A stretch of 64,000 nt of DNA from Octopus bimaculoides (taxonomy: Eukaryota): assembly GCF_001194135.2 (NCBI RefSeq), contig NC_068984.1, positions 128,263,482 to 128,327,481 of the forward strand, given 5' to 3'. Shown here one piece after another: positions 1-64,000 of the stretch (within the stretch, counting starts at the first letter, position 1; the number at the start of each line of letters is the position of its first letter). The translations under genes were made by a program, and so were the position numbers. The notes under the pieces are model-generated. The model searched no databases. It was not told the DNA's origin and saw nothing but the letters and a program-made list of their open reading frames with translations.

Positions 1-1628
1 ACTTGATGTATTTATGTGAGAGGTACATCAACCAGATATATATCACAGAAAGTATCTCACTTGTTTCAGCCATTTAGCATTCGTAAGAATGGCTATTCTA
101 CTAATATTAAACGTAGCAAGGTGTCATACTTTGATTTGATGTTGGCTACAATAAATATTCATGTGAATATGAAAAATTATACATTGTTGAAATACAAACT
201 GTCTCAAATTGATACTTATAATATATTATACCATTTACTTTTAACAGCTACATGGATTTAATCTATACAGTTGGTGCTTTTTCATTTGTTTGATAAAAAA
301 GACAATTTTAAAACCGGATTGAAAATAAAAACAAGAGTGCAAGATGCAGAGAAGATAGCAAGATGCAGACAAGACAGCACAATGCAGAAAAGATGATATA
401 AAAAGCATAACTAAGTGGAAAGCCAAGTAAATAGGACAAAAATATAATGTGCAGGAATATTAAACAAAGTAAAAACAACTAACATTCAGTGCACTGGACA
501 TAGTTATAGGCAGGGGAGGATGTGATAGACTATGAAAAATATATGAAGAATATCTGACTAAATCCTTTCCTCCTTTTCACTGACGTATGTTCTCATTACT
601 TATCACTATCTACAATAATAGTACTACCATCACTATTAGTCAAATCCTCATTGATTCTGTCAACTTAAGACAAAACGATCTCCTTGTAGAACACTACAAA
701 CATTTTCATTTATTTGTTGGTATACTTGTTGAATCCTCCTACAAATTTAAGCATTTTTATGAATTATTAGAGCAGTAAACCATCCCTTCTGATTGCTCTC
801 AATTATAAAATAAGAACTACTTATTTTTATATACAGAATTAAATAGAGCCAAAAAGCTTGTCAAAATGAATAACAATTTTTGCATTAAGATTCCAGTTTG
901 AACAGCACCTTTATATTCAATCTTTCAGACTTGGCTAGTTGAAGATATAGATATCTAAACTTAGATAAACAGTAGAAATGCATTTGCTTAAAGGAGATTA
1001 TTAGAAAAATCACGTTTGCTAACCTCATTGTCAAATTGTATTTTGTAACATCTCGATCTATGAATCTGACTATTTTCACATTTCTTATATTTTATAAAGT
1101 TCTTAGAATATAAATTATTTATCTATTTTTACTACCTACAAAATCAGTTTACATAAGGAATAAATACATTCAATTTAACCAACTTCATTGTGTTAGAGGT
1201 ACCTATTTCATTGACTCTGCAGAGAGGAAAGGAAAAACTACTTCCAATGAGATTTCAAAACAGTGAAGTACTGAACTACAACATATAAATGTTCAGTATA
1301 ATTTAGTCTGTTACCTTCACCACCTCTAGAAGAACAAATATTATTGAAAAATAAAGTGTGAGTTGAGGGAGAGAGAGATAAAAAAGAATGGTTAGTGAAA
1401 GATGGAAAACTGTAAAAACTATTTCAAGTTAGTAGGTTGAATTATAAACATAGCATATATGTAAATATATATGTATTTTATACACATATATGTTTGTTTC
1501 TATACACATACATGCATATGCAGGTAAAAACTAAAACTAAATGCTAGGCTAATAGAAAAGAGAGGATAGTTAACACAAAATCTGTTAATAAAACCACTCC
1601 TGAACATATTTCTCCAGTTTGTTCTCAC

Positions 1629-1784
1629 CTTTATCTTATCCAAAAGTTTTAAATTTTCATCATTTGATTTTGTTAAACGTGTTTGTAAAGTAGCTTTTTC
1701 ATTCTGCACTGTTTTAACTTGTTCATCGAGAGCAAGCAGTCTTTCTTCAGAGGCTGATGAAGTCTCATCCTTGCTTTCAGACTT
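1629..1784 (-). CDS. USO1: USO1 exon 21 (156 nt; acceptor could instead be at 1802 or 1781, all in frame), coiled coil
   Basis: cattgcag|KSESKDETSSASEERLLALDEQVKTVQNEKATLQTRLTKSNDENLKLLDKIK|gtgaga; phase 0-0. Confidence 0.85.
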
Positions 1785-4700
1785 CTGCAATGACATTTGG
1801 AACTGGAGGTGGAGCCAATGCAGGCAGCAACATACAGACATGGCACATTGACAAAATGAAGGTTTTGAAGAGAGACAAGCAATAAATGTTTCCTAACCAT
1901 ACCATACGTACTGAGCAGAAGGAGAAGGGTAATAGAGGAGGATTTGTGAAAGTGAAGACAATAGCAACATTTATAGATACATGCATTCTGGAGCATTTTT
2001 TGTCAGACATGCAGACTGAAGAATGAATTACAAACAATTGTCTAGAATATTCAATCAAATCATAGATTCTGTCAAGATTCTGATTCTAAAAAATAATTTC
2101 AGCTACATTTGTTTTTTGTATTTTGTTATACTTGAGTTGTACAGATTTGTAAATATTTGAAATCATATATGTGTGTGTGTGTAGAGAGAGAGAGATAGAG
2201 AGAGAGAGATAGAGAGAGAGAGATAGAGAGAGAGAGATAGAGAGAGAGAGTGTGTGTGTGTGTGTTTGTGTTCAGACAATATATTCTTCAATCATCAATC
2301 ATTGTCATGAAGTGGATCTGACTTCTCTTATTAAGTTTGGTGGGCAGAAAGAAACTGAAGTAAAAAACAAGTTAAAGTCTATTCCAAGTAAACCATATTT
2401 ATATTTAATAGTGACCAAATCAAATACCAATAATGTTTCTCTTTTAACTCTAACAAACTGTCAAGGTAGTTAGGATATTTTCGTTTTTGTGAAATATTCC
2501 TACCATGGTTTTAAGGATGTTTGCATCTTAAGAATCTAAGTGTGTGCATGCACAAACATACATACACAATGCACAGAAACAATAAAACTGATAATAGTTA
2601 GAATCAAATGTCACCATCATAATATCACTGTAGAGCAAGTGGTGTCCTTTATTTCTTTTATTCTGTGAAAACATGCCTCGTCACAGGGAAATATCATCTT
2701 ACTCTGAAATAGGTGAGGGTTGGCTGCAGGAAAGGCATTCAGCCGTAGAAAATCTACCTTGATGAATTCCATCCACTCCATGCAAGCAGGGAAAAGTGGA
2801 CTATAAAAATGATGCTGATGTGTGAGTGTATGTTGGCAATATCAACATGGTTCTGTGGCATATGTAATAAAATTTATGACATTTAATCTTATTTAGACAA
2901 TTACTACTATTATATATTATATAATATAAAAGGAATGACATTCACAAACTTCCAAACAACAACAATCATAATGTAACATTATCACAAGGAAAGTAGAACA
3001 ACAGAAAGATATGACATCACAACATATAAGAAGATATTAACATGAGCAAACCAACTTACCTCTAACATTTTCTCAAGCTGTTCCTTTTGTGAAAGTGTTG
3101 TTTTTATTTGTTCATCTTTCGCTGCAACCGTGTGCCGAAGTTCACTGAGTTCAGTAGATAACTGTTGGATACTAGCATGTAGTCGGGCTGTTTCCGTTGG
3201 ACAGTTTTCTTTATTTTCTTCACTAGTTAACTCATTAAGATTTACACAAGCAGCTTTTGCCGCGATCAATTCAGCTAACTGAAAATCAAAGTTTTCAGAT
3301 TATTCAAAATTACAGACAAATGAAACGTTCTTTTTCTCCACTATCACTTTGACTGATGCTGTTAGACAACATGTACACATCACTCCAAATAGTTTTTAAA
3401 ACTAAGAAGCCCCTAAAATTTAAAACAATTAAATTTTAGCAATGGCCATTACTTAGAAAAGTACTTATATAGATCATTTAGCAGTACCCATGTCAGCATG
3501 GAACATAAGATGTTACATGATGATATGCATGATGATAAATGGTTAGAATATTGAATATAAAATGGTTACTAACTTCAATCAAAAGACTAACGATTATTAA
3601 TACAAAAATTAATTAGATTTTCAGAAACAAAATTAATTTTTCCCCATTTTATATCCATTTTTCTTTATAAGCATGAATGGGATGGCTTTTGTAATTTTCA
3701 AAAATTTGAATATAGTTGATTTAACTCTTTTTTTTACAATTAAATAGCCTTGCTATCACAAACTGTAGGTTCAGTTGAGAAGACTGAAGCACACAAAGCA
3801 ATGTAACTTGCTTAGAGGTACAATAATGGTTATAGCAACATTTGAACTCGTGACCGTGTTGTTTAGTATCCTGACCTCACAGCTATTGTACCTCATCAGC
3901 TGATACTATCATATATATATCAGTAAAAACTATAATTCATCAAATATATGGAAAAAAATGCTAAAGAGATTGTATTACATTACTATGGAGTAATACCAAT
4001 ATATACAACAACTCATGAAGCTTATCATTACCAGAAGTCAGTAATATCACAGAGTTAAACCAGTGTACTGAAGCACAAAATGGGGTTATACTATCACATC
4101 AAATTTCATTATGATGTTAAACTATCATATTACACTTTATACCATCATATCAGGTTACTCTCAAACTGTAAGCTTAGACTATTACACTATGTACAAGGTT
4201 GGACTACAACACAATGTATGAGGTTAGACTGCCACACTATATATAAGATTATACTACTATTCTATGTATAAGGTTAGACTATCATAATATGTATGAAGTT
4301 AGACTACCACCCTATGTATAAGGTTAGACTATGTATAAGGTTAGACTGCCATCCCAAAATATTACAATAAAAATGAAAGTTTACTTACAGTTTGTTTCAG
4401 TTCATCATCTTTGGTTTTTAGCTTTGTTTGTAATGTTTCAATTTCTTGTTTTAATTGGGCTATTTCATTCTTACCATCTTGACTTCCTATCAAACATGTT
4501 AAATGCAATGAGAAACGAGAATACAAGGAAGAAGGTGGTGGTAGTGGTGGTGGTGGTGATGAACGTAATGTGCAGGTAAATATCACATCTTAAATCTATG
4601 AAACACCCCCACCTTCTTCCTTGTAAATTATTTCTTATTTCTTTATTGCTCACAAGGGGCTAAACATAGAGGGGATAAACAAGGACAAACAAAAGGATTA

Positions 4701-7700
4701 AGTCAATCACATCAACCCCAGTGTGTAACTGGTACTTAATTTATCGACCCTGAAAGGATGAAAGGCAAAGTCGACCTCAGCGGAATTTGAACTCAGAACG
4801 TAATGGCAGACGAAATACCGCTAAGCATTTCGCCTGGCGTGCTAACGATTCTGCCAGCTCGCCGCCTTGTAAATTATTTCTGGTGACAGATGACAGTTCT
4901 GTTGCTAATATTGGTGGGATGTAAGGCATCAAGTTGGCAGAATTGTTAGAACACCAGGCGCAATGCTTAGCAGCATTTTGTCCATCTTTGTGTTCTGTGT
5001 TCAAATTTTATCAAGGTCGACTTGGCTTGTCATCCTTTCAAGGGTCAATAAAATAAGTACCAACTGTTACTGACCTACCCATTCCCCCAAAATTGCTGGC
5101 TGGGATGTAGAAAAGAATATCAGATCCTACACACCTATAAACATTTGTCAATAAGTTGAGACTGCAGTTGCTGGTATAAGAAAAAGGTGAACATAAGACA
5201 AACATGTTGTGTCATCTGCAATACAGACACTAACCAATGATCATACACCATATATATTTCCAGATGTATACACATATAACATGGCTATGGACAGGAATCT
5301 TTGGCATCCATGAATGAAGCTGCAACTCGCATAAGCACTAAGTAGGCAATGAGGAGTGAGCAGATTATCCTAACACAATGGCACTTAATGAGATAGAGTT
5401 GAGTAAAAGGAAGTGCAAAAAGAATAAACTTATACTCTTTCTCTACTCTCTCTCTCTCTTTTACTTGTTTCAGTCATTTGACTGTGGCTATGCTGGAGCA
5501 CCGCCTTTAGTCGAGCAAATCAACCCCAGGACTTATTCTTTGGAAGCCTAGTATTTATTCTATCGGTCTCTTTTGCCGAACCGCTAAGTTACAGGGACAT
5601 AAACACACCAGCATCGGTTGTCAAGCGATGTTGGGGGGGACAAACACAGACACACAAACATATACACACACACATATATATATATACATATATATATGAT
5701 GGGCTTCTTTCAGTTTCCATCTACCAAATCCACTCACAAGGCTTTGGTCAGCTCGAGGCTATAGTAGAAGACACTTGCCCAAGGTGCCACGCAGTGGGAC
5801 TGAACCCGGAACCATGTGGTTGGTAAGCAAGCTACTTACCACACAGCCACTCCTGCGCCTATGTGAAAGTGGTTTGGGCATTTATTCTAGTAAAACAGTT
5901 GTTCAACGCAGACCAAACTTCAATAGAGCAGAAAGGTTCCAACCATGACCATCACATCTTTATTTTAGACATAGTTATGACTCAGATTACATTATTTAAT
6001 GTTCCTTCTATATTTTTAAGACAGCAGGGTATGCTTTGAGGGAGATTTGGCTATTTTTCCTGCAGAATGAGTACTATATTGAGGCTACCTGTTGGTTTGC
6101 ATATTTACAGCTGTTCTCCTTGTTGGCATTATGCAGTAGCCAAGTAGTTAAAGAGTCCGTTATGGTACAGAAATCATGGATATATGGTCTACCACCAAAA
6201 GTAAAGTTAGACACAAGAAATTCCTCTGGTTTTTCTAGTTTCTTAGATAAGATTTATATCTTCGTAATTTTTTTGCTCAGTTGCAATCCTTCTCTCAGAT
6301 ACACTCTTATGACATTTAGTAGATCTTAGGCCACCATAACTATATTAGTCTTTCTTCAACAAGGCTCACATTTCATGCATTCTAGATGTGTGCTTGTATG
6401 TGTTTACTATAAGGCCAGTTTTACTAAGATAGTGGTAAATATAGTATAGTAGTATAATGCATATTATACAGTAAGGTCAGTGTTGATAACACAGAAGTTA
6501 GAACTGTATAATTTATGGTATATTATAATGTCACTGCTAGGAGTGGTGATAGTATATTCAACACTCTCAGTCTGTCCTACAATGTGTAACCCCGTCTCTC
6601 AGTTTTACAATGTGTGTCCCTTTTCTTAGCCCCACAATGTGCACCTTCATCTCCCAGACATACACTGGGTGACCCAACACAACACAATATCACATAATAG
6701 GTGCAGGCATGGTCTTTGCTTCCAAACCTTGTGGCTTGGCTTTAGCCCCACTGCATGATACTTTGGTAAAATGTCTTCTACTTTGGCTCTGGGCTGACTA
6801 AAGCTTTCTGAGTGGGTTATGTAGATGGAAACTGAAAGAAGTCTTGTGTGTATGTGTGCATGTGTGTTACTGTCTTCTTGCCTTGACATTATGTAATAGT
6901 CGTAAACGAGTATCACTGTCATGCAGGCTGTGTCCCCCATTTCCAATCTTCTATGAAAACATGTCTGGTCACAAGGAATATATTACTCTACTGGGAAACA
7001 GGTGAGGGTTGATGACAGGAAGAGCATCTGAATGTAGAAAATCTGCTTCAGTAAATTCTCTTAGACCCATAAGGGCGAGGAAAAATAGATGCTAAGTTGA
7101 TGATGATAATCAGGATGATGATGATGATGGTGATATGTTATATATATTTAATTGATAATGAAAGAACTGAATGTTTACTTTATAAAATTGCAAGATAATG
7201 TTGTAATACAAACCTTTCTGAGCTTTCAAAACAGCATTCTGGTCTTTCAACTGCTGGATTTGTTGCTTTGTTTCTTCAAATTCTTCTTTATTTAAATTAC
7301 TTTGAGACTTATATCCTTTCAATTCTTTCCTTAAATCATTCAATTGTATATCCTGAAAGATATAAAACATTGTAATTATTTTTTTACAAATATAAAATAT
7401 TTAACAGAACAAAATATTTACAATTTACATATAGAAAATCCCAACAGTTAAAAAGTATTCAAAGTGCAGTCCTTATAACAGTTAATAATGTACCCTAGCA
7501 GCAAGTACTTGACATTATCCAATTTCATATAAAACAAACAAACTACACTAATGAATAAAAATATTTTTTTCTTTCTACATTGAATTTGATTTTTTCTTTT
7601 ATTTATTAGAGAATGGTTTTTGTAATTTTTGAGTCTTTTTTTTTTTCCAAATAAAATGGCACTTTGAAAGATTTAATACAGTATGTCCAGAACCAAATTA

Positions 7701-10700
7701 AGACCAGCTTTAGGTGTTAACAAAACTTTAATCTTGAAAGGGCAGCTTTAATTAAAAAAAATATTAATGTAGGTGCAGACATGGCTGTGTGGTTAAGAAG
7801 TTTGCTTTCCAACTATCTGTTTTCAAGTTCAAACCCAATGTATTGCACCTTGGGCAAGCATTTTCTACTGTCTCACCAGGCCGACTAAAGCCTTGTGTGT
7901 GGATCTGGTAGATAGAAACTGATAAAAGCCTGTTGTATATGTATATGCATGAATGTATGTTTGTGTGGATGTATGTGCGTCTGTATCTTGATATTGCACA
8001 GTAATTGTAAATGAGTATCACTGTCATACAAGCAGTGTCATTCACTTCCAATATTCTGCAAAAACATTTCTGTCTATGGGGAAATATTGCCCCTAGTTTG
8101 GACACAAGTGACAGTCGGCAACAGGAAGGGCATTAGGCAATAGAAAATGTTCCTCAATAAACTCTGTCTAAACCATGATGCAGGCATCAAAATGTGGGCA
8201 TTAAAACAATGATGATGATAGAATTACTATTAAGTAGGCTGCTTCCTACTTAATCTTATTGCGGATAATAGTTATATATTAGTTGAATAAGAACACATTA
8301 CTCACTTGCTCTCTAATCAATTCTTTGTATTGAATCACAATACTACTGTGTTCATGTATACTAGCAGAGAGACCAGTCTTCCCTTTGTTGTCAGACACAG
8401 ATACTGCTCTTAAAACTTCATCTGAAATAGAAGACAATACCAGTAAAACAATGAAGATTTTTATCAATCTCACAAGACAGAATTAACCCTTAAGCTGTGA
8501 TTTATATATTTTCCCTACATTTACTTCTCAATAAAATATTATAATTGCAGAAATAAAGATATATATATCAAGCACCAACTTTACAGACACTGATGGTCCA
8601 GAATCTCTTATAATCTAAACTAATCTATAGGTACCTGTATTTCATTTAATTATTTTAATTAATTAATATGTTTAATTTAGAGTGTGTTGACCAAGGTGAC
8701 CATTCCTGGTTAGGAAAAATCACTAATCTGGAAAGGCTTTGAAATGAAAGGTTCTGGAAAATCAATGTTGTCAACCATAAAAATAAATGGTACAAAGTAT
8801 TGATGAAGACATGAAAACCTTTCTATGATGGATGATTATAATGGCAATAAATCCATTCCTGATATATGATATATACTGGATCATGGATTCATTATACTTT
8901 GTAACACAGCTTAGATAAAATGTTTTCTAGAAAATGCTTTGAACATTTAAGGAGGTGCTTCCATTTTATGGATACATCAACAAATCCCCACAAAACAACC
9001 ATGGACATGATAAATTTGTTTTTCTGAGATATATATTGGAATAATTTTTGAAGGAGTTTGTAACCCACAAATGGAAGTTTCTGTTGGTTGAACAATAATT
9101 ACTTATAAATACAATTTTGAATTTAAACAATATATTCCATACAAAAACCCATCACAAAGAAGTATCACATCTTATGGTTTTTACTTCTTTGTTTTTCCCA
9201 GTAGAGATTTGAAAATCATTTTACTTCATTATGTGAATCAGTATAAACTAAAACTTATGAATTTAATGGAACCTGTATATTATTTAGGTATATTATCACA
9301 AACTTATTGTGATATGGTAAAGCTAAGATTAATGAAATATAATTATAAATGAGTTTGTCATTGTAAATCTAAAGAACTTACTTTCCAACGATTTGAATAG
9401 ACGGGTGAACTCATAGTCAAAGATCACTTCATTTGGATGTTTGTAATTAAGGTGAGCTTTCTTTGCTGCTTTTGTGTAACTTTCATGCTTTGTCACCTGA
9501 GATAGTTTATCAATAAATGTTTCCATCCCAATACGGTTAGCAATGATTTTGCACAAAGAATCCCTGTAATAGAAAACACACACACATTACTATATCAACT
9601 GACAATACTACCAGTAATACAGCTTATGGTTACCCTTCTTTCTGTTTCTGTTTGCTAAGATCTTCTGAAGATGATATATTTAATATTTTCAATATTGATA
9701 GACTATGATGACAATGTGGTAGTGGTGATCAAGCAAAATTTGAATATTTCTTTTCAAAGGTCATTAATTCAATACATGAAAGTAAGTTCATTATCACTTC
9801 TATATCTGGATTCTAAATAAAAAAGATCCTACTAATTTCCAATATAGTTTATGAAGAGAGACCAAAAGTTGGTAAAGGTTAACAAAAAGTAAGAGGAAGG
9901 CGGTGACCTGGAAGAAACGTTAGTATGCCAGGTAAAATGCTTAGCGGTATTTCGCCTGCCTTTACGTTCCGAGTTCAAATTCCACCGAGGTTGACTTTGT
10001 CTTTCATCCTTTCAGGTTCAATAAATTAAGTACCAGTTACACACTAGGGTCGATGTAATTGACTTAACCCCTTTATCTGTCCTTGTTTGTCCCCTCTATG
10101 TTTAGCCCCTTGTGGGCAATAAAGAAATAAGAAAGTCAGAGGAAGGGATTTACAAACCACAGAAATATAAAGAAAGATACTTATTAAACTTAAATATTTA
10201 TGGTGTTTAATACATCCTACACATGACAATGCTTGATTTCAGCAAGAACATCTATTGATAAAACTGTGTCTAAAATTATGATACTGAACTCTGTAATATA
10301 TCGATGGTTGCTAACTGTGTATCATCATTTCACCATCAAGGGACCAATGGTAGCATACTATTAGTTCCACTAGTATGCACTTTTCATACATTCTTAGTGC
10401 CCTGGGCAAGCCATTATACAGCATCTAGTGGTGAAGCTCCAGCTTGGGAATTCAGGAGAAGTTTTAGGGAGTATTCTAACCAAGTATTCTAGGTCTATTC
10501 TAACCAAGGGGGGTAGTCGAGGACCCTAGTTTTGGGTCAAATAGCAGATGATGGTCTAGTGTCTAAAACATACATGGTCTGGAAGGGAGCTGGCCTCTAG
10601 ACATGTGATGCATGTTAGTATATGAACACAGATACACAAGTGATACTGTCCCCCCAGTATCACTTGATAACTGATGTTGGTGTGTTTACGTCCCTGTAAC

Positions 10701-13700
10701 TTAGCGGTTCGGCAAGAGAGTTCGATAAAATAAGTACTAGGCTTACAAAGAATAAATCCTGGGGTCGATTTGTGTGACCAAAGGCGGTGCTCCAGGATGG
10801 CCACAGTCAAATGACTGAAACAAATAGAAGAATAAAGGAATATATTTAAATATACATCAAGTTACATACTTGTTAAAAGTTTCGTTTTGGTCATCATTGA
10901 AAAGTACACTGATCCCCAAAAGAAAAGCACAGAGGCCTTGGACAAGTTGTTCTAGTTCTTCTCCTTCAGATGCTGAAATCTGAGCAATCAGCTTAAATAG
11001 CAGTTAAGGTGAATTATAAAATACATTTATGATGAAGTGAATTTAGATGCCTATGGTTGTAGTCAGATTTGAACTTGTGGTCATGTAGTCAGCTGTCTAG
11101 TATCTTAACCTAACACAAACACATACATGCATACAGACAAGCACATGCTGTGAGAATTGTTTTGTTTTAAAACTCCAGTTAATAAAATACAAGATTATCA
11201 CAATTTCAAGTCTCAATAAATATCTGGTAAACATTACACATAAAATGTGATGTTACTTAGACAAAAATAATTAATAATTAACTTCAAATGTGTAGTAGCA
11301 TATAATTCTTTGCCTCATTAAATTAGGAGACAATATATATCTCTATACATGTTACAACTGATATTATATGCAAATTTTGTATTGTTTGTAAAGTATGAGC
11401 ACATCCAAGTAATTGCTCAAATTTCTTCAATCAAAAATTTTGATCTCAGCTTGAAAACCTTGTGTGCACAAATTTTTTTACTTTTGTGCATTAGTTGTAA
11501 AATGAGTGCATGCATACAAGTGCACAGCTTAGAGGAAAAACTAATTATATGGCGTATAGTGTAGTATCATTTGCAAAAATGTTTGCAAGGCACCAGCAGG
11601 CCTCAAGTGACACATTCATGTCCATAGAAAATAATTAACACTTTATTTTACTGAACCCTCTTTTGTTGTCCACGATAAGAGAATCCATTATATATATATA
11701 TATATATATATACATCATCATTTAATGTCTATTGTCCATACTGGCATGGGTTGGACGGTTTGACCAGGGCTGGTAAGCTGGAAGCCTGCACCAGACTCCA
11801 GTCTGATTTGGCATGGTTTCTGTGGTTGGATGCTCTTCCTAATGCCAACCACTCCGAGAGTGTAATGCCTGCTTTTACATGCCACTGGCACAGGTGCCAT
11901 TTGTGTGATACCAGTATCTGCTATGATTGCAATTCTACTTGGCTTGATGGGTCTTCTCAAGCACAACATAATGCCAAAGGTCGCGGTCATTGCCTTCATG
12001 AGGCTCAACACTCAAAAGGAGCTCAGCCACTTTGCCTCTGTGAGGCCCAATGCTCAAAAGGTGCTTTTAACGTGCCAGTTACATGACATCAGCATCAGCC
12101 ATGACTATGACTTCACTTAGCTTGACAGGTCTTCTCAAGCACAGTATATCACCAAAGGTCTCAGTCACTTGTCATCACCTCTGTGAGGCCCAAAGTTTGA
12201 AGATCATGCTTCACCAACTTGTCCTACGTCTTCTTGGGTCTACCTCTAGCATAGATTCCCTCCACAGAGATTGGCACTTCTTTACACAGTTGTCTTCATC
12301 CATACACATCACATGACCATACCAATGCAGTCATCTCTCTTGCACACCACATCTGATGCCTCTTATGCCCAACTTTTCTCCCAAGATGCTTACACTCTGT
12401 CGAACATGCACACTGACATTGCACATCCAGCAAAGCATACTGGCTTTATTTCTTTCAAGCCTATGCATGTCCTTGGCTGTCACAGCCCATGTTTCCCTGC
12501 CATAAAGCCACAGGCATCATACAATCTTTCTTTCACTCTGAGAGAGAGGCCCTTTGTTGCCAGCAGAGGCAGGAGCTCTCTGAACTTTGCCCAGCCTAAT
12601 CTTATTCTCACAGCTACGCTCTTTGAGCATCAACCTCCACTACTAACTTGGTCACCTAGATAACAGAAGCTATCTACTACCTCTAGCTCAAGGTCATCAG
12701 TATAGAGGAGCTCCCAGGGGCAGCCTGTCTTAAATTCCTCTGTTATTGGCTGGAGGACTATGACGAACGAGAGAGAACTGAGGACCAATCCTTGGTGAGA
12801 CCTTACTTGTACCCTGAATTCTTCGCTGTACTCGCTGCCAACCCTCACCTTACTGGTAGCATCCCTGTACATGGCTTGTACAGCTCTCACCGACCACTCG
12901 TCTATCCCTAATTTCCACATTAACCACCAGATAAGGGATTGTGGGGACCCTGTCAAAGGCTTTATCCAAGTCAACAAAAGCCAAATACAGAGATTTATCT
13001 TTAGCTATGTATTTCTCCTGCAGCTTCCTTACTAGAAATATAGCATCGGTGGTACTTCTCCTTGGCACAAAACCAAGCTGCATCTCATCTAGACTAACTC
13101 TCACCCTAATTAGTTTGACTATGACTCTCTTCATAAGTTTCATCAACTGATCCAACAATTTGATACCTCTGTAATTTCACACACACACACATTAAAACAA
13201 AGACTGTATGTATGCATGATACTTTTACATACATTTGGTCTAAGTAACTTGGAATTATCAGGGTATATTCAATTAGTTGATGCAAGTTTCATAAAAGGAT
13301 ACATAAGGCACATTAGCTGTATTGCAAAGAAAATGAGTAACAGCAATAGAACAGTCAGATAACCAGCCACACAGTAACATTAAAAGTCCAATGCGTGTCT
13401 GAATTTTTCCACCCTGAAAATACACAAATTTAACAATGATATTTTAACAATGTAGACAGTTTGATAATAATAATTATGCATTAAACATATATTCATTTAC
13501 ATTGCCAAGTCATTATATATAATGTTATGAACAGTCTCAATCTTTCACCATGTCTTTCTGTTAATCATTTCCCAAATGTGAAATATCAGAAAGGAATCCT
13601 TTGGTGTTAGTAGTTTTGATTTTCGTTTCAGTTCATCACTTTTATCACACTTGTTACAACAGACACTGTTGTCACTAGTAGAGATATACTGTCACTACAG

Positions 13701-13973
13701 AGTCAGAATGCCGTCATCACTGATACAGTACACTGTCATTGAAAACACTATCATTGTTTGAAATGGATATCATAACAATATCTTTTATATCAAACATAAA
13801 AGACAAAATACTTTTCTGTTTATATGGATCAGAAGAAATTTGTGAAGGCAGATTTTCTACAGCCAGATACCTTTCCTGTTGCTAACCCACACCTGTCTCC
13901 AAGTAAGATAATAGTTACCCATGACCAGACATGATTTAACAGAAGACTGGAAAGGAAGAACTCTGGTTACATG

Positions 13974-14010
<37 letters not shown>

Positions 14011-17000
14011 GTATATGTATANNNNNNNNNNNNNNNNNNNNNNNNNNNNNNNNNNNNNNNNNNNNNNNNNNNNNNNNNNNNNNNNNNNNNNNNNNNNNNN
14101 NNNNNNNNNNNNNNNNNNNNNNNNNNNATATATATATATATATATCATCATCATCATCATCGTTTAACGTCCGCTTTCCATGCTAGCATGGGTTGGACGA
14201 TTTGACTGAGGACTGGTGAAACCGGATGGCAACACCATATATATAATTTCATTCAGCTTCTGTCAATCAAATCCACTCACAAGGCATTGGTCAGCCCAAG
14301 AGCTATAGTTCTACGAAGTGGGACTGAACCTGAAACCATGTGGTTGAGAAACAAACTTCTTACAGTGCAGCCATGCCTGTGCCTACATAAATATTTCTGA
14401 TTTATTTTTTCATTGAAAATCGATAGTTCTTGATTTCTCTTGGAACCATAAGTTCTTGTGAGTTGAAACACTGGTCTCAATCATCAAAAATGTACAATAA
14501 TTAGGATGTGTAATTGATAAAATACAATGCATCCCTCCTCCTTGTCATTATTGTCATCCTCATCCTCCATTTCCTAAACAGTAGTCTTTATTATGCAAGA
14601 GAAATTTTGCACTCAGCACTGATCAATCTGTTATGGCTATTGATGCCTATTCATAGCAAGATCAGCAGCTTCATTAAATCTACATCTGACAAGATCATTA
14701 TTAACTTGTAAAAAGTATGTCTTTCACAGAGATCCTCTAAAAATGATAATGCTCTGTTATTTGCTTTTTGTGATTCAAAAGTGTGGCCAGTGGTATATTT
14801 GTGGCCAGTGGTACATTTGTGGCCAGTGGTATATTTGCCAGCATCAGAGAACAAATTCCTTACAACTTTTAATTCAATGTCTGAGTCAAAGTTTATCATT
14901 CAAATAACAATTATGTTTCTTGAATAAAATTTAGGTAGTTAACCAAATTACATTGCATGTTTATATAAATATCTTCAATACAACGTAGAAATGAGAGAAA
15001 AGTTTTCAAATTTTGTTCAACTTACTTGTGCCAACATGTTACAGCATTGTTGTAACAAAGATACTGGTGGATTACCAAGACTTGTAGCCAACTGTACTCT
15101 AAGTAATTGTTCTCGTTGTGTATTGTTCTCTAAAATGGCATGCAGGAGAGCAACTGAAGCAAACCAGTTTGATAATGAGTCGCCACTGAACAAGCCACCA
15201 CACAGAAGCTGTCCAGCTGTGATGGTATTCACTGAAATAAACAGAAAATGAAAGTGATTAAGAATCTGGCCACAAACACATTGAATATCAATAGTTATAC
15301 AGTTGTCATGTCAGTTGGGTAAAGGTATTAGTTGCGATATTCTGTAGTAATTACACACCACTATACAGAAATCATATAGTTTACTGGACCCATCAACCAG
15401 TTTAGAATATAATACAAACTATTTACAAGATGTTGACTTAATATGAAATAAACTTCCTCTCCATTTTAACGTACTCAAACACACCATAAATTACTTTTCT
15501 TCCATACATTGTCTTTTTATAGTTTAACAATAAAGAATAAATTATCTTGTAATTTACAGATACACAAGAGCAAACACTCCTGTTACTTTCATCTGTCAAA
15601 CTACTTTTATCTGACAAACTAAAAGGGTAAGTTGTAGAGCTATATTTGAAGTAGAACACAGTGTTATTTTATAACACATGCATTCTCACTTTAATAAAAG
15701 AGATTTCTAGAAATAATATACTATCCCAAACTGCAGAGATATGGTATAGTTAAAAAGGAAGATACATTGTAACTCTCATTTAGAAGTTGTTTGAATAATA
15801 TAACACTGTGAAGCAGTCATATAATGTAACATCTTTTAGTAGACATATGTAATTGTTATATAAACAAATATTGATCTGTTATAACATGGCAATGAAGATA
15901 ACTATCAAGACTTGTAGACAGTCTCTGTATTGTTTACATATTGAAGGATCGAATAGCAAATTACATGATAAAAGTAAAGGTTGAACAAAATATAACTAAA
16001 AATCTGAAATATAGTGGTGCAATTGGGGTACAGTGTCTGAATTGTAGGATGGAGGTATTAGTGTGGGATAATAACATAATACACTAATAATACACTACAG
16101 TTTTAGTGAAGGGGGAAAACAACAAGAATAAATAAAAGGCTATAAAATTGGGAGAATGGAAGTCTTTCTTTACAAAACATAAAGAAATAAAAAGGATAAA
16201 GTAGGAAATAAAATTATAAAACAAGTGGTCAGTAAACATGACTGAGAGATGCGGATGTTGGTGCCAAAAGGTCATCGGGTGGAAACATGGAGACAAAATT
16301 CAACATATGAATGTAAAATACCGTGATTGCTTCTCTCACCATCAGCAGTTGTGGGTAGAAGTGTTTGCACAATCTGAGATTGGCCAACTTCATTCTTGAA
16401 TAAGAAAGACTGGAAGCAGTAGAGAACAGCACATCGTAGGACAAAAGGTTGTTTTTCATTCACCATAGACATCAACAGAACCACAATGGCAGGTCTATAA
16501 TAGTATAGAAAATAAAAAACATTTTATGTATTAACTCTAATTTAGATATCTAAAATATAATAATAAACTTGGTAAGTTTCAATAAGTGCTCATTTACAAA
16601 TTACAACAGAATTCAATACGACAGGCAAAACAAAGTTAAAGAGTAGAATTTTCCACTACTGGACCGAAACAGTAAAAATTACATAGATCAATGGCAATTG
16701 AAAACACAGTAGTCAGATATAAAATCAAATGTTCAATAAAAGCAATGAAAGTTACCTAGGTGGTTTTGATGGTGCCATCACAGATGCAAAAAACTCTTGG
16801 TTGGCTAAGTTTCCTCGAATTATTTCAGACACAGTATTAATGGTCTGGAAAAAATAAATGTTATTTTAGTATCATAACAAATAAAAAAATTTATAGTGTA
16901 TCTAATTTATAAACTCATGAATATATTTAAATATTCACATTACAACATTTGAAGTAGTCTAAAATTATAGTACAGGGTGTCCACAAAGTTTGGGTACATA

Positions 17001-18435
17001 GGGATTAATACATACTTTAAGAAATTATTATGTTATGATTTTATTTACTCCATGTACCCAGACTTTGTAGACACCCTGTAGACTATAAAGAAATAAAATG
17101 GATGCTAATATGAGGATATAAACAGTTGCAAACAACTGTAATTAAAAGAGAAAATTCCTACTATTGCTTTGGAATTTAGTTTCTCAAATAGTCACAGAAT
17201 CAAATAAATATTTAGTTAAACACAGTTGAAAATGTTACAATTAGTAAAATAATTAACCACACTTTCAGTGAATAAATAAAGTAAGGATGGTATTAAGGAT
17301 ATTTTAGACCATACCGCTGTTAGGACATCTGCCGGAACACCACTGGCCATTAGTATAGTACATAACTGCTTCAACAAATCTGAAATCACAGAAACAAATA
17401 TGTAAAATAAGGAAAACAGTATCTACAACAAGAAATTATATGCATGTTTGTGTGCATGTGTGTATTCATGTATGTACATATGTATATACACAAACATGTA
17501 TGTATGTATGTATATATGTATGTATGCATGCATATAAGAATTATTATGTCAATTCCAAATATTTCAATAAAGTTCTCATATATCCTTATAACAATCATAA
17601 GATAGCAGGAGTATTTCTACCCATACATCCACATATGCTAACATTGAATTTTAATATAGTTTCTATATTTTAAATTAGGATCCACACTGATATTCAATAT
17701 CCCACCCATCTGGCATATCTAATGTCCATGCAACCTTATAAATACAGTAAATCCCTCTTTCTACCCAATAGTTGTAAACAACCTAAGTCAAACCTCAGAG
17801 TAGACTGTCTATTTTTGATATAATATATGTATAAAACATTACAAATGCTAGGTCTCTCAATTTCTGATGATCTCTCAGTCACCTACCATATATAATAGTG
17901 GCAAAACTGCACCTAAAAGTCTATTACATTGATCTCAATGTTCAACTGGTATTTCTTTTATTGACCCTGAAAGGGTGAAAGATAAAGCTGACCTTGGTGG
18001 AATTTGAACTCAGAATGTAAAGACAGATGAAACACTGCTAAGCATTTTGCCCAGCTTACTAACGATAAAAGAAAATAACAATAATAAGTTAACTTACTGC
18101 AGGAGTTCATAACTTTCTGACAAGCTGCTGTTTGATTGAGTGGGTTGTTAGGAGAGACGAGGGTTCGGACTAGCTATAGAACAGGAAAGAATGGACATAT
18201 TAGCATGCACAAGTACCATTATTATAAAGACACCAGTGAATTGACAAAATGGATTCAAAATAGTTTAGCGAATTGGGAGAGAGAGTGCATTTTGATCAAA
18301 GCAAACTGCTGTTTGGACAAAAGGAGTAATATATATTAGATAAGGTGACAGAGACAAATTGAGATAATCTTGGTTAATATATGGTTTAACCAAGTAATGC
18401 TAATCTGATGTTCCCAGTCTCAAGGTCAGAATAAC

Positions 18436-18474
<39 letters not shown>

Positions 18475-19369
18475 ACTATGCCAAATCAGATTGGAGTCTG
18501 GTGCAGCTCCCCAGCTGGCCAGTTCTGGTCAAACTGTCCAACCCATGCCAGCATAGACAACACACGTTAAATGATGGTGGTGATGATGATGATACACATA
18601 CATATCTCCTCATATATAACAATAACATTCTACTTTTGAACTGTTATGCCAGTATTTGAATTTTAAATGAGTGTATATACATATATACAAACATATAGGT
18701 CTTATCTAAATATGCATAAACATACATAGCTTCTATACTGAAGGACTGAGACAACACTTTTGTGATTGTAATATATACATGTGACAACTCTAAATGGTTG
18801 ACTTGAGGTAGGCTTTATATTTGCTTTCACAGCTCATTGCATGCAATCTTGTGATTTCCTCATTTTTATTTTTACCTGTTGGATCTGGAAGAAGAGGCAA
18901 TAATCATGGCCTTTGCTGGCCCTGCTATATTGTTGAGATTAATACCTTTAATACTTCTCTTGACACTTTGTAAGTCAACACCAGCATGAGAAAAGAAGGA
19001 ATCCCAGAAGGACAGTGTTCTCAGAAGGAAAGATTGGGTTTAGTGTTTAATGCAGATCCTGAGTTGGGGTGGAGACAACAAGAGTAATGACTGGAAGAGA
19101 GATGAGTGGCATGGAAATGCTTGAGTGGAGGTGTTATGAGCTTAATTAGCTCTGAGAAGTAGAGGCGATTATAGCAGCAATAGAAATAGCTGAGAAAGAG
19201 ATTATAGTGGATTATACTGATGATGCAGTTCATACAATTTATATTCTCAGACATTCTCTAAACAATACCAACCCACTCAACATCATCAGAGGCAATGAAA
19301 CTGGAGAGTGGTGCCAAAATCAGCCACTTCAAGTCAAAAGCTGACAATGGGGGCACTCTGCAGCATAAG

Positions 19370-19425
<56 letters not shown>

Positions 19426-20033
19426 NNNNNNNNNNNNNNNNNNNNNNNNNNNNNNNNNNNNNNNNNNNNNNNNNNNNNNNNNNNNNNNNNNNNNNNNNNN
19501 NNNNNNNNNNNNNNNNNNNNNNNNNNNNNNNNNNNNNNNNNNNNNNNNNNNNNNNNNNNNNNNNNNNNNNNNNNNNNNNNNNNNNNNNNNNNNNNNNNNN
19601 NNNNNNNNNNNNNNNNNNNNNNNNNNNNNNNNNNNNNNNNNNNNNNNNNNNNNNNNNNNNNNNNNNNNNNNNNNNNNNNNNNNNNNNNNNNNNNNNNNNN
19701 NNNNNNNNNNNNNNNNNNNNNNNNNNNNNNNNNNNNNNNNNNNNNNNNNNNNNNNNNNNNNNNNNNNNNNNNNNNNNNNNNTATATATATATATATATAA
19801 TCATCATCATCATCATTTAATGTCTGCTTTCCATGCTAGCATATCTGGATGGTTGTACATTTACAGATTTTTATTAATCTGGAGAATCTACAAGAATAGA
19901 TGCAAGCGCTAATTTATAAAAACATGTGACATATTAATAAAAATCTGTAAATGTACAACCATCCAGATATCTGAGTACCTTATTACCTTATTATTTTTTC
20001 TAATATATAATTCCTGTACATCACCTCCAAACC

Positions 20034-20080
<47 letters not shown>

Positions 20081-21427
20081 TTATATGTTGTGGTTTAATC
20101 CTTGGTTAGCTCTGATCCAACAGATCTATGATCAACAGCATTTCACATGTGGCTCTCTCTGATCTTTTTTCAGGTATAATATATCTGAGAATAGGTTGTT
20201 ATATGTTGTCTTTCTCTTTTAATATGATATGGTGTGATGAGGGAGATTTGGGTGCTATTTCTAGCAAGTCAAATGACCATGTAGTAAACAATGTTCTTTA
20301 CTTATCATAGACTATTTTACTGTATGATGCGTAGGTAAAAGGTAGTCATTAATGGAGGAGACTGAAAAAGATGTATGAAGAAGTAGTGAAGTTATACTGA
20401 GATGATTGTCGGTATACTGTATAGCAAACATTTCCAACCCACTGCAGTAAGGAAAAACAGATGCTGGTAATGACATGAGAAAAGAAAAATAAATGTTAAA
20501 AAAATAAAAGTACAATTTAATTTATTATTTACAACAAGCATGTGTATTTACTGTTTCCAAATTCAGGTAAAAAAAAAAAAAAATCAGTCAACAAGAACAT
20601 ACAGAGAAACAACAATAATTCTCTATCAATACTATACTTAGCACTGTAGCCATTAGCTATATGCTCTATCACCTTAAATGATGCTTTAAAGCTAAGTCCA
20701 TTATAAGAGTTAACTCCAAACACTAGCCTTTATTTGTTTGCTGTGGAAATGTTGGTTGTAGAAACTGTAACAAATGAAGTTAGATTTTATTAGTATTTTG
20801 TTGCATCACAGGAAGTTCATTATGCCAATAAACACCTGCATAAGTTCTATTTCACTTCTTTATTTAACCAATTAACTAATTGATTGTTTAATTAATTGCT
20901 CAGGCAATCAATCAATTCGCTAGGTTTGTTAAAATCCTTTTGTTGCTATTCATGACCTTATCAATGACATGCCCTCCCTACTCCGGGTCTGCCTGTCTCC
21001 TTGATGGTGATGAATGATGATGAAAACACTCTGACAGACTTAGCTGACTGAGTGATCAAACAATTAATCAAACAATCAATTAGTTAATTAGTTAACCAAC
21101 TGATAAATAAATAAATAATAAAGAAGTTAAAGAGAACCAGTGTATGTGTTTATTATTGGCATAATGACTATCTCAAGATACAGCAAAATATGTTTGAACA
21201 CATGAGTTTACATCAAGAATCTTACAAACCATTTACAAAAATGAAATATCATTATTAGTATTTTTAATTGTATGGCACATTTCTTTAAATAAGAGAGAAA
21301 GAGAGAGAGAAAGAGAGGTGGGTGTAACAGAATTTACCTAGTTCAAGACTGACACAACAGAAACATAATCAAATGATATACTGAATCTTATTGAACATGA
21401 AAATTTGAACAATAAAAAACTATTAGA

Positions 21428-21472
<45 letters not shown>

Positions 21473-21738
21473 TGATAGAAAAGGTAAGACAACAAAAGAA
21501 AGAAAGAGACCTCGACATTATGTAAATTGAGAAATTTATCTGTAAATAATATGTGACAATTATTTGGTAGCCATGATAAAACTCCGAGTTTCAGATGTCG
21601 GGGCGGAAACCCACGCCGCCATCTCTTCAGGTATCTGGGCATCGAAAAGTGCTATGAAAATGACCGTTAAACAAAGGGAAATTACTGTGTGATTGACCAT
21701 TATTAAGACAAAAGAGCTATTAGAATGACCACTAACTT

Positions 21739-21771
<33 letters not shown>

Positions 21772-22073
21772 ATATACAAAGTATGAGGGTTTAGCTTACA
21801 GGTGATCTAAATGATTAGGTATGCTAGGTTAGTGTTGTAACGGATTACTAGGGCTCCAAAGTTATAGCCGAGACGGTAGTTACGGAGCCATTGTAGATTT
21901 CCGATGCAGCAGATATATAATTGTTAAAGGGGACAACAAACGTAAGGCAAGGTAAACATCTCAAGTCATATATATTATTATTACTGGAAAAAATTTTTTT
22001 TTACCAATAATAATGTATATGACTTGAGATGTTTGCTTTGCTTTAATGCTTGTTGTCCTCTTTAAGAAATGTA

Positions 22074-22126
<53 letters not shown>

Positions 22127-22276
22127 TCTCTGAGTGGTTGGCGTTAGGAAGGGCATCCAGCTGTAGAAACTCTGCCAAATTTAGATTGGAGCCTGGTGTT
22201 GCCATCCAGTTTCACCAGTCCTCAGTCAAGTCGTCCAACCCATGCTAGCATGGAAAGCAGACGTTAAATGATGATG

Positions 22277-22347
<71 letters not shown>

Positions 22348-25300
22348 CAAAAAGATTTAAAACCAAGTGGAGATAATGGAAACAAAAGATAATAAAATTA
22401 TGTTTGGAGGCAAGTAACAAAACACAACAGACACAATGTTCAGATGATAGTAGAAAAGAGACAAAAATGAGAAAACTGAGATAAATTCACTCTAAAATAC
22501 ATCAACAAAGATTCTATTGAAACTTACACTATAATACTGGTGTCCCTTTAGATAATACACTGAATCTGTTGGCATACATGTTCAGAGTATAATAAGACCT
22601 GTTACTGAAGAACCCTACGTCAGTCCTGATAGAGCTGACTTATCATTACAGATGTTCCAACCCCATTTTTGTATACCTCCAGAACAACACTATCTAATGC
22701 ATTCTTCTTTTTTAAAGACGACAGAGAATTTGGCTACAATTTTTAGCAGATCAAGTGATTATAAAATTTTCCCTCATTAGTTTCACAATTAAGACATTAT
22801 GATACAGGAGACTGAAAAGATGACTATTTCTCCTCTGAATTCTCTCGCACCATCTCCAACACTTCCGTCACCTTTCTCGACATTTCAGTCAACATACACC
22901 ACTTCACTCTCACCACGTCCATACACTACAAACACACCGACTCACACTCATGCCTCAACTTCTCCTCCTTCCACCCTACCCACACCAAACTCTCCATCCC
23001 CTACTTCTAATTCCTCCATCTGCACAGGCTCTGCAGTGACAACCATGACCTTGAAACTCAGCCTCAACTTATGGCTCATCACTTCATCCTTCATGGATAT
23101 TCCCTCACCACTATCCACACTGCCCTTGTCAGAGTACGTTCTGTAGACTGTGTCTCTGCAATCTCCCTCTGCACCCATGTTAAACAGGGTGATGGGTTAA
23201 GCCTAGTATCTAAGTAGGCCATGGAGGGATTTGAACTTGGAATGCAAAAACTGGAACAAATATCACAAAGCATCCAGTGGACCATCCTTACAGTTCCACC
23301 AATCTACTGCCTGCGATTAGTACGTTGTTATCAACACTGAAAGAATGGAAGGCAAAATTGACCTCTGTCACAATACTGCAAGATCAGATTCATTTCTGTG
23401 TTCCATACTTAATATTAAGAAAAGGTGGTGCGTTGGACAAAATGCAATATAGCATTGCTTCTGGATCTTTATGTTCTGAGTTCAAGGTGGTGAGCTGGCA
23501 GAATAATTAGCATGTCAGATAAAATGTCTAGCAACATTTCTTCTAGCTCTTTACATTTTGGGTTTAAATTCTGCTGAGGTCAACCCTGCATATCTGGGTC
23601 AACAAAATTAATACCAATCAAATATTGAGACCCATGTAATCAACTTTCCCTTCCCCATCAAAATTGTTGGCATGGCGCTAAAAATTAGAAAGAATATGAA
23701 ACATTAACTGATTAAGAGATTGAAGTTGTCTCCCCTGGTTTTTTTTTTTAATTACTCAAATTAGTCATCTAGATAATTAATATTTTTCATCACTAAGGGT
23801 CTAATTTTAATGAAATTCTGAGTTTACTACATCAAATACATAAATACATCAGAACCCACGTTACTATTAAGTATTCATGTAAGAGGTACCCTGTGTAATT
23901 TTCCCTGCATGTGTATTAATGATCCAGGTTGCATCTTTTTATGTCAAAGAGGCTGGATCGTTGGCTACAAAACTAGCACCACCATTAAGCTTAACTTCAG
24001 AGAAGGGTAGCTAGAAACTCAGCAGAACTAATAACAAGACCTGTCAAAAGGACAGATGAACCTTGAGTCGGTTCAATGATTATCTAGCAACAGCACAAAT
24101 ATATATCACCATCATCAGCAACATCCATTTTCCATGCTGGCATGGGTTGGACAGCTTGACAGGAGCTGGTAAGGCCAAGGGATGCACCAGGTTCCATAGT
24201 CCATTTTGGCTTGGTTTCTACAGCTGGATGCCCTTCCAAATGCCAACCACTTTACAGAGTGTATTGGGTGCTTTTTACATGGCACCAACCTTGTCCTTTT
24301 TTCCATGGTGGCATGGGCTAAATGGTTTAACAAGAACAGACAAGCCAGAGGGCTTAGCCAGGTTCTATGATATTGCATGATTGGCCTTCATTGGAATTTT
24401 AATTATAGCTAAGGCAATACTTATTTTAAGGTTTCTAGTTTAAGGAGGTTGTGTTGCATAGAATCACACACACACACACACACACAAATAGCTCAATTCT
24501 AGTTTGTTTTGCATGAAAAAATAAAGGTAATAGTCTTCTAATAATTGGCATAACTATAACAAATGATTACAATATCATGAAAAAGCAATCAGAAAAATTT
24601 AGAAATTACATGTCATAACTTTAGAACTAAGAAATGTTTTCCACCATTCTATTTGTAATTGCTACAACTTGATTGACACAACTGCAGTGAAGTCATTGAC
24701 AGTTATCTCTATCCACACAAACCATAATGATATCTGTTAGGCAGCTGACGATGGGAATATATATTTGTTTTATTTGTCTGTGAATCTTTTATATCTTGAG
24801 GTCTGTTGTTGTATATTGTCTTTCATTATTGTCGGTTTATGGTAGTTTTGTTGTTTGTATTATAAAATACGTTGATTTTGCATGACTCTCCTTCATTAGG
24901 ATTCTAATTATGGCTAGGGCAATACTTATTTTAGGGTTTCTAAATCTTCATAATTTGCAGATGTCTACAACAAAAAATACTCCATTCCTTGTATTATGAG
25001 GAAATTTTGATTTTGAAATATTACTCTGATATTTGTCACAATTGTGATAGTTATTTCAATCCCAGAAACTAAGATCGAGTGATAAACATTGCAATAACAG
25101 TGTTTTGATTATGCATATATAGAATAAAAAAATACTGGTGCTTAACAAGAAGGTAATAAATTAGAGAGCAAAAAGCAAGTGAAGCACAAATGGTTGTGGT
25201 GAGAGAGAGAGAAGAAGAAGAAGAGGGCAGACATAGAAAGAATACAAAGAGAATAAAGTGTAAAACAACTAAGTAGCAAAGAAATAAAGAGAGTGAAGAA

Positions 25301-25930
25301 GTTGATGTTACAAGACTTAAAAAAGGCAAACCACACATGATCTTCCATTGATAGAATACAAAATAAATAATGAATACATACATCACTGGAAGTCTGCTTA
25401 AATATAGCGTGATGCAAAATTTATTAACTTATTCCTGATGTCTATGTTACCATTTTTCTATATCTATGGAACATTTGTCCACAGCAGAGATTAATCTTCA
25501 AGAATAATAAAAGCCATAGATTAAAAAAAAAATCAAAAAAGTCATGATGCATGAGATATTAAGTTCCTAATTAAAAATAGACAACTTAATCTGAATTTAG
25601 TTCAGCAGAATGAAAGTAGTTAATGACAAAACTTAAAATTAAAAAATATATTTATTTTTATTGCTGCAGTAATTGTTTTAAAAATCCATCCGAAGTTTTT
25701 TTTTTTTTGTTATAAAACAATACACATTGAAAATCGATGTGGTTATTGCTACTGATGTTTGTTACCATGAAGAAGAAATGTGTACAATAATAACTAACAG
25801 CATGTGCAGTTTTAAAGAGTGCATCCAAAGCTGCTGAACAAGTGGTAAAAATGAGACGGGGGAAACAATAGATTACTTGTGTGATTAGTCAAAAGAGAAA
25901 ATGAAACAAGATCGTTATTAGATAACAGCA

Positions 25931-25961
<31 letters not shown>

Positions 25962-26268
25962 TATAGCAACAATAATTTGGAAATGTGGAAGTTCAGTTTC
26001 AAAGAATAGACAAATAATGACTAACTATTGAGAGAAGTCGCTAAAGAGAAGAGAATGGTAGATAGAAAGATAAAGGAAAAGCAAAGATAGAGATAGAAAT
26101 GATAAAGGTTAATGAAGGTTTTTTTTATGGTATTTTTACTTAATTGGATAACGTTTTAGATGAACAATAATATAGCATGCTTTATGACATTTAATTTTAT
26201 TCAGCAACACATTCTAACTGATCTCATACACCAGATATATATATATATATATATATATNNNNNNNNNN

Positions 26269-26310
<42 letters not shown>

Positions 26311-27687
26311 TATATTATTTCCAACCATGTTGTTGAGGGTCAGAAGTGAACTCAGTGATTTACTGTAGAAAAAACTGCAAATCAAAATGCAATGGAGAAT
26401 CAGACCAAATTCGATGATATGAGATTATGATAAGGTTATCAAGATGAATCTTTTTAAAACTATCATTGAAGTTAAAATTATATAGGCTATAACTAATAAA
26501 TATTTAATCAAATAGGATTAGAGTGGATGAGACCAGAAAGTAATAAATAAGAGAGAAGATAGAATGAAACATGAGAAATAAAGACATTACCAAAAGTTAA
26601 AATCATTATATATTATAGCAATGAAGGTTCCTCTCGCTGGTGTGATATATTAACTGCACAAATTATGAAACAGTGCTTTGCACTGACTGTACAGTTAATC
26701 TATCACAAGTTGGCCCAATATTACCAAAATACCCTATGTATGCATGTAGTGTGCTGGAACTTGTCAGAATTTGGTAGGAAAGGAAGTTGGTACATATAGA
26801 CACATACATGGGAGGGGCAAAAGTAGCCACATGCATCATCACCAAGCAGATTCTCAAGAATTTGAAGAGAGACAAAAAATGTGTTCCAGTGATAGCTAGA
26901 CAAAGCAAGCGAGTAGCTGCAGACAGGTGACAAATTATTTTAGTGGGTGGTCACCATTTGGCTTTAAATATATTCATTCTATATATATTTATATCTAATA
27001 ATAATTTATTTACTTTGGGTTGGAACAATTAAGTAAGAAAGTTCTTCATTGGTTATGATGATTGAATCAAGTAAAAGAAATTATAATAACTAATAACAAT
27101 ACTATTTAAGAAATAAGTATTTGTAAAACTATATTTTTATCATTATTATTATTATTATTATTACATTATCATGTTTATGTTTCATCAATGAATTCTTCAT
27201 CACAGCAGAAAAATGATTGGTTTTATAAGGTGAAAGAGAAAGTGGAAAGAAAAAAGGGAATTACATCATCTCAACAGATGAAATGATCTAAATTTGATGT
27301 GTTGGATCTTTTTAGTTAGAGAGTTTTAATTCAATTTAATAAGGAATAGATTAGGTAACTTCATTCTTTAACGTATTAGCATATATCAAACAGTGTTATA
27401 TTGGTACAGATATATCAAATATATGCCTGTTGTTAGAGGAAGAAATATGAACTGCACATCTGGTACCAGGTATTAGGAGCTGAAGAGACATTTTAATGAC
27501 TGATTAAATCAGTCTTGATATAATTTAGGTGTGCATGTAATTTAGTGTGGTAGACATGATTGTGTGTTTAAGAAGGGTTTGATTCTATTGTACAGCACCT
27601 TGGGCAAGAATCTTTTACGATAGCCTCAGGTTGACCAATGCTTTGTGAGTGATATTTGGTATACAGAAACTGTGCAAAAAAAGACTG

Positions 27688-27723
<36 letters not shown>

Positions 27724-30700
27724 ACACACACATATATATCAATTGTCAATAATCTGAATTTTGTGTCAAACAAAAATAACTTGTGATATTTAGTCCACCT
27801 GAACTACATACACAGACACTCCCTTTGTTTGTCACTCTCTTGGCATTAGAAATGTAATGAACCTGTGATAAGTCCATTGGAAAACTATAACAAATGATGC
27901 AATTGTACACAAAAATTATAGAAGAAAATAAAATAAATAAATTGATAATGGCTACAATAAATTGATAACTGTCCACCCAAGTAGACAGTTACTATAGTAG
28001 GTAGTCACTACTGCTAATTACTATACTTTTTGCAGCATAATTATATTTGAGTTATCTGCCTTCTTGATATAGTGAAACAATGGTAAATTAGGTCAGCTTT
28101 AAAATCAATGGTATTACAGAATGACCAGAGATATGAAAAGCATTGTGAAATACAATGCTTGCAAAGTTAAGATGTTGGACTATTATACTTCTTAAGTGCT
28201 TACACTCAATAATCACAAAATGTAGAACATTATTACTGTTCTCAGATCCTACTGTTTATTTTATTAACTACACACATAGTGCTAGTTCAAACCACATAAC
28301 AGTTATTGTAGTGAACCCCTGAACAAAGCTTGTTCTAGTTTACCTTAGATAATAGACATCGGTTTCACTCATTACTCCATTGTTGAATGGTATGTAGCAA
28401 GAACATCCAGCAAGAAAACAATTACTCAAATAACAAATGATCCAACCCATCTTTGCTAGTATAGGAAAATGAGCATTAATAATTGAAGTAATTGAAGAGA
28501 GAGAGAGAGAGAGAGTTTTCTTTGAGGGCTCAGCAAACACCAGAGCCAGAAGCAGTTATAAAGCTGGAAGTTGAAAAGCTATAATTCTCTTAGATAGCAG
28601 AGATGTTAGAAACTTAAGGGTGAATAAGAATAAAACTAGTTATTTTGATATGTGAATGTTATCTGAGATAACTGTCATGACAGCAAAATTTTTCAAAGCA
28701 GATGCAATTGAGGGAAAAAAACTACAGAGAACTGTAAAGAATAGACAGTACTTGTAGTGGAGACAATAATTGCTAAGTTAGTGTAGGACAGAATTTAGAT
28801 GTCATGCAGTTTAGGCTTGTATCAAGTTCAAAGGGTCAAATGAAACAGTTACTAGAAGAACTACAATACAGGAATCTAAAACAAAAAGTACTGAAGTGAA
28901 GACAGAATAGCTAATAATGAACTCAATACTATTGCATTTGCAATGCGCCTAATGTTTGTACAAGAAGTATAGTAATGTTAGCTAAAGTCAGAACTAACTT
29001 CTAAGATTGCAGTGCTATCAAGTCAGTAGTCACATTGTAATTCATAATAGTTAGAAGACAGAATGTTTACTCTTGTGCTAACTGTATGTTGTACTGTATG
29101 AAACTTGAGCAGTAAAATCAAATACCAAAAGCAAACTACCTATAATAGCAGAGAAACAAGAACACAGTAGGTCACATTTAAAATAAAAAGAGTAAATTAC
29201 TAATTTAAGGGAGATCAAGAAAGTGAGAGTACTGTATAAATAATATATTATTCTAAGTAAATCCCTTTCATGTATTCTGTTTGTATTAACTACTTGACAC
29301 TGTACAATTGGTGTTTAAACAGCTAAAATTCAGAGGAGTTTTAAAACTCTTCTGCTTTAGTATACTACCCCACCACCCACACTAAAAAAAAACTCAGCTA
29401 AAATTATATTTTTAATGAATTCCTTCTTATAAAACTTCATGCTTCATTTGGAATCAACATTTATTGTTTCTATTAAGTTAAAGACAATATAGAAAAGCAA
29501 ATGCCAGTAATATTAAACTCAGTAGATTGGTTGATATATAAACCTAGCATATAAAACTGAAGAACGGAATAAGTCATAATGGTACACAATAAATCATAAT
29601 GGTAAAGATTGCACTTCTGCAATCTTTCAGTAATCTCCAAGGTGAGGACAGGACTGAAATATCCCACATCAAGTGCCTGTTACTTGAATGTAAATATATG
29701 ATTTTCACAGAGTGTCTATAGTGACTGCTTCATGGTAGTCTTGAGGAAAAGCAAAACAAACCCTAAACAAGCTAAAGTACTATTGTAAGAATCTGTTGAA
29801 TATATCTTGTTGAATTTGACAAAATTTATAAAACTAAAAAATTTAATTTTCTGCCTAAATAAAATGGTTGAAAATATATTTTAATATGGATTTTATAGTG
29901 GTACTTTAATTTATGATATGCTAGTAGAAATTATCTTTAAAAACACATCAAGTAGGGAGTAATATAATATGTAAAGTACAACTAAATTATTCGGTAAGTC
30001 TGTTACTTAAGAATATATCATTGTTAATGCAGGTGACTTACAAGTACAGAGAGGTGGATAAACAAATCAAAACTAAGAAAACAAAAATGTGTGCAACAAA
30101 CTTTTGGAAACAATGAATAATGACAGGGAGGATTGTTGAGAAGATGATAACTGAGTGTGGAAAGGAGCATACATGTTGAAAAAGGAAACAACTGTTGCAT
30201 TCTTCTTTTGTTGATGATAACAGTCATTAACAAAATTCTTTAAGCAATTGTCCAAAACTATTTATGAGATAGCCAAAGCAAGAAATGCTATTTTTTTTAA
30301 AACTAAATACATTTGATAAGAAATAATGAGGTATTTAATAATTTGTTATTATATTCGAGCGAGGTCATTGCCAGTGCCGCTGGACTGGCTCCTGTGCAGG
30401 TGGCACGTAAAAAACACCATTTTGAGCGTGGCCGTTGCAAGTACCGCCTGACTGGCCTTCATGCCGGTGGCACGTAAAAGCACCCACTACACTCTTGGAG
30501 TAGTTGGCATTAGGAAGGGCATCCAGCTGTAGAAACTCTGCCAAATCAGATTGGAGCCTGGTGTAGCCATCTGGTTCACCAGTCCTCAGTCAAATCATCC
30601 AACCCATGCTAGCATGGAAAGCGGACGTTAAACGATGATGATGATGATGATACCTAAACTGTATGGTGGTGTTTTGTTCAATTCAATCTCATTTCATAAA

Positions 30701-33700
30701 AAAGTAGAAATACTTTACTTTTAAAATATCACTTACATTACATATATTCATTCTAAAAATTAAGTAGAAATATATCTAACGTAGATACAATCATAATTAC
30801 TTATATTTTCAAAACAACTGAATCGAAACTTATTGTATATAAGCTCAGAATATCCTTGAGGTAAACATTTTATTATTTGAAGTAACATTATGAGTTTATG
30901 TTTGTAGAATGAAATTAAGCAATTAAATTTTGGCCATTATCTTTTTATAAATATATTTTTTTGTCATGTCAGTAATATAATAATAATTCCAGGAATTCAG
31001 AAACAAATTATTCTTCAAGTCAATAATTCAATGAGAACTTTTAAAAATTTTGTTTAAGAAAATTGAAATTTACAATGAAATTCCTCAATAGTTAGAGTTT
31101 AGTGTACTACTATCATAATGATAAGATACATGAAATAAAGAACATTCTAGTGAATTTCAGTTATCAGAATCAACAATAAAGAAGAAAATACAACCTAAAA
31201 ATGAACAAAGAACAAAAATGAGACATGCATGAATAAAATATTAAAATAATATTAAGGACTGAGGAAAAAAAAAGATGAATAACATGCTTCATGTAATTTG
31301 AACAAAAATGTAATTGATGGAATTAAACAATACTTAATGGTAACTGAAACATAAACAGATATGCCAGCTATGTATGTTGATCTATTGCTTTGGTAATATC
31401 TACACTATGAGAATATATTAGTATTAACTGCATAGAATTGTTGGGAAAATGTTTTGCAATTGATATCATTTGTTTTTAATAACTTACTTTCAACCATAGA
31501 GATTTTTAAAAAATGATACTGTTTTGTCAGTTGTAGGTTCAAGTTCAAAATGTTTAGCAGAATAGTCCAGCACTCACTGATCACAATATGCTTTATAGGA
31601 ATCAATCAGAATGCCTAATATCACAACATGACAGCACATATTCCTAGAAAGCATTGTTAAATTCCCTCAGTACATCAAGTTCAAGTAGAGAAAGCAGGAT
31701 AAAAAGATTCACCAAAGTTCTGACTTAACAGCAACTGCTATAAGCAGATATACATTTAGCACACTCACTTGAAACATAAGATGGATGTTGGTAACTTTCT
31801 GGGCTGACCAACCAGCTGACTGAGAAGAAGATTCAAGTTGAAAATATGGGGTCAGTTTTTGAATGTAACTTCCTTCCTTGAAAAAATTCTGGTTTGATGT
31901 GTTAGTCTTCATTAAGTTCAGCATCAGTAACAGACAGTCTTCCACAACAATACCTGAAATTGATAATGATAGGCAGCGGTTCAAAATTTACAGAATGTGG
32001 TAAAAATAAATGGTAAATATATGATTATAATGTAGATCCCACAGGGTCTAAGTTGGTGTAAAAGTATCAAAACTAATACTTGTCAGTGGCATCTCCATTA
32101 TCTTTTATATGTTTCATTCATAGGACTGTAGTCATGCTGGAGCACCACTTTGAAATATTTTTGTCAAAGAAATCAAACATATATTTATTTTGGTTTTAAT
32201 CTTGAACTTATTCAATTGGGGTCTTTTACTGAACTCCCAAGTTACAAGGACATAAACAAACCAACACCTGGTTGTCAAGCAAGTGGGGTGGAGGACATTC
32301 ACTTTATGCTTATGTAGCTGACATTTCTGTACAACTTCATAAAATAACATTCATGCCACTCCAACTGGACTCAGTCAATTACTCGTGGGAAGGTGAAAAT
32401 ATCTATCCACAAACCATATTTTGTATGATATACAACAGCTATATAGATGTACAATGTTAATACCATTTACTTTCAAAATAACACATTATTTGCTATGCAT
32501 TTATGGTTTGAATAATTTGATAATTTTTAAATCCCACTTTTTCAATGAACTAAAATATTTGAGAAAATATATGAATGAATAGAAATACAAGAATATATGA
32601 ATTGAACAGTGAAGAGACAAGTACAAACCTCCATCGCTATTTCCTTCTTCTCTGATAATATCCAGCAATCTCTCAAAAGCATTCTCAAAAGCAACAATCT
32701 TCTGAATATTTGCATTACCTTTAGTGAGCTGAATCAGTAAAAGCAGCGCCTATTGAGAGAAAAGTGTAAATAATTATTGATAACTCATCCAAATGGAACA
32801 ACAAATCTTAAAAACACAGCAGTTAGAAATATTTTCATTGTGGACTAGCTTCAATCACTCCAAAGTCGATATAATTTCCGATTAACATCTTTGTTATCTA
32901 TAAGGCTTCATATTTTAATTGATCAAGCTAACTTTACTCAGATCCATCTCCATCAAGATCCATATAAATAAAAGCTAGCAATACTCTTCCATTTAATGTA
33001 CAATAACTATTCATATTATCTAACCACATAAATATAGTTAAAAGGGTAAAGGGTAAAGATCTCTCCGGTCATGAATGACTGTGGCATTGCACCTAGTAAA
33101 TTCCTTTCTAAAGCACAAGTCCAGGCGATGTTATCCAAGGGAAAGGTGAAGGCTGATACAGCTTGGCACCAGTGGCATTGCAACTCATTTCTACAGCTGA
33201 GTGCCTTGCTCAAGAAGACAACACACAGCCCGGTCTGGGGATCGAATTCACTACCTCATGATTGTAAGCCTGACACTCTAGGAATGGTGACAACCCTAGA
33301 AACCATGTCAAATCAGACTGGAACCTGGTGCAGTCCCCTGGCTTACCAGTTCCAGTCAAACCATTTAACCCATGCCAGCATGGAAAGCAGACATTAAATG
33401 ATGGTGATGATGATGACACAAATGCTTATCTGTCCAACCGCTAAAATGTGTGTTTTTCTAAACCACTGCTCTAAACTTATTCAATGATTTAACTTGCATT
33501 GATTACTTGTAATGAACAGAAACATGCAAAATGTCATACAAGTGATAACGTTTGAAGTCCTCTGTGAAAAACATGTCAGAGAAGTATTATCTTGCTGGGA
33601 AACAGATGAGAAATGGTGACAGAAAGAGTATTTGGCAGTAGAAAATCTGCCTCAACAAATTCCATCTGATCTATGTAAGTATGGAAAAGTGAACATTAAA

Positions 33701-36700
33701 TGATGATAATATGCATATGTTTATACATGTATATCTGCTTTCACAAGGATGCTAAGAATTGACTTCAGTAACAAAGCTGTAAGAGTGTTCTCTCTCACCA
33801 CAGCTAATCACTTGTAACTTGTTTCCAGTATATCACTGCAAATCAGAACCCCCCCCCCCCAAAAAAAAAAACGACACAGAAGCAAGAAGCCATGACGATT
33901 ACAGTAGAGGTAAAAACAAATAAATCAATGAAAATTACTGATGATGAAAGTAACTTACATCATTCCTAATAATTTCTCGACTATCAGACAAAAGATCCAT
34001 CAGTTTAGAAACTCCCATGGGACTTATCAAAATGATTTCTTGAATTTCTTTACTTTTGTTTGTAAGAAGAATTGTCAATAACTTCACAATTGGCCAACGA
34101 ACATGAAAATCATATTCCTAAATAGAAAGAGAAAAATATATATATTATTGTGAAGAAGTTCTACATGGAATTCTGTCATTGTTTGCTAATTATGTATTAT
34201 AAAAACAAAACATCGATACAAAACATGGAAGCAGAGTTTTAGAAATATTTTGGTTGTGTGGTTAAGAAGCTCACTTTGCAACTGGTTTCAGGTTCTGTCT
34301 CACTGTGTGGTACCTTGGGTATATGTCTTCTGTTATACGCTTGAGCTAATCAATACCTTAAAAGTTAGTTTGGCAAATGGAATCTGAGTTGAAGCCTGTT
34401 GTACATAGCGAAATCGTGATGGCACCTGTACCAGTAAATCACTAAGAGCACCGACCGACCGTGATCGTTGCCAGAGCACCAGCTGTCTGGCTTTCGTGCC
34501 GGTGGCACATAAATAGCACCATTTGAGCGTGATTGTTACCAACGTCGTCTTCCTGGCACTTGTGCCAGTGACACGTGAAAAGACATTCGAGCGAGATCGT
34601 TGCCAGTACCGCTGGACTGGCTCCTGTGCAGATGGCACGTAAAATACACCATTTCGAGCATGGCTGTTGCCAGTACCGCCTGCCTGGCCTTCGTGCCGGT
34701 GGCATGTAAAAGCACCCACTACACTCTTGGAGTGGTTGGCGTTAGGAAGGGCATCCAACTGTAGAAACTCTGCCAAATCAAATTGGAGCCTGGTGTAGCC
34801 ATCTGGTTCACCAGTCCTCAGTCAAATCGTCCAACCCATGCTAGCATGGAAAGCGGACGTTAAACGATGATGATGTGTGAGTCTTTGTGTTTTTCCACCT
34901 CTACTGCTTGATAACCAGTATTGGCTTGTTTATATCTCCATAACTAAACAACTTAGCAAAAGAGGCTAATGGAATAAGTCCCCAAATTTAAAAAAAAAGA
35001 AGGAAAAAACAGGTACTGGGGTCAATTTGTTCAACAAAACCTTTCAAGGTAATGTTCCAGCATGACTGCACTCCAATGACTGTAACAATTAAAATATGAA
35101 AAATGCTACACCAGTGTATTAAATACATGAAGCTGTTATTCTAATGATCCAACAAACCAACTTAGCTGATGTAATGGTAAAAGAATATAAAAAGGTTCCA
35201 GATGATCGATTTTGTAATAATATAATTCAAGATTTTCAAATAAATTTTGACCAAGTCAGTACAGATATTTGTAAGGGCTATTGTTGTTTCATGGCTCTAC
35301 ACTCCTTTTGACACAGATCATTATATCATATTTCATATATACTGTATATATTCTCCAAATAGACAGACAGGTAAAATGTAAAATCCACAAAATAGAATAA
35401 GTTCATGAGGCAAAGGGAGAAGTCAGTTCTGGCATTTTGGGCAAGGGCCCTTCAATCTTACAGATTTCATTAACTGCTTTAGTGCTTATGCAGACCACAA
35501 CTAGTATCTTAGGATTCTAGTTCTTGTCTTTTATTCTTTTCTTTTACAATTAAAATATAAGATATAAGACAACATAGATTTATGACTGAAAACTCAAAGC
35601 ATGGCTGTATAGTTAAGCCTGCTTTGAAACCACATGGCTTTAGGTTTCTAGGTTCAGTTCTCTGCATGGTATCTTGGGCAAGTGTCTTCTACAATAGCCC
35701 TAGGTTGACTAATGCTTTATGAATGAATCTACTACATGGAAACTGGAGGAAGCCTGTTGCACATATGAGTGTATGTGTGTGAACGCGCATGGATTTGATA
35801 TTTCATTTATCCACCATTTGAGCAAAATGTTGATTATGTTGCTGACATTACCACTAGTCATTGTGTGCTTTCAAAGACCTGTGGAATAAAAGATCCCCTA
35901 CTTGAAAATTGAGTGAGGATTGGTGAGGAAAGGAAGAGCATCTGGCTGTAAGATCCTGCCTTAAAATCAATATTTTTGCAAGAACACTAGTAGAGAAAAA
36001 CAGATGTTAAAATTAACAAAGAACAACAGGAATATTGATTGAAATTAATGAAACTAAATGGACAACTAGGAGATAAATATTTAAAAACAGAAGGACATGT
36101 GCAAGAGTAGAAGATATTAGGGTGTTCACAAAAATTTTAATTCTTGTATCACCCATTTAGCATTTAAATCAGCCATATCTGACCCATATATTCTACCCGT
36201 TTTAGGCTCAAACAGACCAGATCCTGCCTCTACATCTTCCTTACAATGTGTTTCCAAAGATAAACAAGCACGTCATCAAAATCTTGAAACTATGAGATAA
36301 TGCATGATTAATTCAAAACAATGTGAATAAATAAGCATTACATTTGACTGAGTAATCTGAATGCTAAAGGGTTAAGAAATTATGAATTTACAAGTTACAA
36401 ACAATAAACTCAAATAGCATATTTTTCTTAAGCTGTTAATGTCTTATTTAAAGAGAAGGTGAATACTTTACTCACTTCCAATAGCAACAGTAATAGTGTG
36501 ACATTCTCTGAGGACTTTATAAAAATTTCAGTGAACTGACCCCCTAAGTCATCTGGAATGTGATTTGACAATTCATCTTCTGTCAGTGACATAGAATCTG
36601 AAAAAGAAACAATATAACTAGAAACTGAGAACAAAAGAATTCAGTTTTATAATAATCCTTTCTCCTACAGGCACAAATCCTGAAATTTTGGAGAAAGATG

Positions 36701-39700
36701 ATAGTTGAATGCATCAACCCCAGAGCTCAACTGGTTCTTATTTTCTCAACTCCAAAAGGATGAAAAGCAAAGTCAACTTCAGTAGCATTTAAACTTAGAA
36801 TGTAAAGCTGGAAGAAATGCTGCTATGCATTTTGTCTGGCATTCTAACAATTCTGCCAACTCACCACCTTTAAACCAACGCTTTCAAATTTTAGCACAAG
36901 GCCAGTAATTTTGTTTCAGTTTTATAATAATAAAATTAATGTAGCAACTTCTTCAGCAGAAGAAACAAGAGTAGACAAAAGAAAGCTTGGAATAAAATGA
37001 TTCTAGCACATCTTATGTTATTGGGCCCAGCAGAGAAAAAGATGTGGGATAGGTTCAATTCAATCAATGCAGTACTCATAGAAAAGCAGATATTAAATTG
37101 AAGATGAGATTGAAGTAAATGACAATGATCAAAATATTTTTAACAAATATAATTTTCAAAGCATTTAAATTTCAATTCCCAAAGAAATGCTTATATTAAG
37201 TTTTATTTATCAATAATGAGGAGATATGAGACAAGAAAGAATATGCATAATTTATTCTTGTTCTTATTAAGAAAAACTCAATGCAAACACACTCACACAT
37301 CTATTTATAAATAGAAGCACTATACATTGTTATCATACACAGAAATATTGGTAAACTTACAAGTGTGTACTTTAAGTAACCATTCAATATGCTTCAAGCC
37401 TTGCTGTGAAAAGTTAACACTGGTTAAACCACATGTTTTTTCCCTTCACCAACGAAAGTGATTGATCTTTAATCAGAGAGAAAGGAAAAAAACCTGTGGT
37501 TTAATCTGAGTGTCTATCTTTCACAATGAGGCAAAATGTCTATTAATTAAAAACATAAGGTCTATAAGTTTACCTTACATTTTTACATGCACATATATGT
37601 GTGTGAATAGTAGGGAAAATGATAATGTTATAAACTTACCATCATCTGAAGGTTCATTTGACATTATGTTACAAAGTGTGTCCAGAGAATAGCCAATAAT
37701 CTCGGCGTCACTCCTACAATATACAAAGCAACAAAAAGTATTGTAAGAAAAAGGAAACCTGGAATGTTCAACAACTTTTGCTGTAAGTCTGTATAACATT
37801 ATAATCTATATAAGAGGAAGTGTTAAGAAAAATTAGCTAATAAAGTTCACAAAGTTAATAAATTCATTTACCACGAGAAGTTAATTTTACAGCAGGAATC
37901 TTTAATATAAGATTCTTCTTGAGAAAAGGTGCCTGTCAAAAACATTAGAATTCACTTCTTATGGCACATAAACTTAAATACTTTTGTGAAATGTATTGCA
38001 TTAAGAATGTTATTGCATAGATAAAATCTATTTCACAATGTGGAATTATGTCACAGCAAAATGCAAAGGTAGATGAAAATTATCCTGTCTATGGCTAGAT
38101 AGTTAACTAGAGAACAGTTATATATCATTTAATAACACTAAAATGCTTATGGTTGCAAAGACAATTTTACAAACTATCAAAAGCAATAAACATGTTATGC
38201 ATAAATAATAATTTGATTACCAGAACCATCTGGACGTTAAACTAAAAGAATTAATTGCATCATAAAATACTGACCTGTCAGTCTCCAGCACTTTGATAAG
38301 GATATCCATTGCCTGAGTTCCAACCTCCAGAGCATATTTCTATAGAAAAGTAAAATGAAATGTATGGTAATGTTTTTGTCTCTATCTGTAGACCTTATAT
38401 ATATATAAAAACACATTGCCACAGATGTATAATATTGATGATGTAACTAAGCCTTCTGTAGCTGGCTACCAATAGCACAAAGACTGAAATAGTTCAGAAA
38501 AACAGACTATTACTTTACTTGCCTGTCTAAGTGGGAAATATATTTTGGTTCCAAAACAGAACAAAGATGAGGGGGCAATTTATCTGTCATTGACAAGAAA
38601 TATGATAAAATATATTGTAGAAAATAAATTTAAAACAAATGTGAAACTGTTATTGATGACAAAGTTTAAGCTTTTAGTGTTTTGTAAACCTGTAAAAGTA
38701 ACTTCAGAAAACCATCAAGTCATCAATTCAATGAACTAGAAAGTTAGAGAGCAGCAAGATCACTGGAAAAGGACATAAGAAGTATTCTAACAGGTTATAT
38801 GTCTTACAGACTTGATATCAATTCACAAAAAAAAACAGTCGCATTCTAACAGCAGATAGAAATGAAAAGTGTAAAAAGTAAAAGGAATTTTTAGAAAAGC
38901 AACTCCTGTAGTCTACTAGAGAAGATAAATAATAACCAGGAAATAACAATAACAGAGTAGCGTAAGAATAATAAGAGAAGCGTGTGAGTAAAACAACTCA
39001 ACTACACATAACAGTGGTGAAGGAAAAAGGAATTAGATAAAGTTTGTTGTAAGTAATTAAATGTTAATACAATGCAGAGTGTTTTAGTCAAGTAGACTAA
39101 ACAGTTGTAGAGGACAGAGACATATTTAAAAAGTCAGGTAAGCAAGTTAGACATGTTTACCTAAGAAAGAAGTAGAGAATAGAAAGTTAGCAAATGTTTT
39201 CAGGTGAGACAATGAAAAGTATGAACATAAGTCACAGCAGTAGCTAAGTTACTCTCCCTTTGTAATTATATTCAGGCTTCAACCTCTGACCCGTACGAGT
39301 CACATGTTGCTCTGTGTGTATGCACCTTTGCTTGCAGTTGCATTTGAATAACAAATTTAGCTGAAATAATCCCTACCATTGTTAATAGAGTCTAGCAAAG
39401 TTCTAGGAACATACATATCACAGCTGTATTTTTCTATGATTTATACCTGGAATAAAAAGACCAGCTACAGTTTTTAAACTGCTATTTCTAATTGACTGGC
39501 AATATATATATACAGTATCTAATGGGAATTAGGATTACAAGTGACGAGAGAGAACTGCAGATATGTTACGTACATAGAGAATGTATGTGTGTGACACATT
39601 GATTAATAAATTATATTGATCAATTATCATGTCATTTGTACTTTCTATACAAGCCGTGTTTATGCTATAAATTACATTTATCACAATCACTTGACAGTGC

Positions 39701-39828
39701 ATTGGCATTAGGAAAGGTATCCAGCCATAGAAACCATGACAAAACAGATGGCAGAGCTTGATGCAGTCATCTAACTTGCTAGTTCCTGTCAAACCATCCA
39801 GCATGGAAAACAGATGATGATGATGATG

Positions 39829-39872
<44 letters not shown>

Positions 39873-42800
39873 CATTGTCATTTTAATGTGTTTTCCATGC
39901 ATGTATGAATCAACTGGCTTTTCTACTACTGGATACCCTTCCTGTCACCAACTCTCACTTGTTTCCAAGGAAGTAATATTTTCCCAGGCTAGACATACTT
40001 TCATAGAAGATTGGAAATGAACACTCTGATGCTTGTTTACAACTGCTGTGTGATATCAAGACAAACACACACACAATGAGTTTGTTTCAGCTTGTGTTTA
40101 CCAAATCCACTCACAAGGCTTTGGTCAGTCTGGCTTTATAGTAGGAGACATTTACCCAGTCTCTTTTTGGTGAACCACTAAGTTGTAGGGACGTAAACAC
40201 TCTAACACCAGTTGTCAAGTGGTGGTAGTGGACAAATACAGATATAAAGACACACACACATAGATATGCATATATATATATATATATATACATGACAGGC
40301 TTCTTTCAGTTTTCGTCTACAAGACCCACTCACAAGGCTTTGGTTGACCCAAGGCTATAATAAAAGACACTTGCCCAATGAGCCACACAGTGGGACTGAA
40401 CCTAGAACTATGTGGTTGGGAAGTAAGCTTCTTACCAAATAGCCATGTGTGTTCACAATGGCTGCATTCATTGATTTACTTGCATGCATTGATCCAAGTA
40501 AATAGAATACTACTGAAAAACTTTTGTTCTAATAGCCATGCGGGTAACAGCAAGTACATTGTGAGAAATTCACATAATTCACATTTCTGAGTATGTGAAT
40601 TTCTTAGGAGACTTTTTTTAGTGTTTTCTTGAATATTCCTTCTTATTTCTACAAGTCCTTCAATATTTTTGACACACAAATTAATCACCTCTCAGCATTA
40701 AGATTTACATGCTCTTCAGTTTATTTATTAAAATGTAATTGAGAGCCTGACCAATAACTTGACATTTTGCCTTTAGTATTCATGGTTTAGTTTTTTTCAT
40801 CACTGTTTTCTATTAGAAATAGAATGAAATTTTAAAAAATATTCTGTTAACAAATCTGTGTATATACAAGTGAGAAGTTTCAACAGATCTGTGTGATATA
40901 GCATGTTTTTCACAGACACATTTATTTTATAGTGGAATCAAATCTTACATAAAGGGTTGTTTTGTTTTCAGGTGTGCTATCATCAACACATATTTGTTTC
41001 ATGATTATTGTCACTATTTTCTAAACTGGCATGAATTATATAAGTCACCACAGTCCAAGTCAGCTCTCACTCAAAGATACTGATTACTTAGATGGGTCAG
41101 AGGAGAGCATCTGGTTTGTATATTTCATTTTTGGCTTAGTTTCTTCAGCTGGGTGCCTATCCTAACACAAGCCACTCTATAGAGTATACTGGGTGCATTT
41201 TATCATGATATCAGATATTGTCATATCCTTAGCAAGACTAAAGGGTTCTCTTAACCTTACACTTTACAGTGTAAGCATACTCAGCAGGATGTGTAGACAA
41301 TACACAAATGAATTGAGAGAAAAAGTGAGTACACTTCTGCCATTGATACTCTCTTCTCTTCACCCCCCCCCCACATATCCATACCTTCTTCTTATTATAT
41401 TCTTGTTCCTTGTGTTGGTGTCATGAGAAAATACATTCAGTACACTTTATACAGTGGTTGACAATAGGAAGAACATTCAGCCATAGAAACCAACCCAAAT
41501 AACATGTATGAGTACCAGCCCTTAGCAGTATAGTTCCCAAGAGAACTGACTCAATTTATGAGAATCACTTTCTCTAACCCCAAAATGTATGGTCTTATGC
41601 CAGTGTTAGAAATCAATATTATCATTAATATCATCTTGATATAGTGTAAAGTGGAAGTTATTATTACTATAATAGATGTGTTATCAGCTCCTTGAGACCT
41701 TTGAAACTCAGTTTAGAGAAAAACAGTATCAGTAAAATAGTCACAAGTAAACAACACAGACTTCGTATATTACAGTTTACACAATTTTCCATCAAGTGAC
41801 TAGCTAGTAATTAAGAAACAGGATGTGATACAAGTTCATCATCCATAACTATTCTATAGTAGACAATAATTGTGAAAGCTTGTAGGCTAGCTCAGGGGAA
41901 GTGGGTATATATAAATGTAGTAGTGGATAAACTGAGAGCAAATAGTAACAGAAGGTGAATTCTGAATATTAAAATAACAAAAGATTATAGCTAGATATGA
42001 TGTAAAATTAATTAGGAATTAGTCATTAAATTCTTATTTATATACATTAGCCATTTGATTTTAAAAATCTCAAGTACAGAACATTGTATGAATATAAAAC
42101 ACTGAAAATATGTAGTTAGTTAAAATATTTACCGAAAGGAAATGGAAGACAAGAGTATATCATATGAAATTAATTACATTTGTTTGCAAATATAATATTA
42201 ATTGAATAATACATAACTATAATCTACTAGTTTTACTATTTGATTTATTACAGAGGTAACAATTCAGCCACTTGGTTGTTTCTTACAGAGGTCGTAAAGA
42301 AAGTTTTACTAGCATAAAAGCAATGTCATTTATTTCCAATATCCTGTGAAAACACGTCTGGCCATGGGGAAACATTACATTACTTCAAAACAGGCAAAAC
42401 TCAGTGACAGGAAGGGCGTTCAGCCACAGAAAGTCTGCCATAATAAACTCCATTCAATCCATGCAGGCATGGGATAGTGGACATTAAAATGATGATGATG
42501 ATGATGATGATGATATACCTTTAGAACAGTCATCATTATTACAAAAATGAATGCTTTGTACCTTTATAAAATAGTGAAACAGTGCAGTTTCATTTTAATA
42601 TCAAGGTACCTGCATGAATTAGTGGAGGCGCAATGGCCCAGTGGTTAGGGCAGCGGACTCGCGGTCATAGGATCGCGGTTTCGATTCCCAGACCGGGCGT
42701 TGTGAGTGTTTATTGAGCAAAAACACCTAAAGTTCCACGATGCTCCGGCAGGGGATGGTGGCGAACGCTGCTGTACTCTTTCACCACAACTTTCTCTCAC

Positions 42801-45800
42801 TCTTACTTCCTGTTTCTGTTGTGCCTGTAATTCAAAGGGTCAGCCTTGTCGCACTGAGAACTACGTTAAGGGTACACATGTCTGTGGAGTACTCAGCCAC
42901 TTGCATGTTAATTCCATGAGCAGGCTGTTCCATTGATCGGGTCAACTGGAACCCTCGACGTCGTAAGCGACGGAGTGCCAACACACACACACACAACACC
43001 TGCATGGATTAAATGTTTCATGGTATTTAATTTGTGTGGAGCCATATGGTTAAGTGATTAAGCTGTTGCATTCATGATTGTCAGATTGTGGTTTTGATTC
43101 CTGGACTAGACAATGCCTTGTGTTCTTGAGCAAAACACTTCATTTCATGTTGCTTTAGTGCACTCAGCTAACAAAACTTATTAATATGGTGAAGTCATGA
43201 CAGGCTGGTAAGCTGGCGTTGGAAGGTGGACCTGCCTAAATGAACAAACAGAAGGGGATTGACAGGCCACAGGCTTATCTGGTGTCTAATGTTACCTTTT
43301 CTTTTTTAATCACATTTGTCTATGCTCTAAATTCAAATTCTACTAGTGTCACCTTTGTCTCCTATCTTTCCAAATTTAAAATAGTAACACTAATATACTG
43401 AAGCCATACCAACTAACTCTTTTGCTCCCACACAAAAATTACCTGGGAGGTTAATTGAAAGAAATCAATAATAAAGGAGTAAGATCCAGCAAGAAGAAAC
43501 AACAAAAACTATTCAGTTGTGATTCCCAGTTGGCTGTTGTTTCACTTCATTTTCCCATCATAAACTTGAGATTGTGTATCTATGTAAGAACTCTATTAAA
43601 GTTCTGTTGTTTAAGCATAGGTCAGCTCTGATAAAAGGCATACAAGCCATGACTGTTCCATCTTTTTGTATATCAGGAACTTTATTGTATCTTTCCATTT
43701 TTTTAAAGAGAGTAAGGTGTGATTTAAGGGAATTTGGCTGCTATTTCTAACAGGTTGAGTAGTCACATAAAGCAGGGGTGGGAACCACTTTAGTACCAAG
43801 AGCTAATTGCAAGTACATAAGATCTGGGGGAAATACATTCATGCTGAGAAAAATAATGAAACTTTTAATTTTACAAATTCATAGGCATGCCATTTTTACT
43901 ATTAACTTCCTATACAACACAGACAGTCCTGAAACACACATAGTATCATAAAATAATCAAACTAACCTTGTTTACATTCATTTTGAAGAAAATAAGAAAC
44001 TCTCTAATATAAATAAGATAACTCAAAGCCCTTTTTATGTTATTCATTTCAGTTCTGTAACAAAATCATTACAGAACTGCACTACTGATATAAAACATTT
44101 TCAACAAGATGTTAAGAGTTAAATTACAATTTTGATCATAAAGCTTAAACTTTCTGTTCCAAATATGAAGTAGGTAAAATTTTGGGAAATGTTTTCACAA
44201 TTGACATTGAGGCCCTTGTGAGCTTGTCATGAAATGTTTTCTATAACTGGTAAGTTAATATCACAATTTTTTTAATTTTAAATAAAACATCAAAAATATC
44301 ATTGATATTTTTTTGTTTCTAGAATCATTTTACATGCTAGTATGAGTTGGACAGACCTGCCTTTCAGTTTAACATTTTCACATATAGCCAAATTCCCTCA
44401 AATCATAACTTGCTGTCTCAAAAAAAAAAGGATAAACACATCTAGTCATAAATATACAAAAGCAAACAGGTAGGTCATAGGTGGAATGTCATTGATTATA
44501 GGTCTGTAAAATCAGAACTGATCTGAGGAATAAGGAATATCACTGAGAGTTCTCTACATGTAATCACTCAAAATCACTCTCATTACATTTCTATACTAAC
44601 ATAGTTGTCACAATATTAACTTAAGTTATATTCACAGATAAACTATTTAAAATTTGAGAACATGAATCTAAGAGGCAGGATATCATCATCATCATCATTA
44701 TCATCATTGTTTAACATCCGCTTTCCATGCTAGCATGGGTTGGACGATTTGACTGAGGACTGGCAAGCCAGATGGCTACACCAGGCTCCAATCTGATTTG
44801 GCAGAGTTTCTACAGCTGGATGCCCTTCCTAACGCCAATCACTCTGAGAGTGTAGTGGGTGCTTTTACGTGCCACCAGCACGAGGGCCAGTCACACGGTA
44901 CTGGCAAGGGCCACGCTCAAAAAGGTATATATATATACACACACATACATACACATATCTTGTTGCTAGTTGTTTGTGTCCACGGCCAATATCCACTTAA
45001 TGTTGCACAGTATTTTATTAAATTCTAGTGCTAAGTTCAATCCTTCCTATGATAAAATTTCTCCTCAGTTGTTCTGCTGCTGCTGTTTCATACAACAGGA
45101 TGCCCTTTCCATTGCCAAACCTTTCAGGTGTCTCTTATGCATGCAGAGATGTGGTGTACCTTTTCTAAAACTATTCCATTCAGAGAACATTTCTCTTCCA
45201 TTTACTAAAAGGCTGTAGAGAATGAAGTTGAGTGGTAGCTCTATAAGACCACAGGTGAGATTAGGTATCTTAAGCAACTATCTGGAAATTTTAAACACAA
45301 AACATAGCAATAACATTAACAAAATCAATATGTTCAGAAAAAATATTCTTACCTTTGATAATGATTTAAGGGCACGGACAGCATCTCGTCGATCTTCCAA
45401 TAATGTCGAAGATTGAACTCTATCACAGAGTCTTTCAATCTGTCAAATATATTAGAGATGAATACCAGTAAATACTCCAGAAATTATACATGTGAACACT
45501 ATAAAATACCAATGACTACACAGATCAATATTACAATATAGTAATAAATACACAGATCAACACTATGATAATACACTAATATGCACACATATAAACACTA
45601 CAATATACCAATGAGTACCTAAATCAATGCTACACTATTCCAATGAGTATACAGTTTAACATCACAAAACACCAATGAGTACAAAAATCGACACTTAAAT
45701 AAACCAGTAAGTACACAAATCAATGCTACAATACACCATTTTAGAAGTGAATTTACTCAATATGAAGGATAGGAGCAGGTAGGTACTCAGTGCTGTCTAT

Positions 45801-48800
45801 ATGGTATAAGGAACGATGTCATCAGATTTTTTAAGAACTGATAGAAAACTATTACTTCAAATGTACAGGGCCCTTGAAATAAAGCCTACAAATTGCTCAA
45901 CTTGTACACGACTTGTAGATTATGCCTGTTATTTATAGGGCATAACTAGAATTAGAATTGAGACAAAAACCAGTGAACTATACAGTGTAAGAAAATCAGG
46001 GAGCTATTTTATGTCTATCATCAACAAGCAGATTTTTCAGACATACAATAGGCAGACAGTTTAATGTATATGTGAAAGGCTGACTTTACTACCATGCTAC
46101 ATACATGAAATGTATGGAGCAAGATCATATGAGGAACAAAATTATCAGCTTATTGAAAAGTTTCTTTGAAATTTCTTAAACGTATCTTCATCATCATTTA
46201 ACATCTGTTCTCCATGCTGGCAAGCTGTGTCAAACTCTATTGCCTATTTTGAAACAGTTTCTATAGCTGGATGCCCTTCCTAATGTCAACCGCTTTACAG
46301 AATGTACTGGGTGCTTTTTCATGGCACATGCACCAGTGGAGTTACCAAGTAACTTGCAAGACAAAACTAAGTCCCCTCCATTGGGGGTGGGAGTAGTATT
46401 GAGGGAGGTGACTTTGTACAAGTTGATGATTAGTTAAAAGAATAATAGAGGGATAGAGACAAGTGTCTTGCTGTAGAATAATTACAAGGATATCCCAGCT
46501 GGAGAAGAAGAGCAAGAGAGAGACTTAGAGAAAAATACAGGATGTATCAGAACATACCCTCAAGGTACAGTGAGGGTAGGTAAATATAGGTGAAGTGATA
46601 TAGAGGTATGAACGAGGTGAGTAAGCAGGATGACAGAGGGAAAACTTCATTAGAATGTGAGATGGTTAGATGGGAACACAGTAAGCAGTGTTACAATTAT
46701 ACAATTTAATCTCTAGATAAAAGTCATCTGTATTCTACAGTGTTGAGGAAACATCCAAGTGGTTACTAGAAATCAAAGCACAATCTATGTTCTTAAAAGA
46801 AAAAAAGGAAAATATAGTCCTAGATGTGCTATGCCTGGAAGAAAAGAAAAGACAATAATTACAGCTGAAACAACATTAATTATAGGCCTCCTCAAGCAGA
46901 GCTCATTTGAGTAGCAGCAACAACAACACTGAACAACTGATTAAACAGGTGGTGTTGTCTAAAACTACATACATTTCAAGTTCGCTAACCAATTGATCTG
47001 ACATGTTCTGCTTGCTGAACATCAAAGAAGTCAATGAATGACAACTAGATACCAAATTGCTGACAACTAAACTCAGTCATGTTGATATCTGTTGCCTTCT
47101 AATTCAGAACTCTTGACATTGGCCCCCAACTAGTAGTTGAGGACACCCTTTATGGTACAGCTTTGTAATCAATAGCAGCCCTGTATTGCTTTTTCTCTGT
47201 ATCCTTCCGACTCACACACAGGCACATATATACACAAATAATGTATGTTTGTATGTGTGTGCGTATAAATATATATATCCTCACCATCATTGTCATTTAA
47301 CGCCCACTTTCCATGCTGACATGGGTTGGATGGTTTGAAAGAGCTGGGAGGCTGCACCAGGATCCAATCTGATTTGGCAAGATTCCTACAGTTGGATGTC
47401 CTTCCTAATGCCAACCACTCTGAGAGTGTGGTGGGTGCTTTTTATGTGCCAGTCAGGTGGCACTGGCATGGGCCACGCACAAATGGCGCTTTTTACATGC
47501 ACCGGCATGGGTGCCAGTCAGGCGACACTGACATTAGCCAGACTCAAATGGTGCTTTTTACATGCCACCAGCACAGGTGCCAGTCAGGCGGCATCACTTA
47601 TAAACTACAATATCTAAATAAATGATTGGTGTGTTAATAGTGTTTTGTCACAATTCCACATTGTACTTTGAGATTACTACATAGTCCTGTAATCAATCAA
47701 GGTTGATTACACACCTGCACATGTATGTGCAGACCTGAACAACATTTTTGGGTAGGGAGACTGGTAGTTACCTATGCATGTAAATTTCCCCTCTCCATGT
47801 TACCAATGTTTATCCAATACAATGGATACCATCTTGGGCTGTCAAAACACAAAGAGTTGGAACAGATGTCACAAAGTATTTCACAAATCCCTGTGGCAGT
47901 CCTGCTAATCCAATGACCTGGATTGATTCATTTTTTTTTTGATAAACCCAAAAGGATGAAAGGCAAAGGTGACCATGCCAGGATTTGAACTCAGAGTCAG
48001 AACAAATACTTCAAAGTATTCTATCCTATGCTCTAATGACTCTACCAATCAGCCATGACTATTCCATCTTTCTTAAGGTAGTGCATCTAGAATTGTATTA
48101 TCCAATGCATCCTTCGTTTCTTTTAAGTTAATTTAAATGAGGTTTGGCTAATATATATATACATATATATTATATTGGCTACTATATATTGTAGATAAAG
48201 TACCATATATAGGTTCCCTTGTTTTGGTTCATCTTTAAAAAAAGATTTTTGTTTTTCTGGAAGCACATTTTTCTTTTGTTGAGCATAACAAAACACTGTA
48301 TAAAGTTGTACTATATAGAACCAGAAAGGCGGCCTATTTTTTATGAGGTTTTAAGATTTCAACCAGGTTATTGAGCTTGTCAATTCCATTCTCTTTCAAG
48401 CTGATGTGCAATTTTGTTTTGTTACGATGTCTGTAAATTGTTTGTGTTTGATTTTAATATAATTTCTCTGAAACCAGATTAGCTCTGTCAGAGTAGTAAT
48501 GTTTTCCACTCAACTAAAGTGACTGCTGTATTGTTTTTGTGAGACATTTTTGATTAATGCCAGAATACTTTGACTTTTTCTATTCGAAAGGGTTTTTTTA
48601 ATCCATTATTTACATGCTATTATTTCTTTATAGCTTTATGTGTTTCAAGATCCATCGTTCTGAAAAAGAATTCACATCCTTTCAAAGGTTTATAAAATTC
48701 ATACGATGTCAAAAATTTATACATTCGTATGCACACACATGCATGCACAGACAAACACATACACATATATATTGCATCCACTTTCCACACATGCATGGGC

Positions 48801-51608
48801 TGGTGGAGTTGTCATGGTCTGAATCAGTTTTTATTCAGAGTCATTGGACCATGTCTCTTTCATAGACTCCGTTTTCAATACGAGCTTTATTATTGGATGC
48901 CCTTCCTACCATCAACAATTTTACAGTGTACTAGATATATTGAAGAGAGGTTATGTTCTGACTCAGACAATAGCATGGCAAAGAGTAATAGAAGAGAGAC
49001 AGTGATGACAACTGCATATTTTCTGGTGAGAGAGAGAGACCTAGTGATGGATAATAATAAAGATGTGTGATAAGAGAGAAGGTGATGGATGTTGAAAATA
49101 AGTGGTCTAGGGAAGGAGTGAAAGCAGGAGTAGTATAACCAGAATGGATATGAACAGATGTGAAATGAACCTTCATAGAGAAACATATGGATGAGAGAGA
49201 GAGAGAGAATTAAGAATGATGGTAGACATGAACTGAATATGGATATACATCTTTCCTCTTCTCAACAAACTTCCACACTAAATATTCCACTTAGTCCTTT
49301 GTAATCAAAGCCACAGATCTCAACTTGTTTTTACATATATCATTTAACAGCAGTTCCAGTGGAATATCAACTGCTTCAATCTCACCAGAATGGAATGACA
49401 AAGATTGTTAACATCACCCTCATTAGATTAAGGTAGGTTGAGTAAAACTGAGGAAATTTTCAATTTCTTTGCTAAAGAAAATTTCATTTCTTCAATAAAC
49501 ATAGGAACTCAGTACACAAACTTATATATCATTTCATAAATTTTGCATTCAAATCATTAAAATTGCTGTAATAAATTCTAATAAACTGTTCTAGGAAAAT
49601 GATTATGTAGAATAAGAAAACTTATAAAACACAAAACAAATTCCTTTGAAATAAACTTCACAATATAGCTAAAGCTAATGTACAAAGAATTGATTAGATC
49701 AATGTTTTAAGTCATATACATACAAGCAAGCTATATAGAAAGGAGGTGGAGGTGCATTGGCTCAGTGGTTAGGGCAGTAGACTCATGGTTTTTTTCAATT
49801 CCTAGACTGGGCATTGTGAGTGTTTATTGAGCGAAAACACCAAAAGCTCCATGAGGTTCCGGCAGTGGGTGGTAGTGAACCTTGCTGTACTCTTTCACTA
49901 CAACTTTCTCTCACTCTTACTTCCTGTTTCTGTTGTACCTGTATTTCAACAGGTCAGCCTTGTCACACACTGTGTCACGCTGAATCTCCCTGAGATCTAC
50001 GTTAAGGGTACACGTGTGTCTGTGGAGTGCTCAGCCACTTGCACGTTAATTTCACGAGCAGGCTGTTCCATTGATCGTCGTAAGCGATGGAGTGCCATGA
50101 TAGAAAGAAGAATCTTCAGGGAGGAGTAGGCGGTAAAAAGAAATCTCAGCACAAGGTAATTAGGTTATATGATAATTTAAACATTAATAGCTACAGTTAT
50201 TCATTAGAATTCCACCTTAACACAGCAATTCTAAATTTTGTACAGTTCCTTTTCTCAGACATTTTTATTAATAAGCTGGTGTTGACATATTTAAAGCAGA
50301 GAATTTCAAAAAGCAAACAGGATTGTTCAATTAGTGCAGCTAAGTTTGGGCTTTTTTCTTTTTTTTTTACCTCGGTACATCATTTTTAAAGTTACTAGAT
50401 TAAAATCAATCTAAAGCAAATCAAAGAGGGAAAAAAAAAACAGCTTCAGGCCAACCATAAGGTATATAGACATTCTAGCAAAACACGCACGCACACACAT
50501 ATTACTGAAACCTGGTCAGCTAATGTTACAAAATGGTATATAGCAGTATTCCACAGGAGTAACTGAAAACTAATTTTTCATACAGAATGTTTACTATTAC
50601 CTATAACTGTTCTAAAAATGGAAGCAAAGAATTATCAGTTTGTAATATAATACCTTGCATATTTGTATCTCTCTGTATAAAACATCAGTTGAAAGATAAT
50701 TTCATCAAAAATTTTCAAGAAAGAATGTTTTTTTAATCATATAAAATTAGATAATTCTGATATGAATAATAATGATAATAAAAACTGATCTAAAACAGAC
50801 TAAACATTTCCAGTCAAGAGAAAAATAAATAAAAAATGTTTACAGCTCTACTAAAATGTATGACATAAATGTTAATGTATGTGTGTGTATATATATATAT
50901 ATATATGTGGCCGTTGCGAGTACCACCTGACTGGCCTTCGTGCCGGTGGCACGTAAAAGCACCCACTACACTCTCGGAGTGGTTGGCGTTAGGAATGGCA
51001 TCCAGCTGTAGAAACTCTGCCAAATCAAATTGGAGGCTGGTGTAGCCATCTGGTTCACCAGTCCTCAGTCAAATCGTCCAACCCATGCTAGCATGGAAAG
51101 CGGATGATGATGATATATATATACATACACACATACATATGTGTGTGTAAACTCTGCATACACTCACTCTTGAGAAATGTTCCAATGTCATTATTTTAAA
51201 TTGCTTAATCAGCAAATTATCTTCACAAGAAAACCATATCCTGTCAAAATGGTTCTATGATCTGGTATGTTGAGGAAGTCTAATAAGTCACTGTACTTAC
51301 CAATGATCAAACTCACTCTCCACTGTACACCATTTAATCTTTAATCAATTAAAATTTCAGGGTTCTCTCCCTTGTTTTCCTTTCAACATTGTCATTAACG
51401 CTAGTCCCCCACACACACACACACTTTTTATGTATCTACTTATTTTATATCATTGGTGAACAATAGTATCGTTAGTTATACGTTTTGAACAGATCAAAAG
51501 TAGCAAGATAGTATCTGACATCTCTCGCAAACTACCGTTATTATTATTATCATTTTTTTTATCTTTGTTTTTCTTGCCGCTGCTATCCTTCTCTAAAATA
51601 CTTCAACG

Positions 51609-51653
<45 letters not shown>

Positions 51654-51890
51654 NNNNNNNNNNATTATATGTATTTATTTTCTCCTAGTAATAAATAACT
51701 CGGATAAAATAAATTGGTTAATAGATACCAGGGTAGCAAAGATCACAAAATAACTGTGGTGTAACTCCTATTTATGAGGTAGAAACTCCTTGATATTTTG
51801 GGTATTTGAGTATATATAAATTTAAAGAATGGAGTAAACGCATATTAAAAGTATGCAGTTATAATATGTGTTTACTCCATTCTTTAAATT

Positions 51891-51925
<35 letters not shown>

Positions 51926-54091
51926 AAATAAAACATAAGTCGGGGTGCGTGGCGTTCAGTTATTCCATAAAGGAAAAATACATTAAATACTACAAAACGT
52001 ACACGTAGGACAGACACCAGAACTCTAATACTTCATCAGATATCGACCGAAAAATACTAATACCTAGTTTCATGCCTATGTATGTATGTATGTATGTGCG
52101 TGTGTATGTATGTATATGTATACGAGGAGTGTATGAAGCCTTGAGCCTCAAAAAAGCAAAACATGGTACAAAACTTCTGATGAAGGTACAAGACTTCAAG
52201 GCTCAAANNNNNNNNNNATATAATACAAAATGGGACAAGAACGCAAAACATCCAGTTAGGTGAATCGTAAGTAAATCATAAACACGAAAGAGAAGCACAC
52301 TCTAAGTTATAAGAGCAGTAGAGTAATAAGACAGTTATGGCTGGTATACTCTTTTTTAACTCCTTTACTTGTTTCAGTCATTTGACTGCGGCCATGCTAG
52401 AGCATCATACACACACATACATATCAGTGGCGTAAGGAGGTTGTTAAAAAATGTGTTACTCTGGCATAAATATAAACATACGAACTTTATGCTCTTTCTA
52501 TACTAATACAAGTTCAACATGATTTAATTTTTGGTTCAGCGGGGTGGGGTGGGTATCATTAGATTTGGAAACAAATAATATATGACCAAATAATATAAAT
52601 TCGAGTCCAGAATATATGCCCCGGACACACACAAACACGGGGTTAATCAACTGATACTTATATATAAGCAGTTAAACGTTCGACCCGCGAGAAATAAGAA
52701 TCAAATAGACCTCGAATCACACTAGGCATCTTAAGACACATTACATAGTGTATTCATTCCTACACAGGCGGAACGATCGCGGTTGGAATGCTTTAGATCG
52801 TAGATTTGTTCAATCAGGGCTATTCTGGAACTAAACAGCAACTGGCATTTATTTTATAGACCCGTAAAATCTGAAGGAAGTCGACACTAGTATGATTTGA
52901 ATTCAAAACAATGAAGTACGGAAACATATCGTACACAATGATAGCTGCAAAGCATGGAAGGCACCAGGGATAGCTGAGACAGCCCAGAAAAGTGTGCAGC
53001 CCTTTTGTATATTGTAATATGTATATTAAAATATTACGATTATAAAAATACGAGACTCCACTCTCAGATGAATCAAGTCCCCACCAGGATCAATAAGACC
53101 GATTCTGTAGTTCGACTGAGTACAAAAGAGTCAACCCCCAACTGAATCTGACTTCGGTGTCATCAGCAGCATTAAACAAACAACAGCAGCAACGATGACA
53201 ATGATTTTCTCACAGCTGTAGCAGCTGGACACACAAGGAGGCGGGTCGTGTTAACTCACACATCATCGGTAGTCACAACGATCTTATTGAATTGATAACA
53301 ATAGCCAGATTTAGGAGTAAATACACAACGCAGGTCTAAAGTAGGCTACCGAGCAACAGTTGTTGTTTATAGCCCCGGTTCGAGTTTGATCAAACAGACA
53401 TACGAATGATCAAAGACATTCCAGCCGTGACATTCATGCCTTTTCTGTTCTTATTACAGATATAGTGTATAAAGGACTGAATTATTCGATATGCCTTACT
53501 TTTTTTTTTTAAGATAGTAGGAGTGTAACATGAGGGGATTTGACTGCTATTTCAAGCAGATCGAGTAACAACATAGAGACATCATTGATTCACTTGGACA
53601 GTATTGAAAGAGAGAGAGGGGGAGAGAGAGAGGGAGAGAGAGAGGGAGAGAGATGTAGATGGGGTTGACATATAAGAAACATTGGGCGTGCGTTAAAACA
53701 AAACAGCTTAATTTTGTAGAAAGAGGGTAATGGAGCGGAATTAACAGAATCGACACAAATATGTTACTGGTATTTATTTTATTGCTTGTGGCTGGATGTG
53801 AATTGAAAACAGCGATATGGATACAATAAGGTATTCAATTCAATATCGTACAGATACAGCCGTCTCCGGGAGTCTGTCTGTGCGTCGTGGAGTTGTAGGG
53901 AGAGAAAATCTCAGTTAAGTCTGTGTGAGTTTGATGATTAATGGCAGTAGAGAGAGAAGGAGGAGACAATTTACTGGGTTTAAAGTAAAGTATATAACAT
54001 AGTATAGAACAGAATGAGTGGCGTAGTTCAGTTGTGATAACAAGTCATGATAGTATTCATGCTAACGGGAAATGGGAAGTTGTTGAGATGA

Positions 54092-54125
<34 letters not shown>

Positions 54126-55470
54126 CTCTTCGAAACGCCTGTGTCAGAATGGGGGCAGCTGATGAAGGAAAATGTTCTCTATGTGGCCTGTGTGTTTTCT
54201 GTACTCTGGTTATTATTATTTTTTTGTTTACGTTTTGTTTGCAATGTCCTGTACCCAGATATGCACCTATATATACAGGTAGATGTAGGTATGCATATAC
54301 TCATTTNNNNNNNNNNNNNNNNNNNNNNNNNNNNNNNNNNNNNNNNNNNNNNNNNNNNNNNNNNNNNNNNNNNNNNNNNNNNNNNNNNNNNNNNNNNNNN
54401 NNNNNNNNNNNNNNNNNNNNNNNNNNNNNNNNNNNNNNNNNNNNNNNNNNNNNNNNNNNNNNNNNNNNNNNNNNNNNNNNNNNNNNNNNNNNNNNNNNNN
54501 NNNNNNNNNNNNNNNNNNNNNNNNNNNNNNNNNNNNNNNNNNNNNNNNNNNNNNNNNNNNNNNNNNNNNNNNNNNNNNNNNNNNNNNNNNNNNNNNNNNN
54601 NNNNNNNNNNNNNNNNNNNNNNNNNNNNNNNNNNNNNNNNNNNNNNNNNNNNNNNNNNNNNNNNNNNNNNNNNNNNNNNNNNNNNNNNNNNNNNNNNNNN
54701 NNNNNNNNNNNNNNNNNNNNNNNNNNNNNNNNNNNNNNNNNNNNNNNNNNNNNNNNNNNNNNNNNNNNNNNNNNNNNNNNNNNNNNNNNNNNNNNNNNNN
54801 NNNNNNNNNNGAAATTTACATACATAGTGTAGAAAGAGAGACATATGTACACGGATAGAGGGGCGCTTGACAGGCAAATGCACCGATATAAACAATTCCA
54901 GTTGGTCTGTTCTAAAAACTGATATGGGGGGGGGGGTTAGTGAACGGGAAACTCCGAGTAGGGAATTATGCAGGTTCGGTTTTCAATATCCACACACACA
55001 TAGAGAAAGAGAGAGAGGGAGAAGAACCGTGTGAGAGGTTAACACGTAACAGGTTATCGGTGATGTGTCTGTCAATAAGTTGGTGTTAAGTCAGTGTATG
55101 AAGAGGTCATCAACTATAATAAGAGACCAAATAGAGTAAAATTAGGAAGTAATTGTATTTAATATAGACTTGACTTATTACATAAATACAGAAATGACAA
55201 GACATTGATTGGGAAAGAGAGGGAGAGAGAAAGAGATGATAATGATTGTTGTAAACGGGACGTAGCAGCCGATAGAACCCGGTGCAGGAATATCGTCGAG
55301 TGAGCGCTTGACGGAGGGCACAACTAAGTCATAAATGGATGAAATAAATAGCTGACATATTTGAAAACAGTTGTGTGAACATTAGAATAATATTTGGTAA
55401 TTACCGTCTCAGCACTGGATGGTTGATTGCCACCTTGAGGAGTTCCTAAAACCTTTCGGAAGTAATTCAT
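1629..55470 (-). CDS. USO1: General vesicular transport factor p115, multi-exon gene; 21 coding exons (871 codons) in window, C-terminal exon(s) beyond position 1
   Basis: Spliced translation MNYFRKVLG...IERLCDRVQSSTLLEDRRDAVRALKSLSK...FHVRWP...SPMGVSKLMDLLSDSREIIRND...IQKIVAFENAFERLLDII...GWSAQKVTN...AGQLLCGGLFS matches the p115/Uso1 armadillo head and is followed by coiled coil. All introns GT-AG with compatible phases; exon sum 2613 nt. Confidence 0.97.
3060..3278 (-). CDS. USO1: USO1 exon 20 (219 nt), coiled coil
   Basis: attttcag|LAELIAAKAACVNLNELTSEENKENCPTETARLHASIQQLSTELSELRHTVAAKDEQIKTTLSQKEQLEKMLE|gtaagt; phase 0-0. Confidence 0.88.
4173..4349 (+). repeat. 25-bp minisatellite, about 7 copies
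   Basis: Unit approx GTTAGACTACCACACTATGTATAAG, repeated with drift. Confidence 0.85.
4389..4486 (-). CDS. USO1: USO1 exon 19 (98 nt), coiled coil
   Basis: tttgatag|(G)SQDGKNEIAQLKQEIETLQTKLKTKDDELKQT|gtaagt; phase 1-0. Confidence 0.87.
4636..4864 (-). mobile_element. tRNA-derived SINE (GGCGGYGAGCTGGCAGAA family)
   Basis: B box GAGTTCAAATTCC, central TTTCATCCTTTCRGGGTCGATAAATTAAGTACC, A-rich tail; TSD CCTTGTAAATTATTTCT at 4619-4635 and 4865-4881. Confidence 0.88.
4922..5110 (+). mobile_element. Diverged copy of the same SINE, head-to-head with 4636-4864
   Basis: GTTGGCAGAATTGTTAG...GTTCAAATT...CATCCTTTCAAGGGTCAATAAAATAAGTACC. Confidence 0.8.
5434..5862 (-). mobile_element. tRNA-head SINE with CORE-like segment and internal (TA)/(TG) microsatellite; also about 61145-61527(-), 62779-63240(-), 10620-10830(+), 32120-32290(-), 40070-40460(-)
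   Basis: Minus strand ATAGGCGCAGGAGTGGCTGTGTGG...GGGTTCAGTCCC...GGCACCTTGGGCAAGTGTCTTCT...(microsatellite)...CAAATGACTGAAACAAGTAAAA. Confidence 0.85.
6696..7131 (+). mobile_element. SINE with the same tRNA/CORE-like head but an RTE-type (GAT)n tail; also about 7769-8219(+), 35596-36010(+), 13810-14375(-)
   Basis: Head as in 5434-5862, then ...AAACAGGTGAGGGTTG..ACAGGAAG.GCATC..GTAGAAAATCTGC....GATGATGAT. Confidence 0.75.
7214..7352 (-). CDS. USO1: USO1 exon 18 (139 nt), coiled coil
   Basis: tctttcag|DIQLNDLRKELKGYKSQSNLNKEEFEETKQQIQQLKDQNAVLKAQK|gtttgt; phase 0-1. Confidence 0.9.
8306..8421 (-). CDS. USO1: USO1 exon 17 (116 nt)
   Basis: tatttcag|(N)EVLRAVSVSDNKGKTGLSASIHEHSSIVIQYKELIREQ|gtgagt; phase 1-0. 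Confidence 0.93.
8690..9095 (+). mobile_element. Possible highly decayed piggyBac (PGBD-like) transposase relic
   Basis: Across frames: RKITNLERL*NERFWK, SIDEDMKTF, LRRCFHFMD; these recall PGBD motifs KIRPL..LNERF, SIDESM.PF and RCLHF.D, with many stops. Confidence 0.35.
9382..9563 (-). CDS. USO1: USO1 exon 16 (182 nt)
   Basis: attacag|DSLCKIIANRIGMETFIDKLSQVTKHESYTKAAKKAHLNYKHPNEVIFDYEFTRLFKSLE|gtaagt; phase 2-1. Confidence 0.96.
9899..10131 (+). mobile_element. Same SINE family; further degenerate copies at about 17940-18065(-), 23365-23690(+), 36660-36872(-), 47915-48050(-), 58226-58430(+)
   Basis: Full-length copy with TSD AAAGT(A/C)AGAGGAAGG; the others share the central domain. Confidence 0.85.
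10870..10991 (-). CDS. USO1: USO1 exon 15 (122 nt)
   Basis: tatttaag|LIAQISASEGEELEQLVQGLCAFLLGISVLFNDDQNETFN(K)|gtatgt; phase 0-2. Confidence 0.95.
10992..13302 (-). other. U12-type (minor spliceosome) GT-AG intron, USO1 intron 14
   Basis: Donor GTATCCTTT (13302-13294); branch site TTCACCTTAAC with CCTTAAC at 11009-11003, about 12 nt from the AG; no polypyrimidine tract (…CCTTAACTGCTATTTAAG|). Confidence 0.92.
11713..13176 (-). mobile_element. 5'-truncated, degenerate RTE-clade LINE (RT fragment plus 3' UTR ending in (GAT)n)
   Basis: NYRGIKLLDQ...DEMQLGFVPRRSTTDAIFLVRKLQEKY...LAFVDLDKAFDRVP (+1 frameshift near 12950) SLIWW...HQG...PWELLYTDDL fused to LEVVDSFCYLGD; 3' tail continues to ...CATTAAATGATGATG at about 11713. 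Confidence 0.92.
13303..13413 (-). CDS. USO1: USO1 exon 14 (111 nt)
   Basis: attttcag|GGKIQTRIGLLMLLCGWLSDCSIAVTHFLCNTANVPY|gtatcctttt (U12-type donor); phase 0-0. Confidence 0.96.
14783..14836 (+). repeat. Three tandem 18-bp repeats
   Basis: GTGGCCAGTGGTA(T/C)ATTT x3. Confidence 0.95.
15026..15231 (-). CDS. USO1: USO1 exon 13 (206 nt)
   Basis: tatttcag|(V)NTITAGQLLCGGLFSGDSLSNWFASVALLHAILENNTQREQLLRVQLATSLGNPPVSLLQQCCNMLAQ|gtaagt; phase 1-0. Confidence 0.97.
16340..16494 (-). CDS. USO1: USO1 exon 12 (155 nt)
   Basis: ttatag|PAIVVLLMSMVNEKQPFVLRCAVLYCFQSFLFKNEVGQSQIVQTLLPTTAD|gtgaga; phase 2-1. Confidence 0.97.
16756..16844 (-). CDS. USO1: USO1 exon 11 (89 nt)
   Basis: ttttccag|TINTVSEIIRGNLANQEFFASVMAPSKPP(R)|gtaact; phase 0-2. 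Confidence 0.96.
16971..17080. mobile_element. Tc1/mariner-type MITE
   Basis: TA|CAGGGTGTCCACAAAGTTTGGGTACAT ... ATGTACCCAGACTTTGTAGACACCCTG|TA: 27-bp TIRs with 2 mismatches and TA target duplication. Confidence 0.8.
17315..17379 (-). CDS. USO1: USO1 exon 10 (65 nt)
   Basis: gatttcag|(N)LLKQLCTILMASGVPADVLTA|gtatgg; phase 1-0. Confidence 0.95.
18098..18173 (-). CDS. USO1: USO1 exon 9 (76 nt)
   Basis: ttctatag|LVRTLVSPNNPLNQTAACQKVMNSC|gtaagt; phase 0-1; follows the 13.6-kb intron 8. Confidence 0.94.
18905..19255 (-). mobile_element. Decayed CR1/L2 (Crack-like) LINE ORF2 3' end
   Basis: LSYFYCCYNRLYFSELIKLITPPL... then frameshifted SFLLRTLSFWDSF...DLQSVKRSIKGINL; resembles the LFYRYY..CSSEL...SFF.RT..LWNSL..LQ.FK C-terminus of this group. 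Confidence 0.6.
19374..19425 (+). repeat. (TG)n microsatellite, representative of many (TA)n, (CA)n, (GA)n and (GAT)n tracts in the window
   Basis: Direct reading. Confidence 0.95.
20794..21190. repeat. Imperfect long inverted repeat (fold-back/MITE-like), arms about 20794-20903 and 21048-21190
   Basis: TATTTTG..TCATTATGCCAATA..ACTTCTTTATT..AATTAACTAATTGATTGTTT..CTCAG is mirrored in the right arm. Confidence 0.7.
21570..21640 (-). ncRNA. Candidate degenerate minimal type-I hammerhead ribozyme
   Basis: GCCCAGAUAC-CUGAAGA-[GAUG...CAUC stem II]-U-GAAA-CUC-G-GAG-U-U-UUAUCAUGGC; both core motifs in type-I order, palindromic stem III, 7/10 pairs in stem I. Confidence 0.5.
21924..22065. mobile_element. 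Palindromic MITE flanked by TTAA (Kolobok/T2-like termini)
   Basis: TTAA at 21924-21927 and 22062-22065; termini AGGGGACAAC...GTTGTCCTCT; the 134-bp body is nearly one long inverted repeat. Confidence 0.7.
22822..23175 (+). mobile_element. Penelope-like element (PLE) reverse transcriptase C-terminal remnant
   Basis: Frame not given in the ORF track: ...ISNTSVTFLDISVNIHHFTLTTSIHYKHTDSHSCLNFSSFHPTHTKLSIPYF*FLHLHRLCSDNHDL...FILHGYS; resembles PLE motifs FLD..V, YKPTDSHSYL..SSHP and IPYSQFLRLRRICS; one stop at 23008-23010. Confidence 0.8.
31769..31953 (-). CDS. USO1: USO1 exon 8 (185 nt)
   Basis: atttcag|(G)IVVEDCLLLMLNLMKTNTSNQNFFKEGSYIQKLTPYFQLESSSQSAGWSAQKVTNIHLMFQ|gtgagt; phase 1-0. Confidence 0.97.
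32629..32749 (-). CDS. USO1: USO1 exon 7 (121 nt)
   Basis: ctcaatag|ALLLLIQLTKGNANIQKIVAFENAFERLLDIIREEGNSDG|gtttgt; phase 0-1. Confidence 0.96.
33959..34117 (-). CDS. USO1: USO1 exon 6 (159 nt)
   Basis: tatttag|EYDFHVRWPIVKLLTILLTNKSKEIQEIILISPMGVSKLMDLLSDSREIIRND|gtaagt; phase 0-0. Confidence 0.97.
34409..34874 (+). mobile_element. Young RTE 3'-end copy with 4 tandem 64-68-bp modules; related copies at 14146-14237(-), 18471-18593(+), 22123-22278(+), 24107-24290(-), 30355-30651(+), 33290-33416(+), 44683-44925(-), 47285-47600(-), 50907-51114(+), 59358-59684(+), 62520-62675(+)
   Basis: Shared terminus GAGTGGTTGGCGTTAGGAAGGGCATCCAGCTGTAGAAACTCTGCC...CCAACCCATGCTAGCATGGAAAGCGGACGTTAAACGATGATGATG; homologous to the 3' end of the RT-bearing copy at 11713-13176. 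Confidence 0.85.
36476..36597 (-). CDS. USO1: USO1 exon 5 (122 nt)
   Basis: ttttcag|(D)SMSLTEDELSNHIPDDLGGQFTEIFIKSSENVTLLLLLLE|gtgagt; phase 1-0. Confidence 0.95.
37640..37713 (-). CDS. USO1: USO1 exon 4 (74 nt)
   Basis: tattgtag|SDAEIIGYSLDTLCNIMSNEPSDD|gtaagt; phase 2-1. Confidence 0.95.
38275..38339 (-). CDS. USO1: USO1 exon 3 (65 nt)
   Basis: ttctatag|KYALEVGTQAMDILIKVLETD(R)|gtcagt; phase 0-2. Confidence 0.95.
42622..42997 (+). mobile_element. tRNA-derived SINE (GGAGGCGCAATGGCCCAGTGG family)
   Basis: A box TGGCCCAGTGG, B box GGTTTCGATTCC, tail GGAGTGCCAAC(AC)n; TSD ACCTGCATG(A/G)ATTA. Confidence 0.9.
45353..45439 (-). CDS. USO1: USO1 exon 2 (87 nt)
   Basis: tttgacag|IERLCDRVQSSTLLEDRRDAVRALKSLSK|gtaaga; phase 0-0. 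Confidence 0.96.
45495..45738 (+). repeat. 32-bp minisatellite, about 7-8 diverged copies
   Basis: CCAATGAGTA-like core recurs at 45608, 45640, 45672, 45704. Confidence 0.8.
49746..50098 (+). mobile_element. Older copy of the same tRNA-derived SINE
   Basis: Collinear with 42622-42997 with many CpG-type substitutions; possible ATAGAAAG TSD. Confidence 0.85.
51811..51898. repeat. Near-perfect 37-bp hairpin with 14-nt loop
   Basis: TATATATAAATTTAAAGAATGGAGTAAACGCATATTA / TAATATGTGTTTACTCCATTCTTTAAATTTATATATA; one G-T pair. Confidence 0.9.
54307..54810. other. Assembly gap; other N runs at 14022-14127, 19426-19781, 26259-26268, 51654-51663, 52208-52217
   Basis: Runs of N, mostly bordered by (TA)n or (TG)n microsatellites. 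Confidence 1.
55405..55470 (-). CDS. USO1: USO1 coding exon 1 (66 nt)
   Basis: ATG at 55470-55468; MNYFRKVLGTPQGGNQPSSAET; donor GTAATT; phase 0. Confidence 0.93.
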
Positions 55471-55498
55471 GTTGATGGTAGCGAGTGACTCGCCTACA

Positions 55499-55558
55499 AC
55501 GCATGCGCTAACAACGTGGCATATCCCAGCATACAATTCACTCGCACGTCACGTAGTC
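55499..55558 (-). promoter_or_regulatory. Probable USO1 proximal promoter motif cluster
   Basis: NRF1-like GCGCATGCGT (55508-55499), ACGTGGC (55514-55520, + strand) and TGACGTG (55551-55545), 29-90 nt upstream of the ATG in a locally CpG-rich stretch. Confidence 0.5.
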
Positions 55559-55740
55559 AAGTAGTAAGAGTTGTCTTTTCTTGTGTCACCTCGTTTTCAC
55601 CTTTTAGTTAACCTTATTGCATTCTTCCTCTCCCTTTATTGCTCTTGTTAATTTTAACCCTGACCCAGCTGAACTATGATCAAATGTGTTTAAGCTGTGA
55701 CTGTCTTCCTCTGTGATTCAGACATACTGTATTTAGGACC

Positions 55741-56122
55741 GGAGGCGCAATGGCCCAGTAGTTAGGGCAGCGGACTCGCGGTCATAAGATCGCGGTTTCG
55801 ATTCCCAGACATTTCGTTGTGAGTGTTTATTGAGCGAAAACACCTAAAGCTCCAAGAGGCTTCGGCAGGGGATGGTGGCGAACCCTGCTGTACTCTTTCA
55901 CCACAACTTTCTCTCACTCTTTCTTCCTGTTTCTGTTGTACCTGTATTTCAAAGGGCCAGCCTTGTCACACTGTGTCACGCTGAATATCCCCGAGAACTA
56001 CATTAAGGGTACACTTGTCTGTGGAGTGCTCAGCCACTTGCACGTTAATTTCACGAGCAGGCTGTACCGTTGATTGAATCAACTGGAACCCTCGACGTCG
56101 TAAGCGACGGAGTGCCAACAAC
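55741..56122 (+). mobile_element. tRNA-derived SINE in the USO1 upstream region
   Basis: Same family; exact 10-bp TSD ATTTAGGACC at 55731-55740 and 56123-56132. Confidence 0.92.
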
Positions 56123-56189
56123 ATTTAGGACCACATGTATCTTTCGCCTTTCTCTTTTTAGGATAGTTTGGTGTGATCTGGTTCTTGTC

Positions 56190-56560
56190 GTTTAATCCCG
56201 GGCTGTGCTCAGAATGAACAGTGGACCTCAAACCAAAGGCATTCCAGCCTGACCATTTCTTTGTGTATTCTAAACAGTATCTAGAATTATCTTATTCAAT
56301 GTGTCTATGATACAGGATATGGTTTAAGGGAGATTTGGTTGCTATTTCTAGCAGGATCAGCGACCACATCGAATCCTCGCTCATGTTGTTCTTATTGAGT
56401 AGACTAATGACAAAAGGCATTCCAGCCTTGACCATTCTATTTTTCTTCAATGAACATGATTCTATTAACCTAAGTGTCCTTTTTTAAAGACATCGGTGGG
56501 GTTATTCGAGGGCTATTTGTCTGCTATTTCTAACGGATTGAGCAACCGCGTAAAAGGTCC
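56190..56560 (+). repeat. Unclassified dispersed repeat of about 200 bp (two tandem copies); others at about 5890-6110, 20100-20290, 43600-43770(-), 53330-53590, 57800-58130
   Basis: Shared AAAGGCATTCCAGCC.TGACCAT ... GAGGGAGATTTGG.TGCTATTTCTAGCAGG motifs. Confidence 0.7.
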
Positions 56561-59500
56561 CTTCCTCAAGTGATCCCCGTAAAGATCTTCCATTGACACG
56601 TTGTTTCGTTGCTTTATTTAGTAACCAGATGAAATAACAGACAATATAATCTTAAATTCGATATTTTATTAATCTGATATTGATTGTTGCTTTTGTAGCT
56701 ATAGGCACATTTACTCAGGTATACTGATTTCGTAGGTGACACGATACTAATTTTTCTGGAGGAGAGATCAGATGACAGGGTGTCGTTGTGTAACTCCCGA
56801 TCGAACAGATAGGGCATTAACACGTATCTGTTGTTTTAAATATACTATGTCTCTGCCTACCTGAAGACCATACTAACATTAATTGTATGAAGTGAAATGT
56901 TGTACTCAGACCATGTGTTTTCTCCATCTGCCTGGACGATTTCTATATGTCTGTCGCTTAGTCCAGAAGGTAGCGGTTTTTAGCATGGGTTCGCAGACCG
57001 CCTGGTAGTGGTGGTGGTGGTGGATCCACAAAGAAATTACGAAGGGTTTATGAGTTGTGTTCAATGTTTTAAATGGCTACAACAATAATATGTATTACTT
57101 GGTTATTGGTCATCGTCATCCTTTATTCTCTTTCCCTTTTCATTGTTACTTATTACAGCGATATTGTCTCAGCTTTAAGAAGAATTTCGCTTGATGAGTA
57201 CATAGTTTTTATACTTGTGGTCGGTCAACTGACTTGTGATTTAAGCTGAACATCTAATCAACTCAGTTACATTTTATTGGCAGCAAGCTAATATAGAAGC
57301 TTATACACAGTAGCATGACCTGCTAGATGTAGCAGCTAATTCTCCCATGAATCACACCCTTCATGAATAGTGAAGGATACATCTAACTATGTAGTTCATT
57401 ATATACAAAACAGAGGGATGGTCATCACTAGAAAGTTTTTGATCATAGAACTGACTTAAGGTTGAATAACAACTGACTTATGATTGATAGTCTTATCTGA
57501 TATATCTTGCTCTTGATGTATATGTAATATTAATTGCAATATGTGGCAACAAATCTTGGTGTTTTGAGTGATGGGAAGGGTCTTTTATCTAGGTGAGGTA
57601 TTAAATTGGATACAAGTTTTGACTTTATGCTTTATTCTTACCTATCGAGTAGATTTCGACCTCACTAGAAAGTGAAATAGTATTGTGGTTACTGAGGGAC
57701 ATAGTGTGGTTATTGAGAAACAGTGTGCTTCTGGATATTTTCTATATTTTTCTTACAAACTGAAAATAATGACTTTTTTTCAGTTGCGAGTTGTTGTTTA
57801 ACTTTGGGTCACTTCTCATTGAGCAGGACTTGAATCAGAGATGTTCTGCTCATGACTAGCCTCTCTTTTTTTGTATATCTAGGGCAGCCACAACTAAACT
57901 GCAATCAGTAGGACTTCTTGAATGGCATACCAATGTTTTTAGCCGTGTGGCCTGCCTGATAATAAGTCATGTCTCATTCAGCTTGTGTTTCAAAAAACGT
58001 CCATCATTGATCTAAGACTATGTTGCATGCCCTCACACTTTTTTCTAAAGCAGTAGGCATGATTTGAGGGAGATTTAGCTATTATTTCTAACTGGCTGAG
58101 CAACTATATAGAGGCTCCTTCATTGGTTTGATAGTTTGAGACTTTGTATGAGAAGGGACATTTAGATTGCTCTAGCAATTCCAAATGTTCATTTCCATGA
58201 ACAGTTTCTTAATCTAGAAATGTATATAAGGTAGCAAGCTGGCAGAACCTTTAGCACACCAGGCAAACTGCTTAGCAACATTTCATCTGTCTTTATGTTC
58301 TGAGTTCAAATTCCACCAAGGTTGACTTTACCTTTCATCCTTTCAGGATCAATAAATAAGTACCAGTTGAGCACTGGGTCGACTTCCCCCTTCCTCCAAT
58401 ATTACTGACCTTGTGGCAAAATGTGAAACCAATAGAGAAATGTAAAATCCATTTAATTCATGGTAATATAGAACTTCAAATGTAAAATGCTCAGATCTCT
58501 TTAGTCCAGTAAATCATTATTTGAAAATCTCTATTGAATTGTTTTCATGGAACATGAAATGCAAATGTTATCTTCAAAATAATCCATGTTAACAAGGAAC
58601 ACATAATCTCTCTAATAATCTTTGTTAAAATATATTTCTTAATCTATCAAATTACTGTTAACATGTAATCTAAAATATGAAATGCTTTATTAAAACTGAT
58701 GCAAACAGTATTCCAAAATTCTGCTTAAACATGTCCAGTCATAAGGAAGTATTATCTTGTTTGAAAACAGATGAGGGTTGGCAATATAGGTGGGGCATCT
58801 GACCATGGAAGACCTGTTTCAGTAAGTTTTGTCTGACCCATACAGGGGTAGTAAAGTGGATGTTAAAACAATGATGATGACGATAAAACTTTGAACGTGA
58901 TTTTTTTTTGTTTTTTAATCAAGAGATTTGAATCTTCCAAATTATGTTTACAGAATGTTCATATGTAAGGCTTTATAAAATTGTAGTTAATATTGTCTAT
59001 TAGGACTTGATTATCTTTCAACAGAGGGTTGATAAACTTTGACATGTGTGACTGCAATTTGATTATCACTATGCATAGTTGAATATTTAAAGGTTTCTAA
59101 ATTTATGTGATGACAGATATATCTTAGTTACATTAAAATGGCAGTTTATAAAAATATTTTGGTCATGTCTCCATACAACCTATTATTTCAATTAGCAGTT
59201 CCATAAAATTGTAGTGAGGGCCTTGGTTTAATATCCATGTTCATTGTGAAACTAAATCAGATTTATTATATTTAAATAAAATTATGTTCAGTTTTGTGAG
59301 TGGCATAGTTAACTGTTTTGAATCTAGTACAATTACTGGTACATATTGAATTAACCCGTCAGGCGGTACCGTTGCCAGTACCGCCTGACTGGCCTTGTAG
59401 GGTTTTCGAGCGAGATCGTTGCCAGTGCCCCTGGACTGGCTCTTGTGTGGGTGGCACATAAGACACCATTTCGAGCATGGCCGTTTTCGTGCAGGTGACA

Positions 59501-62114
59501 CGTAAAAGCACCGACTACACTCTGAGTGGTTGGCGTTAGGAAGGGCATCCAGCTGTAGAAACTCTGCCAAATTAGATTGGAGCCTGGTTTTGCCATCCGG
59601 TTTCACCAGTCCTCAGTCAAATCGTCCAACCCATGCTAGCATGGAAAGCGGACGTTAAACGATGATGATGATGATGATGATGATAGTATATCATCAACCT
59701 ACAATCATGAGTTCAAACTACATCAAAGTCAAGATGATGTAGTCCTAGGATATAACCTGGATATATATGTTAGAGGCTTCATAGTTGTCCATTAATGTTG
59801 TCTTTCTCAATGACTTTGTAAGAAATTTTCATATCTATTAGGCAGCTGGTCCTTATAAACAGTACATAATTTTTGTTCTCTGACCAAAACAACAATATCA
59901 AGCCTGTTGTTAATGCAATTGATGGGTATTTTGATAGGAATATTCCTAGTGTTGGAACTTATAAATGTTACCAAGATTAGAAATATTCTTTACATTTGTT
60001 ACAAAGCAGTTTTTCCTATAAATGGTAAGCTATATCGATTTAGCATTGAAAGGTACTACCTTTCTAGACCACATAGAAAGGTAATACCTTGATAACGTAC
60101 TGAGAAAGATAGCGATTACAGCATGATGTCTTCTGCAATTATATAACATAATCAACATTTTTTATTATATCCTGAAGATTTAAACACTTCACTGCATTCT
60201 TTTTGGTCTTCAAATATTTTTGCTTTTGGGTTATAAAAGTATATTTGAAGTGATGTGAGTTCGAGTCTCATGGCTGGCCAGTAACGTATTTTTCTGTAAT
60301 GTATAGATAATTTATCCTGATCACGCTATTTATAGCATTATTTATAGCATTTATTTCTGTATCTTACAATACATCTCAACGCTTCTAAAAACAAACTTTG
60401 TTTACTTTCACCGTAAAGTTGAATTTAAAGTGATGTTATGACCAAGTGTTCATACTGGCTTTGATACAGCTAGATATTAGAATCATTTTTCAGTTTTTCT
60501 GAAACATACCGAAGCATAATCTTTTGTTGGTACATATGTTTTTTTCTCGGTTCTTTGTTGTAGTTCTGTATGTATTTATGTGTCAATGTATCCCATACAT
60601 GCAAACATGTTATGAAATTTAAGAAAGACCAGCATAGTTCATCCCTTCCATCAAACGAAAAGTTGTGATATAATCCAGCTCTGAAATAATTGTTAGTTCA
60701 GAGCGAATTTAGAATGTTTATTTGAATTATCTTTTTACAGCCAAAATTAAAGTTCAAGGGAGGTAAATAAACTAATGTTTTCCAAAGTTATTCTTCCTTT
60801 TAACAGAAAACTGAATTAAATCAACGACTTCTTTTAGGCTATCTCTATGCTACTTTCTTAGTAATAACATCAAGTGATTTAATCTAAGCTTTCTTCTGAT
60901 TTTCATCATAAAGTGAAAACGTTTGTTTAGTGGAATTTGCGGAAGATAACAATAGAGAGAATTAACAATCAGCCAGTCAAGCCGGGAAGTTACATTTTGA
61001 AATGTAAGAGAATCCGAGTGAATGAAATCATTGTGCTAGCTACAAAAGTTTTGTAGATTACCTAATAAATAATACTGGTACTTCTGGGAGATTTATTACT
61101 TTTGGCATATGGTTTTAAAACTCTTCTCAATTTTTTTATGATGCTTTTTACTCTTTTACTTGTTTTAATCATTTGACTGCGGCTATGCTGGGGCACCACC
61201 TTTAGTCAAGCAAATCGACCCCAGGACTTATTCTTTGTAAGCCTAGTACTTATTCAATCGGTCTCTTTTGCTGAACCGCTAAGTTACGGGGACGTAAACA
61301 CACCAGTATCGGTTGTCAAGCGATGTTGGGGGGACAAACACACACATATATATATATACATATACATATATATGACGGGTTTCTTTCAGTTTCCGTCTAC
61401 CAAATCCACTCACAGGGCTTTGGTTGGCCCGAGGCTATAGTAGAAGACACTTGCCCAAGGTGCAACGCAGTGGGATTGAACCCGGAACCATGTGGTTGGT
61501 AAGCAAGCTACTTCACAGCCACTCCTGTTTGTTTTAAGTAGTTTTCTTTTTTTTTTTTTGTTATTGTTTTGGGTTTTTTGAACACCAGGCATTCAGAATT
61601 TTTTAAAATGGGTTTAAAATTGATTATCTAGTTAACAAATATCCAGTGACATGTGGTTCTTGTATTGAGTTGTGCTGCCAATGCCACCAAATTTCAAGCA
61701 GGGGTATAGCAAAAGTTTTCCATTAAGATTTGTGATTAAGTTAATGAGCGATGTTAATATTCATAACGAATTTGCCATTTTCGATTGGTATGCAGCACAC
61801 ATCTATCACACCCAGAATATACGCCCCTGCAAATATCTTAATTATATAAGTGATTATAATAATTGATATATTGGTTATAAAATATAGTAAAGCTTGGGTG
61901 AAATGTGTATATAATTACAATTAAATATATGTGAACAATAACATAAGTAGAGGGTGAGGAGACAAAAATGTAATACTATTACCCCTCTTTTTCTTATATT
62001 TATTAGATTATTTCTCATTTTCTTCAATTTCTTTTCTTTTTTGTACATTGTAAAACTGAAATTTTAAACGCTCATACATAATTTTTTCTGTTAACTTTTA
62101 TATTTTATTTGTAA

Positions 62115-62501
62115 ATGTGGAGGCGCAATGGCCCAGTGATTAGGGCAGCGGACTCGCGGTCATAGGATCATGGTTTCGATTCCCAGACCGGGCGTTGTGA
62201 GTGTTTATTGAGCGAAAACGCCTAAAGCTCCACGAGGCTCCGGCAGGGGATGGTGGCGAACCCTGCTGTACTCTTCCACCACAACTTTCTCTCACTCTTT
62301 CTTCCTGTTTCTGTTGTACCTGTAATTCAAAGGGCCAGCCTTGTCACACTGTGTCACGCTGATTATCCCCGAGAACTACGTTAAGGGTACACGTGTCTGT
62401 GGAGTGCTCAGCCACTTGCACGTTAATTTCACGAGCAGGCTGTTCCGTTGATCGGATCAACTGGAACCTTCGACGTCATAAGCGACGGAGTGCCAACAAC
62501 A
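62115..62501 (+). mobile_element. tRNA-derived SINE, young copy
   Basis: Same family; TSD TTTATTTGTAA at 62104-62114 and 62502-62512. Confidence 0.92.
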
Positions 62502-63001
62502 TTTATTTGTAATTAATACCTTGTAAAGTGGTTGGGGTTAGGAAGGGCATCCAGCTGTAAAATCCATGCCAAAACAGATAATAGAACTTGGCACAGTCTT
62601 CTGGCATGCCAACTCCTGTCAAACTATCCAACCCATGCCAGCATGGATAACAGACATTAATTGATGATGATGATAATATAAAAATTTCTTCACAATAATA
62701 TTTTGCTCAATATTTTCTGTTATTCTATGTCATTTTACTATTTTCTGTGTTATTTTAATATTTTTTGCACACAAGAATCTCTTTTTACTTGTTTCAGTCA
62801 AAAGACCGCAGCCATGGGCACTTCCTTGAAGAATTGAAGAATTTTTAGTTGAATGAATCAAGCCCAGTACCTATTGTTTTTTTAAAGACAATACTTATTC
62901 TGTTGTTCTCTTTTGTTAAATCACTAAGTTCCTGGGATGTAAACACACCAACACCAGTTGTCAAGTGGTGGCAGGGTACAAAAACAAACACAGACACAAA
63001 G

Positions 63002-63035
<34 letters not shown>

Positions 63036-63668
63036 CATCATCGATGATGATATATATTTATATGCATACACACATACATACAATAGGCTTCTTTCAGTTT
63101 CCATCTACCGAATCCATACACAAGGGTTTGGTCAGTTCAGAGTTATAGTAGAAGACATTTGCTTAAAGTGCCATGCAGTGAGACTGAAACCAGAACCATG
63201 TGGTTGGGAAGCAATCTTCTTACCTCACAGCTATGCCTATAGTTTTTTTTAAGTTATGTTATTTGACCTTTTAATTGTCTTATACTGAATGAATTAGTTT
63301 TTAATGTATAACTCTTGACCTTTCTATTAATCTGTGTCAGTCACTTATTACCTTATTGTGTATATAGTGTTCTGTGTACAGCTGTTCATCATTCTTGTAT
63401 TTGTCAATAGTTGCTATCAATCATTACATTTCATATATGAGTGTGTATGAATGAGAGTATGTGTATAGACACACATGCAAACACATACATACACAGTTTT
63501 GTATGAATAATTGTTCAACTCCTTGTAATTTCATGTATTATCTGTCAATCATCAATATCCAAACGTATGTATACTTACATACATACAATTTCTGTGAGCA
63601 ACTATTGACTTTGCATATTTATTTTTCTATACTCTTTACAAACCACCATTACCTAACTATATATATGT

Positions 63669-64000
63669 AAAGGTGACGCTTTAGATACTAATAATTACAG
63701 AGGCATCAAGCTGTTAGATCAGGTTATGAAAGTTACGGAGAGGGTCATAGCCCAACTAATTAGGGAGCAAATCAATTTAGATGAGATGCAGTTTGGGTTC
63801 GTGCCAGGTAAAAGCACCACTGATGCCATATTTCTAGTGAGACAGCTGCAGGAGAAATATCTAGCCAAGGATAAACCTCTGTACCTGGCCTTCGTTGACA
63901 TGGAGAAAGCCTTTGACAGGGTCCCCCGATCCCTTATCTGGTGGTCAATGAGGAAACTTGGGATAGAAGAATGGTTAGTGAGAGCTGTGCGAGCCATGTA
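63669..64000 (+). mobile_element. RTE-clade LINE reverse transcriptase fragment, open frame, running off the window end
   Basis: KGDALDTNNYRGIKLLDQVMKVTERVIAQLIREQINLDEMQFGFVPGKSTTDAIFLVRQLQEKYLAKDKPLYLAFVDMEKAFDRVPRSLIWWSMRKLGIEEWLVRAVRAM; same family as 11713-13176. Confidence 0.93.

What the first reader, a model, noticed from the sequence alone, without database searches (positions are those of the whole stretch)
10992..13302. USO1 intron 14 is a U12-type minor-spliceosome intron
Seen: donor GTATCCTTTT and a CACCTTAAC branch site about 12 nt before the AG, with no polypyrimidine tract. The other 20 donors are ordinary U2 types (GTAAGT, GTGAGT and similar). Known: this is the U11/U12 consensus; minor introns are rare, slowly spliced and can limit expression. 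Seen: reading into the intron gives VSFYETCIN* after codon 527. Inference: USO1, and so ER-Golgi tethering, depends on minor splicing here, and retention gives NMD or a protein lacking all the coiled coil.
Basis: partly seen in the sequence, partly recalled or inferred. Interest (0 to 1): 0.75.

Follow-up and report, generated by a model that had tools for sequence, protein, structure and literature searches.

The report
USO1 minor (U12-type) intron, conserved
Intron 14 of the Golgi-tethering gene USO1 in this window is a textbook minor-spliceosome (U12-type) intron, but it is the ortholog of one already catalogued in human and mouse, so it is a correct, ordinary annotation.

Summary
On the minus strand, the intron at 13302→10992 starts with GTATCCTTTT. 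It has a TTCACCTTAACT branch site whose branch A lies 12 nt from the AG. It separates two phase-0 exons that align without a gap across the junction to bovine p115.

A scoring matrix built from 77 human minor introns gives 14.5 bits for the donor and 12.2 bits for the branch site, both inside the range of real minor introns. The other 20 introns of the gene score at most 1.3 and 5.0 bits. The branch site is the best-scoring 12-mer in the whole window on either strand.

The same intron, at the same codon boundary, is U12-type in a cnidarian (Clytia), an annelid (Ridgeia), a fish-like contig and two unnamed animal contigs. The Minor Intron Database (MIDB) tables already list it for human USO1 and mouse Uso1. 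It is absent from Capsaspora and from one arthropod-like contig. A chytrid fungus has a U2-type intron at the same position.

The functional inferences (dependence on minor splicing, a stop codon on retention) follow logically but were not tested here.

Verdict: real, correctly interpreted, already known. Low interest.

The parts
10992..13302 (-). USO1 intron 14: 2311 nt, phase 0, GT-AG subtype of U12-type intron
   Evidence: Sequence. Junction chosen by homology. Scores.
13294..13302 (-). U12-type 5' splice site GTATCCTTT (with exon context TAT|GTATCCTTT)
   Evidence: 14.5 bits on a matrix built from 44 human GT-subtype minor introns (training range 7.0-18.3, median 15.6). Top 3 of 7,260 GT sites in the window. 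U2-like leave-one-out score is -3.0 bits.
11002..11013 (-). Branch-point sequence TTCACCTTAACT. The branch A is at 11004, 12 nt from the last intron base.
   Evidence: 12.2 bits (training median 11.7). Best 12-mer of 127,976 in the window on both strands.
10992..10993 (-). 3' splice site AG
   Evidence: The homology-scored junction ranks first, and the alignment across it is gapless.
13303..13413 (-). USO1 exon 14 (GGKIQTRIGLLMLLCGWLSDCSIAVTHFLCNTANVPY), ending at codon 521
10870..10991 (-). USO1 exon 15 (LIAQISASEGEELEQLVQGLCAFLLGISVLFNDDQNETFN...)
13273..13275 (-). In-frame TAA reached if the intron is retained (VSFYETCIN*)
10980..10981 (-). Second in-frame AG (the CAG of the conserved Gln codon), 12 nt downstream. 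It is a possible minor alternative acceptor that would remove LIAQ.
   Evidence: Second-ranked junction. The Ridgeia gene model uses the equivalent site.
12630..13158 (-). Degraded non-LTR retrotransposon reverse-transcriptase fragment inside the intron. It accounts for part of the intron's length and its higher G+C (0.40).
   Evidence: ORFs. Pfam RVT_1 at E 1.5e-7, 31.8 bits, above the cutoff. G+C.
1629..55470 (-). The part of the USO1/p115 gene held in the window: ATG at 55470, 21 exons and 21 donors. The last exon or exons (acidic tail) lie beyond the window start.
   Evidence: tblastn-based model. Pfam Uso1_p115_head and Arm_vescicular. Match to PDB 3gq2_A at E 2e-284.

Best explanation
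Window 10992-13302 (minus strand) is a GT-AG U12-type intron of the USO1/p115 gene. It is orthologous to the minor intron already catalogued in human USO1 and mouse Uso1.

Mechanism, from established knowledge of the minor spliceosome and not tested here:
- The U11/U12 di-snRNP recognises the intron as a unit. U11, and later U6atac, pairs with the donor ATCCTT. U12 pairs with CCTTAAC and bulges the branch A.
- The 3' splice site is chosen by its short distance from the branch point (12 nt here), not through a polypyrimidine tract.

The intron sits in phase 0 after codon 521, inside the head domain. Every full-length USO1 mRNA in this animal must therefore pass through minor splicing. An unspliced transcript stops after nine extra codons. 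That would give a product without the end of the head and without the whole coiled-coil tail, or a transcript open to nuclear decay or NMD.

Shown here: the signals, the junction, the contrast with the other 20 introns, and the conservation across animal phyla.
Inferred: the actual use of the minor spliceosome and the fate of retained transcripts.
For: **The signals**
- Donor GTATCCTTTT and branch site TTCACCTTAACT lie 12 nt from the AG.
- Scores are 14.5 and 12.2 bits on matrices built from 77 human MIDB introns. The other 20 introns score at most 1.3 and 5.0 bits.
- The U2-like donor score is -3.0 bits, against 2.9 to 12.4 for the others.
- The branch site is the best 12-mer in the window.

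**The junction**
- It is confirmed by gapless alignment to p115.

**Orthologous introns at the same codon boundary carry U12 signals**

| Source | Donor | Branch site | Branch A to 3' end | Intron length |
|---|---|---|---|---|
| L001 | GTATCCTTGA | TGTCCTTAAC | 11 nt | 513 nt |
| L002 | GTATCCTTTA | TATCCTTAAC | 11 nt | 156 nt |
| Ridgeia piscesae | GTATCCTTTG | TTCCTTGAC | 12 nt | 590 nt |
| Clytia hemisphaerica | GTATCCTTTT | TCCTTTAC | 25 nt | 516 nt |
| Fish-like L008 | GTATCCTTGA | GCCTTGAC | 17 nt | 102 nt |

- Intron lengths range from 102 to 2311 nt, so only the signals are conserved.
- 44 read-through ORFs from other genomes continue VP[YF]|VS then F or L in 38 cases (that is, GTA TCC TTN), S in 5 and I in 1.

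**Prior record**
- MIDB tables (PMC6717393, Tables S1-S2) list human USO1 (TTTGTATCCTTT / GCCTCCTTAACA, 618 nt) and mouse Uso1 (TTCGTATCCTTT / AATTCCTTAACA, 352 nt) as minor-intron genes.
Against: - No transcript data for this organism could be consulted, so use of the junction rests on protein homology.
- The window holds no minor-spliceosome snRNA gene (Rfam found nothing). Presence of the machinery in this genome is therefore inferred only from the preserved signals.
- The branch site has A where the consensus has T (ACCTTAAC against TCCTTAAC). The same variant occurs in catalogued minor introns, such as mouse Ubl5 TTTACCTTAACT.
- The pyrimidine fraction upstream of the AG is not clearly lower than in the other introns.
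Confidence: 0.93

Rival explanations
1. The intron is removed by the major (U2-type) spliceosome, and the U12-like motifs are a coincidence or a relic.
For: The termini are GT-AG, which both spliceosomes accept. RTATCCTT occurs by chance at nine other places in the window. A chytrid fungus has a U2-type intron at the same position, which shows that this position can be served by the major spliceosome.
Against: The donor matches only 4 of 9 positions of CAG|GTAAGT. It scores -3.0 bits on the gene's own U2-type donors, the worst of the 21. There is no pyrimidine run longer than 4 nt before the AG. Donor positions +3 to +8 and the branch-site box are held constant from a cnidarian to mammals while the rest of the intron changes completely, which is not expected of a U2-type intron. 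Human and mouse orthologs are catalogued as minor introns.
Confidence: 0.03
2. The intron is U12-type, but the acceptor used is the second AG at 10981-10980, 12 nt downstream (24 nt from the branch A). That would give a protein lacking LIAQ, either as the main form or as a minor isoform.
For: The downstream CAG is in frame and ranks second in the junction scan. The deposited Ridgeia gene model uses the equivalent site. A distance of 25 nt seems to be tolerated in Clytia.
Against: The first AG gives a gapless alignment of LIAQ to LTGQ in bovine and human p115. It also lies at the 11-13 nt distance seen in four of the other orthologs. The downstream CAG is simply the conserved Gln codon. The Ridgeia model is probably an annotation error.
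Confidence: 0.05
3. The locus is a non-functional copy (pseudogene), so the intron type has no consequence.
For: None was found. The 3' end of the gene lies outside the window, so the complete reading frame cannot be checked.
Against: Seventeen exons give an uninterrupted 661-aa product that aligns end to end with bovine p115 residues 1-651 with three small gaps. All 20 complete introns have GT-AG termini, the 21st shows only its GT donor, and exons 18-21 stay open.
Confidence: 0.02

Closest known systems
Human USO1 and mouse Uso1 minor intron (MIDB; Olthof et al. 2019, PMC6717393, Tables S1-S2)
   Same: The gene is the same. The position is the same: phase 0, after the aromatic residue of ...NVP[F/Y], residue 521 of p115. 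The GT-AG subtype is the same. The donor GTATCCTTT is identical, and the branch-site core CCTTAAC is the same.
   Different: The host species differs: an AT-rich invertebrate-like genome. The exon ends in Tyr (TAT) instead of Phe. The intron is 2311 nt, against 618 nt in human and 352 nt in mouse, partly because it carries a retrotransposon fragment. The branch-site box starts with A instead of T.
Orthologous USO1 introns in Clytia hemisphaerica (cnidarian), Ridgeia piscesae (annelid) and three unnamed contigs (L001, L002, L008)
   Same: They share the same codon boundary, the GTATCCTT donor, a TCCTTRAC-like branch site and a short distance from branch point to AG.
   Different: Lengths range from 102 to 590 nt, and there is no sequence similarity outside the signals. 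In Clytia the best branch site (TCCTTTAC) lies 25 nt from the AG and scores lower, at 9.2 bits.
U2-type intron at the same position in the chytrid Geranomyces michiganensis USO1
   Same: The boundary is exactly the same (…NIQF|LVEQ…, phase 0).
   Different: It is 62 nt long and reads GTAAGT…pyrimidine-rich…CAG. It scores -5.0 and -3.4 bits on the U12 matrices. Either the intron is ancient and changed type, or it was gained independently. The data here cannot tell which.

Membership tests
U12-type (minor) intron, GT-AG subtype | 5' splice site matching /RTATCCTT from the first intron base | tested here: met
   The site reads GTATCCTTT at 13302-13294 and scores 14.5 bits, against a training range of 7.0-18.3.
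U12-type (minor) intron, GT-AG subtype | Branch-point sequence matching TCCTTAAC (TTCCTTRAY) | tested here: met
   The sequence ACCTTAAC matches 7 of 8 positions and scores 12.2 bits (training median 11.7). It is the best 12-mer in the window. The same variant occurs in catalogued minor introns.
U12-type (minor) intron, GT-AG subtype | Short distance from branch point to 3' splice site (about 10-20 nt) | tested here: met
   The branch A at 11004 lies 12 nt from the last intron base at 10992.
U12-type (minor) intron, GT-AG subtype | No polypyrimidine tract before the 3' splice site | tested here: inconclusive
   The longest pyrimidine run in the last 40 nt is 4, the lowest in the gene (tied with intron 7). 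The pyrimidine fraction of 0.64 lies within the range of the other introns in this AT-rich DNA.
U12-type (minor) intron, GT-AG subtype | Poor fit to the U2-type donor consensus | tested here: met
   The donor scores -3.0 bits on the gene's other donors (which score 2.9 to 12.4) and matches 4 of 9 positions of CAGGTAAGT.
U12-type (minor) intron, GT-AG subtype | Orthologous intron classed as minor in other species | tested here: met
   MIDB lists it for human and mouse. DNA of Clytia, Ridgeia, L001, L002 and L008 shows the same signals. 44 read-through ORFs point the same way.
U12-type (minor) intron, GT-AG subtype | Excision depends on U11, U12, U4atac and U6atac | not testable with these tools
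   This needs knock-down or suppressor-snRNA experiments.
U12-type (minor) intron, GT-AG subtype | The host genome encodes the minor spliceosome | not testable with these tools
   Only 64 kb of the genome is available, and Rfam found no snRNA in it.
USO1 / p115 vesicle-tethering protein | Armadillo-repeat head domain (Pfam Uso1_p115_head, Arm_vescicular) | tested here: met
   PF04869 at E 1e-65 over residues 346-629, and PF18770 at E 5e-32. Residues 1-650 align to bovine p115 3gq2_A at E 2e-284.
USO1 / p115 vesicle-tethering protein | C-terminal coiled coil followed by an acidic tail | tested here: inconclusive
   Exons 18-21 encode heptad-like, Glu/Lys/Gln-rich sequence with weak matches to the tails of relatives. 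The conserved KKEQDDLLVLLADQD exon and the acidic tail were not found in the window. The gene runs off its start.

The most novel reading that the evidence does not exclude
There are two untested readings. (a) The intron position predates animals, because a chytrid fungus shares it, there as a U2-type intron. USO1 would then be a traceable case of U12-to-U2 conversion in fungi, alongside precise loss in some arthropod-like lineages and in Capsaspora. (b) The strict retention of a slow, minor-spliceosome-dependent step in a core ER-Golgi tether from cnidarians to mammals is used to tune secretory capacity through regulated intron retention. Reading (b) is the more novel one, and the evidence here neither supports nor excludes it. 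The probability given below is for reading (b).
Probability: 0.1. Interest if true: 0.5.

Novelty: already known. Interest (0 to 1): 0.15.

Why it matters
It matters mainly for annotation. Gene predictors that ignore U12 signals can misplace this junction. The deposited Ridgeia model drops four residues there. Anyone studying minor-spliceosome defects in this organism should expect USO1, and hence ER-to-Golgi tethering, among the affected genes, as in mammals. The comparative series assembled here shows that the intron type has been held since before cnidarians and bilaterians split. This fits the general picture of ancient, conserved minor introns and adds no new principle.

Tried and rejected
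- **Word-indexed protein search** with the 78-aa junction peptide returned a single hit. That hit nevertheless led to the first orthologous locus. The exhaustive representative search was needed to get reference proteins.
- **Full-text paper searches** for USO1 with 'minor intron' or 'U12-type' found nothing. USO1 with 'minor spliceosome' found two unrelated papers. The record was only in the supplementary tables of PMC6717393.
- **Other supplements** had nothing held or no mention of USO1: PMC7507305, PMC6865273, PMC11347168, PMC7367187 and PMC10639083. IAOD and plant orthologs could therefore not be checked.
- **Other RTATCCTT sites** were all rejected.
  - 38305 lies inside coding exon 3.
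  - 17302 (ATATCCTT) lies 13 nt inside intron 10. It gives an in-frame AT-AC alternative, but that alternative scores lower on homology (713 against 777), has no branch site (best -1.4 bits), and would insert residues where the GT-AG model aligns to p115 without a gap.
  - 57380 and 47199 lie in intergenic or antisense DNA with no coding signal nearby.
- **Rfam scan** of the whole window found no RNA family.
- **Tandem Repeats Finder** on the intron found nothing.
- **Naming the source organism:** the closest relatives (P0002, L001) come from unnamed sequencing runs. From identity levels I can only say it looks like an invertebrate, perhaps a lophotrochozoan. This is inference.

Full report
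**What is in the sequence**

The gene lies on the minus strand. Exon 14 (13413-13303) encodes GGKIQTRIGLLMLLCGWLSDCSIAVTHFLCNTANVPY and ends ...GTGCCTTAT. The next bases are GTATCCTTTT.

At the other end, the intron reads ...TTTTATAATTCACCTTAACTGCTATTTAAG. Exon 15 (10991-10870) follows and encodes LIAQISASEGEELEQLVQGLCAFLLGISVLFNDDQNETFN....

The intron is 2311 nt (13302 down to 10992) and phase 0. Reading on from exon 14 into the intron gives VSFYETCIN and then TAA at 13275-13273.

**The junction and the gene**

The joined 78-residue peptide aligns across the junction to bovine and human p115 without a gap there (VPY|LIAQ against VPF|LTGQ; E 1e-28).

I used full-length relatives found by an exhaustive profile search as tblastn probes. 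I scored every frame-compatible donor/acceptor pair by homology. This rebuilt the gene: ATG at 55470, 21 exons and 21 donors in the window. The last exon or exons, which carry the conserved KKEQDDLLVLLADQD motif and the acidic tail, lie beyond the window start.

The first 17 exons give a 661-residue product. It carries Pfam Uso1_p115_head (E 1e-65) and Arm_vescicular. It aligns over residues 1-650 to bovine p115 chain 3gq2_A residues 1-651 (E 2e-284) with three small gaps.

The intron follows residue 521 in both proteins. The 36579 site fits bovine p115 without an insertion. By either count this is intron 14.

**Is it more than chance?**

The octamer RTATCCTT occurs ten times in the window when both strands are counted. 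The donor motif alone proves little.

I built position weight matrices from the 77 human minor introns printed in part 1 of MIDB Table S2: 44 GT-subtype donors and 77 branch sites. The window's base composition served as background.

| Feature | Intron 14 | Human training set | Other introns of the gene |
|---|---|---|---|
| Donor (bits) | 14.5 | 7.0-18.3, median 15.6 | at most 1.3 (20 donors) |
| Branch site (bits) | 12.2 | median 11.7 | at most 5.0 (best in last 50 nt, 19 introns with acceptor in window) |

- The branch A is 12 nt from the 3' end of the intron.
- The intron 14 branch site is the single best of all 127,976 12-mers in the window.
- It is the only one among 7,418 AG sites with such a box 8-20 nt upstream.
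- The donor is in the top 3 of 7,260 GT sites.
- Both signals coincide with exon edges fixed independently by homology.
- A leave-one-out matrix of the gene's own U2-type donors gives intron 14 -3.0 bits, against 2.9 to 12.4 for the rest.
- The claim of 'no polypyrimidine tract' is only weakly measurable in this 33% G+C DNA. The longest pyrimidine run is 4, tied for lowest in the gene, but the overall pyrimidine fraction is unremarkable.

**Comparative evidence**

Orthologous loci were fetched for six other sources and read at the same codon boundary.

| Source | Donor | Branch site | Branch A to 3' end | Intron length |
|---|---|---|---|---|
| L001 (unnamed) | GTATCCTTGA | TGTCCTTAAC | 11 nt | 513 nt |
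| L002 (unnamed) | GTATCCTTTA | TATCCTTAAC | 11 nt | 156 nt |
| Ridgeia piscesae (annelid) | GTATCCTTTG | TTCCTTGAC | 12 nt | 590 nt |
| Clytia hemisphaerica (cnidarian) | GTATCCTTTT | TCCTTTAC | 25 nt | 516 nt |
| L008 (fish-like) | GTATCCTTGA | GCCTTGAC | 17 nt | 102 nt |

Nothing else in these introns is alike. The signals themselves are therefore under selection.

In addition, 44 open reading frames called on genomic contigs of other animals run from exon 14 into the intron. All of them continue V-S, followed by F or L in 38 cases, S in 5 and I in 1. This is what GTA TCC TTN, TCN or ATN would give.

The intron is absent in three ways elsewhere:
- An arthropod-like metagenome scaffold (L007) has exons 14 and 15 fused on genomic DNA.
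- Capsaspora has no intron at this position.
- The chytrid Geranomyces michiganensis has a 62-nt U2-type intron (GTAAGT...CAG) at exactly the same boundary, NIQF|LVEQ, phase 0.

**What is already known**

The supplementary tables of Olthof et al. 2019 (PMC6717393), which are the MIDB lists, include both human USO1 and mouse Uso1.
- Human USO1: chr4:75799733-75800350, 618 nt; donor TTTGTATCCTTT, branch site GCCTCCTTAACA.
- Mouse Uso1: 352 nt; donor TTCGTATCCTTT, branch site AATTCCTTAACA.
- Both are marked as minor-intron genes in both species.

The exon ends in a Phe codon in both, which is the VPF of p115 residue 521. This fits the same position as the window's intron; the position itself was not verified. 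USO1 is not mentioned in the retention and alternative-splicing tables (S5-S7) of that paper as held in the library. That data set therefore gives no sign that this intron is unusually retained.

**How it most likely works**

From established knowledge of the minor spliceosome, not tested here:
- The U11/U12 di-snRNP binds the donor and branch site cooperatively.
- U6atac replaces U11 at the donor.
- U12 pairs with the CCTTAAC box and bulges the branch adenosine.
- The first AG at the right distance (12 nt) is used.

The intron interrupts the head domain (Pfam head region 346-629). A retained intron therefore gives a product of 521 + 9 residues without the end of the head and without the whole coiled coil. 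Alternatively, it gives a transcript with a premature stop far upstream of the remaining exon junctions, which makes it a candidate for nuclear decay or NMD. These consequences are inferences.

A second in-frame AG lies 12 nt downstream. It is the CAG of a conserved Gln codon and could serve as a minor alternative acceptor. The Ridgeia gene model uses that site and loses four residues. I take that to be an annotation error.

**Rivals**

- **U2-type splicing** is very unlikely, given the donor scores and the cross-phylum conservation of intronic positions.
- **A pseudogene** is unlikely, given the intact frame.

**Verdict**

However, the intron is the ortholog of a catalogued human and mouse minor intron, so the finding is already known in kind and in gene. 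Its value is as a correct annotation and a clean example of deep conservation.

The chytrid U2-type intron at the same site and the losses in some lineages are mildly interesting side observations.

Noticed in passing
window 12630-13158 (minus) and 63657-63998 (plus): Intron 14 contains a degraded non-LTR retrotransposon reverse-transcriptase fragment (Pfam RVT_1, E 1.5e-7). A better-preserved copy of the same family (…FGFVPGKSTTDAIFLVRQLQEKYLAKDKPLYLAFVDMEKAFDRVP…) runs off the end of the window. The insert raises the intron's G+C to 0.40.
   Followed up: partly
window 11751-12086 (plus) and 59244-59612 (minus): A second interspersed repeat family (…LQSDLAWFLWLDALPNANHSES… and …LQSNLAEFLQLDALPNANHSECS…) occurs both in intron 14 and upstream of the gene. 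Inside the intron there is also a 96-nt direct repeat, at 11894-11989 and 12072-12167, 73% alike.
   Followed up: no
window 17295-17302 (minus), 13 nt inside intron 10: An ATATCCTT box lies just after the U2-type donor GTATGG. It gives an in-frame AT-AC alternative on paper. It has no branch site, a lower homology score, and would insert residues, so it was judged a chance match.
   Followed up: yes
window 36579 / 36597 (minus), acceptor of exon 5: There are two in-frame acceptors 18 nt apart. The upstream one has the better pyrimidine tract. The downstream one fits p115 without a six-residue insertion in the acidic loop. This may be a real alternative acceptor, and it explains the 521 against 527 codon count.
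   Followed up: partly
window 14022-14127, 19426-19781, 26259-26268, 51654-51663, 52208-52217, 54307-54810: Assembly gaps (runs of N, 996 bases in all) lie in introns 13, 8 and 1 of USO1. None touches an exon found here or intron 14.
   Followed up: yes
window 1-1628: The gene runs off the window. The donor after exon 21 (GTGAGA at 1628) has no acceptor in the window, and the conserved C-terminal exon (KKEQDDLLVLLADQD plus acidic tail) was not found.
   Followed up: partly
L004 9910-10511 (Ridgeia piscesae, KAK2174660.1): The deposited gene model places the acceptor of the U12-type intron 12 nt too far downstream and so loses LISQ. It also contains odd repeated segments elsewhere. This is an example of annotation trouble at minor introns.
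   Followed up: partly
L006 2169-2230 (Geranomyces michiganensis): A 62-nt U2-type intron sits at exactly the codon boundary of the animal U12-type intron. This suggests either an ancient intron that changed type or a parallel gain.
   Followed up: partly
L007 1379-1612 (metagenome scaffold ERZ19053313, arthropod-like USO1): Exons 14 and 15 are contiguous on genomic DNA, so the U12-type intron was lost precisely. The next intron, after ...FTK, is present and U2-type.
   Followed up: partly
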